Position numbers and translations under genes: made by a program | Source: Octopus sinensis | Lineage: Eukaryota | Assembly: GCF_006345805.1 (NCBI RefSeq) | Contig: NC_043011.1 | Coordinates: 26,672,464 to 26,736,463, forward strand | Length of the DNA: 64,000 nucleotides | Reading direction: 5' to 3' | Shown: in pieces, positions 1-64,000 of the stretch | Layout of the letters: every line of letters begins with the position of its first letter | How positions within the stretch are numbered: position 1 is the first letter of the stretch | Notes under the pieces: generated by a model | What the model was told of the DNA's origin: nothing | Database searches by the model: none | The model's input: the letters and a program-made list of their open reading frames with translations, nothing else

Positions 1-38
<38 letters not shown>

Positions 39-572
39 TACTTAGTACATATAGGGTCTTGTGCCTATAATAAAACATTTCAAGGGGGAGTTTTTCTTGC
101 TTAATTTTTCTGAGTTCCTTTCTTCTCTCTCAGCATTTTATTTTAACATTTGCTTTCTTTTAAAATGACATTTGAAAATATTAATGACAGCTAGATATAT
201 CTTTGTGATGATTATTATTATTATTATTATTATTACTATTATCTAAGTCTTTTAGAATACACTGTTCACAGAATGAAAGGAAGAAAACAGAAAACTGAAT
301 GCATTTAATAATGATAGCAGAGGATTACAATTATATTTTATGTTTGGAAGTAATTAAGCTGAAGAGAAAATTCTTTTAATGTAGTTTATTTTATTTATTT
401 TTTTTTTTTTTGCATGCTTTTCATTGTTAGAATGAAGGAATCTGAAACAAACAAGCATTTAGCTCACGAAACTACTCCGTACCTGTTTAGCAAATAGTTT
501 TTATTTAATAGATGACATTTCTTAGTAAATGTTTGGAAATCATATGAACAAACTGGTTACCGTTTCTGTGTG

Positions 573-605
<33 letters not shown>

Positions 606-2079
606 TTCATCATCATCATCATCATCATCAAGATCTGTGTTCTAACATATTAACTCTTCTGCACCACTTTAATTTAATTTTTTTTTTGTTCTTCTCATTT
701 CAACATGATGTTGATACTCTCCTTAGGACAATATGATATTCACTCACCTGAATTTCAGCCTCTGGCTCCTACTTTAATCGATAGCAAGGGAGTAGAATTA
801 TTGTTTTCAAATGTAATTGAACTATAATTTATAGCACCATAGCTATGGAGTGAGATTGTCATGACTTTTTTTATTTTATTTTATTTTTTTTTATTATGAC
901 AACTGAATTCCTCCTGCTTAATTTTTTCCCCTGTAGGGAAATAAAAGGTGGAGTTTTTTTTAAAATAAAATATACAAGAAAAAAACAGTAAAAACAAGGT
1001 TTCAAAAATCTTCAGAAAGCCTCCATTGAATGAATTTCTGTCAACCATACATACTATGTCATCTAATGTTTACCCCTAAAATATTGTAATATAGTTTCCC
1101 TGTTTTCTCTCCTCTCTCTCTCTCTCTTCCCCTCTTACTATATAATTTTACTGTACCATTAATAACTAAAATGTTTTTTTGGCGTACCAGTGAAATTATT
1201 TTCTTGTATTTAGCCTTGTCACTAGCAAGATTGCTTTAAATGAAATGGAAGACTTGGAATTTAAGAAAAATATATATATGTGAACTTTGAACATCTGAGA
1301 AAAAAATCCCATTAAATTCCTATAGTACACTTCTATTATGGCTCTAAGAGAGAACATTGTATTATATTATATTCATTTGGACAAAGTTAATCAGCTTGAT
1401 TAAATATGTATACCACAGATCATTTGGACTTTATATATATATATATAGATAGATATATATGTATATATATATATCCTCTCACCTGCATATATGGAGAAAA
1501 AGTTGCTCGTATATTTAAAGAGTGCTATTCATCTTTTTCTGAATAAGTGAAAATTGGAACATTGGTCAATAATAGATCCTCCTCTTCTTCCTCCCATCCC
1601 CTTATCTTCCTCTTGGATGTGATTAAAAATTATTTACTGCATTGTTTGAAACTAGTTTTTTTTTTTTTTTTTTTTTCAACCTCATTGACAAATATGTTTA
1701 TATGTTATGTAATATCATTTAATGTGAGATGAATGGAAAAGGGGAAGAAAAAAAAAACTGTTGATATCAGTGGCAGCTCTGCATGACATTGGGTTGGTTT
1801 GAGTCAAAGAATATTTGTTGTGAGTGAGGCATGAAAAAGTAATAATTACAATATATGTATATACACACATACATATATATGTGTGTGTGTTTGTGTGTGT
1901 ATATATATATATGTGTATATGTAAATGCTGAATTGAGATCTATATCCAATGTACTTTGAATAAAACGTTACTTCCCCTTGATGCATTTGTGTAAGTAGAT
2001 TTTATTTAAATATACATATATATGTAATACATTCACACACATGTATATAGACATACATATATACATACACGTATACATA

Positions 2080-2146
<67 letters not shown>

Positions 2147-5100
2147 TAAAATTAAAAACAGAACACAAAGGATATTGCGGTACACATGTTTCAAGTTTTA
2201 TATGAAAAGTACATGTAGTATTACCCATTATTTTTATATGTATATATACTCATATATATATACTCATATATATATATATATATGGAAGATTTATAATGTA
2301 TAGCTTTATGGCTGGAAGATAGTAAATTTAATAATCCCAGTCATCACTATAAGAATATCAGATTTGGTTTAGTTCATAATGAATTTGTGTGCATACATAG
2401 GTAGTGAATAACCAGGAAGAAAATGCATTGTTCTTAAATGAGGCTAGAATAAGCCTGACAGTCAGTTAATATCAGTTGAACTATTTAATCATTTTGTATA
2501 AGTCGGAACAAACCTGAGTGATAGTCCAATCTATTGCACATTTTGTTGCTAATTAGATTTGTGAGTTTGGTCTTTATAATTAGTTAAAAATGGGTTTCCC
2601 ATCTCACACACGTCATTGAAATACCAAGTGTTCTGAACGATAACTTAATTTATTCAAATCTCTGTAGAAGATATTTGAATAAATTAACAAATTCAGAAAA
2701 AAGTATTTGAAGCTTTTTTTTTTCTTCTGATATATTGTCACAACACAGTATATCTTTGCCTATTTTGACATTAAATTGCTTAAAGACTGAACAGTGTAAA
2801 GCTAAGTTTTTTTGGGTTTTTTTTTTAATATATATTTATCTATATTTTGTATGCTTTCACCTATCTTTTACTGTTATATATGCATGAAATAATGTTACCA
2901 ATTATAGCTTGATTCCACTTTAAGGGAGGGAAGTAGCTAGAAGCATATGATTTCTGAAGAGATGTGTTTGTGTATATGGGGACAGATCAGGTTTATATTT
3001 TTATGTAAGGGATTAGCAACATATGTGTGGAAAGAGAAACATGATCAGACAGACTTGAACAGCGACTGGTATTGGTCTGTATCAGAAAGGTTTATTTTAT
3101 AGTATAAAATACCAATAAAACAGTGCAGTAAATTTGCCATGCGGCGTGGAAAATCCTCATTTTGCATAGTCCTTCTTCAAGGGAAAAGCTGAATGGGAGA
3201 AAATTAATGAGATACAGCAAATTTGCTGCTAGCTTTTTGTTGTTGTTGTTGTTGGTTTTTTTTTTCCTACTCTTAACTCTTTTACTTGTTTCAGTCATTT
3301 GACTGGCCATGCTGGAGCACCACCTTTAGTCAAGCAAATCTTTGTAAGCCTAGTACTTATTCTGTCAGTCTCTTTTGCTGAACCGTTAAGTAAACACACC
3401 AGCATCGGTTGTCAAGTGATGTTGGGGGGGACAAACACATACGACGGGCTTCTTTCAGTTTCCGTCTACCAAATCCACTCACAAGGCTTTGGTCGGCCCG
3501 AGGCTATAGTAGAAGATACTTGCCCAAGGTGCCATGTGGTTGGTAAGCAAACTGCTTACCTCACAGCCACTCCTACGCCTATATACGCTTATATACTTGA
3601 ATGTAAAAACTCTGCTGTCTCATTAATTTTTCTCTTTTGCCCCTTTAGAATTTAAAACTGGTCATATCTGGCCAAAATATTCTACCCATTTTCTGTTCAG
3701 ACTAACCTAATCTGGCCTCTCATACCTTGCATTATCATTTGTAAAATAAACTAAACAATCACAACGCTTTGGTCAGCCTGAGAATATAGTAGAAGATCCT
3801 TATCCCCAAAGTGCCATGTAGTGGGACTGAACCCAGAACCATGTGGTTGGGAAGCAAGCTTCTTACCACATAGCAACAAGAAAGATTTTATATATTGACT
3901 CAAGACTTTTTTTTTTTTTTTGTTAGAGACAGGTAATAAATTATTAAACTGACCCTGATATTAATATGCATTGGGATTTAAATTTGATTCATGCATTAAA
4001 TACTGATACGGTATTTTGTTCTCTTGGCTGATACTGCCACTTCATTGTCATGCTTTCACCATAATATTGTCATGTATTCACCATAATAAAAGGCTGTTGG
4101 ATACATTTAGTATCACTGGTTATATACTTAATCTCATAAGATTACAAGATCAGTGAATGACTACAAAAAAGAAGGAAAAAAGCCAGTGTTGTTTTTCAGT
4201 TTCAAATATGGACATGTTTGCTTTCTAGCTGTTTTCCCTAATATTTTTCTTCTCATGAAGTGCAAGTGTGGTTAAAAAATTTGAGTCCCAACTTTGTGGT
4301 TTCAGTTTTAGTACCACCACCTGATACTTTTGGGTGAGTATTTTCTACAGCGCCACTGTTGACCAAGGCCTTGTAAGTGTATTTGTTTGACAGAAACTAA
4401 AATAAGCCTGTCAATGAATGTATGACTGTGTCTTATTATCATACAAGCAATAAAGGCGGCAAGCTCGCAGAATTGTTAGTGTGACAAGCAAAATGCTTAG
4501 TGGTATTTTACCCTTCACTATGTTCTGAGTTCAAATTCTGCCGAGGTTGACTTCGCCTTTTGTCCTTTTGGGGGTTGATTAAATAAGTACCAGTTACACA
4601 TTGGGATTGATGTAATCGACTAAATCCCCTCCCCCAAGCTGCCCTTGTGGCAAAAATTTGAAATTATTATACAAGCAATATATTATATAAGTGGTGAGCT
4701 GGCAGAATCATTAGTGATGGCCAGTATGCTTAGTGGCATTTCATCTATCCTTACATTCTCAGTTCGAATTCTGCCGGGGTTGATAAAATAAGTACCGGTT
4801 GAGTACTGGGGTCAATGGAATCGACTATCCCTCTTCCCTAAAATTTCAGGTCTTGTGCCTATAATAGAAAGGATTATTATACAAGCAATATCATTCATAT
4901 CCAGTATCCTGCTGGATTTTGATCGAGAAATATTACCTTGCTTGGAAACGGGTGAGGGTTGGTGACGGGAAGGGCATCTGGCTGTAGAACATCTGCCTCA
5001 AACTCCATTCAGTCAATGCATGATGATTTTGATTTCTATCACCTTTGAAAGTACTTTTCTTAAAGAATACAATTATTTTTTTAATGTCTTACTGGTTTCA

Positions 5101-5271
5101 GTATTTGAGCTTCAGCCATGCCTTCAAAGCTTTTAGCCCATTTATTAATCCTAGTACTTTCCCAATTATTTATCAACCAAATGGTTAAAGACTCATTTGT
5201 TTAAAGAGACACATAATAAACACCACAAGGTACTTATAATTCAACAGATCAGTTTATTGTTAATTCCTTAA

Positions 5272-6291
5272 CCCTTTCGTTACCAAACGGCCCGAAAAAA
5301 ATTTTGGTTAATGTGACCAAGCCGCCCGAATTTACTTATTCATATTTAAATGAGAATATCAGAGCAAATCTCTTTAGTACATTCGTGAAAACACGTATTA
5401 TACTTCGTAAACAGTTCAACTACAGTTTTGTACAATAATCGAAGTGTAATTTTAATTCCGTGAATTTTGAGAGATTTTTTTCCGAAATTTGTTCCTGTTG
5501 TGTTTTCAAAATTTGTAATTCTGACAAAAAATGGATACGAATTTCATTATATCAAGCAGCGAGTCAGAATTCGAAGGATTTTCTACTGAAGACCTTCATA
5601 AATCTAACTCTATGACTGAAAAAAAAAAGCACATGGTATTTGATAATGAATCTGATGTTTCATTTTCCGAAAGTGAAAACAGTGAATTCAAGAGCTCCGA
5701 CAGCGATAAAGAAAACGAATTGGCACCTGAATGGAGTGAAAATTTAAAAACTGTTTCTTTCGGTGATTTTTCTGAAGAAACTGGACCAAGCCACAGACTT
5801 TCCCAGAGGAGTAAAGCCTTAGACTATTTCTTTTTACTTTTTCGAATGAGCCCATTTTAAATCATTACGGCGAAAACGAACCGTTACGCTAAACGTAAAC
5901 AAAGCGAAAGAAAGGATAGTTTGTGGTTTCCCATAACCTTAAATGAAATTAAGACTATTTTGCCGTAAATATTATGAGTATCAGAAAGTTACCCAGAATA
6001 ACAAATTCTGTCGTAAAATTTTGTTGTATACCCAATTGAATATTAGCTAATAACCCATTTTCTATAGCGATATTTGAACAAAATTTTAATTTTATATTTT
6101 GTTGAATTTACCTGTATCTACCTGTAATTAGAGTCACTTTGTGACAAAAATTATAGTATAGAATTGGTTGAGAATATTTCATTAAATTATCTTCCAAAAA
6201 TCAGATTAATATATTGATAAATAAAAAAGTTATAGTTGTTTAATGAAACCAGACTAAATTTATGATTACGTTAGAAATAGTAACGAAAGGG
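5272..6291 (+). mobile_element. piggyBac internally deleted element with pseudogenised transposase N-terminus
   Basis: TTAA on both sides (5268-5271, 6292-6295); TIR CCCTTTCGTTAC. Acidic S/E-rich ORF 5531-5860, then past one stop in the same frame IITAKTNRYA...LWFPITLNEIK (piggyBac/PGBD TNxYA..W motif). Confidence 0.9.
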
Positions 6292-7369
6292 TTAATGATG
6301 GATTTTCACAGTTCCTGGTTTCTAAATTCCACTCACAAGATGACATCCAATATGCCATGTAGAGGTTTCTCACTCAGGACCATGTAGTTGTGGAGCAGAC
6401 TTTATAACCACCTAGTTATATATGTTTATGTGTGTGTGTGTGTATATATTTGAGAATATGAATCGGAGTGGCTTCTCTGATAATTTTTTCCACTTTAATC
6501 ATTGTTTAACATCAACTGTCTATGCTGGCATGGGTTGGACTGTTTGATATGGAACTGTCTGTTGAGACATGGTTTCTACAACTGGATGCCCTTTCTAATG
6601 CTGACCACTTAACAGAGTGTGTTGGGTGCTTTTTATGTGGCCCCTGAAAGGACAAGCTTGTATGTGTGGAAGACAGCGATTTTTACTTAGCTTGGCCTGT
6701 CTTATCAAGTATAGCAAATCACCACAACTCCCAGTCCCTTGTCATTTTTCTCAGTGAAGCCCAGTGTCCAAAGATCCTGTCTCACCACTTTGTCCTACGT
6801 CTACCCCTTCCACAATTAGAGCTTGGCGCTTCTTTATGCAGTTGTCTTCATCTGTTTGCCTCACATGACCAAACCAGCACAGTCTTCACTCTTGCACACA
6901 TGATGCCTCTTATACCCAGTTTTCCTCATAAGTCACCTACGCTGTCATGTGTGCACACTGACATTACCCATCCAGCAGAGCATGCTAGCTTCATTCCTTT
7001 CAAGCCATCACAAGTTCTCTGTAGTTAAAGCCCATGTTTCACTGTCATGTACATACACAGGCTTCAATCTGCTTTTCACTCTGAGGGATAGGCCTTGCAG
7101 AGTGAAAGGGCTATGATTAGATGTTTACAAATTATATCATATGTAAATTCCGCCGAGGTCAACTTTGCCTTTCATCCTTTTGGGGTTGATAATTTAAGTA
7201 CCAGTTACGCACTGGGGGTCAATGTAATCGACTTAATCCCTTTGTCTGTCCTTGTTTGCCCCCTCTATATTTAGCCCCTTGTGGGCAATAAAGCAATAAA
7301 ATGGTAGAAATATAACTATTATTGTGTGCTTGACTTAAAGTAGATTTGAACCTTCACTTTACTTTGAAT

Positions 7370-7712
7370 CAGTGGTTCTCAACTGGGGTCCCTACGATCT
7401 CAGGGGTGGGGGAACACAAGCAAAATAGTAAATTGGGGATCCACAGTAATATCTTAAGGATCCATGAAAAAAATTTTTGCTGTAGATGTATTTATTGCAA
7501 GAAATAGTTAGGTTTCTTTCTCTTATGCTTTACATGTTCTCTCAGAGAGTGCTTTTGAAAACATACACAAGTGAACATGTGAAAAAGAAAAAAGGAATTT
7601 TGAAAGAAATATCTATAAAACTAGTTTTTAAACACTGAATGATTATGGGGGGTCCACCAGAATAAAATTGTAATTAAAAGGGTCATAGGTAAAAAAAAAT
7701 TGAGAACTACAG
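7370..7712. mobile_element. hAT/Charlie-type MITE
   Basis: CAGTGGTTCTCAA ... TTGAGAACTACAG; degenerate 8-bp TSD ctttgaat/ttttaaat. Confidence 0.7.
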
Positions 7713-10521
7713 TTTTAAATGAAAGATGGAAGACATCACGAGGAAAAAAAAAACCTTTCCATAAATCATCATCGTTTAACGTCCGTTCTCCATGCTAGCA
7801 TGGGTTGGACAATACAAAATTCTTCACAACCATGTGGTTTCAGGTTCAGTACCACTGCATGGTATCTTGCCCTGCAGCTCGCTGAATCCTACGAAACCAT
7901 CCAATCCATGCCAGCATGGAAAACAGACATTTAATGATGATGATGATGATGCATGAGGGGACAGGTCATTACTGCCCATATCTTGCACACATACACAGCA
8001 ACAAAGAAAACCCATCAGCTCTGGTGCTGGGTGTTAGCAGTGTGAACTGAGCACATTTTATCAAGCCATCATTTAGAGATTGCTCCAATGCAGGGAGGAC
8101 CAAAAACCATCTACCCTGCACCAGTTCTTGCTTGGAGTTACTACTCTCCTAAATGCTCAGCTTGTGATTTATCTATTTTCTGGATTCCACCCTTCACATG
8201 TTCATTCCATTTTCAGCATGGATCCTTAATGAATCATGATATAACAAACGAATTGTGCTACTTTCGAAATTATTTTTTTATAGATTCTTTTCTTTGACTA
8301 CCAAACGATTGTATAGTGTAGCGGAAATGGCCAAGAGATGGACTCATTGCTTTACTCTATCTACTCTTAATATTCAGAGTACAGATGGTTGTGCCATTGG
8401 AGCTGCACACCTAGAGTTTGGTAGATCAGATCTTGTCATTAATGCTGTATGTCTATGGCCAAGACACTTAACTTTAACCTTTAGGCATTCAGATTATTCT
8501 TTTTTTTATTTATTCACATTCATCATCATTGTTTAACGTCCACATTCCATGCGAGCATGGGTTGGACGATTTGACTGAGGACTGGCGAACCAGATGGCTG
8601 CACCAGGCTCCAATCTGATCTGGCAGTTTCTACAGCTGGATGCCCTACCTAATGCCAACCACTCCGAGAGTGTAGTGGGTGCTCTTACGAGCCACTGGCA
8701 CCAGGGCCAGTCAGGTGGTACTGGCAATGGCCATGCTCAAATGGTGTTTTTTACATGCCACCTGCACAGAAGCCAGTCCAGCAGCACTGGCAACGACCTC
8801 GCTCGAATGCTTTCCACGTGCCACCGACATGGAAGCCAGTCAGCTGCTCTGGTAATGATCATGCTCGGGTGGTGCTCTTAGCATTTCACTTGCTTCAACA
8901 GGTCTTTGCAAGCAAAGATTAGTGTCCAATGAAGGAAAGGTATGCATAAGTGGGCTGGTTACACCCCTAGCATAGGCCACAGGTTATGGTCTCACTTGGC
9001 TTGCCGGGTCTTCTTACGCACTGCATATTTCCAAGGGTCTCGGTCACTAGTCATTGCCTCAGTAAGGCCTGATGTTCAAAGGTCATGCTCCACCACATCC
9101 CAGGTCTTCCTCTTCCACAGGTTCCCTCAACTGCTAGGGTGTGGTACTTTTTCACACAGCTATCTTCATCCATTCTCACCACATGACCATACCAACGCAG
9201 TCATCTCCCTTGCACACCACATCTGATACTTCTAACTATTTTGAATTGATCATGCATCATGTCATAGCTTTGAGATTTCAGTGGTGTGATTGTTTATTTC
9301 TGGAATGATATTTTTGGGTAGGTGTGAGAGGTCAGATCTGGTTGGTTTGAACCTTAGACCCTGATCAAAGCCTTGTCAGTGGATTTGGTAGACTGAAACT
9401 GAAAGAAGCCCAATGTATGTGTGTGTTTTTGCGTTTGCCCTCCTACTACCACCTATTTCTTAACTACCCACAAGAGGATAAACACAGAGAGGACAAACAA
9501 GGACAGACACATGGATTAAGTCGATTACATCGACCCGTAACTGGTACTTTATTTATCGACCCCGAAAGGATGAAAGGCAAAGTTGACCTCAGAACGTAAC
9601 GGCAGATGAAATACAGCTACGCATTTCGCCCGGCATGCTAACGATTCTGCCAGCTACTACCACCACCACCATCACTGGTGTTGATTTATGTTCCTGTAAC
9701 ATAGCATTTTGGCAAAAAGAGACTGATAGAATAAGTATCAAGTTTTAAAGTAAGTATTAGAGTTGATTTGATCAACTAAACCTTTCAAGCAATGTAACTA
9801 CAAATGTACTGTGTGGTAAGAAGTTTGCTTCCCTAACACGTGTCTTTGTGTCTGTATTTGCCCCCCCCCCCCACCGCTTGACAACCATTGTTGGTGTGTT
9901 TACATCCCCATAACTTAGCAGTTCAGCAAAAGATACCAAAAGATTTTTTCTTTCTTTGGACTTTTTTGTTCTTTTTCGATGAAGAGCTATACACCAAATG
10001 CCCAAAATTCTCCCTTTTTACTGAGTGTCAAATTAACACATCCCATGTGCACAGGCTCTTGTTGTTCGGTATTCCTTAAAGTTCATTTATTCAATGTTTG
10101 ACTATATATATATGTATAAACACAGGCAAAGTGTGGCTGTGTGATAAGAAGCTTGCTTCCCAACGATGTGGTTTCGGGTTGAGTCCCACTGTGTGGAACC
10201 TTGGCCAAGGGTCTTCTACTATGGCCTTGAGCCAACCAAAGCCTTGTGAGTGAATTTGGTAGATGGAAACTTATACAAGTCCATCATATACATATATGTG
10301 TGTGTGTGTCTTTATATCTAATCTCCTCCACTGCATGACAACTAGTGTTGGTGTATTTATGTCCTTGTAACTTAACAGTTCGGCAAAGGAGACCAATATA
10401 AGTACCAGGCTTATAAAAATAAGTCCTGGGTCGATTTGCTCGACTAAAACCATACAAGGTGGTGCCCCAGCATGGCTGCAAATGACTGAACAAGTAAAAG
10501 ATGAAGATAAAAAAGAAAGAT

Positions 10522-10693
10522 TTATTCGTCTCTTTTCTGAGCAAGAGCAATTTGCACCATTTGAATAATTCCATCATATGTCTTGTTTCCACCTATGAAA
10601 CCTCCTGCATGGACAAAAATACACCCTTTAATACCACTTTTTTCACTCAGTTCTTCATTTCGCAATCCACGCCATTCATCAGGGAGAGACAGT
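10522..10693 (-). CDS. MYG1: MYG1 last coding exon ([56 protein letters not shown])
   Basis: Acceptor ttcttcttgcag; TAA at 10524-10522; conserved C-terminal motifs. Confidence 0.96.
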
Positions 10694-13600
10694 CTGCAAG
10701 AAGAAAAGAAAAAGGAGAGGATAAATTTTGAATTTTGAAAAAATGAAAAAGAGTTAGAATTAAAACAGTTTTGAAAAGATTTTTGGATATCAGCCTACAG
10801 AAAACACAGTAAATGATAAGTATTCAGTTGTTTGATTAAATGAACTACCTGTTATAAAACCTGCATATTAATGGCTGAGTATTCCACAGACATGTGCATT
10901 CTTAACATAGTTGTCAAGCAGATTCAATGTGACAAGGCTGGGTCTTTGAATTACAGATACGACACATCTAAAAGTTTTTGCCAACCCACTTCTTCTAACA
11001 AGGCTTAGGATAACCAACACTCATCATCATCATTGTTTAACATCCGCTTTCCATGCTAGCATGGGTTGGACGATTTGACTGACGATTTGAACCAGATGGC
11101 TGCACCAGACTCCAATCTGATCTGGTAGAGTTTCTACAGCTGGATGCCCTTCCTAATGCCAACCACTCCGAGTGTAGTGGGTGCTTTTATGTGCCACCGG
11201 CATGTGGGCCAGTCAGGCGGTACTGTCAATGGCCACTCTCAAATGGTGCTTTTTATGTGCCACCTGCACAGGAGCCAGTCCAGCGGCACTGGCAACGACC
11301 TCGATCGAATGTTTTTTCACGTGCCACCAGCACAAGTGCCAGTAAGGCGACGCAGGTAACAATCACACTCAAATGGTGCTTTTTACATGACACTGGCATG
11401 GAGGCCAGCTTGTTGCTCTGGCAACGATCACGCTCGTATGGTACTCTTAGCGGTCCACTAGCATGGATGCCAGTCATTGAATTTAATTTCGATTTCACTT
11501 GCCTCAACAGGTCTTTGCAAGCAGAGTATAGTGTCCAATGGAGGAAAGGTACACATAAGTAGGCTGGTTACACCCCTGGCACAGGCCACACTAACTTCTT
11601 TTATCTTTTACTTCAGTCATTAGACCGTGGCCATGCTGGGGCACACACATATGATGGGCTTCTTTCAGTTTTTGTCTATCAGATTCACACCTAAGGCTTT
11701 AGTCAACATGGGGCTATAGCAGAAGACGCTATAAGTGCCATGCAGAAAGACTGAACCCAGAACCAAACTTTTCAACTACATAACCATGCCTGTGCCTTCA
11801 TAAACAGTGAATGTTGTAAAAACAAATTTCTTACCGATTAGTGAAAGATCCCAATTCTACAGGAACACACATAATACGCCAACAGCCATTTTGGTCAGTG
11901 AAGAGAACATATTTTATCTTTGGACTTATATCCATTTCTTGTTCTAATGAAAGTACATGGTCTTTCCATGGACAACCACCATTCTTTAGTAAGAGAACCT
12001 CTCCACTTTTGTCAACCTGGAGAGAAAATATTAATAAAGAATAAGCATTAATTGTTAGTTTAGCAAACATCTTTGTATTTTCCCTAAGCATTTGTGCGTG
12101 TGTGTGTTTGTAACTTTTATCTTTTACTTGGTTCAGTCATTAGACCACAGCCATGCTGCAGCATCACCTTGGCGAATTTATTTTTAGTCTAATGTATCAA
12201 CTTCAGTATTTATTTTATCGGTTTCTTTTGCTGAACAACTAAATTACGGGGACATGAACACACCATCACCAGTTGTCAATCAGTGAGGGTAGGGGGGAGC
12301 AATCACAGACACAAACACACACATACAGGTTCCATCTACTAAATCCACTCACAAGGCTTTGGCCAATCTGAGGCTATAGTTGAAGACATTTGCCCAAGGT
12401 GCCATGCAGTGGAGCTGTACATGGAACCATGTGGTTGGGAAGCAAGCTTCTTTTTTCTTTATTGCCCACAAGGGGCTAAACATAGAGGGGACGAACAAGG
12501 ACAGAAAAAGGGATTAAGTCGATTACATCGACCCCAGTGCGTAACTGGTACTTAATTTATCAACCCCAAAAGGATGAAAGGCAAAGTTGACCTTGGCGGA
12601 ATTTGAACTCAGAACGTAACGGCAGACAAAATACCGCAAAGCATTTTGCCTAGCGTGCTAACGTTTCTGCCAGCTTCTTACCACACAGCCACACCTGGAA
12701 GGTATCAAATATGAACAATGAGTGTGTGAGGGCACATGGCCAAGTAGTTAGGTTGTACTCATGGTTACAGTTTCAATCCCTGGACTGAGCGATGTATTGT
12801 GTTCTTGAGTAAAGAATTTCATCTCACATTGCTCTGCAATCACTTTGACTCCTGACATGTGCTACACCATGCACCTGTACAGGTAATGTTGATTTGACAA
12901 AGGGAGTGAGCTGACGTACAGTGCAAACGTTTGATCATTATAAACAAATCGCCTGTGCAGGTTGTTCAGCGAAAAGTTGCAGAACCCACATCCTTGAATA
13001 AACTGTAATACATACATTATGATTTTCTATTCATTTGTACACACACACAAATGATTTATCATTGATATAAAATCTATAAAGAAATGAATTTAAAATCTTA
13101 TAAACAAAACAAACCTCGTATCTTTCTTCTATTGCTTGTTTGACAATTTTTCTTGCAGGAATCCATGAATTCTTATAAAATGTCACTCGCTCAAGAAATT
13201 CACTGCCAACTAGCTCCATAGCTTTCTTAAACTGATCCTGGAGGAGATTTTAAAAGATGTTACAAAATAAAAAAATTTTTTTTGTCTTTGGTCAATAAGT
13301 GTTATTTCTTATTTGCTTCTATCTAGAAATCAAAGGAAATGATTACTATTTCCTTCAAACTTTGCTTTTAGTGATCTGGACATCAATGTTTTGAAACTGA
13401 CCAATTTTCCATTATATTTCAGACAAATTCATCTTTAAGTTGCTGAAGCAGAAATATCTTTATAACAAATATTCTGCTCAATATCACAGATTTGCTTGTC
13501 AGTTGCTTGATCTTAATCACTTGAGCATGTCCCTTAGTGGTGATAATATGTGCATCTCTAATTATGAGCAGCAGTAGTGGGGGAGCATCATAGCCATGTG

Positions 13601-16600
13601 TTGAGAGAGATTCTTTGGAGTTTGAATAATTGTAACAAAAGCAAAGTTTGAAGGAAATATTAACCATTTTTCATACTTTCTAGGAAATAATAATTGCTAG
13701 CTATGGACAAAAATTGTGTTACACAGTATATTTCATCAAATACAAAAAGAAAGTTAGTTGATTGTGTACTTAAATATTTAAGAGAAGATATGCTTATTAT
13801 GAAACTATTGTGTTTCAATACAATGCAAGAGAAGTATGTAAATTTTCTAGTATGTAAATTTTCTAGCTCCACAGAATATGTCATGAGAATTTGTAAGAAA
13901 GCCCATGTATGCACAAGTTAGTAAAATAGACAAAAAAACGTTTAACTTCAAAAATAGAGCTACATGAGGAAAATGTAAATGTTTAACCCTTCAGTGTTCA
14001 GATGAATCTGTCAAATGTAATGCTTATTTGTTCACATTATTTTGTATTCAGGTTCAAGAGGGGTCTCAACAATATTTGCTTGTAACTTGGTTAATTTTTT
14101 ACATACAGATTTGAAATTTTGTCAGCAGGTGCTTATATAACAGTGGTTTATAGTTATGTAATTTTAGCTGATCTTTCTGATTAAATTTGACTTTTATGGG
14201 CAGGTAAATTTAATTAACAGGTGTAAATCGATTTACGCCATATCATTAAAAACTAAGATATACACTTCTCTTCAAATGTTGAAAACAACCAAGAAGTCTC
14301 CAAAATGTCACTGTATTTTTACTTGAATAAAGGCAAGAAAGACTTTATCCTGCATTATCTCAAAACTATGAGAATTCAATAATGTGATTTATTTTTTTAG
14401 TGATTTTGTAGAGAAATCAGATACAGCCGGATTTGGCCAGTTCAAACAAATAAAGGGGAATTATTTTCTGCCGGTCTGAACACTAACGGGTTCAGTCAGA
14501 GTTATTTAACTAAATCTAATCACACTTCCCATTAGAGCAATAAAGAAAAAACTAGAAGTTATATTAATCATCTTGAAACTATAACCAGCACAAGAATAAA
14601 TTAAGAATAAGAAAATGCTAATATAAAATCCTTTCTACCATAGGCACAAGGCCTGAAATTTTGGGAGTCAGGGGCCAGTCAATACTTTGACCCCTGTATT
14701 CAGCTGGTACTTATTTCATCAACCCTGAAAGGATGAAAGGCAAAGTCGTCCTCACCGAAATCTGGACTCAGGACATAAAGATGGATGAAATGCCGCTAAG
14801 CATTTGTCTGGCATGCTAATGTTTCTCACAGTGCACTGCCTTGAAATGCTAATATAAAATAATTAACAATTATTGAACATAATAAAACTTAAATCAAACA
14901 TACTTCTTCGTTAGTGTCACTGCAATTCCACGCTGGATTCAAACGTGAAACTCGACTGGAGAGATTTGTTGAAATAACGTATCTACAAAAGACAATAAAA
15001 TAAAATAAGGATACTTATATTAAAATATATTTGTACATTTTTACAGTGTTTGTGTGATTAATTTGAATACTATCTTAAAGGATCTTCTAAAACTGCTTTT
15101 TAGTTCTTGTTAAATAAAAAATGGTTTTTAACATAAGCACAAGACCCAACCCCAGTACATAACAGGTACTTTATTTTAATGAATCAGAAACCTAAAAGTA
15201 ACTAATTATCACAAGGCAATTTTGTCTTATGCTCCACTGATTCTGCTAATCTCCTGTTTTGTTCCAATTAAATAATGGTGACAGCACAGATGGTGTTTAA
15301 TGCAATTAAGTATTTTATAAAAGAATTAGTTCTTCACTACCTCACTTTCTTGAGATCAAACCCTGCTGGAATAAACACTTTTTTGCTTACTTGTATTTTA
15401 TTTACCTCTCTTATATTGTAAACCTATACAGGATCCCTGTGAAGGTGCTTGGCTCAGTGGTTAGAGCATGGAGCTCACAATCATGAGGTAGTGAGTTTGA
15501 TCTCCAGACCAGGCTGTGTGTTGTGTTCCTGAATAAGACACTTTATTTCATGTTGCTCAGCTGTAGAAATGAGTTGTGGCATCTCAGGAGCCAAGCTGTA
15601 TCAGCCTTTGCCTTTCTCTTGGATAACGTCAGTGGCACGGAGAGGGGAGGTTGGTATGCATGGGTGACTGCTAGTCTTCCATAAACAACCTTGCCTGGAC
15701 TTGTGCCTCATCCACCAAACCCACTGACAAGGCTTTGGTTAGCCTTAGGTTAGACACTTTATTTCATGTTGCTCAGCTGTAGAAATGAGTTGTGGAATCT
15801 CTGGAGCCAAGCTGTATCAGCCTTTGCCTTTCTCTTGGATAACGTCAGTGGCACGGAGAGGGGAGGTTGGTATACATGGGTGACTGCTAGTCTTCCATAA
15901 ACAACCTTGCCTGGACTTGTGCCTCATCCACCAAACCCACTGACAAGGCTTTGGTTAGCCTTAGGTTAGACACTTTATTTCATGTTGCTCAGCTGTAGAA
16001 ATGAGTTGTGGCATCTCAGGAGCCAAGCTGTATCAGCCTTTGCCTTTCTCTTGGATAACGTCAGTGGCATGGAGAGGGGAGGTTGGTATGCATGGGTGTC
16101 TGCTGGTCTTCCATAAACAACCTTGCCTGGACTTGTGCCTCATCCACCAAACCCACTGACAAGGCTTTGGTTAGCCTTAAGGTATAGTAGAAGACACTTG
16201 CCTAAAGTTCCACACAGTGGGACTGAACCCCAAACCACGTGGTTGGGAAGTAATCTTCTTACCACACAGCTATGCCTGCACCTTATCATCATCATCGTTT
16301 AACGTCCGTTCTCCATGCTAGCATGGGTTGGACGGTTCGACCGGGGATCTGGGAAGCCAGAAGGCTGCACCAGGCTCCAGTCTTATCTGGCAGTGTTTCT
16401 ACAGCTGGATGCCCTTCCTAACGCCAACCACTCTGTGAGTGTAGTGGGTGCTTTTTACGTGCCACCTGAACAGGTGCCAGGCGAGGCTGGCAACGGCCAC
16501 GGTCGGATTGGTGTATTTTATGTGCCACCGGCACGGAAGCCAGACGAGGCGGAGCTGGCATCGGCCACGAGTCAGATAGTGCTTTTTACGTACCACCAGA

Positions 16601-19600
16601 CCAGGGATCCTGGCTGGTTCAATTCGATTTCGCTTGCCCCAACATGTCTTCACAAGCAAGGGGGTTGGCATGGGTGCCTGTCGTACGGTCAGATTGGTGT
16701 ATTTTACGTGCCACCGGCACGGAAGCCAGTAGAGGCGGCGCTGGCATCGGCCACGAGTCGGATAGTGTTATATATACATTAACTATATATGCATTTAATA
16801 CTGATTACAAACATTTTCATATTCACACACCAAAAGAGACAAAAAGATAGAGAAAATGTGCAAAAATAAAAAAACAAGAAACATTTTTTGTAGTTACTTT
16901 GGTGTACAATCACACTGATTGATTCCATTGTCTATCCCATCTATTTCTTCAATGAAACGTTCGTAAACTTTATCAAAAATTATCGTCACAATTTTATTGT
17001 CTTCTTTGCCACATTTCAAAATATTCTGGATGATACGTTCACCAAAATGGTAATACACCAAACCAGCACTGCTCAGTTTAGTTGTCCACTTCTTGCTTGA
17101 ATTTAAGCTTGACATTGATTCATTAAATGATCTGTATAAAATATGAAAAGAAATATAACATATTTAAAGACCGTATTTCCTTAAATTAGAACAAAAAATA
17201 ATTATCATCATCATCGTTTAACGTCCGTTCTCCATGCTAGCAGGGGTTGGATGGTTCGACCGGGGATCTGGGAAGCCAGAAGGCTGCACCAGGCTCCAGT
17301 CTGATCTGGCAGTGTTTCTACAGCTGGATGCCCTTCCTAATGCCAACCACTCTGTGAGTGTAGTGGGTGCTTTTTACGTGCCAGGCGAGGCTGGCAACGG
17401 CCACGATCAGATTGGTGCTTTTTATGTGCCACCGGCACGGAAGCCAGTCAAGGTGGCGCTGGCATCAGCCACGTTCGGATGGTGCTTTTATGAGCCACCT
17501 GCACAGAAGCTCCAACTCAGAACTGGAATGAAAAATCCTGCAATGTAATTCAATTCCATCATCATCATCATCATCATCATCGTTTAGCGTCCGTTTTCCA
17601 TGCTAGCATGGGTTGGACGGTTCTACTGGGGTCTGTGAAGCCAGAAGGCTTCATCAGGCCCAGTCAAATCTGGCAGTGTTTCTACGGCTGTATGCCCTTC
17701 CTAACGCCAACCACTCCGAGAGTGTAGTGGGTGCTTTTTACGTGCCACCCGCACAGGTGCCAGACAGAGCTGGCAAACGGCCACGAACGGATGGTGCTTT
17801 TTATGTGCCACCGGCACGAGGGCCAGGCCAGGCTGGCAACGGACACGAAACGGGGCGGTGCTGGCAACGGTCGTGAAACGGAAGGTTCTCTTACATGCCA
17901 CCGGTACTGGTAACACATCTGCAATTTCCATTGATCGATTTCCATTGATCGGTTTCGATTCTGATCTTTAATTTTATATCAATTCATATTTAAGCCAAAA
18001 CTTTCAAAGGGCCCAAGCTCACTGAGGCAATCTACTTATATGTTAATAACCCTTAACAATCCCATTACAGACCTTTTTTACCCAGCTGTTATTTGTACTT
18101 AGTTTGTACCAAACATTCACATTGCGCATTAACAGACAATATTCAACTTAATTTTTCTTCAAGTGTCTTATGCTGACATAACTTCGATAAATTGCTAGAA
18201 TAAATATTAGTATAACCAGAGATTTTTTCCTTATGCCAGTCATTTAAAAAAAAAGAAGGGGAATTATTTTTAGTTGAAGCATGTAAACATATACTACCCA
18301 AGATTGTTCTAACACAAAGCAGTTCTGTTTGTGACTGAGGTGTAAGAAGCAGAATATTTCAGAAAAGGTTAAATAGCTAGATCAGTCCAGAATTTGAGTT
18401 AAGATTGTACTTCTTCTTCTTAAATCCCTAGCTAGCAACTGGAGAAGGAGGCTGTCCTCTCAACCAATATGCTGCTGTGGGTACCACTGGATGATAGAGT
18501 CTGGTGATGATATTATTCCACGCTTTCCAATCCATGGTGCTGGCCTTAGCCTTTAAGATTTAGGTATCTAGCCTAACACTTACTTTAAACTACAAAAGTT
18601 TGGCCAGACAAATGTACTTAAGCACCTGGAAGAAGATATCAAGGCAACACTGTTGTAATAGTTTGAATCCATTATTTCAACCATTGTACACCATCATCAC
18701 TTGTCACTCAACACCCACTTTTGCATGCTTACATGGGTCAGACAGAATTTGATGAGGCGACATGTTTTTCACAGAAAATTGGAAACAACCTTGCTTACGT
18801 GATGTTGTTGCTTGTTTACGGGAGGGGAGGGGAGAGAGAAAGAGGCAGGCAGGCAAGCAGGTAGGTAGGTAGATAGATAATATAGATAGACAGACAGACA
18901 GATAGATAGATATGTTTCTTTATTAGCCACACAGGGCTGCACACAGACGGGACAAATTACAAGGTAGAGCTTTTCTTTTGGAGATAAAAAAGGGGGTTTG
19001 GTTTTCGATCAAAAGGGATCGTAAAAGGAAAGAAAGAGGAAAGCAAAAAAAAAGGCGGGGGGCATAAAAATAAAAGGAAAAGGAAACAAAAATAATTCAA
19101 TAGGGATTGTTATCACAGAAATGTGATAGATAGACAGAGACAGATAGAGAAATAGATAGATCTACTAGGGGTTCCTTCCAGTTTCCATCAATCAAATCCA
19201 CTTACAAGGCTTTTTTTGGGCAGGAGTTATATGAGAAGACACTTGCCCAACATGCTGCAGAGTGAGACGGGACCCAAGACCACATGGTTGAGAAGTAAGC
19301 TTCTTAACCACATAGGTACGTCTGCACCTATTTGTACAGAGATAGGGAAATAAAAGTAATAAGCAAAAATTGTATTTAATCAGTGTCATTTTGAGAGAAT
19401 AGCAAAACAGATTCACATAAAGTTTCTTACCGTTGATGATGATCAAATCGGAATGTAGAAGGATCGTACACACCACCAACATCAACTACAATATCACAAG
19501 TAGCCAACTTTTCAGAATCACGGGTTCTGGAATATAAGGAAAAAGCAAATATATTTATTCATATAAAGTCAAGTTACAGAATATTATATTTCTTTTTTTC

Positions 19601-21240
19601 ACTGCTTTCACAGATTCCCATGACTCTCGGTCACCATCCAATTCCATTTTTATGAATTTGAATTGGAAGCTTGAGTCATAGTGAATCTTTCATTAGCTTA
19701 TTACACAACCATGGATGTCACTTCTAAAGATGTGTTACAGTTACTCTCTTGATAGAGCTTGGTCATCTTGACCGTTGATCTTCTAGGATTCCTCTACTCA
19801 GTACCAATGTAAGAAGTACCATTGGCTCAGTTGAGCTCTTCTGCTACCTCTTCACAATCTGTCACGTTGCAGTCCCATGACTTTGCCGTATCCCTGGACA
19901 GGTGCTATACTTTGCCAAAGGGCAACCTGTAACTATACAGGGCATGGTCATCACTCATCGAAGTATTTTCAAAATACTTGCACATTGCTGTTTTACAAGA
20001 TGCTACATGCAAAGTCCACCACAAGATCAAGTTCTTGTTGTGCTCTGGTGGCTCGTGTGCTTCAATGACCCTAAGAACTATGCCAGTGGAACACAAGCTC
20101 TTTGTAGAGCCTCCTATGCTTGACAGGTCACAGGGTAGAAGTCAGAATATATGGAACACTTCTTCCCTTGGGTTTATATAAGGCCCAACAACCTTACCTA
20201 GATTTCTCAATGCCAAGTTTCAAGAACATCAGAGACAATTTAAAACCAATAAGACCTGGGAGAAGAAGGCCTTCCTTTGGGAAAACATGGGATACTAAAG
20301 TAGAGCTGCAAAAGCAGAGAAGCTTCTCAACCAGCATTCTATGTAACATGTTGAGAACAGGAGAAAACCCATGCCAGCATGGAAGGTGGACATTAAATGA
20401 TGATGATGATCCACACATATATATATGTAATGATCTTCTAGTGTCCATCTACTAAAGCCACTCACAAGGCTTTGGTAAGCCCAGGGCTATAGTAGAAGAA
20501 ACTTGCCCAAAGTGCTACACAGTGGGACTGAACTGAACCTGAAATTAAGTGGTTGGGAAGCAAACTTCTTACCACACAGCCACACTTGCACCTCATATTA
20601 TATCCGAATATAAAATTATATTTACCTGATGATAGTGGAATCTTCGTATTCAGGAAGCAATCTGAGAAGAAAACAGGCTAAAGCTTCGTCACAATGGAAA
20701 GTACCATTATGTGTTCCAATTTTCTTGACCATGGCAGATTTTTTTGCAGTGCCTGAATTATCTGAGGAGTTCTCAGCATGGCTGCAAAGTAATTTAATAA
20801 TAATAATAATAATAAAATAAACAACTACCTGCTGGCCAGATACCCAACACATTACACACACAGCACAAACACTAATACGACAAAAGACTGCATCAGACCT
20901 TATAACAAAAGAAACTGATGCAATACAATACCAGGAAGAGTTTGCCCTCCCCTAACAACAAAGGGGAACACACCCCAGCATCATGGAGGTGTAGCAGCTG
21001 ATGCAGTATTTACCTGAAACAACCAAATGCTGAACAATAACAATCCTTTCTACTAAAGGCACAAGGCCTGAAATTTTGGGGGAGGGGACTAGTCGATTAC
21101 ATCAATCTCAGTGTTTCACTGGTACTTAATTTATAACCATACGCCTATATATATATATATATATATTAGAAGTAATTAAGTATCCTTACTGCTCTATATT
21201 TTTGAGTGTGCTTATTTTTCGGATATATGATACACTGATG

Positions 21241-21275
<35 letters not shown>

Positions 21276-24200
21276 ATCATGTTGAACTATACAATTTTTT
21301 CTCTCACCGTTTTTTTCCCTCTTAATCCTTTCTGTTGAAGAGCATAGGCTTGAAACATAAAAGACTTTTCCATTCTACCTGAGCATTAAACTAATACACC
21401 CGCTTGTTGTTCTTACACCTGTCTTTGTCTTTTGCTTTCTGTAAATTTGAACTATATATATAATAGTATTTTATAAGCTTAAAGCTTATAAGCGATCACC
21501 GCGCAATGACTAACGAAAATAGTCTAATATTGGGATGTATAAACCCTGACGGAAAAAAAAAAGGTTTTCCTGTATGCATGGTACTCGAACCCACACCTCT
21601 CAGTTTTCGCAACAAGTGTGCTAACCATTTACACCAACATACAACCTCCACATACAATGTTAGCACACTTGTTGCGAAAACTAAGAGATGTGGGTTCGAG
21701 TCCCATGCATACGGGAAAACTTACAGTCAAACTAAAGTTTTTGACCCTAGCGAAAAGAAAAAAAAATAGTGCAATAGGTGTACAACATGTAGTAAACGAA
21801 CATGAAAATTAAAAATTCGCGCTGTTGGGGAGGCGACTTGGAAAATTCACACGACCAATCTTACAGGATCCAAAAACTCAACGTTAACACCTGGTCACAA
21901 AAATGAAAAAAAAAATAGTGTACTAGGTGTAAAATAATGTGAAGTAAACGAGTATGAAGAAAAAAAAAAATTCGCCGACGAACGGGAAAAGTGGTGAGAG
22001 GATTCAGAACATTCTCGATGTGAATTTTCCGAGTTAAACCCCCACCCACCCCGTTTCCCAGCGTGCATTTAAAAAAAATATTCGTTTACTACATGTTGTT
22101 CTACACTTATACTATTTTTTTTTTTGCTCGGGTCAAACACTGGAGTTTAAAGGTCACGGTTAGAATTTTCTGAGCCCCCACCTCACCCCGTTCACCAGCG
22201 CGCATTTCTTTTCTTTTTTATATTCGTTTACATGGTACTTGTCTATTGTCGTGGTCCCGGTTTCGCACACGCGAATTCGCGCGTGCGCGTTACACCCCCC
22301 CCCTAAAAAAAGGTGTTGGATTTCACTAAAAATATATATGTGTGTGTGTGTGTGTGTATATATAACATTTTCAATTTTACACAAAAAAATTACATAGTCG
22401 CTTTCCTCGCGGATTTACAGATAAATGAATTAATTACTATTTTACAGAATAAAATTAATGAATTAATTATATAAATTAAATAATTCTTGAAAATTAATTA
22501 ATATTAATAATATTTTTTGAACAAAGTAAATAATTTATAAAACTTGGTTAATAATTTTTTTTACACAAACGCGAACGTATATAATTTGTGAAACTTTTTT
22601 TTTTTTACAGACGTATATAATTTGGTAAACTTAATGAATTAATTTCTTCTCATCATCATCATCGTTTAACGTCCGTTCTCCATGCCAGCATGGGTTGGAC
22701 GGTTCGACCGGGGATCTGGGAAGCCAGAAGGCTGCACCAGACTCCAGTCTTATCTGGCAATGTTTCTACAGCTGGATGCCCTTCCTAACGCCAACCACTC
22801 CGAGAGTGTAGTGGGTGCTTTTTACATGCCACCCGCACAGGTGCCAGGAGAGGCTGGCAACGGCCACGGTCGGATTGGTGCCAGTCGAGGCGGCTCTGGC
22901 ATCGGCCACGATTCGGATAGTGCTTTTTACGTACCACCAGTCCAGGGGTCCTGGCATTTGCCGGGTGCCACACTTGCCCCAACATGTCTTCGCAAGCAAG
23001 GGGGTTGGCGTGGGTGCCTGTCGTGGGATGAGGTTCGATATCAACTTCGCTTGCCTCAACAGGTCTTTGTGTATAAATGTATAAATTTTTCGCACTAAAT
23101 TCTTTCCGTAGAATTTATCAAAAAACGCGCAAAATTATTCCGTAGAATTTATCAAATTAAAAAACGCAAAATTAATATATTTTTTGAAATTGCAAATTAT
23201 TTAGAATATAAAACAAATGAAGTTAAATTTTAAAAATAAATGTCATATACTTATACTCTGTAAGGTGCTGTGTTCACACTTCAATTTACTATTTTCTAGA
23301 AATGTTGCTTTTCTAATTGAAACAATTTTTCTCAATCTCCATTTAAAAGTCCATAATGCCTCTTGAGCCATATCAAAATGAACAACTTTATACGTTCGCG
23401 TTTGTGTAAAAAAAATTATTAACCAAGTTTTATAAATTATTTACTTTGTTCAAAAAATATTATTAATATTAATTAATTTTCAAGAATTATTTAATTTATA
23501 TAATTAATTCATTAATTTTATTCTGTAAAATAGTAATTAATTCATTTATCTGTAAATCCGCGAGGAAAGCGACTATGTAATTTTTTTGTGTAAAATTGAA
23601 AATGTTATATATATACACACACATATATATTTTTAGTGAAATCCAACACCTTTTTTTTAGAGGGGGGGTTAACGCGCATGCGCGAATTCTGCACTGCGCA
23701 TGCGCAAGTCACCTCGTAGGATCTCGAGTATCGAGTACCTACGTCTCGCGCGCGCGCGCGAATTCGCGTGTGAGAAACCGGGACCACGACAATAGACAAG
23801 TACCCGTTTACATGTTGTTTTACACCTATTACACTTTTTCTTTTTCATTTTTGTGACCGGGTGTTAACGTTGAGTTTTCGGATCCTGTGAGATTTGATCG
23901 TGTGAATTTTCCGAGTTGTCTCCCCGCAACTCCCGTTCGCCAGCGTGCATTTTTTTTCTTTTTTCATATTCGTTTTCTACATGTCGTTTTACACCTATAA
24001 CACTATCTTTTTATCATTTTTGTGACCGGGTTTGACCAAACTTTCTTTTATCTGCCCCATTATTAAGCTATTTTCTTTAGTCATTGCGTGGGTTCGATTC
24101 TCTGACTGGGCAGCGCGATTTGTTGTTGAGCAAATCACTTCATTTCACATTGCTCCAGTCTCACTTCGATCAGGGAGAAATGTTGGCCTGCTCGCCTAGC

Positions 24201-26087
24201 CGGTGATGTGGCGTCATTTGAAGGCTAAAATGCAAAACAATGCGTTTTGTGCCTAACAATGTGTAACAACATCAATTGTAAAAATACAATAGGATTTGTG
24301 GCGATCTTTCGTTTGTAGTAACACGTTTCCGTCGATGATTTCCGTAAAAAACTTTTATTTTTTTTACATATGGGCTTGCGGGAACATTTGAAGTAATGAG
24401 AGCGAAAGAGACTAAGAGGAAGCGATTGTATGACGAGGGAATTTCTTTTGAAGTTACCGAAGCATTGTTGTACATGTGTGTTTGATGGGGTGTGGGAGAC
24501 AGACAGTATGTTGTGTAAGTGAAGTGCTTCTGTTAGTGTGTGTGAAGAGACAGAGAGAGTGTGTGAAAGAGAGAGATAACTGAAATTTTTTACTCGGTGT
24601 ATGTGTATATGTATGTATGCATGCATGTATGTGTATGTGTGTATGTATCTATGTATGTGTGTATGTATGGCGGATTCAGTGTAATTTTTTACTCGGTGTA
24701 TGTGTGTGTGTGTATGTATCTATGTATGTGTGTATGTATGTATGGCCGATTCAGTGTAATTTTTTACTTTGTTTTAAAACGTCGAATAGCTAAGAGACTC
24801 CATCCAAAGTAAAATAGGAATCAACTTAGAATCCTCCAAGTTGAGAACTAGTTATAGACAAACAAACGTTGATATTTTGAACGTATTTAATACACGTGTT
24901 TCTAATAGTTTTACGAGTTGTTACGCAAGATAGTTCTTAAGTAAGAACTTATATTACTCGAAACGTGTATTAAATGCATTCAAAATATCAGAATATGAAC
25001 ATCTGGTTTTGTAGTTACCTATAGATAAGGCGGCATGATTAAATTCGCGGAGACAGCGAAAACAGGTTAACCGAAAAGGGCGAAGTTTCGCTTGTAGCAC
25101 AAGTTTTCCGTCGATTTCCGTAAAAAACTTTTATTTTTTTACATAAGTAATGAGAGCGAAAGAGACTAAGAGGAAGCGATTTTATGACGAGGGAAGTTTG
25201 TCTTTGAAGTTACCGTCTAGGGGAAGCATTGATGTACATGTGTGTGTGTGTGTGTGTGTGTGTTTGATGGGGTGTGGGAGACAGTATGTTGTGTAAGTGA
25301 AGTGCTTCTGTTAGTGTGTGTGAAGAGACAGAGAGAGTAATGTGTGAAAGAGAGAGATAACTGAAATTTTTTACTCGGTGTATGTGTATATGTATGTCTG
25401 CATGTATGTGTGTGTGTATGTATGTGTAAGTATGTGTGTGTGTGTGTATGTATGTATGGCCGATTCATCGTAATTACGATGAATCGGCCATACATACATA
25501 GATACATACACACACACACATACATGCAGACATACATATACACATACACCGAGTAAAAAATTTCAGTTATCTCTCTCTTTCACACATTACTCTCTCTGTC
25601 TCTTCACACACACTAACAGAAGCACTTCACTTACACAACACACTGTCTCCCACACCCCATCAAACACACACACACACACACATGTACATCAATGCTTCCC
25701 CTAGACGGTAACTTCAAAGACAAACTTCCCTCGTCATAAAATCGCTTCCTCTTAGTCTCTTTCGCTCTCATTACTTATGTAAAAAAATAAAAGTTTTTTA
25801 CGGAAATCGACGGAAAACTTGTGCTACGACAAGCGAAACTTCGCCCCGAGGCGAAGTTTCGCTTCCGCATTTTAATGACTTTCGCGGTTTTTTTTCAATT
25901 CAATACAATTATAACAAAAATATACTTTTCTGATAGAGAATTCAGAACAGAGTATCATCTGTACACTTGTAATCGCAAATACATACCTTCGTTTCAAATG
26001 TGAGTCACTGATCATTTTACAAAATGTAGTTGTTCCGGAAAAGCAAAATATTACCTGTGTAGAAAATACTCTAATTAACGATAGCAT
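10522..26087 (-). CDS. MYG1: MYG1 exonuclease (UPF0160, DHH-like 3'-5' RNA exonuclease), complete gene: join(26087-25987,20781-20626,19526-19431,17131-16898,14982-14904,13237-13115,12016-11835,10693-10522), 380 aa
   Basis: Manual splicing gives a continuous 1143-nt frame with GT-AG introns and matching phases. Family motifs present: [93 protein letters not shown]. Confidence 0.97.
11835..12016 (-). CDS. MYG1: MYG1 exon 7 ([20 protein letters not shown]...[12 protein letters not shown])
   Basis: Acceptor ttttctctccag, donor CG|GTAAG. Confidence 0.96.
13115..13237 (-). CDS. MYG1: MYG1 exon 6 ([41 protein letters not shown])
   Basis: Acceptor ctcctccag, donor GAG|GTTTGT; 123 nt, phase 0/0. Confidence 0.95.
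13987..14490. mobile_element. piggyBac-type MITE (second TIR family) in MYG1 intron 5
   Basis: ttaa-CCCTTCAGTGTTCAGA ... TCTGAACACTAACGGG-ttca; a related left end occurs near 33247. Confidence 0.65.
14630..14843 (-). mobile_element. SINE family C with 17-bp TSD
   Basis: AAATGCTAATATAAAAT at 14613-14629 and 14844-14860. Confidence 0.9.
14904..14982 (-). CDS. MYG1: MYG1 exon 5 ([26 protein letters not shown])
   Basis: Acceptor gtcttttgtag, donor GAA|GTATGT; conserved LSSRVxxLNPxWN. Confidence 0.95.
15536..16179 (+). repeat. Tandem triplication, 216-bp unit made of two fused SINE fragments
   Basis: AGACACTTTATTTCATG starts at 15536, 15752 and 15968; only a few substitutions between units. Confidence 0.95.
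16285..16760 (-). mobile_element. SINE family A (RTE-type 3' end, (GAT)n tail, internal ~55-60-bp minisatellite), representative copy
   Basis: CATCAT-CGTTTAACGTCCG..CATGCTAGCATGGGTTGGACG..CTGGATGCCCTTCCTAACGCCAACC. Copies also at 8520-8935, 11025-11580, 17205-17520, 17560-17960, 22648-23070 and 32700-32900 (minus), and 40620-41085 and 58874-59055 (plus). Confidence 0.85.
16898..17131 (-). CDS. MYG1: MYG1 exon 4 ([31 protein letters not shown]...[17 protein letters not shown])
   Basis: Acceptor ttttatacag, donor AA|GTAACT; overlaps track ORF 16894-17115. Confidence 0.96.
19431..19526 (-). CDS. MYG1: MYG1 exon 3 ([32 protein letters not shown])
   Basis: Acceptor ttatattccag, donor CG|GTAAG; DHH motif; not in the ORF track. 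Confidence 0.96.
20626..20781 (-). CDS. MYG1: MYG1 exon 2 ([52 protein letters not shown])
   Basis: Acceptor ttactttgcag, donor AG|GTAAAT; [11 protein letters not shown] metal-binding motif. Confidence 0.96.
21290..21460 (+). mobile_element. Penelope-like terminal fragment with a degenerate minimal hammerhead-like motif (21327-21365)
   Basis: CCTTT-CTGTTGA-AGAGC-ATAG-GCTT-GAAA-CATA-AAAGA has the layout of type I minimal hammerheads of Penelope elements, but with core mismatches. Confidence 0.35.
21564..21720. repeat. Inverted repeat made of two tRNA-like sequences; cloverleaf-like 74-nt unit on minus 21643-21570
   Basis: Arms 21564-21624 and 21659-21720. Minus unit has acceptor stem TGTATGT/GCATACA, D stem GTGT/GCAC and T loop GGTTCGAGT; the anticodon stem does not pair. 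Confidence 0.8.
22234..23804. mobile_element. Non-autonomous long-TIR DNA transposon with 9-bp TSD (Mutator/MULE-Foldback type)
   Basis: Perfect 9-bp TSD CGTTTACAT (22225-22233, 23805-23813). TIRs start GGTACTTGTCTATTGTCGTGGTCCCGG; near-identical arms 22234-22581 and 23389-23804. Confidence 0.85.
24300..24770 (+). mobile_element. Single-arm copy of the same Merlin-like MITE family
   Basis: Starts GGCGATCTTTCGTTTGTAG..TTTCCGTCGA..TTTCCGTAAAAAAC and follows the left arm of 25079-25473; no right TIR found. Confidence 0.75.
24870..24990. repeat. Small inverted repeat (~31-bp arms) with an internal palindrome
   Basis: TGATATTTTGAACGTATTTAATACACGTGTTTC versus inverted GAAACGTGTATTAAATGCATTCAAAATATCA; the loop contains AGTTCTT-aagt-AAGAACT. 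Confidence 0.75.
25079..25845. mobile_element. 767-bp loopless palindromic MITE (Merlin-like family)
   Basis: Ends GGCGAAGTTTCGCTTGT / ACAAGCGAAACTTCGCC; centre GGCCGATTCATCGTAATTACGATGAATCGGCC at 25473/25474; arms differ mainly in microsatellite length. Confidence 0.85.
25987..26087 (-). CDS. MYG1: MYG1 coding exon 1, mitochondrial-presequence-like ([33 protein letters not shown])
   Basis: ATG at 26087. Donor CGAAG|GTATGT at 25987 is phase 2 and joins the 20781 acceptor (C-CAT-GCT) in frame with no stop. No acidic residues in the first 24 aa; R-x-F-S-T motif; resulting length is close to vertebrate MYG1. Confidence 0.8.
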
Positions 26088-26350
26088 ATATTGTCAGGCG
26101 GACACGCTGAAAAAAAGTAACATTAAAAAAAGATACGCCGGACTATCTGAGCCACTCAAGTAGCTTGATTAGAAAGAATTATTGAAGTTACCCTATTCAC
26201 TTCTTTATTTACTAAATTGATTCAACAACAAGGATATATATAGATAGCGATAGATATAGATATATATATGCTTCGAAATATGGTGAGTCTGAAAATGAAA
26301 ATAGTCTTTCCCCGACGATGCACCGTCTTGAAGTAGCTACTGAGACACGA
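26088..26350 (-). promoter_or_regulatory. Candidate MYG1 promoter / 5'UTR region
   Basis: Immediately upstream of the exon-1 ATG; CpG retained; position inferred only. Confidence 0.45.
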
Positions 26351-27792
26351 GTAACATATATAACATTAGAAACCATTTTCCAACGATCTCGTCTAGTAGG
26401 GACTATTCAAGCCAAAATGTGTTCTTATACTGACAAACTAACAAATATGGAAAACAGAAAAATTTGGTCAGAATGGGTCGCCTCGTCATTCACTCAGACT
26501 ATTATTCTTTTATTTGTTTCAGTCATTTGACTGCGGCCATGCTGGAGCACCACCTTTAGTCGAGCAAATCAACCCCAGGACTTATTCTTTGTAAACCTAG
26601 TACTTATTCTATCAGTCGCTTTTGCCGGACCGCTAAGTTACATGAACGTAAAGACACCAGCATCGGTTGTCAAGCGATGTTGGGGACGGGGGACAAACAC
26701 AGATACACACATACATACAAATTTCTTGTCACACACCCACACTTGCTTTCTAAAAGATTTAACCAATGGAGAGAGTATTTTTGATCCCTTCTTAAGACCT
26801 GAATTCAGTCATATGACCCCAGAATTTTCTTGACTATTTCACGAATAAAGCGAAAAGAAGAAACCAGCAATTTGTGTGTGTGTGTGATTGAAAAGTAAAA
26901 TTTCCATCCGTTCATTCATGCCAATGCTTTAAAATTTAATGTTAAATATTTAAAATTATCTAAGAAAGGTTACGTAAAAAAGTAAACTAGCACCCAAATT
27001 TGGAAAGATCCGAAGTTTGCTTCAGCCTTGGGCCAACTAAAACCTTGTAAGTGGACTTGATAAAGGGAAACGGGAAAAAAAACCCATTGTATATATGTGT
27101 GTGTGTCCGTGTCTGTGTTTATCTTTTACCAATGCTTGACAACTGGCGTCGGTGTGTTTACGTTCCCATAACTTAGCAGTTCAGCACGAGAGACTAAAAG
27201 AATAAACACCAGGTTTTAAAAGAAGTACTGGAGTAGATTCATTAGACTAAAAATTATTTAAGGTGTTGCCCCAGCATGGTCACAATCTACTGATTGAAAC
27301 AAGTACTGAATAAATTGTATGAAATATATCAGAATGCAATGAAACAAACTTGTAAATTGACTAAATATGCATTTCTCGTCTAAATCTGTCTGACTATGGA
27401 AAGTCCTCTGAATAGGCAAGTTTTTGATCTCTGCTGCACAGGACAGTAAAAATATCAGAACCAAGGGAGAAAAAAATGTTGACAACGTGTCTGCCAGCTT
27501 AACACAGCTGAAAGGCAAGCAGTAAAATATCTGCTTTGTCTTCCTCTTTTTTGGTCACTGCCCTTACTATCACTGAAAGCAAGCAGTAAAATATCAGTAA
27601 TCAAATATACATTACAAAAAATTATTTGTGGAAAAATAGTAAGGCATGTGTTGCATACATAGACCCTTTGCCCCTGATATATATATATATATATATATAT
27701 TATAAAATGAGATAGGGGTTGAAAAATTCAACCCACCATGGGATAACATATATCCAATATACTGCTAGATAGGTACCCATTTTCTAATTTTG

Positions 27793-27833
<41 letters not shown>

Positions 27834-30631
27834 ATTTATAAAACACACCAAACCATCTTTGTATTATGAAAATTTCGAAAATTATCCACTAATTTTAGTT
27901 TATTGTACTGGTACTTATTAAAGTTAAACATTGCAAAACTTTAATATTAGAGTTAATTGGAAAGTGGCAAGCTGGTAGAATCGTTAGCACACTTAGTGGC
28001 ATTTCATGCATCTTTACGTTCTAAGTTCAAATACCTCTGGGGTTGACTTTGTCTTTCATCTTTTCAGGGTCAATAAAATAAATACCAGTCAGACATGAGG
28101 GGTCGATCAAATCAACTATTTCCTCACCTAAAACATTTTAGGCCTTGTGCCTATTGTAGAAAGGAATATTACAGTTAATTGTTATTAGTACAAAGCTTTG
28201 AACATTTTTAACTCTTCTGAATGTAGATTTTAAGATTTTCATTAAGATATTAAGAAAGATGTTGAAACTTGTTGGTAGTCTGGTCTGGAAAGCATAGACC
28301 TGCACAGCCTGAACAGATTTATCCATAAGAACCTCTATGTTATACAATACATTGTAGAAAGATTCTGTAACAAACTTGGCTTTGATGGATCTGTTGCAAG
28401 ACCCATTTCTGTTCTGATATTTTATGTTCAACTAGCCATAAATAGGCTCCATGCATTAATCTTTAATAATTGGTGTCATTTGACCTATCATGTGAGTTTG
28501 GAACATTTGGTTGAGTCTTGTACTTTGATCAAGTATTGCGCAAGATAAGGACCTTGGATCCAATCACGTTGCACATAATACATCCTCAAATAATTTGAAT
28601 CATCACTGGAGCCTACCCTCTGCTTATAAATAGCTTTGTCTAATCATTTATGAGCAGTGAAGTTTAAGATTTTCCTGGAGCACATGTCATGGTATTTTCA
28701 TGCTGTTATAATGAAGCACTCATGACCAACGATAGCCAGAGTGGAATTATCCTAATGCCAGATGATCTATTCAACTAACGGAATCTGTGATGTGTCATTT
28801 GGTCTACTGTATAATTTAGTAGAGGAATAAAGTCTTGCTGTTATTTTAAAGTTTGTTTCATGTATTATTTCCATGAATTAACATGCCACACATGTTATAT
28901 AATGGCATGCAACATTCCGTAGTAAACCAAGACAAACTTTATAACCCCACAGCTAAAACTGGTGACCCTAATGTGATTACTTTTGCCAAGCACTCCTGAC
29001 ATGATACCTTTTCAGCTCACCATTAAAGATCTTTCATCAATTTTAATTCATTGGGAGCTTTTGATAGAAACAATTGTCATTTCTTGGGAGATGTCCTCAA
29101 GTCTGACACTTTCAGTTCAATTTTCAGAGACTGGATCACTTCAATGCACAGCAGCATCTAATTGGTTCTCAAATAAAGTGGCCAATAACTGAAACCTTTT
29201 TAGATTATGCACTCGGTCTGACAAAGGTGACTTCTCTCATTCCTTCTGTAGGTACTGATTCTTTCACCACTATTGCAAAAACTAGAAGTGTTAAGGGAAT
29301 CCTGTCCAAAATGGAATGTGAGAGGGCTGTATTGACATATGTAGACATCGCCACAATGGTATCAGACATCACAAAAGCTGTTGTGATCGGCACTGTTTCA
29401 AAGTACACAATGCAGTGACCAAAGTATAAACTAGACAAGTTGGTGGACTTGCAAGCAAGTCCATGCCAATGAACAGCATCATGAGGCACTAGATGGTCAG
29501 ACTGGTTCAGATGTTTTGTGAGCTGAGTTAGTCTGAACCTCCAGATGAATAGAACCTGGAATAAGATTATGAGCAAAGTGTCCAGTCTCATACAGAAATG
29601 GATTAAGAGAAAGATGTCCTTAAATGGTCAGACAGAAGTAATAACAGGTGGCAAGCTGGCAGAAACATTAGCACACCGAGCGAAATGCTTAGCAGTATTT
29701 TGTCTGTCTTTACGTTCTGAGTTCAAATTCCTCCGAGGTCGACTTTGCCTTTCATCCTTTCAGGGTTGATAAATTAAGTACCAGTTGCATACTGAGGTTG
29801 ATCTAATCAACCTTCTCAAACTTGCAATGAACTGCAGTAGGGGACTGAAAAACGTCTTGCCAGCCAGTAATTTTGCAACACTGCTCTAATGTCAATTGGC
29901 AAGCCATGAGCAAGGAAATGATTCACTCACAAAAACTGCAAAGTCTAACGTGTCAAATGCTGATGGTCTCATGTCTCTCCAAATGATACTTGAGATGAAA
30001 TAAAAAAAAGAAAGTGTATAGTAACTTTTGGGACACCATGTATGTGTGTATACACACACACATATATATATACACCCCAGTCTGGTATGTGACTGGAACT
30101 TATTTTATGTACCCCAGAAGGATGAAAGACACAGTTGATCTCAGTTGTATTTGATCTACAAATATTAAAGTGCATTAATGAAATGCTGCAAAACACTGTC
30201 CAATGTTCCCACAATTCTGCCAGCTCACCATTTATCAGTGTTTTCTGGGGTGACACGGACTATGAAACTATGAAAGTTGTAATGCTGATGATAAGAGATA
30301 GTGGGAAGTTCATTAACAAGTATGAAGAAATTTTAGATAACATTTCTTTACATAGTTTCATAAATGCCACTGAGTGTCATCAGGTTTAGCAGAGATGGTA
30401 AAAAATGTTTTGTTTTCTGGACGAGTTTCAAATTTTGAATAAAAAAAAAAAAGAGATGTACCAGAATGACACAGTAATAAAGATAACTATTTTTTCAAGG
30501 ACATTGAATATAGAGAATATTTAGTATTTGAATGCATATGAAAAATATTTACACAAACTACATATTGATTTATTTCTTATTTCTTTAGGTATCTTATAAA
30601 AGCAGAAATATTATGAAGTCAACAGTATATA

Positions 30632-30680
<49 letters not shown>

Positions 30681-30682
<2 letters not shown>

Positions 30683-31090
30683 TTTACTCTTTTACTTGTT
30701 TCAGTCATTTGACTGCGGCCATGCTGGAGCACCGCCTTTAGTCGAACAAATCGACCCCGGGACTTATGTTTTGTAAGCCCAGTACTTATGCTATCGGTCT
30801 CTTTTGCCGAACCGCTAAGTGACGGGGACGTAAACACACCAGCATCAGTTGTCAAGCAATGCTAGGGGGACAAACACAGACACACAAACACACACACACA
30901 CATACATATATATATATACATATATACAACAGGCTTCTTTCAGTTTCCGTCTACCAAATCCACTCACAAGGCATTGGTCGGCCCGGGGCTATAGCAGAAG
31001 ACACTTGCCCAAGATGCCACGCAGTAGGACTGAATCCGGAATCATGTGGTTGGTTAGCAAGCTACTTACCACACAGCCACTCCTGCGCCT
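30681..31090 (-). mobile_element. SINE family B, full-length CpG-intact copy
   Basis: Near-exact reverse complement of 49718-50115. Confidence 0.9.
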
Positions 31091-31611
31091 ATATTTATAT
31101 GTATTAACCCTTTATATATATACCACCAAAACAAAGCACTGTGAATGCATCAGTAAATTTTATAGGTAACAACAGACACCATATTATCATCATGGTTATC
31201 TATTTTATTTTATTGATCTCAGAGGGATGCAAGGCGAAATATGCTCTTCACAAATTATGAGCTCATGCATAAATGTTTATTCATGTATACACACAGCTGT
31301 AGAGCCTGAATTGAGATATCTAAAACAAACAAAAGATCTATAAAACTACATAATTTACCATGCTTATGCAAACTGTTTGTATAGGTAAAGATAAATATGT
31401 GCATATTAAACAGATCATGCTGAGTTAACAATTTAGGTTACACTGAATATTCAAGCATATAATTTTTATAAACTCTCCTCCAATATCTAAGCAAAAATTC
31501 ATACAATATAAGATCACATTTTATTCTCTTTGCACCTTTGCTTTTCAATTTTTATCATTTATCATCTAGACTCTTTATAAGAATCATTTAAAAAAAAATA
31601 TTTATTGAAGT

Positions 31612-31805
31612 AAGGCAGCGAGCTGGCAGAAACCTTAGCACACTGGGTGAAATGCTTAGCAGTATTTTGTCTGTCTTTACGTTCTGAGTTCAAATACCCC
31701 TGAGGTCGACTTTGCCTTTCATCCTTTCGGGGTCGATAAATTAAGTACCAGTTAATCGACTGGCCCCCCTCCCCCAAAATTTCGGGCCTTGTGCCTAGAG
31801 TAGAA
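31612..31805 (+). mobile_element. tRNA-derived SINE family C, representative copy (more than 20 copies in the window)
   Basis: AGGCAGCGAGCTGGCAGAA..GAGTTCAAA..GCCTTTCATCCTTTCGGGGTCGATAAATTAAGTACCAG..GGCCTTGTGCC. Other copies near 4455, 4690, 7147, 9455, 12453, 14630, 27960, 29645, 32915, 41430, 44740, 44990, 46510-47320, 51310, 51540, 54007, 57200, 57420. Confidence 0.9.
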
Positions 31806-34800
31806 AAAAAAAATTATTTATTGAAGTATGAAGCTTGATAATTTTGAATTAGTAAGCATATGTATATCAGATCAGACTGGGCTTTTATGTATATCTCCTC
31901 CATGCAAAAGGATGGACAACATGACAAATTTTTGTTTAAATTAAGTCTCCAAAAGTGTCTTTATCCAGGCTTCTTTCTATTAGCTGCAACCTGACTTTGT
32001 GGCATATTTTGCGATATCATCATAGGATTTTGAGATAGTTATTCATGCCATTTCCACTGTAATTATATATGACAAAAAAAGGCATTAAGCTGGAAGACTC
32101 ATTAGAACATCTGACAAAATGCCATACAGTAGTTCTTCCAGTTCTGGGTTCAACTCCTACCAAGCTCAGCTTTGTCTTTCATCCACCCCGCTCCCAGAGT
32201 CAATAAAATAAAGTACCAGTCAACTATTGGGGTTGATGGCATTGATTTAATCTCTTGCCTGCTGAATTGTTGGCCTTGTGCCTAAATCAGAAAACTTTGT
32301 ATAAGACAAAATTTAATTCATGTAAGGAAATAAAGAATTGGTTTCTTGTTAACTAGAAACAAAGGTTTTATATTTCAGTTGATATAAAGGATGCAGTATT
32401 CTGAAGTGAATATGCATTAACAGGGAAGTGAAATTGTGCCTCGACTCATTGGAAGCTTACCAATTAAATCTGTAGCACTCACAGCACCTAAAAGAAATAC
32501 ATAAATTATCAATATGTCATTCTATAGGGAAAAAAAAAATGAAGGAGTCTGAGTAAGCTAGTGATGGTCTGTTTTGGCTAAATCATTGAATAAAGTTCAC
32601 AAATTTGGAAAAGTTCTCATGTGATAGGAAAATGGGTATTTCTTTAGAATAGACACAGACATTATCATACAGCATGCCAAAATTTATAATGTCTTCGGAC
32701 CTCATCATCATCATCATCACCATTCAATATCCATTTTCCATGCTGGCATGGGTCAAATGGTTTGACAGAACCTGGCAAGGGCAGGAGCAGTGCCAGGTTT
32801 CATTGTCTGTTTTGGTTTGATTTCTATAGCTGGATGCACTTCCTAACACCAACCACTTTACAGAGTGTACGTGGTGCTTTTTATGAGGCATCATCTGTAT
32901 GTTTATAGAGAGACAGAAATGTTAGCGAGCCAGGCGAAATGCTTTTTGGTATTTCATCTGCTGTTACGTTCTGAGTTCATATTCCGCCGAGGTCGACTTT
33001 GCCTTTCATCCTTTCGAGGTCAATAAATTAAGTACCAGTTACGCACTGGGGTCAATATAATCGACTTAATGCCTTTGTCTGTCCTTGTTTGTCCCCTCTA
33101 TGTTTAGCCCCTTGTGGGCAAAAAGAAATAAGGGAGGGATCTTGTTTCACCTCTTTTCTGTAAATTTTTTCAGTTTTGACATTTTTGAAAACTTCTTCAG
33201 GTTTATATTATCCATAAGTTTTTGAAGAATCATAATCTCATAAGTTTAACTCTTTAGCATTCAGATTACTCTGTCAAATTTAATAGCTATTTTTAATTAA
33301 ATCATGCTTTTGAATTAAATTATTACTTTTGAATTAAATTATGCATTATCTCAAAGCTTTCAGACTTTGATGATGTTATTGTTTATTTTTAGAATGACAT
33401 TGGAGGGTAGGTGTAAGAGACCAGATCCAGCAGGTTTGATCATAAAACAAGTATTATTATGTATTTGAGCTGGATATAGCTCAAATAAATCTGAAAAAAA
33501 TTTTAATAAGTAAGACAAAGTTGAAAAATTGAAGTAAAAGGTCAAAGGGCACTCCTCCATAAAAAAGAAAATATTTTTTTTGCAGGTTAGTAAAAAAGAT
33601 TAAAGGCAAAGTTAACATCAGAATGAACTGGAAAAAATGTTGCTAAGCATTTTGTCTGATATGTAAGCATCAAGCATATTGCATAATTGATGAATGTTTT
33701 GCTAATTTGTTGTGCTGAATTCAAATATTTTTATAATTCTATGAGTGTCATTTAAAGAAAAACAAACTCTGCTAGGCTGATGGTTTATGGAACTTATTGC
33801 CTTAATGTTAATTAATTATTAAACATCTATGTTATTAGCTCTCAATTTTTTAATGTTGCATTAAATGTCAATATTGTTAGCCATTTATAATGTGCTGTTT
33901 ATGGTTAATATTATATTGTTAGTATTTAATTTTATGAAAGACTTGAGAAATATTACTGCATTTCCCAGACATTCCTAGACTGAAGGAAAGGTTGACAATC
34001 AAGATAACTATAGATTTAATGTTCACCTTAAACATGTGAAGGAGAAACTTAAGTGGAGAATAAAATTTTCAGAGGGATGAAAAAGGCTTTTGTGTGAGAT
34101 TTCAGGGTTGAGAAACAATAGGAGTGGTAAAGGAAAAAGAAACAAGCTGAATGAAAAATTTGGTATAGGAGTGGTTGCCCTGAAAGATCATCCAATATAG
34201 TGAGGCTTAGCATGTGTATAGAGTAATAATGTTGGCAGTTTATTTATGACTGGTTAGGGTTTTCAGATCATGGTCATAATATTGTGGTTTCAATTATTGG
34301 CACCAGAAGCTTGTTGTGTCTTTGAGCAAGAAACTTTTATTCACATTCCTTCAGTTTAGTCAGCTGAAAATGAATACCAACCAAATGCTGGTTCAATTCT
34401 TTCTCCCTTCAGCTATCATATCCTGATCCTGGATCTTGGTTAAAAATATGGGTGTAGAGAGGGTCCCTATTTCTGCTCACTAAAACAATTACAGAAAGCG
34501 TGCTACATGTTACTGTACTCAACCATGAGCGACAGCTGACTTGTCATCTTTCTTTCTAGGATTAGCGAATTATGTTGTTCAGCCTCAGGTTAACTGCAAT
34601 TGAGCATACCAATGATTAAAATTGTTCCAGCCATGACCCTCCCATGTGTTTTTTTGAGATGTAATGTATCCAAGACTACATTATCTATTGTGTCTTTTCT
34701 TTGAGGTAGATTGGATCCATCACTGGACTACTATGCTTTGAACCTGTTTTCTTGGGATATAAAGAATTGTGTTCCTGTTGCTGTCAAATTAGATTAGGTT

Positions 34801-35464
34801 CTTCTTTTCTGGATCCTCATTGATGATGTTATCAAGACAGCTGTTAATTTATGAAGACATGGCTTTTTTGTTGAAGGAGAGATAGTTGTGCAATGTGGTA
34901 AGTACTAATTTTAGCGGGTCCAAGCGCTCCCCCTGCACTATCTGCTCCCAGGCCCATGCTTGTATATCTACATGTATATATGAGAGATAATTTTAAGAAA
35001 TCGATAATTTATGTTGTACAGTATTTGATATACTTGTATTTATCTACGTTCAAATATATGCCACTGGCCACACTGAGTTATTTCTTTTATTCCATTTTTG
35101 TTTAAACTATTCAAATTACCCAGGCCATAAATGCATTCTGTTCCTTTTTGTATTAATCTGTTTCTTGGCTACGAGAGAATAGACTGGATAATTGTTATGC
35201 TGATGATGGCTATTTATCCAGAAACATGTGCTCTTGACTATCATCTTATATCTAGGCAATAAGTCTGTCCTTTTCCTTAATGGAATGTTTGACTTTTGAG
35301 AATTCTTGAATCTGAAGATTATCTCCCCTTCTCAAGTGAAGCTGGTCTTAATTACTAAAGGAAGAGATAATGTTAATAAATCAAGAATTTATACTGTATA
35401 ATATTTGATATACCTGTATTTTTGTGAGTGCACACATACACACACACACACACGTACACACATA

Positions 35465-35754
35465 CAGGAGTTAAGGAATGGAGTGGATAAGATCCAGGCT
35501 ACATATGTTTCATAGCGAGCGGAAACTTGGAAGTGGTAAATATCAAAGCGAGTTGTATACCACAGGCTACTCTTCAGGCCAAGGATATCTTGATTAAATG
35601 TAAGTTTACATTGTCACAAGGAGGGACATGTTAACACAGGGAAGATTCGATTAGAATGTGTAGAGAGCACAGTAGGAGTGGAGAATATCCGAGGTTCCAC
35701 TGGCTATGAAACAGATGTAGCCTGGATCTTATCTATTCCATTCCTTAACAATTG
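35465..35754. mobile_element. TA-flanked MITE with ~52-bp TIRs (Tc1/mariner-type)
   Basis: TA-CAGGAGTTAAGGAATGGAGTGGATAAGATCCAGGCTACATATGTTTCATAGC versus the reverse complement of the right end CAATTGTTAAGGAATGGAATAGATAAGATCCAGGCTACATCTGTTTCATAGC-TA. Confidence 0.75.
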
Positions 35755-35919
35755 TATTCTTATTTGCATACATGGCAACCCTGGTTGCCCACTGTGAAAT
35801 ATAAAAAGAACCATTTTCAGTTTATTGTACTTTGATAAGAAAAAAAATCCACAACCTTTCGTCTCAATAAACCACTATTGTCCCTGAAAGTTAGCATGGA
35901 ACACAGACGTTAAATGATG

Positions 35920-36344
35920 GGCGATCTTTCGTCTCTAGTAGACCTTTCCGTCGATTTCCGTAAAAAATTTTTTTTTTTTCACATATGGGCTTGCAGGAAC
36001 TTTTGAAGTAATATACATATACACATACACCGAGTAAAAAATTTCAGTTATCTCTTTCTTTCACACATTACTCTGTCTCTTCACACACACTAACAGAAGC
36101 ACTTCACTTACACAACATACTGTCTGTCTCCCACACCCCATCAAACACACACACACACACACACACATATACATCAATGCTTCACATGCACGCTAACTTC
36201 AAAAGAACTTCCCTCGTCATACAATCGCTTTCTCTTAGTCTCTTTCGCTCTCATTACTTCAAAAGTTCCCGCAAGCCCATACGTAAAAAAAAAAAAAATT
36301 TTACGGAAATCGACGGAAAGGTCTACTAGCGACGAAAGATTGCC
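35920..36344. mobile_element. Internally deleted Merlin-like MITE with 8-bp TSD, inserted in a SINE tail
   Basis: TIR GGCGATCTTTCGTC..TAGTAGACCTTTCCGTCGATTTCCGTAAAA at both ends; exact TSD AAATGATG (35912-35919, 36345-36352). Confidence 0.85.
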
Positions 36345-36899
36345 AAATGATGATGATTAATGATGTATATGTATATATCTATGTGTGTGTGTCGAAGTTT
36401 GTTCTCCCCATCTCCCCTTGACAACTGGTGTTGATGTGTTTACATCTCCGTAACTTAGCGGTTCGGCAAAACAGACCGATAGAGTAAATACTAGGCTTAA
36501 AATAATTTTTTGGGGTCGATTTGTTCGACTAAAACCCTTCAAGGCGGTACTCCAGCATGGCCGCAGTCAAATAACTGAAATAAGTAAAAGACTAAAAGAA
36601 TATGTTACACACACACACACACAAGAACATGTTTAACAGCCATATTCAAAACTCAATGTGAATGCCAAATAAGCTATCTTTAACGTAGCGTGTTTGCGCA
36701 AGTGTGCGTGTGCATGTGTGTGCGTACGTTCGTGTGTGTGTGTGTGTGTTAGTTTGTATAATGTAAACATATAGAAAACGCGCTCGTGCCTTTCATGCAT
36801 GTACCCATGTGTGTTTCGTTTTTCTTTTTGTGCTGAGGAAAGGAAAAAAAAAAAAAGAACAAAAAAAAAAGCAAGCAGATAACTTTTTTTTTCCCTCTC

Positions 36900-37062
36900 T
36901 CTCTCTCTTCAGCATCGAAAGGTAGCGATAGGAAAATATATATATATATATATTTTTCTTCTCATAATTTCGTTTCGTATTTCCTACTCCGCGACTGTTC
37001 TTATTTCATGTGCATGCCGGGAAACAAAATGGCTATTTAGTGTTGATACTTATGAGAGTCAG
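36900..37062 (+). promoter_or_regulatory. Candidate USP8 promoter / first non-coding exon (start approximate)
   Basis: Locally CpG-richer, SINE-poor region ending in a strong donor CAG|GTGAGG at 37062. The first coding exon of USP8 has an acceptor, so an upstream exon must exist. Confidence 0.5.
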
Positions 37063-37292
37063 GTGAGGTTCCTTTTATTGTCGCTTTCTATCAAATCGTG
37101 TGACTTTCATTTGAATATTTAATGTCTAATGACATTTCTTTATCGTTCAGTTGTTGTCAATATCCATATTCTGTGCTAGCAACAGTCTTAGGCGCTACTA
37201 ATGTACGACTGTCTTTCCCTAATATAATCGTGATTTCACTCATTACACACAACATACATACACACCCTCATACACACTTGTTTCATATACAC

Positions 37293-37327
<35 letters not shown>

Positions 37328-37368
37328 GATCGATCTATTTATCTATCGATCTATTTATTTATCCATGT

Positions 37369-37402
<34 letters not shown>

Positions 37403-39825
37403 CTTTCGTTGGTTCTATTATGATCTTGATCATATATATATATATACACACGTATTTATGTTTATATACGTATGTGTGTTTGTATATATATGTGTGTGTG
37501 TGTTGATGCGAGAGAGAGAGAGAGTGAGTGAGTGATCCCACGGTTTGACAACTTTCATTGTGAAAACTGTCAATCAGTTGTTTGTGTGTTTATTGTGCAT
37601 CGTAATTTAGGAACTTGTACATCAAAATACTTCTGCACAGCATAGTTTAGATTCTTATATGTGTTTGAGTTGCTTCATTATATGCAAAATAAAATAAATA
37701 AATAATTCGATTACGATTAGAAGTTTTAACATGTCTATGAGTAAACATTGACAACGTTTATAAACAAAATTCTATATTTATTAAAAGATTTTTATCTCTC
37801 GAAGCTACTTGAAACCACTTCATAACTGCTGATTTTTATTGTTTTTATTTCATAAGAAAAAATCATGACTGCTTATATAAATATGATGTACACACACACA
37901 TACACACGCACACACATACATACACACGCACACACACACATACACACGCACACACACACACACGTGTGTGTGTGTGTGTGTATTAATCTCGGATGTCAAA
38001 TATGCGAATGCATAAAAAAATAATTCGATGTAAACCAATGGTTAATCTTTTCAATCTTTTAGAAAGGTATAACAATCGTAGAACTTCAAATATTCCAATT
38101 CAATCAATTCTCGTCAGTTTGTTTTGCTAGAATCTTGTTTTTGTGATTCATAAACTACGATGATATATTAATTACAGAATTACTAATTGATGTGGTCAAA
38201 TATAACTAATATATAGCTAGTATATATACACACATATACACTCGATTCAAAAAGCAACACCCAACAGCAAGTACTTGTTCTACAGGCACGGGTCCGCTTT
38301 TTCAAGAAACACATACTCACACACATTATAAATATTAATAAGTAGTATAAATATCAAATCTCTTTTGACTAGGTGTAAAGCAAGCAATTTTTTTTTCTCT
38401 ATAATTTCTATTTCTTTTACTGATCACTAACGAAACCAGAACAAGATGCCGAATCCTGGTTCTGTTGTTTTTGCCAACCACTTTTGCATTTGAAAGAATT
38501 TGCGACTCGGTTTCAATTTCCACTTGTAACCGTTTCATTACGTAACTAATGCTTCTAATAAAGAATTGTGTACAAAGAAAAATGTTTGATCTTAGGGTTT
38601 TGGATTTGTGATTGGATGAAAAGTAAATATAGAGCAGCAAATATTGAAACATTCCAAAATGTATAGTAATATAAATAATTGAAATTTTAAGAAATGTTTT
38701 AATAACTAAAGCATATAGGATTTATTTCTTTTATTCAGTGAGCCTATGGGTCAAACGCTTGGAATATATTCAGCCTTCGTTAATATATTTTCTTTGCTTC
38801 CAATTTGTATATAATTTTTATTGATCGTTATGACGACGATGATGATGATAGTAATAATAATAATAATAATACACAGATAGATGCTGCGGCTTGTATTTAA
38901 TATTGAGCGAGGGTGAAGGATTATCAAAATCGGTAGTGTGACGAGCAAAAATGCTTTGCGATATGTTCAGTTACGATTCTTTATATTCTAGGGATTTAAA
39001 ACCTGTCAAAGTTGACTTTGGCTATCTATCATTCTTTGGAGTAGATAAAATGAGTACCAGTCAAGTCTTGGAGTCGATTCTATCAACTGATCCTTCTACC
39101 CCAAATTTATGGTCGTTTGCCAATGTTAAAATCAATATTGAGCGAGAGCTTTTACTCATTGGCATTTAAGTAATAAAACTTTTTAATTTATTTTCCTCTG
39201 GCTTGTGTTTCAGCTCAATGTAATGTCAGTAGCTTATTTGTTTAGAGCGATAGCCTTGTCTTTCTTTGATGGAATAGATTGCAACATAAATAGATATTTT
39301 CTGTGAGGATTTGTTAAGCAAACATTATCATGACAAGCAGTATAACCTGTGTCTTTCCCAATCTATTGCATTCATTTAACATTATATAATATTATTGCAG
39401 CCTATTTGTAGTAAACACCTGTTAAACCGTGCAGAAAATACACTAGCTAGGGGCAAAATACTGCTAATATTTTCTTGGCGGTTTGAGTTTGTATTTCTGA
39501 AAATCTCCTGTTCTTTGTTTTCTAAATATCAGGTTTTAGAGCCTTGGGAAAGGGAAGTAAATTGAGAAGTTGTGGCGTTAATCTTGTTCTCAGGCCAGTC
39601 TGTTGAAACGAAATAATTACAAACACATTGAAACTTCTCTGTTGACTCAGTTTACTTGGAACTTACTACCTTGTAATGTGTCTACCATTTTTACATGGTA
39701 ATAGTGAAAATGAAAGTTTTTGTTGATCTGACGATTTTTATTTACTCAGCATTGCTATTCTGCATTCTGGTTAAGACAGCAGGTACCACAGAATAGTCTC
39801 TGTTTAATGCTACGTAGACCTTAGC

Positions 39826-40150
39826 CTGTGAAGGTGCATGGCTCAGTGGTTAGAGCACTGGGCTCACAATCATGAGGTAGTGAGTTTGATTCCCAGACTG
39901 GGTTGTGTGTTGTGTTCTTGAGCAAGACACTTTATTTCATGTTGCTCCAGTTCACTCAGCTGTTGAAATGAGTTGTGATGTCACTGGTGCCAAGCTGTAC
40001 CAGCGTTTGCCTTTTCCTTGGATAACATCAGTGGCACGGAGAGGGGAGGCTGGTTTTCCATAAACAACCTTGCTTGGACTTGTGCCTCAGAGGGTAACTT
40101 TCTAGGCGCAATCCCATGGTCATTCATGATCGAAGGGGTTCTTTACCCTT
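39826..40150 (+). mobile_element. tRNA-derived SINE family D
   Basis: GGTGCATGGCTCAGTGGTTAGAGC..GAGTTTGATTCC..GTGTTCTTGAGCAAGACACTTT; related copies at 15428, 12725, 24090 and 43200-43450(-). Confidence 0.8.
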
Positions 40151-41855
40151 TACCATAGCCTGGTCAACATAGCAGCAAACAGGAACTACAGGAGACATTC
40201 TTCACCACTGTAAGTAATTATAATGTTATAAAATTGGAAAGCATTTCAGTAGCTTGCAGTACTGAACCAATATATTCTTGTTCTTCAATTCTCAACAGGT
40301 GGTCTATGACAAAATCTTTCTGTGGCCCGCAGAAACATAATCTATCACATATTAGAGTAGCTTTGAATATTAGAGCTTGTCAGTATGTGTTCATGCATAT
40401 TTACTTATTTTAATTGTTTTCAATTAGGTTGCATTGTTTGGTCTGTTTAAATTTTAGTTTAGTTTCATTGATTTTTCTGCTCAAGAGGTCCATGTAAAGA
40501 TTCAGTAAATCAAAGAGGCCCATGTTGAAAATGTCAACTACTTTTGTTCTAGTGTATTACCGCATAAAGATAGATTCTTCTAGGTTGAATCCATCATCAT
40601 CATCATCATCAATATCATTAACATCATCATCATAATCGAAATCAAATTCGATGACTGGCATGCATGCTAGTGGAGCGCTAAGAGTACCATACGAGTGAGA
40701 TCGTGCCGATGGCACGTAAAAACACCATTTGAGCGTGATCATTACCTGCGTTGCCTTACTAGCACTTGTGCTGGGGGCACATGTAAAAAACATTTGAGCA
40801 AGGTCGTTGCCAGTGCCGCTGGACTGGCTCCTGTGCAGGTGGCACATAAAAAGCACCATTTGAGCATGGCCGTAGCCAGGACCACCTAACTGGCCCTCGT
40901 GCCGGTGGCATGTAAAAGCATCCACTACACTCTCGGAGTGGTTGGCATTAGGAAGGGCATCCAGATGTAGAAACTCTGCCAGATCAGATTGGAGTCTGGT
41001 GCAGCCGTCTGGTTTGCCAGACCTCAGTCAAATCATCCAACCCATGCTAGCATGGAAAGCGGACGTTAAACGATGATGATGATCATCATCATCATCATCT
41101 GTTTGTTTTCCATACTGACAAGGGTCAAACGGTTTGAAAGCATTTAGCTATCCACAGAGCTCCAGTGTCAGCTTTGGCATGATTTCTATAACAGGTTGCC
41201 TTTCCTAATGCCAACTACTTTACAGTGTGTACTGGATGCTAACACCTGAAGTTTGGAGGAGGTGTTAGTCCATGCCATTTATCCCAGTATTTGACTGATA
41301 CTTTAGTTTATCGAGTCTGAAAAGTGCATAGCAAAAATTGTTGTCAGTAGGATTTGAACTCAGAATATAATGACCCAGAACAAATACTAGGCATTTGTCT
41401 GATGCTCTCATGATCTGCTATTTAATAATGGTTTCAGATTTTGGCACAAGGACAGCAATTTTAGGGGAGGAAGTGGATTGATTACATTGATCCCAGTGCT
41501 TAACTACTACTTTATTTTATTGACCCCGAAAGGATGAAAGGCAAAGTTGACCTCAGTGGAATTTAAACTCAGAAAATAAAGACCTAGAAATAATGCTACT
41601 AAGTATTTTGTTCACTGCACTAATGATTCTACCAGCTCACCACTTTGTTCTGCCATTTAATAATGAAGCTGTAGTTTAGAGGGTTTCCAGCTGATGTCAG
41701 TGTCATGTAACTGGCGCTTGTGCTGGTGGCATGTAAGAAGCATCCATTACACGTTTGAAGTGGTTGGTGTTAGGAAGGGCATCCAGCTGTAGAAACCATG
41801 CCAAATCAGATTGGAACCGGGTTCAGCTTACCTGTTTCAGTCAAACTCTCTAACC

Positions 41856-42013
41856 CAGCATTTCTCAACTGATATATGATATTTACCACATGAACTACAA
41901 TTAAAAAAATATGAGAAAGATATAGTATATAATTTTTTTTTCGTGCAGGGGTTCCTTGAGACATGCAATTTAGTCTAAGGGTTACACAAGGGTAAAACAG
42001 TTGAGAAACACTG
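41856..42013. mobile_element. hAT/Charlie-type MITE inserted in a SINE
   Basis: CAGCATTTCTCAACTG ... CAGTTGAGAAACACTG; 8-bp TSD ctctaacc/atctaacc. Confidence 0.8.
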
Positions 42014-45000
42014 ATCTAACCCATGCCAACATGGAAAGCAGACACTAAATGATATGATGATGATATGATGATTAGACATAGAATTAACCACAACTGCTGC
42101 TCTTCTTTAAAAGAACCTAAGCTTTGGCATCTTCATATTAAATATGTTTCCGTTTTAAAAGCAAAATGTTTTTTGTTATGATGACGATAAAGTGTCTAGT
42201 TATGGCAAACCAGAAAGTTGTCCATTGAAACTCTTGCATAAATAACTGGAGGGCAGAAGTCAAAGAATACAGTTTATTGGTATGATAGAGGTTTTTACAT
42301 TTGTATTGTTTTTATTGTGCTTATTCCCCTTGGTAGCTGTGATTGGGCAGATCTGTGGTTAAAGGCATTACAGCTGTGACCATTCTATCTTTTTCTTAAT
42401 GTATCTAGAACAACAATATTCGGTTTGAGTTACTGAAACTTCTCAACTGCTTAGAAGATGGCTTTGTACCTTGGCAATTCAAATTAATATCTCCCCATTT
42501 TTCCAGACATCTATGAACTGTAGCTAACAACTTGTTTACTGATCCACAAATTCCATTTTCTACATTAACCATTTCACTTGTCTGTTGTTGTTAGGCATGG
42601 TTGTGTGGTTAAGAAACTTGCTTTGCATCAACATGATTTCTGAGTTCAATCCTACCGTGCAGCACCTTGGACAAGTGTCTTCTACTGGGTTGACCAATGC
42701 CTTGTGAGTCGTAGATTGAAACTGTGTGGAAGCCTGTTGTATGTATATATATATAAACATTAGCACAGGCTTGGCTGTGTGGTAAGAAGTTTGCTTCCCA
42801 ACCATGTGGTTTCAGGTTCAGTTCCACTGCATGGCAACTTGGGCAAGTGTCTTCTACTATAGCTTCAGGCTGACCAAAGCCTTATGACTGGATTTGGTAG
42901 ATGGAAACTGGAAGGATCCTGTTGTATATGTGTGGGTGTGTGTCTTTTTGTTTGTCTCCTCACCATCACTTGACAACTGGTGTTGGTGTGTTTGCATCCT
43001 TGTAATTTAGCAGTTCGGTAAAACAGACTGATAAAATAAGTATCAAGCTTAAAAAAATAGAGTACAGAGGTCAATTCATTCGAATAAACAATCAAGGCAC
43101 TGCCCCAGCATGGCAGCAATCTAATGATTGAAACAAGTAAAAGATGTATGTGTATATATATATATATATTACAGTATTAACCAGACTATTGAATATTGTT
43201 AAACAATACTCATTACAATGCACCTCCTCATTGTTGTAGCTTTCAAATAATGCCACCCCACTTGCTAGGTGTGCATGCTAACATACCTCCTGAATGGAAT
43301 GCTAATCCACTGCAGATTTACTTCTTTATAGCTGAGTGGACATGAGCAGTGTGAAATTAAGTGTTTTGCTGTAGAACACAATACCCTGCCTGGTCTGGGA
43401 ATGGAAACCACGATCTCGCAATCATGAGTGCAAAATCCTAACCACTGAACCATATACCTTAACTTTTTTGATGCGACTCTACTCTTTACTGTTTTCTCCC
43501 TCCATCCTTCTCGAATTTCCTTTTTCTCCCCCTTCACCATTTTCTATCTATCTGTCTGTCTGTCTGTCTATCTCTCTCGCTCCTCTTTCCCTTTTTCTCT
43601 CTCCTGTTGCTCACACGCGACCATCGTCCATCTTTCTTTTCCTGCATGGACATTCAAAGGACTGGACGTTTTCTTTCTTTTATCTTTTCTCTTTTCAAAG
43701 AAAATATTTCTCCCAGCATTCACTATTTTCCTCTTGTTCTGGTCTAATGACCCTCCATGTTTGTTTTCATTTGGTTTCCTTGTATGTCTCCGCTGTCCTG
43801 TTTTTGTTCCTAACTTTGATCCTCCATAAATCCTAAATTTTATTTTGGAAGTTATCGGAGCAACTGCCTTTGAAGACTCATATTGTCGTTGAATGTTTGA
43901 AATGAGGAGTAGAAAGACAGCTGACAACTGATAAATGGTTGTTCTCTGTGTTTACTTGTCCTGTTTTCCACTTTTTTCTTTCGTTTGTGTATTTAACTCA
44001 TTTGTTTTGTATTTCACATTGTTTACACAGTTGGTGACGTCCTGTACCCATATATGCATATATATATTGATGTGTGTGTTTTTGTGTTTCTTTTAATGCC
44101 TTCATCCCCTGCTTGACAACTGGTGTTGGTTTGTTTATGACCCTGTAATTTAGTACATTGTCAAAAGAGGCTAATAGAATAAGTACTAGACTCGAAGAGA
44201 GAAGTAAGTACGGGGGTTGATTTATTTGACTAAAACCCTTCAAGGTCAGTGCCCCAGCATGGCCACATTCTAATGAGTGAAACAAATCAAATATAAAAGA
44301 TTTACATTAGTTGTTCTGAGATTGACAAATAATACCAGGCTCCCTTTCCAAATAGTGAAAAATTACCATCACTCTGCCATTAATGAGAAAACAGAATAGT
44401 CTTTGCATCTACATGATTCTGCTTCCTTATGTTAGACAAGTTTAAAACCATCTTAGTTTTATAAGACAGCAATATATCTGTTCTCCCATTTTTCAATCTT
44501 CACAGTCCCTATTTCTTCACTGCGAAAAACACATGTGGGGGCAATAGTGAAATTGAAGGGGCTTGTCAAAAAGGTGAGAGTAAAATATAATTTGATGTTC
44601 AAGGTAGCTATGGCCAACATAGTAATTAACATACTTCATTGTATTGGCACTGCTATCTTTTTTTATTTGTTAGAATTTTTATAACAATTGAGATGATTAT
44701 AGTTAATCAATGAACCAGATAACTGAATCTACATATTGGTTTTGAAATTTTGGCACAAGGCTAGCAAGTTTGGGGAAGGGGAAAGCTGATTACTTTGACC
44801 CCCCCCCCAGTGCTCAAACTGGTACTTACTTTATTGACCCCAAAGGGATGAACGGCAAAATCGACCTTGTTGGCATTTGAACTCTGAATGTAACGACAGG
44901 AAATGCCATAGGCATTTTGCCCAGTGTGCTAACGGTTCTTCCCAGCATGCTAATGATTCTGCCAGCTTGCTGCCTCAGATAACTAATCTATATATTGGTT

Positions 45001-47078
45001 TCAAATTTTGGCACAAGGCCAGCAATTTTGGGAGAGGAAGGAAGTTGATTGCATTGACCTCGGTGCTCAATTGGTACATATTTTATTGGCCCTGAAAGGA
45101 TGAAAAGCTCAGTCAACATTGGCAGAATTTGAACTCAGAATGTAAAGATGGATGAAACACTGCTAAGCATTTTGCCCAGCATGCTAATGATTCTGCCAAC
45201 TCGCTGCCTTAGATAACTAATCTTCATATTAATACATGTTGTGAAGAGTGGTAAACATCACAGAGTGCAGGCAAACACATAGCAAATGAATCTACAATTT
45301 AGATTTGATTCCTCGGTAGAGATATTTTAATTTGCTCACATAATTAATTGGCTCTGGACAAGACAAACTGTAGCATGTAGAATGGCTCCAGCTTAGGAGT
45401 TCAGGAGTTTTGGGCAGTACAGAATTATGTTTTAGTTACCATACTCCCTGGTCTGCTCTTGTCTAGGGTGGTAATACTTGTCAAGGGCTAAAGTTATGAG
45501 TAAAATAGCAGAAGATGGTCCTGTGACTAAGATGCACAAGATTTGGAGGAGGGCTGGCTCCAAGTCATGTGTCACATGGACCCACTGATGAATGGCCATG
45601 CCTTGATGTCACACAAACTAGTCTTCCTATCTAAGGATTAAATAGGTTCTGTGCCAGAAGGTTATGCTTAAGGGAAAAGGAGATTGGCAAAATAAACTGT
45701 AAATACTCTAGTAGAAAGCAATGGGAGCCATTGCATTATCTTTCCTTAGGACAGTCATGAATCTTTAGACTTTTGCATAGCAGTCCATGATTATCAATGC
45801 CTATGAATTAGGTCTGGCTCATGGAGAGAGAGAGAGAGAGAGAGAGATTGATTATTCAGACATCAGGAATCTCACATAATCTTACTTAAAAATTTCATAA
45901 AATTGTAAGATTGTGTCCCTAAATGATAAGTTAACATATAAGTTGAATGCAATGATCTTCATAAATTTTTGAATATTTTCACAGTCTTAGGGCAATTGTT
46001 ATGTCTAAGACTACATTACTTAAGTTTATATCTTAATTTTAAGACAGTATGGTGTCATTTGATAGTGATTTTCCTGTTATAGTTGGTAGAAGCTCTTTCT
46101 TTTATTGTAAGAGGCTCCTTCATTGATTCTTTCATTAGTTCTCTTGTCTGTTTTATCCATCATATGCTAGTTTACTGTAATCATTATAACTGCTGGCTGT
46201 CCCTTTTTGTTAATGGTAATTAATGAACCTTGAACTAGAGCCTATTTTCAAGCATACATAGGCACCAGTATCACTGAGGATCTCTCATGGAAAATACACA
46301 CCCTCAACACAGCTAGGACTGCATCCCAATGTTTGACCTTTCTCTTTAGGACCTGAAGATATCATATACATGTGGTTGTGATGTATGTGCCTGGTGTACC
46401 CTTATCAGATAGGTAGTCATGGGCTATATTGGGCTTCGTATATTTGTACCCCAGCATTACTCTGATGGTGTGTGCTGCTCTCTCACTCAATAATAATAAT
46501 AACAATAATAATCCTTTCTATAATAGGCTCAAAATCTTGTGGAGGGGTTGATTACACCAACTCTAGCGCTCAACTGGTACTTCTTTTGTTGACCTTGTAA
46601 GGTTGAAAGACAAAGTTGATCTCAGTGGAATTTGAAATCAGACCGTAAAGATGAATGAAATGCCACTAAGCATTTTGTCCAGCATACTAAGCTTACCACC
46701 TTAATAATAATAATAGTAATAATAATCATCATCATCCTTTCTACTATAGGCACAAGGCCCGAAATTTGTGGGGAGGAGGTAAGTCAACCACATTGACCCC
46801 AGGACTTGACTGGTACTTAGTATATTGACCTTGAAAGGATGAAAGTCAACCTTGGTGGAATTTGAACTGAGAACATAAAGACAGATGAAATGCTGCTAAG
46901 CATTTTGCCTGGCATGCTAACGATTCTGCCAGCTCACCGCCTTGTATGATAATTATAATGATTTCAAATTTTGGTATAAGGCCAGCAATTCCAGGGGAGG
47001 GGATAAGTCAATTACATCGACGCCAGTATCCAACTGGTACTTATTTAATGACTCCGAAAGGATGAAAGGCAAAGTTGA

Positions 47079-47124
<46 letters not shown>

Positions 47125-47809
47125 CCTTTCTATTGGAGGCACAAGGCCTCAGATTTGTGGGGAGGGGACTAGTTGGTTACATCGAGCCCAGTGTATCACT
47201 GGTACTTAATTTATCAACCCCGAAAGGATGAAAGGCAAAGTCAACCGTGGTGGAATTTGAACTCAGAATGTAGCGATGAGCGAAATACTCCCAAGCAGTG
47301 CTAGATTCTGCCAGCTTGCCATGTTAATAATAATAATAATAATAAGAAGAAGAAGAGTACTCAGTGAGTGCAAACCTTCACTTAATATCTGGAATAAAGA
47401 TGAGATAATCACAGTTTGAATAACTTTGATCATGGATCTGCTCAATTGGGGTTAAGCTGGAGCTAACATCATCCTCTCAACTGTTAGCCGGAGATGATTT
47501 TTAAAATGAGGATATCTGAAATAAGCTTGACTGCTCTCACAAATGAGAATACTGAAAATGAACCCAACCACTCTCAAAAATTAATTAAAAAAAAAAAAAC
47601 CGAAAGATAATCCAGAATCCTTGTCTGGTGCCAGATTGATCCCAAAATCTAATCAGTTTGTGCCAGTCACACAGCCAAACATCCCTGAAAGTTTCATTCG
47701 AATCCATCCAGCGGTTCTTGAGATGTCTTGTCCATTGACAAACAAACAAACAAGCAAATGCGACTGAAGACAATACCTCTGCCTTTGCTAAGGCAGAAGT
47801 AATAATTAG

Positions 47810-48595
47810 GAAGATTTGAAAGAATGGACGGAAACTCTTATTTGTGCTACTCAAAGCAAGCCTTAAGAACTAACCATGTAAAATTCCACATTGACAAAGC
47901 AATTGAATCACCATTGTGCAGAATGTGTGGGAAGTTTGGTGAAACCACAAGCCGCATTGTATGTGAATGTAGCTCTTTGGCACAGCAGGAGTACAAGAGA
48001 CAGCATGACAATGTTGCTTGAATTGTACATTGGTTTTATGTGGGAAATACTTGGTGCAAGCTAACAAGTGGTATGAACACCAGCTACTTGCTGTAAAGGA
48101 AAATGGTATGGTGAAATTGCTATGGGATTTCAATGTACAATGTGATCATGTGATTGAGGCAAGAAGGCCTGATTTTATCCTGATTGAGAAAGAAGAAAGA
48201 CATGACTGGATTATTGACATTGCTATCTCAGGAGATATCCATGTGGTAGAGAAAGAGAAAGACAAAGTGAATAGATTCCAAGATTTGAGGCATGAGAAAG
48301 CACATTTGTGGGAACTGAAGAAAGTGGTGGTTATACCTGTTGTGATCGGAGCACTTGGAACTGTGACAAACCAATTTCAGAAGTGGCTTAGCATACTTGA
48401 ACTCACTGGCAAAACTGTGATGCTCCAGAAAACAGCACTATTTGGAACAGCCAGAATTTTGAGAAGAGTCATATCAATGTAACTGGAATGAGAACGTTAA
48501 CAGGACCCATGGTTATTAGTTATGACCAACTCCTGATCAAAAGATATTGACATACTATGAATCTCAGACATGATGATAATTATGATAATAATAAT
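47810..48595 (+). mobile_element. 5'-truncated R4/Dong-clade non-LTR retrotransposon (zinc knuckle + restriction-like endonuclease, 3'UTR, TAA-type tail)
   Basis: CRMCGKFGETTSRIVCEC..YKRQHDNVA*IVHW, then a frameshift, then LWDFNVQCDHVIEARRPDFILIEK..IIDIAISGD..IPVVIGALG..LQKTALFGTARILRRVI; tail atgataattatgataataataa. Confidence 0.88.
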
Positions 48596-49126
48596 TTCTA
48601 ATATAAGCACAAAGCTAGAAATTTGATTAAATTGACCCTAGTGCTTTATTTTATTGATCCCAGAAGAGTGCAAAGCAAATTGGATTTTTAACTCAGAATG
48701 TAAAGAACTGGAATAAATGCTACAAGGCATTTGTCTGGCTCTCTAAAAATTTTACACATTGACCTCTTTGACCTCGACAAAATTTGCACTTGGAACAATA
48801 ATATGAGCTCAAGAAGATAGCTTCTACATGGTCTCCCAAGCTACTAGAAATAGTAGCCAAATATCCCTCAAATTATGCAGCTAGCATCTTAAAAAGGAGA
48901 TGTGCATCCAGAATAATGTAGTCTTGAATGTATTATACCTGGAATAAAGATGAGATAATCACAGTTTGAATACCTTTGATTATGGATCTGCTCAATTGGG
49001 GTTAACATGGAGCTAATCAGGAACAGTAATAATAATAAAGCATTGTTTCAGAGATTAGAAAGGACAGTAGCCAAAGCAGCAGTTTTGTATTACCACTCAG
49101 CCCCACATTTTTTGACATACAAATAT

Positions 49127-49127
49127 C

Positions 49128-49164
<37 letters not shown>

Positions 49165-49200
49165 GCAGTAGTAGTAGTAGTAGTAGCAGCAGCAGAGCTG
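49127..49200. repeat. Compound microsatellite (CAA)n-(GTA)n-(GCA)n
   Basis: Read directly. Many other (AT)n, (CA)n, (GA)n, (TAA)n, (CAT)n and (ATCT)n tracts occur, e.g. 1-30, 2080-2145, 27680-27830, 37290-37400, 47080-47125, 59705-59757, 60538-60570. Confidence 0.95.
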
Positions 49201-49543
49201 CTGTGACAGTTTATTACAACATAATCTGGCTCCACTTTGACTGATGAGGTTAGGCCAAAATAGAGTTTTGTTTGTTTTTCATTCGTTGATTTAACTTTGA
49301 ACAATGTACATAAATAAAACTGTCTAGTAATTTGATGGATACATTCCCTGTGTATATGTGGCTATGCATGTGTGTGTGTGTGTGTGTGTGTTTTATTTTC
49401 AATAAGAATGTTAAACAAATATTAATATTATTTAAAAATTTGTCTATTTTTATCTTAAAGATTATTTTATGTATATCGTTTTAACTATATATATAATTTT
49501 ATATTTAAAAAAAAACATAGGCTATTTCTGCAACTCATTCAAG

Positions 49544-49644
49544 ATGCCTGGAGTTAAACCAAGTAAAGATCTTTACCTTGCTAAAAACATTGGTGACCTG
49601 AACAAGTTGACTGAACTTCAACCACTACAATCTAGTGCAGCATT
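49544..49644 (+). CDS. USP8: USP8 first coding exon (exon starts 49521)
   Basis: Acceptor catag at 49520, ATG 49544, donor ATT|GTAAGT. Confidence 0.92.
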
Positions 49645-49881
49645 GTAAGTAATATCTTATTTTCATGATGGCCTTCCTCTATTAATTATTTATTCTCATT
49701 CACTGTGGACTATATACAGGTGTAGGAGTGGCTGTGTGGTAAGTAGCTTGTTTACCAGCCACATGGTTTCGGGTTCAGTCCCACTGCGTGGCACCTTGGG
49801 CAAGTGTCTTCTACTATAGCCTCGGGCCGACCAAAGCCTTGTGAGTGGATTTGGTAGACGGAAACTGAAAGAAGCCCGTCG

Positions 49882-49926
<45 letters not shown>

Positions 49927-52900
49927 TTGTCCCCCTAGCATTGCTTGACAACCGATGCTGGTGTGTTTATGTCCCCGTTACTTAGCGGTTCAGCAAAAGA
50001 GACCGCTAGAATAAGTACTGGGCTTACAAAAGAATAAGTCCCGGGGTCGAGTTGCTTGATTAAAGGCGGTGCTCCAGCATGGCCGCAGTCAAATGACTGA
50101 AACAAGTAAAGAAGAAAAAAAAAAAGAGAAAGAGAACAATATACCTGCTTTCAGTTATTTTTTATGTAACAACAAAATGACTGAGTGGATATGATATTGT
50201 ATGACTCTTTGCTCATAAATCTTTGGTTTAGTACCACTGAAAGTATATCATTATGTATCTAGGCAGTAATTAAATTATTCAACATGACACGTTTCATCTG
50301 ATCATGAAAGATAAGAACCATATCACCGAGGAGTGCTACCTGCAATGAAATAACTTTTTGTCTTATCTGTTTAATGTAAACAAACTGGAGATATTCATTG
50401 GCTCTCAACAATTGTCTGTCACAACTATTTCTTTCTGAATCTTCCTGACTAACCTTTTAATTTTTCCACTGACACTCTGTCATTTATGACAATAAGGGTT
50501 CCAGTTGATCTGATCAATGGAACAGCCTCCTACTGCTGCTGCTGCTGCTTGATTCCTCAGGGAACATAGGGCCACGGGTAACTTGCTTACCAGCCACATG
50601 GTTTCGGGTTCAGTCCCACTGCGTGGCACCTTGGGCAAGTGTCCTCTACTATAGCCTTGGGCCAACCAAAGTGAGTGGATTTGGTAGACGGAAACTGAAA
50701 GAAGCCCGTCATATATATGTATATATATCTCTGTGTGTGTGTGTATGTTTGTGTGTCTGTGCTTGTCCCCCCAACATCGCTTGACAACCAATGCTGGTGT
50801 GTTTACATCCTCGTAACTTAGTGGTTCAGCAAAATAGACCGATAGAATAAGTACTAGGCTTACAAAGAATAAGTCTTGGGGTGGATTTGCTCAACTAAAG
50901 GCGGTGCTCCAGCATGGCCTCAGTCAAATGTTTCAGTTAGGGCCTTTCTTTGGAAAGGGTCCTGCCAAAGGTTTTTGAAATACACACTTATTCTGATTTG
51001 TGTAGTCGAAAAATTACTGTTTAATATACCAATTGTTTGGTATAGTATGCACAAGTATTTGAGATGACTGACATAAAACTGAAGAGACATAAAAAGTGAC
51101 CGAATAATCTGTTCAGATTGAAAGTGGAGGAGACATACTAGGTGAAACACTTTTTTAAGATGATTTGAGAGTAAATACTTGGGGCCTGCAGCTGTTGGAT
51201 TTCTTTGGTAAGATTGACACAGAATCAATACAGTATAAAGAGAGAGGGATGATATATTGCGAAGCTATTCAGCTGATATCTTCAAAAATTGGGAAAAACA
51301 ATAACAATGTATTCTTTTCTACTCTAGATGCAAGGCCTGAAATTTTTGGGGAGGGAGCCAGTTGATTAGATCAACCCCAGTATGCAACTGGTACTTAATT
51401 TATCGACTCTGAAAGGATGAAAGGCAAAGTCGACTTCGGCGGAATGTGAACTCAGAACGTAAAGACATAAAATATCACTAAGCATTTCGGCCAGAGTGCT
51501 AACGTTTCTACCAGCTTGCTGCTATAAAGAATCTTTTTTAGTCTAGGCACAAAGCCCGAAATTTTTGAGGAGGGAGCCAGTCGATTAGATTGACCTCTGT
51601 GTGCAACTGGTACTTTATTTATTGACCCTGAAAGAATGAAAGTTAAAGTCGACCTTGGTGGGATTTGAACTCAGAACGTAAATACAGACAAAATACTGCT
51701 AAGCATTTCGTCCCGGCATCTAACGTTTCTGCCAGCTCTCCACATTACACTAGAAATGTATTGATGTAAGCATGGCTGTGTGTTAAGAAGTTTGCTTCCC
51801 AACCACATGGTTTCAGGTTCAATCCAACAGCACCTTGGGCAAGTGTTTCCTACTTAAGGACTGGGCCAACCAAAGCCTTGTGAGTATATTTGGTAGACAG
51901 AAACTGAAAGAAGCCTGTCGTATATACGTGTGTGTGTGTATGATAGTTGTGATTGAGTGTCACTGTCGTACAAGTAATGTCATTCATTTCCAATATTCTG
52001 GAAGAATATATCTTGTCAAGCATTACTTTGCTTGGTGACAGGAAGGGTATTCAGCCTATTAAAAAAAATATGCCTCAGTAAACTCTGTCCAATTTATGCA
52101 AGTATTGAAAAACGGTGGCGGCAACAGTAATAGCTTGTTCTTGGGCAACTAAATATACCAGGGTCGAGACTTTGTGATAGAAGCTTCTGAGGTTGATGTT
52201 CATCTACTTAAGGGTTTTTTTGTTATGGTGGGCACTGAGATAGTAGTAATTTTCACTGAATCAAATGTAGGATTTAGTTTCAGTTCATCCTCCAGACTTG
52301 ATTATTATTACCTCTGCCTTAGCGAAGGCGGAGGTATTGTTTTCAGGCACATTTGATTGTTTGTTTGTTTGCTCGTAGATGAAACTTTCAGGGATGTTTG
52401 GCCATGTGACAGGCACGAACAGATTAGATTTTGGGATCGATCCAGTATTGGACAAGGATTCTGGATTATTTTTCCTGCTTTTTTTACTAATTTTTGAGAG
52501 TGGTCGGATTCATTTTTAGTATTCTCGTTTGTGAGAGCAGTCAAGTTTATTTTAGATATTCTCATTTTAAAAATCGTCTCTGGCTAATCGTTGAGTGGAC
52601 GTTGGTGTTGTCTTTGTGGAGGTTTGCACTCTCTGAGTGCTCGTGTTACATCTGCAATGCTTATTTCATTGAAATAGATGGTAATATCACAATGTTGTTC
52701 TCTAAAATAATAACAGTTTTCAAGCGTGTGTAAGAAATTATATTTTTTTCTTATTTACTACTTTTCAGAGCTGTAAAATCAGCAGGAAGACTTTTGAAGG
52801 AAGCTGAACTATGTGAAAACACCGGTGATGAAGAGAAAGCTTATGTGATGTATATGCGTTTCTTTAACTTGATAACATCAATTAAGAGAACAGCAGAATA

Positions 52901-55900
52901 TAAAAAAGATGAGGTAAGTATCTTTTCCTGGATTGATTTTTATCATAGCACTGGGTTATGATTGTTGTAATGAAGATCAAAAGGGCATAGCCATGGCTGT
53001 ATGGTTAAGAAGCACATGGCGCCAGGTTAACCCTTTCGTTACCGTATTTATTTTGAGATGCTCTGTTTTTCTTTGAATTACTTTAAATATAACAAAGAAT
53101 TTAGTAAAATAGCTTAGTTATCATTAAGCTAGTGTAAGGAACATAAATTGTCACTAAGTTTTGGTGGAAGATTTTAATTCAAAACTTATAAAAACAAGAC
53201 ATTTGTACTCAGAGCCAGGGCCAGTTTCAGCCGGGTTGGTAACAAAGGGGTTAAATCCCATTACATCTCACCTTGAGCAAGTGTTTTCTGCAATCAGCTT
53301 CAGTTGCCCAATACTTTGAGTAGAATTTGGCAGAGGGAAAACTGTGCAGAAGTATGTGTGCTTGTGTGTGTGAATGTGTATACCTGCATATTTTTAAGTG
53401 ATGTATATTAGCAAAAGGTATACACATTGGTGGAAAAACAAACTATAAGTGAAGTCTTTTGTGATATTTTTTTCATCTAAGTTGCACACACTATCCTTGT
53501 CATCTTGCTGTTGTAAATATTGTAAATGCAGTGAACTATGACTGGCCCATTAGAAACCTGTAACTAATTTTGCTATTTGTTGTTTACAAAATGCAATATA
53601 AATAAAACCCAAAATCCATGTGTTCAGGGGTTATCCCTTACAACTTAGAACATTTTTTTTATCAATTTCCATCATGAGATTATGTTCTGTGAATTATGAA
53701 TATTAGCAATTGAAATGTTGGTAGTTTTTCAAATACCAAATTTCTTTCTCACAAATATTTTCAATTGTGATTTTTTATCCTATGATTGTTTCAGTCATTG
53801 GACTGCAGCCATGCTGGGGCATTATCTTGAAATGTTTTAATCAAATGAATTGACCCCAATTTTTTTTTAAGCTTGGTGCTTATTCTAAAGGCTTTTAGGC
53901 CAGGCTGTTAAGTTATGAGGACCTAAACAAACTAACACTGGTTGTCAAGCAATGGTGGGAAACATACACATTCACACACACACATGACAGGCTTCTTTCA
54001 GTTTCTTATTTCTTTATTGCCCACAAGGGGCTAAACATAGAGGGGACAAACAAGGACAAAGGGATTAAGTCGATTACATCAACCCCAGTGCGTAACTGGT
54101 ACTTAATTTATCAACCCCAAAAGGATGAAAAGCAAAGTCGACCTCAGCGGAATTTGAACTCAGAACGTAATGGTAGACGAAATACTACTAAGCATTTCGC
54201 CCGGCGTACTAACACTTCTGCCAGCTCGCCACCTTCTTTCAGTTTCTGTCTACCAAATCCACTCACAAGGCTTGGGCTGGCCTGTGGCTATAGTAGAAGA
54301 CACTTGTCCAAATTTTCATGCCATAGGACTGAACCTAGAATCATATGATTGGGAAGCAAATTTCTTTCCACACAATCACACCTGCACCTAAAAAATACTT
54401 GAGTCTGCTTATGTTAATAGACCCCACAGCTTCCGTTGAATCAACAGATATGCTATCGTTACGCTATTGCACGTGATGTGTAAATAGTATCTGTTTTGAG
54501 CTGGGTTGAGTCAATGAAGCTGAATAATACTGTTTGCATATGATTACACAACACACAGGTTACAGAAGGATTTCAACTCTTGGCTTTATGATCTCCAGGA
54601 TTATATCTTAACTCCATACAGCTCAGCTATTGCTTTTATATAGTCAAGTGGAGGAGTGTTATACAATAAAGTAAATTGCTAATTAAACTGTTAACACTGA
54701 ATATATGAGCAAAAAAGATATTTTATCAATTTATATTTCGTTGTTTAAACCAAACTGACTTGTTTTATATTTGGATTAATAACATTAGAATTTATCTTCT
54801 TGGTTGTAAAATATGGTTTTCTTCTTTTTTTTTTCATTATATCAGCCATATTACAATAACATGATTGGATCTAAGAACTTGAAAAAAGCTATAAAACAAG
54901 CAGAATGCTTACAGAAAAGTTTGAATTATAGGTGAGTATTGTTATTGTTGTTGTTTTGCTACTGACATCATTTAAATGTGCCAAAAACTGCTGATACCAT
55001 TTAGATGTGCTCTGAGAATTCTCAATATTTTTTAAGTGTAACTGAAGGAATTAATATTCGTTTTTAGATATTATTTCAAACAAGGACTTTTATTAAACAT
55101 TTCAGAACATTTGCCTTGTTCTGGGGTTAGACAACAAGGTTGGTTTATATAAGATATTCGTATTTTTATTTATGATGAATCTGTAAATTAAAACTGACTT
55201 ATTATTTGAGATCTACTCCAAAGAAAAATTACATGATACAATAATTTTATAAAATGCATGAGTATGATCCAAAGTGTTGATTAAGCAGGATGAGACCAAA
55301 CTACAAAGAACTCCAAAATGATAGAGTAGTAGCAAAACTTTTCTGGAATATCTTCACCATTGATGTCAGCTACCTAAAACACATGGGTCATTACTCAGCA
55401 ACTCTATCAAAGGTGATATTCAGGAGGGTTCTGTGTGGTTTCAGATTCAGTCCCACTGTATGGTACCTTGGGCATGTGTCTTCTAAAACTGCTCCAGCTG
55501 ACTAAGGCCATGTGAGTAGATTTGGCAAATGGAAGCTGAAAGAAACTTGTTATATGTGTGTATGTATATATATATATATGTATGTATGTATATAAATATT
55601 ATTATCTTTATTGAGTGAAAGAGCAGTGCGTGCCATCAAAGTGACACTGGGGTAAACTATATGAAGTTCAGTATACCTATCATGACTACCCTTCTGATAA
55701 GGGTACAATAGGCACATGCATCACAACCATATGTGTGTGACATGGTGATCTCATATCAAGATAAACAATACATGACTTTGCAGGGGGCGTCCAGTTAGAA
55801 TTTTCTTCAGGTTGAGTAGTCCTTCCAACTCAAAAGGTTCCTGAATAAAGGTTGTTTAAGGATGTTGAATGAAACAGCCATGTTTCCAAAGGTGAACTAT

Positions 55901-58900
55901 TCAAACCTCTAAGGATTCCTCTCAAAACATGGCTATGGTGTTCCCCCACTACTTCTGCTTGTGATCAGAAATGCACAAATTGTCAACCACCAAGAAACAT
56001 GCTCAACTGGTTAATGTCAAACAACTGACAAGTAAATCTGTAGTATTGAGCAGAATATTTGCTGTAACCCATCTTTTTTATACCAAGACAATACATGTAC
56101 GTGATAACTCTTCCAATCAGTTAAGATTAGAAGCCTTGAGAGCCAGTTGTATCTTGTCCTCTGATATTGTCCCCCATGTCTTGGGCCCTTTTGGCCAATA
56201 AAAGAAATCATTATTATTATGGTGGTGATGAGTTGGCAGAATGATTAAAGCATCAAAGAAAATATCTTTCAGAGTCAACAAAATAAAGAACCAGTCAAGT
56301 ACTGGGTTGATCTAACTGACTAACCCCCACCCCTCAAAAATTCCTGGCCATATACCTATATCAGAAACCATTTGCTGGTGATACGTGAAAGGCACCTGTG
56401 TCAGTGACACATTAAGGGGACCCATGCTGGCGAGACTTGCCCAGTGTTACTACACAGTGGGATTAAATCCAGACCATGTTGTTAGGAAGCAAACTCCTTA
56501 CCATGCAGCCATGCCAGTGTCAGCATGATATGATTGATAATCTTTTGTTTTCTTTTCTGTGAGATCCATATAATTATGTTTCAGTAAGCTGATTTCATTT
56601 TCCTGTTGGAGCCATTTCATTTCACATTTGTCAATAATATCCTTTGTTTGAAGTCAGTATTGAATAATCATTTGATGTTGGATACCTCTGAGTATGTATG
56701 AATAGGCTAGCAATTCTATTTATCTTGCTGGTGTAGATTTATAAGTAATCTAGTTTTCTTTTGTAATAATGCCAAGAAAGTACACTGTTGAATTGGATGC
56801 CTTGCTGTGTTTCAATTCTTCTTAGTGCTTAGGTATCACACCCACTAAATTTGATGAATTATGTACCGGTAGTGTATAGTATTAAATTCTAACAATTATA
56901 TCCTTACCAGAGTCGACCCATATCTTGTCAAATTGAATTGCTTTAAGCTTAATGAAATCAGGTCAAAGTTGAACATATCTATAATGTAAGATAACTCTTA
57001 GAAATCAGCAACTTATATACAAATCTGTGATAAAAGATCCTATTTCATTTAAGTTCAACCAATGTTTGCTTCAGTACTCCACTTTTCAGATTTGTTCATG
57101 CTGTGCATTGAACAAATTACGAGAAAAAACATTTCCTAGAAATTGCAGCAGATCAACAAGAATCTTTTTTCCACATATTTTTCTTATTGAAGGAAAAAAC
57201 TGCAAGCTGGCAGAATCATTAGCATACTGGACAAAATGTTCAGCAGCTATTCATACTCTGAGTGTAAACTCCACCAAAGTTGACTTTACCTTTTATCCTT
57301 TCAGATTCAATAAAATGAATACCAGTCAATTGTTGGTGTTGATATAATTAACTTGTCTCTCCCCTGAAAGGTGCTGGCCTTGTGCCAAAATTAGATACGT
57401 TTATTATTGAATGAAAGGGTTGCAACCTGGCAGAATCATTAGCACTTTGGACAAAATACTTTGCAGCATTTCTCCTAGTTCTTCATGTTCTGAGTTCAAA
57501 TTCTGCTGAAGTTGACTTTGCCTTTTATCCTTTCAGGGTTGAGAAAATAAGTAACCAGTCAATTTCTGGTGTCGATGTAATCTACTTGTTTGCTCCCCTC
57601 AAAATTACTGGCTTTGTACCAAAATTAGAAAGAATAATTGTTGAATGTAATGTAATGCTACATTGCTGAATAATAAATAAAGTTTAAAAAAGAATTTACA
57701 TTCAGTAACATGAAATATTTCAAAAGTAGATTTTCACTGTTTAAGTATAACTAATCTTATGATTTTTGTATTTCACAGGTATGACTTCTTGAAGGCCCAG
57801 GCATATTCTGAGAAGTTAGATACTTTGAAGAAAGAACGAGAAGATGAACAACTGAAAGAAAAATTAGATCCTGGAAAATGTAATGATGATGTTGAAGAAA
57901 CGAAAAACCTGCCAGATAAAAGTGGTAAATAGCAATCAATTTTAATTGCTGCACTAAACAGTGAAACAATAGGTGACCTCTTCAGCAACTCTCCACCTCA
58001 CGTGTCTTATATTGTTCTGTTTAATCCATTCTGTCTTTCTGTGGTGTGTATCCATAGAAAGACAGAATGGACTATATAGAACAGGAAGAGACATGTGGGG
58101 TGGAGAGTCACTGAAGAGGTCACAGGACATGTGAGAAAAGATTTTGAAGGACACTAAAATAATAATAATAATAATAAAGCTGAAGTGAAGAACAACTGTA
58201 TAGTGAATGTGGTTAATTGGCAAAAATATGATCATCCCATATATAATAATCATGATACAAATCCTTAAAATGGCTGAATTGGACATAATCTTCCAGAAAA
58301 GAAAATTGAATGATTATTAGTAAACTACTAATCAGATGATAAAAGAGAACATAGTAAACTCAGTTGGCATGTGAGGGCCAGGATTTATTACTATGGCTTA
58401 GCAACTTACTAGAAAGTTTAGGCCTATAGAAGAAGTAAATGATTTTTTTTTATGTGTTTGTTTATCTAGACTGTTCAATGTTATGATAATGCTGATGATG
58501 GTGTATATATATATATATATATATTTGGTTTGCAAGATTCTTTATGAGTTCGTGTGTTGAAGCATATTTTGTTGTGTCTGGGGAGAGTCATTCTCTTTTA
58601 GTGCCTTATTATTTAACACACTCACTGGTAAAGTTTCCACTCATTTACTTATTCATTTTTCTTAAAATTTTCGTTGCAACCTTTGCAATAGTCGACTACT
58701 GAAAAGGTTGCAAGACACAACAAAAATTTTAGGGAAAATAAATATGTAAATGAGTGGAAACTTTACCAGTGAGTGTGTTAAATAATAAGGCACTAAAAGA
58801 GAATGACTCTCCCCAGACACAACAATATATATATATTGATGTAATTTGTATGTCACTAGCCTTCTTCAGCTGCAGGTGGCACGTAAAAAGCACCCACTAC

Positions 58901-59398
58901 ACTCACGGAGTGGTTGGCGTTAGGAAGGGCATCCAGCTGTAGAAACGTTGCCAGATAAGACCGGAGCCTGGTGCAGCCTTCTGGCTTCCAGATCCCCGGT
59001 CGAACCGTCCAACCCATGCTAGCATGGAGAACGGACGTTAAACGATGATGATGATATATATAAAAATTCAGGGTGAATACTTGATAATTGTAAGCACCTG
59101 TATATGCCATTTAGTGGTGTAGGTGATAGAGTATATTTATCAAAATAAAAACATGATGCAAAGGATTTAGTGGTACATATGTTTCTGGCTTTTATTAGAC
59201 GGTTTATATCAATGCATAATTGATGTAATTTGTATGTCACTAGCCTTCTTCAGCTGCGTACAATTACTACTCCAAGGACATGTATTACATTAGTTTGGGA
59301 AAAAGATGAATTACGTTGGGGATGCAAATCCTCATAGTCGTGTACAACAGAGCGAGGCACCAAAACAAAATCAAAGCGTCCATCCCATTTTTCACTCG

Positions 59399-59440
<42 letters not shown>

Positions 59441-59699
59441 ATATACTATTAAATTTTCATTCAATTTCCATTTCAGAAGTGACTCCTCGTTATTCTGATG
59501 AACGGATTTTTGTTATGGAGCTGTTTGCCTTACTGCAGGATAATTCAACCAAAATTATTATTATGGATGTACGTTCTGCAGAAGATTATAAAAAATCTAG
59601 GCTAAAATATAATGAATCTATTAATGTTCCTTCAGAAATTATACCTTTAGGGTAAGGATTTTGTATATGCATAAATATCTATCTATTTATCTATCTATC

Positions 59700-59760
<61 letters not shown>

Positions 59761-60534
59761 TTATTATCTTGTTTCTGTGTATAAATTGGATAACTTGTTT
59801 GATATAATCATATAAGTTATTTGATATACCTAAATATTTTGTCTTATATCTTACTTTTACCCTTTATTTCATACAAGATATTTTAATGATTTAAGGTTCA
59901 GTCATTCATAGGTATGCTGTACCTGATATATTTCCAATCTACCTTCTATAGCCTTAGAAATATATTTTCTGTTAATGGTAAATTCTGTTTTACTTGGCCT
60001 TATCAACTGAATATATAAATAGCCAATGAAGGGAACCTTTATGGTCGTAATGGGTAACCTGCAGCCTACAGGACATTCTGCCTGGCACACTTAATGATAA
60101 ATTATCTTGAATTTTTTGTAGTGTGGTTCTGCCAAATTATGAGGCATGTATCATGTGACCTGCTTCTCAAAAAATGTTGCCCATGCCTGCTGTATGGAAT
60201 CACTTCACAAACGTAAAAGAGCAGTCAAATCTTTCTAGAATCCTATCCTTCTGTTTTAAATTAAGACAGAAACAGTCACTAATGTTATCCTAGATAGAAT
60301 GTGCTTGAGGAAAAGAAGGAACGTTTTTCATAATATATCTGCTCAACCTGAGCTGACTTGGTGTTAAACAATTACTAAATACTTATCCATCCACATATCC
60401 AAAGAATATATGCTTATATTTTACTTGTTACAAGTAGTATAAGCTGTTGGGAAGCCTGCAAACCATGAGACTCTTCTGTCAATGTCAAAAGGCAGAAAAG
60501 GAAATAATGCGCTACACCTATGGTTATGCACAGT

Positions 60535-60573
<39 letters not shown>

Positions 60574-62838
60574 GACCATACAGGAAGTGGTTGATTAATA
60601 TCAGGGAATCAAGTTGGAAGAAGATGGTTGAAAATGTGAGGTTGGTTGATAGCCAACAAAGAAGGAGAGAGGAGGTTATATCCCTTGTTAAGCATCTATG
60701 GCCTCCCTTGGCTACAGATTTTGAAATATACTGAGATAATATTTCTGTAATAAGTTTTACTTTTTGTCCTTTCCATAATGACTTTATTAATTACTAGTAT
60801 CTTAGCTTTATAATAATTACCTCTGCCTTAGCAAAGGCAGAGGGATCAATCCAGTACTGGAAGTATTATGATCTTATGTTGACTTTCAAGTCTTTCTTTG
60901 ATTATCTCCCTTGAAAGCATGCTCATAGTTTCCACTTAAGTTATGGCGGCATTGCTGTTTCCAAAGTTTTATTTTTGTTTCTCTGTTATTAATTTTACTT
61001 GCGTCTCTATCTTAGTAGAAACTGATGGATAAAGAAATCAAACTACATAAACAAACGGCAGCAAAACCGTTCAGGAATTGAATAATACTAATATATTCAG
61101 TAACAATAATAAATTTTATTTATCCTTGTCAATTTTTAGTTTTACCAATTTTGAATATATTGCTCCAGTTTAAAACCTCTTACCTACTTGACAATTGCAT
61201 TCCTAGCTCTGCCTTGAAAGAAGCTTTACTTCTTGTGCCACAACAATGTTGTTAAACCTCTGTTAACAGCACCGTATGCAGGTCCTTTCATGCACAGATA
61301 AATTTTTCACTATAGACCTTAATGGTTACAAAGATACTATATCAGTGGATAGACTAAAAAAGGCCTTCATAGAAAAACTGTTCCTATTCCCACTGCAGAC
61401 GACACATACACAGCATTACAAACACAGCCCGCACACCCACCTTCTTATTCCATGACTAGTATTGGGATTGATCAGGTACCAGACAAAGATTCTGGATTAT
61501 TTTTCTGTTTTTTTTTTATTAATTTTTGGTAGTGGTCAGGTTCATTTTTAGTAGTCTCGTTTGTGAGAGCAGTTGAGTTTATTTCAGATATTCTTATTTT
61601 AAAAATCATCTCCAGCTAATCATTGAGAGGATGTTGGTGTTGTCTTGGCACAGGTTTGCACTCTCTGAGTGCTCTTGTTAATATTAGTTCCATGAATTGT
61701 TGAGTCAGTTGTTTCACAGATGGATAACTTTCCTAATCCAGCTACTTGGTTCTTGTAGAATGGTTTTGTTTTAAATGTTCAGATTTGTTGACTGCTGTAA
61801 AAAGAGCACTTTCTTGGGTATGGGTACAGTTTAATGACAGTAGTTTTTCTTGTTTGTATTGCACTATCTTTTAATGCTGTGTGTTGTTCCTGTTTAGCTC
61901 CAGGTTCACTCTGGTAGTTGGCAGAATAACTATGTGCTGTCTACAGATCTATATTTTTGGTCATATCATATTTCTGTCTAAATGAGGACCTTACTACTCA
62001 TTTTGAAATGTAGTTGTTTTCTGGTGCTGTATTGAAATCTGAGCATGTTGTACTCTTCGCTGTTCAGCCGGTTTCCTCCTCCCTTTAAATTCTGGAGGTC
62101 ACCACAACTGAGGTGGGCAAGATGGACTTAGCCTGAATGTGATAGCTGCTGCTCTTCTGCATTTATTATTTGTTGCTTTACATCCCAAAACAATGTTTAG
62201 AGCTAACAATGCTATTGATGCTGTTGCTATTTTTGTGTGTGTATGTGTGTTTTATGATTGTCTGTTCTCAAAGGAAGATAAAAAGTCTTCTTAGGATGTT
62301 GAAGTACTCTTCTGGAGTTGGGTAGTTGTGTCTGTCTGGATGTTACTCTGCATGTAGTTTATAGTTGGGTGAAATTTTTGGCTGTTCCTTTGTATTTCAT
62401 ATTTTTCACATTAACTCAAGTAAGAGAATCCTATTGTAAAAATGTTTTTCTAGCAATCATATATTGCTTTATTGCCATTCATGAGATCCCTATTAGGCTC
62501 TAAAATTACTCTCCCTTGCAATAAACAATGCTATACAATTTTATTTCATATTCTTTTCCCACTCAGTAAAGAAAATTATTTTCAAGTTTGGCCTTATACT
62601 TTATAACTATGAATTTTATGCTTCAACTTTGATTCTCTACTGATCTTAACTATGTTTCTATTTGACATTTTTTAGCACCACAGTTCCATACATACAAGAA
62701 AACTTACCAAAAGACTCTAGATCATTGTGGAACCATCGAGGATCTGTGGACTATATTATTCTGATGGATCTTAGCTCTACAAAAGACAGTGTATTACCAG
62801 GCACACCATTGAAAACTCTTCAAGATGCTCTTTTTAAA
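49544..62838 (+). CDS. USP8: Ubiquitin carboxyl-terminal hydrolase 8 (UBPY), 5' partial: join(49544-49644,52769-52913,54846-54931,57779-57924,59477-59651,62676-62838), 272 codons, continues past the window
   Basis: All junctions GT-AG and in phase. N-terminus MPGVKPSKDLYLAKNIGDLNK parallels USP8 MPAV..KELYL...DLNK. N-terminal MIT/dimerisation helices (GDEEKAYVMYMRF) and rhodanese domain (IIIMDVRS..DY, SINVPSEIIPLG, W..RGSVDYIIL, LKTLQDALFK) are present. Confidence 0.96.
49718..50115 (+). mobile_element. tRNA-derived SINE family B, full-length young copy (about 20 further copies or fragments in the window)
   Basis: A box TGGCTGTGTGG, B box GGTTCAGTCC, central (TA)n(TG)n, tail CAGTCAAATGACTGAAACAAGTAAAGA. 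Other copies near 3275-3580(-), 10124-10500(+), 11600-11790(-), 12115-12700(-), 26505-26720(-), 27020-27305(+), 36375-36595(+), 42770-43145(+), 50580-50930(+), 51770-51930(+), 53785-54390(-), 63052-63215(+). Confidence 0.9.
52305..52648 (+). mobile_element. Helentron/DINE-1-type non-autonomous element (HINE-like)
   Basis: 5' palindrome ACCTCTGCCTT-agcg-AAGGCGGAGGT, (TTTG)n microsatellite, 3' sub-TIR GGAGGT and stem-loop GCACTC-tct-GAGTGC. Related copies at 47583-47808 (minus) and 60815-60850 / 61465-61680. Confidence 0.6.
52769..52913 (+). CDS. USP8: USP8 exon (AVKSAGRLLKEAELCENTGDEEKAYVMYMRFFNLITSIKRTAEYKKDE)
   Basis: Acceptor cttttcag, donor GAG|GTAAGT. Confidence 0.96.
53031..53250. mobile_element. 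220-bp piggyBac-type MITE of the same TIR family, inserted in a SINE B-box
   Basis: TTAA-CCCTTTCGTTACC ... GGTAACAAAGGGG-TTAA; the flanks rejoin as the SINE head ggtt(aa)atccc. Confidence 0.85.
54007..54232 (-). mobile_element. SINE family C nested in SINE family B, 15-bp TSD
   Basis: CTTCTTTCAGTTTCT at 53992-54006 and 54233-54247. Confidence 0.9.
54846..54931 (+). CDS. USP8: USP8 exon (PYYNNMIGSKNLKKAIKQAECLQKSLNYR)
   Basis: Acceptor cattatatcag, donor AG|GTGAGT. Confidence 0.95.
57779..57924 (+). CDS. USP8: USP8 exon, charged linker (YDFLKAQAYSEKLDTLKKERE...NLPDKS)
   Basis: Acceptor tttcacag, donor GTG|GTAAAT; phases fit the neighbouring exons. Confidence 0.9.
58569..58825. repeat. 257-bp fold-back (palindromic) repeat
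   Basis: TTGTTGTGTCTGGGGAGAGTCATTCTCTTTTAGTGCCTTATTATTTAACACACTCACTGGTAAAGTTTCCACTCATTTAC has an exact inverted copy at 58746-58825; centre TAGTCGACTA. Confidence 0.9.
59477..59651 (+). CDS. USP8: USP8 exon, rhodanese domain part 1
   Basis: Acceptor catttcag, donor GG|GTAAGG; IIIMDVRSAEDY motif. Confidence 0.96.
61170..61385 (+). pseudogene. Gypsy integrase C-terminal fragment
   Basis: TAPYAGPF, then after a frameshift TDKFFTIDLNGYKDTISVDRLKKAF; matches the PYxGP..K.F.I..NG..DTVSIDRLK motif of Gypsy integrases. Confidence 0.75.
62676..62838 (+). CDS. USP8: USP8 exon, rhodanese domain part 2
   Basis: Acceptor ttttttag, donor AAA|GTAGGT; TTVPYIQENLP...LQDALFK. Confidence 0.96.
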
Positions 62839-63210
62839 GTAGGTATCAAATTTGTGGTTATCACCTTACATTATCCCCATTCCATTTTCTTTCTTTTAGA
62901 GAACTCCTGTTTAGCTGTGATGTTCAGGAACAAAATCAAAAAAGAAACTCTGTCGTAACTAATGCAGATTTAGCTTTGAGTAAATGTTGATGTTACTGTG
63001 TGCCATGTAACAGTATTGCATGCTTTTTTTTTCTTTGCTTATCTTATAGGCACAGGGGTAGCCGTGTGGTAAGAAACCTGCTTCCCAACCATATGGTTCC
63101 GGATTCAGTCCCATGGTATGGCACCTTGGGCAAGTGTCTTCTACTATAGCCTCAGGCCGACCAAAGACTTGTGAGTGGATTTGGTAGATGGAAACTGAAA
63201 GAATCCTGTC

Positions 63211-63246
<36 letters not shown>

Positions 63247-63260
63247 ATATATATATATAT

Positions 63261-64000
63261 ACAGGGTTTGGAAAACATAATAGAAAGACCTTAAAATTTC
63301 AAACAAATTCATTTTACTATGGAGTAGGACCATCTTTGCAGTAATTACAGCTTGAATTCTACGAGATATGGACTCGTACAAAATTTGAATTGTTTCCAAA
63401 GTAATTTTTGTCCATTCTTCAGCTAAAACGATCTCCAGTTTTTGTAGTGATGATGTTGGAGGATATCAACTCCTTACTTGTTTTTCTAAAGTGCACCATA
63501 AATGTTCAATAATATTGAGATCTGGGGACTGTGGTGGTCAGATAAGATGTTCAACTTCACTAGAATGTTCCTTGTGCTATTCAGTGACAATTTTAGCTGT
63601 GTGAGTTGGTGCATTATTATCCTGAAAGATTGTGTTTCCCTCTGGAAACAGTTCTGCAACCATAGGATGAATTTGATCAGATAAAATGCTTAAATAGTCT
63701 TGACTATTAATTTTGACACGAAGGGAAACCATTGGGCTGGCGGATTTACAAGCTATAGCCCCCTAGATCATCACAGATCCTCCTCCATGTTTAACAGTTG
63801 GAAGAAGGCAGCCTGAGTCAAATGCTTTTTTTGGCTGTCTTCACACGTATACTTGGCCAGTGGTCAAGAATAAGGCAAAGGATGACTCGTCTGAGACAAT
63901 AACATTCTTCCACTGCTCTAGGGACCAATTCTGTAGGTTTTTACTCCACCCTAAATGCTTTGCAACGTCTGTTTTTGAAAGTAATGGTTTTCTGATTGCA
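63261..64000 (-). pseudogene. Tc1-family DD34E transposase relic (C-terminal part, runs off the window)
   Basis: Minus-strand translation: RKPLLSK..W..VIVSDESSF..PTVKHGGGSVMI*GAI..IFQDNNAPTHTAK..*PPQSPDLNIIEHLW..SISRRIQAVI; five in-frame stops; TA-CAGGG terminus near 63261. Confidence 0.92.

Follow-up and report, generated by a model that had tools for sequence, protein, structure and literature searches.

Within the 64-kb window of Octopus sinensis DNA analysed here, the minus strand carries MYG1 (UPF0160), whose homologues bear the PF03690 domain and whose protein spans the exons on either side of the intron that is the subject of this work. The spliced 330-aa model is identical to XP_029645916.1, isoform X2 of O. 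sinensis MYG1, and its junctions are GT-AG throughout. Exon 2 (20626-20781, minus strand), located by tblastn with MYG1 homologues, provides the start methionine of isoform X2 and a conserved 17-residue motif. In the 380-aa isoform X1, the coding part of exon 1 (26085-25987, minus strand), 33 codons in an open frame matching the N-terminus of XP_029645915.1, is joined to exon 2 at 20781. Intron 1 (20782-25986, minus strand; 5,205 nt) lies between them, with GT at 25986-25985 and AG at 20783-20782, and this junction is the one used by the annotated 380-aa isoform; the exon 1 donor, AAG/GTATGT at 25986, is the same in three octopus species. The exact match to XP_029645916.1 and the exon 1 junction of X1 confirm the first-pass annotation of this DNA, which had assigned the intron to MYG1 and described exon 1 as encoding an N-terminal peptide, here a 33-residue extension that is presumably mitochondrial.

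Intron 1 is a strong outlier inside the window for its content of inverted repeats. Counting inverted pairs separated by up to 3 kb, 2,781 nt (53%) of the intron are covered, versus 4.7% of the remaining window (an 11-fold difference), and the next-best 5.2-kb stretch holds only 604 nt in such pairs. All five inverted-repeat systems previously described, as well as a spare arm, were recovered at the same positions. One is delimited by a 45-nt inverted pair (21499-21543 and 24047-24091; 80% complementary), with additional matches between modular arms at 21753-21954 and 23801-24019 (78%). The others are a 157-nt hairpin (21564-21720), a long-armed element (22234-23804), a small hairpin (24870-24990) with a stem of about 30 bp, and a palindrome (25079-25845) that aligns to itself over 798 columns at 91.7%, with 0 nt between its innermost arms. 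The spare arm, 24300-24686, can pair with 25472-25845 at 80%. It had also been claimed that nothing comparable exists in the other 12 annotated introns; for the window at large this holds only in relative terms, since smaller hairpins do occur outside intron 1, at 58564-58830 (113-nt arms, 95%), 57973-58123, 35462-35757, and 35920-36344.

Folding of the sense (minus) strand of intron 1 gives a minimum free energy of -2335.8 kcal/mol, i.e., -0.449 per nt, whereas eleven other 5.2-kb tiles used as controls range from -0.229 to -0.293 per nt and twelve dinucleotide shuffles of the intron reach -1194.6 +/- 20.6 kcal/mol (z = -55 for intron 1). Helices of at least 25 bp are predicted to total 1,040 bp, including stretches of 181, 160, 225, and 101 bp, compared to 0-548 bp in the control tiles. 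The earlier estimate of more than 1 kb of double-stranded RNA per pre-mRNA is thus in line with the intramolecular duplex predicted for the sense strand. Inverted copies lying in one transcription unit and predicted to form a long, near-perfect duplex are also what characterizes substrates of ADAR hyper-editing.

The system at 21499-24091, element A, resembles Foldback elements and measures about 1 kb once the interrupting element B is discounted. It has 45-nt termini, and its arms, built of 140-169-bp sub-repeats, are 78.6% identical. An uninterrupted A is found in O. vulgaris (L002, 14015-15025), with three direct and two inverted modules, and the sequence of the arms establishes a Foldback-style construction from tandem modules. 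The 157-nt hairpin sits in the left part of A, and its two tRNA-like arms (21564-21625 and 21659-21720) are 62 nt long and 94% complementary. On the minus strand, 21570-21643 gives a tRNA match of 26.8 bits, below the gathering score of 29, and ARAGORN finds no tRNA. No second copy of A, B, or the 157-nt hairpin was found in about 120 kb of octopus DNA; among these three, direct proof of mobility, read from insertion-site sequence, exists for B only.

Element A is missing from O. bimaculoides. There, the breakpoint (21054/21055) falls within a unit (21033-21138, minus strand) that resembles a SINE and has an (ATT)n tail, and it shows no target duplication, which argues that A was lost by deletion rather than never inserted; A may thus be an ancient element kept over a long period. 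As the block 21055-24206 lacks a target duplication, a Helitron was considered, which would begin with 5'-TC, end with CTRR-3', and lie between A and T. In gene sense, the block does begin with TC after an A, but its 3' end reads ...CCTTTA with G as the next base, and the opposite strand does not fit either; the Helitron was consequently rejected, and the junction is instead a deletion breakpoint within the SINE-like unit.

Element B (22234-23804) is a 1,571-bp non-autonomous DNA transposon with terminal inverted repeats (TIRs) of 356 and 423 nt (22234-22589 and 23382-23804). These are 95.3% identical over 318 nt, with a 240-nt core at 99% and 56-nt termini at 96%. The element is flanked by a perfect 9-bp target-site duplication, with CGTTTACAT at both 22225-22233 and 23805-23813 (plus strand), and the orthologous O. 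vulgaris site lacks B and has a single ATGTAAACG copy, its flanks otherwise matching. This clean empty site, together with the duplication, shows that B, a long-TIR element, inserted into a sub-repeat of A after the split between O. sinensis and O. vulgaris. B in turn contains a SINE copy (22640-23060, plus strand), to which at least 12 other copies in the window are related; across roughly 120 kb of octopus DNA, 35 hits were obtained. The first-pass description of nested fold-back elements is therefore apt, with B within A and a SINE within B.

With TIRs of hundreds of base pairs and a 9-bp target duplication, B resembles Foldback and long-TIR non-autonomous Mutator-like elements (Drosophila FB, MULEs), and the structural instability of the intron 1 locus is a further likeness. 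However, tandem sub-repeats, the hallmark of Drosophila FB, are absent from the arms of B (no tandem array was reported there by TRF) and present in those of A. A differs as well in having no verified target duplication, and neither element is linked to a transposase. The length of the target duplication is the single character by which B would be placed with Foldback or Mutator-like elements.

The remaining large structures belong to a different family. The loopless palindrome (25079-25845; 767 bp) consists of a truncated MITE dimerized head to head. Besides the family terminus (GGCGAAGTTTCGC...), each arm contains internal sequence and a TG/TATG microsatellite, and the two arms are 95.3% identical over 363 nt. 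At 24298-24768 (plus strand) lies a MITE half-copy that includes the spare arm. It has one terminus (at 24300), no second terminus, and a 75-bp internal tandem duplication, and is 78.8% identical to the left arm of the palindrome. A terminus scan combined with a three-species junction comparison additionally revealed a solo terminus of the same family (25850-25868, plus strand), left behind where O. sinensis has lost about 2 kb by deletion. The family terminus thus occurs at 24300, 25079, 25845, and 25850 in intron 1.

Outside the intron, a 425-bp copy (35920-36344) serves as the reference for the family. Its TIRs (35920-36012 and 36252-36344) span 93 nt at 92.5% identity, and it sits in the tail of a SINE, flanked by the 8-bp duplication AAATGATG at 35912-35919 and 36345-36352. 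The family has the structural traits of MITEs, namely TIRs, a target duplication (in the 36-kb copy), and small, non-coding, multi-copy units: at least three copies occur in the window, and O. vulgaris intron 1 contains five termini. Shared sequence thus assigns both the palindrome and the half-copy to this dispersed family, whose TIRs measure 93 nt and whose target duplication is 8 bp long. Such traits are those of MITEs with 8-bp duplications, in the range of hAT, P, Merlin, and Mutator, but the TIRs are unusually long and the intron copies are not canonical, being a palindromic dimer and a one-ended fragment. A hAT assignment agrees with the 8-bp duplication, seen at one copy, but not with the 93-nt TIRs, when short ones are expected, nor with the terminus GGCGA(A/T)(C/G)TTTCG, which we take to be unlike the short hAT-type terminus. 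Placement in any superfamily would here, too, draw on target-duplication length alone.

Comparison among octopus species shows how labile the array is. In O. sinensis, intron 1 measures 5,205 nt and has 1,040 bp in long helices; the corresponding figures are 5,632 nt and 1,390 bp for O. vulgaris, but only 1,058 nt and 29 bp for O. bimaculoides. The O. bimaculoides intron has neither the palindrome nor the half-copy, the latter with a clean junction, and carries only the small hairpin (24870-24990; fold z = -7.2), the sole fold-back common to all three species, whose conservation is unexceptional for intron 1. About 2 kb of array kept by O. vulgaris has been lost in O. sinensis; at the site corresponding to 25850, O. 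vulgaris retains about 270 bp of ancestral sequence and extra copies of the MITE family. The aligned sequences thus attribute the difference in MITE copy number between the sister species to a deletion of about 2 kb.

Taken together, these observations make it very probable that non-autonomous DNA transposons of the cut-and-paste kind have piled up, nested in one another, in MYG1 intron 1, along with SINE fragments. By their structure, the fold-back systems are the transposons' own TIRs. None of the ten intron 1 ORFs, nor those of B and of the MITE family, contains a Pfam domain, and the elements all lack coding capacity; exact look-ups of the intron 1 ORFs matched no other contigs. Such a pile-up is ordinary for a genome already known to be rich in these structures: repeats make up about 66% of the O. 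vulgaris genome, in which hAT, Mutator, Merlin, and MITE families have been active in the recent past (PMC13282606). The null explanation offered at first, transposon accumulation near a promoter, is the best fit. Transposases encoded elsewhere would have mobilized the elements in trans, and their concentration in intron 1 may reflect a preference for inserting close to promoters, local hopping, and the insertion of one element into another. The palindromic dimer could be the product of a MITE copy that underwent aberrant repair or template switching. Upon MYG1 transcription, the arms would snap back into an intramolecular duplex of about 1 kb, probably hyper-edited by ADAR, as are thousands of other octopus intronic repeats. 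The intron would then be spliced out and degraded, the duplex being a by-product rather than a selected function.

Part of the structure might instead have formed in place, replication template switching or inverted duplication of local sequence, rather than separate insertions, having given rise to the palindrome and to A's modular arms, a possibility that we regard as unlikely. The palindrome indeed departs from a canonical element, being the dimer of a truncated copy, the half-copy lacks its second terminus, no clean target duplications are demonstrable at the intron 1 copies of the family, and copy number changed locally between the sister species. However, what was duplicated is a mobile MITE in its own right, which elsewhere has TIRs and a target duplication, and B is a proven insertion. 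Formation in place would thus complement the transposon explanation without replacing it.

The cluster could also be a functional, lineage-specific source of long double-stranded RNA, acting in ADAR buffering or titration, in the production of anti-transposon small RNAs, or in splicing of the N-terminal-peptide exon, but this seems very unlikely. The stable duplex predicted for the sense strand, with its stems of 181, 160, and 225 bp, the still stronger signal in O. vulgaris, and the annotation of isoforms with and without the 33-residue extension would be compatible with such a role. ADAR activity on octopus intronic hairpins is, moreover, documented (PMC5625713; PMC9699675). Among 19 species, octopus has the highest hyper-editing and potential to form double-stranded RNA, which comes mostly from neighbouring inverted or palindromic repeats (PMC5625713). 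Hyper-editing of the intron 1 arms is thus plausible, but generic for octopus. The predicted duplex recalls the inverted Alu pairs and palindromic Harbinger repeats that serve as ADAR substrates (Porath et al., 2017), with inverted repeats in one pre-mRNA predicted to form a long near-perfect duplex; it differs in that the arms are mostly TIRs of a single element, not separate repeat copies.

Against a special or selected role, to which nothing points, stands the instability of the cluster over a short evolutionary time, with the insertion of B, the loss of about 2 kb, and the absence of the array from the short O. bimaculoides intron. Substitutions between the palindrome arms are mostly uncompensated (four, versus one concerted change), and transposon structure accounts for all hairpins. 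The proposed influence on splicing of the peptide exon was not borne out: MYG1 isoforms with and without this peptide are both annotated in O. bimaculoides, which has no cluster, so that isoform choice is independent of it, and editing in O. vulgaris, found mostly in introns and 3'UTRs, very rarely alters splice sites (PMC9699675). The suggestion of endo-siRNAs is likewise at odds with a survey of molluscs, including O. bimaculoides, that reported no siAgo, no siDicer, and no Dicer-signature small RNAs (PMC12479628). Drosophila hpRNA loci do share with intron 1 a long inverted repeat and a potential snap-back RNA, but they need a dedicated Dicer-2/AGO2 pathway, reported absent in molluscs (PMC12479628), and nothing in intron 1 suggests small RNAs or conserved targets. 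From this we infer that the duplex has no function. Fainter still is the prospect that this duplex of 1.0-1.4 kb, though built from transposons, has come to exert a regulatory effect in the O. vulgaris and O. sinensis lineage; ADAR binding or slow unwinding might, for instance, delay removal of intron 1 and shift the balance between the isoforms with and without the N-terminal peptide relative to O. bimaculoides.

Least credible of all is an assembly artefact, in which the palindrome and perhaps other arms would be chimeric long-read fold-backs: zero-spacer palindromes are a recognized failure mode of long-read libraries, the O. vulgaris copy (approximately L002, 12324-13036) is perfectly self-complementary over 343 bp per side, and the two assemblies disagree by about 2 kb over the array, but the palindrome occupies the orthologous position in both of these independent assemblies, has unique flanks on either side, coincides exactly at both ends with the MITE-family terminal sequence, and shows 4 substitutions and 29 indel columns between its O. 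sinensis arms, unlike a read-level fold-back.

MYG1 intron 1 matters little as a source of double-stranded RNA, since duplexes formed by intronic repeats are documented to be the rule in octopus, and no sign of selection is seen here; the locus, being well characterized, could nonetheless provide a positive control when hyper-editing or dsRNA pull-down is assayed in Octopus. Its palindromic MITE array provides an example of how quickly such structures gain or lose kilobases. The presence or absence of B is a marker separating the sibling species O. sinensis and O. vulgaris, and B, together with its perfect O. vulgaris empty site, is clean evidence for very recent cut-and-paste DNA-transposon activity in O. 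sinensis.

Intron 1 of MYG1 in Octopus sinensis is host to nested elements with transposon structure, including one dated insertion, shows a local change in copy number and has strong predicted intramolecular pairing. When the seven homology-supported minus-strand exons of the gene are spliced, with internal junctions that are all GT-AG, they give a 330-aa protein that is 100% identical to XP_029645916.1, isoform X2 of the MYG1 exonuclease of this species. In isoform X1 (XP_029645915.1, 380 aa), the N-terminal 33 residues are encoded at 26085-25987 on the minus strand and spliced onto exon 2 at 20781. The annotated intron 1 therefore corresponds exactly to 20782-25986; its donor (AAG/GTATGT) and acceptor (TTGCAG/CC) are kept in O. 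vulgaris and O. bimaculoides. A model of exon 1 from a downstream ATG (356 aa) was dropped, as the annotated isoform begins 24 codons further upstream. Judged by their composition and by MYG1 in other animals, the 33 residues plausibly form a putative mitochondrial presequence. Isoform X2 is encoded by two accessions, XP_029645916.1 and XP_036365463.1, which implies more than one 5' end, with first exons that may sit within intron 1 or upstream of it. As to the gene as a whole, it spans ~15.6 kb in O. sinensis (10500-26085) versus 7.8 kb in O. bimaculoides (10001-17812 of L001, the comparison locus of that species), i.e., about twice as much; the extra length outside intron 1 is apparently mostly SINE copies (e.g., 16282-16684, 17204-17489, and 17568-17797), and intron 4 has a 216-bp unit repeated three times in tandem (15536-16179, 97% matches).

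The inverted-repeat systems that the first-pass annotation had named in intron 1 were all found in place: a 157-nt hairpin (21564-21720), element A (21499-24091) with element B (22234-23804) nested in it, a spare arm (24298-24768), a small hairpin (24870-24990), and a palindrome (25079-25845) with 0 nt separating its innermost arms. Inverted pairs whose members lie within 3 kb of each other cover 2,781 nt (53%) of the intron and 4.7% of the window remainder, the best other 5.2-kb window having 604 nt. The sense-strand minimum free energy is -2335.8 kcal/mol (-0.449 per nt), versus -0.229 to -0.293 per nt for eleven other tiles. By such measures, the intron is an outlier relative to 59 kb of adjoining sequence. 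Twelve dinucleotide shuffles gave -1194.6 +/- 20.6 kcal/mol (z = -55) and 26-171 bp in long helices. The minus-strand fold places 1,040 bp in predicted helices of at least 25 bp (0-548 bp in the eleven other tiles), in agreement with the more than 1 kb of dsRNA proposed earlier. That nothing comparable occurs elsewhere holds in degree, but smaller hairpins are present at 58564-58830, 57973-58123, 35462-35757, and 35920-36344. The first of these is MITE-like, with 113-nt arms that are 95% complementary, termini TTGTTGTGTCTGGGGAGAG... and TA-rich flanks; by synteny with the O. vulgaris comparison locus (L002), it lies inside the adjacent divergent gene, which encodes a protein with USP8_dimer and UCH domains.

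Element B has arms of 356 and 423 nt, with termini that are 96% complementary and a 240-nt core in which complementarity reaches 99%. A perfect direct repeat of 9 bp, CGTTTACAT, flanks it on both sides. The orthologous site of O. vulgaris reads ...AAAACAAC ATGTAAACG AATATAAAAAAG..., with the 9-mer present once only and flanks that otherwise match; as this site is unoccupied, the transposition of element B into O. sinensis postdates the separation of the two species. The element sits within one of the sub-repeats of element A and itself contains a SINE (22640-23060) that has dozens of related copies nearby. The 9-bp duplication and long terminal inverted repeats (TIRs) of element B are like those of Mutator/Foldback-type long-TIR non-autonomous elements, whereas its arms are without tandem sub-repeats and no transposase was linked to it. 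Element A is uninterrupted in O. vulgaris (L002 14015-15025), where it is ~1 kb long with 45-nt termini, and its arms are built of modules of 140-169 bp, three one way and two the other. This modular architecture is like that of Foldback elements, although without a verified target duplication. With arms that are only 78.6% identical, similar to the 82-84% at which the intron of O. sinensis matches that of O. bimaculoides, element A may be old.

The palindrome and the spare arm have the same terminus, GGCGA(A/T)(C/G)TTTCG, as a 425-bp element at 35920-36344, which has 93-nt TIRs (92.5%) and an 8-bp duplication, AAATGATG, made inside a SINE tail. This element is a MITE, and its family fits this class in its TIRs and target duplication as well as in size, copy number and the absence of coding capacity; hAT, P, Merlin, and Mutator would all be consistent with the duplication, while the terminus is unlike hAT in appearance. 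The O. vulgaris comparison locus stops short of this copy, and the corresponding O. bimaculoides stretch falls within an assembly gap. The palindrome is a truncated copy dimerised head-to-head, and the spare arm a one-ended fragment. In O. vulgaris, the orthologous palindrome (L002 about 12326-13007) is perfectly self-complementary over 343 bp either way from its midpoint, despite 2-4 substitutions per arm between the two species, which hints at arm-to-arm homogenisation or at assembly over-polishing. Selection for pairing was considered and rejected: across the four arms, four uncompensated substitutions against one concerted change are uninformative or negative, and nothing in the sequences would suggest such selection.

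The arms of the 157-nt hairpin are tRNA-like and probably derive either from the head of a tRNA-derived SINE, duplicated in inverted orientation, or from a tRNA pseudogene: a tRNA match at 21570-21643 on the minus strand has 26.8 bits (E = 0.02), below the gathering score of 29, and ARAGORN gave no tRNA gene. No Rfam family reaches its gathering score; at E<=1, the only other matches are low-complexity TG/CA look-alikes of mir-466 and mir-297. The elements are non-autonomous, as no Pfam domain turned up in any of ten intron ORFs, and an exact look-up of these ORFs for read-assembly or transcript contigs returned none.

Comparison with the two other octopuses shows how much the intron has varied. 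It measures 5,205 nt in O. sinensis and 5,632 nt in O. vulgaris, where the minimum free energy is -0.522 per nt with 1,390 bp in long helices, versus 1,058 nt, -0.215 per nt and 29 bp in O. bimaculoides, whose assembly has gaps near the locus and none within MYG1. After exon 1, O. vulgaris has ~270 bp of ancestral intron common to O. bimaculoides, followed by extra MITE-family copies (L002 10226-12300); relative to this stretch, O. sinensis has a deletion of ~2 kb at 25846-25868, whose breakpoint adjoins a 19-bp solo terminus of the MITE family (25850-25868), so that the array is structurally unstable. With the insertion of element B, intron 1 has therefore gained 1.6 kb and lost ~2 kb within the short divergence between O. 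sinensis and O. vulgaris. The block at 21055-24206 could be taken for an insertion specific to these two species, but in O. bimaculoides the junction marks where a deletion took place: it has no target duplication and falls inside a SINE-like unit (21033-21138) that is contiguous in all dispersed copies and complete in O. sinensis and O. vulgaris, while O. bimaculoides (L001 about 10906-10925) keeps just the final ~16 nt of the unit together with the (ATT)n tail. Judged from this junction, the deletion removed whatever lay between 21055 and 24206. A Helitron reading of the 3.15-kb block fails on its termini, which do not match.

The only fold-back of the intron common to all three species is the small hairpin (region 24862-25013 on the minus strand, L001 10595-10740, and L002 13110-13260), with a fold z of -7.2. 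Its identity between O. sinensis and O. bimaculoides is 92%, versus 82% for the rest of the intron, but another intron stretch reaches 94.7%; with no compensatory pairs and arms absent from the available part of the supplements of the octopus miRNA paper, a miRNA or other ncRNA was rejected. Candidate identities for the hairpin are an old MITE, a block with a regulatory role, and a portion of an alternative 5' exon.

The null explanation of the first-pass annotation, transposon accumulation near the promoter, is the best fit to these data. The elements would have been mobilised in trans, and their build-up in intron 1 would come from insertion close to the 5' end of MYG1, renewed insertion nearby, and nesting. 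For O. vulgaris, hAT, Mutator, Merlin, and MITE families with recent activity have already been described (PMC13282606), and elements A, B and the palindrome family match known kinds; the locus is therefore another case of these and no new kind. The original observation is thus confirmed and its interpretation partly supported, and the feature is an ordinary one.

As a rough estimate of how common such structures are, we take the octopus genome to be ~2.7 Gb. The genomic fraction able to form long near-perfect dsRNA is exceptionally high in O. bimaculoides, 4.4 x 10^-3, and octopus long dsRNA comes mostly from neighbouring inverted or palindromic repeats (PMC5625713). This fraction would correspond to the order of 10^4 dsRNA-forming structures and, by chance alone, to hundreds of 5-kb windows with at least two of them.

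Among the proposed consequences of this dsRNA, endo-siRNAs are disfavoured by a clade-wide survey that found molluscs, O. bimaculoides included, to be without siAgo, siDicer, or small RNAs of Dicer signature; in the view of its authors, such dsRNA may be melted by editing instead (PMC12479628). An effect on the targeting-peptide exon is unsupported, as the 380-aa and 330-aa isoforms are both annotated in O. bimaculoides, which is without the cluster. O. bimaculoides has the strongest hyper-editing among 19 species (Porath et al., PMC5625713), and editing in O. vulgaris falls mostly in introns and 3'UTRs, which are enriched in hairpins, with splice sites very rarely altered (Zolotarov et al., PMC9699675). 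Under transposon accumulation, the arms would fold back in the MYG1 pre-mRNA, the duplexes would be edited by ADAR, and the intron would then be removed and degraded. By analogy, hyper-editing of the intron 1 hairpins is plausible and would be generic, this sequence of events being the usual course for intronic repeats in octopus.
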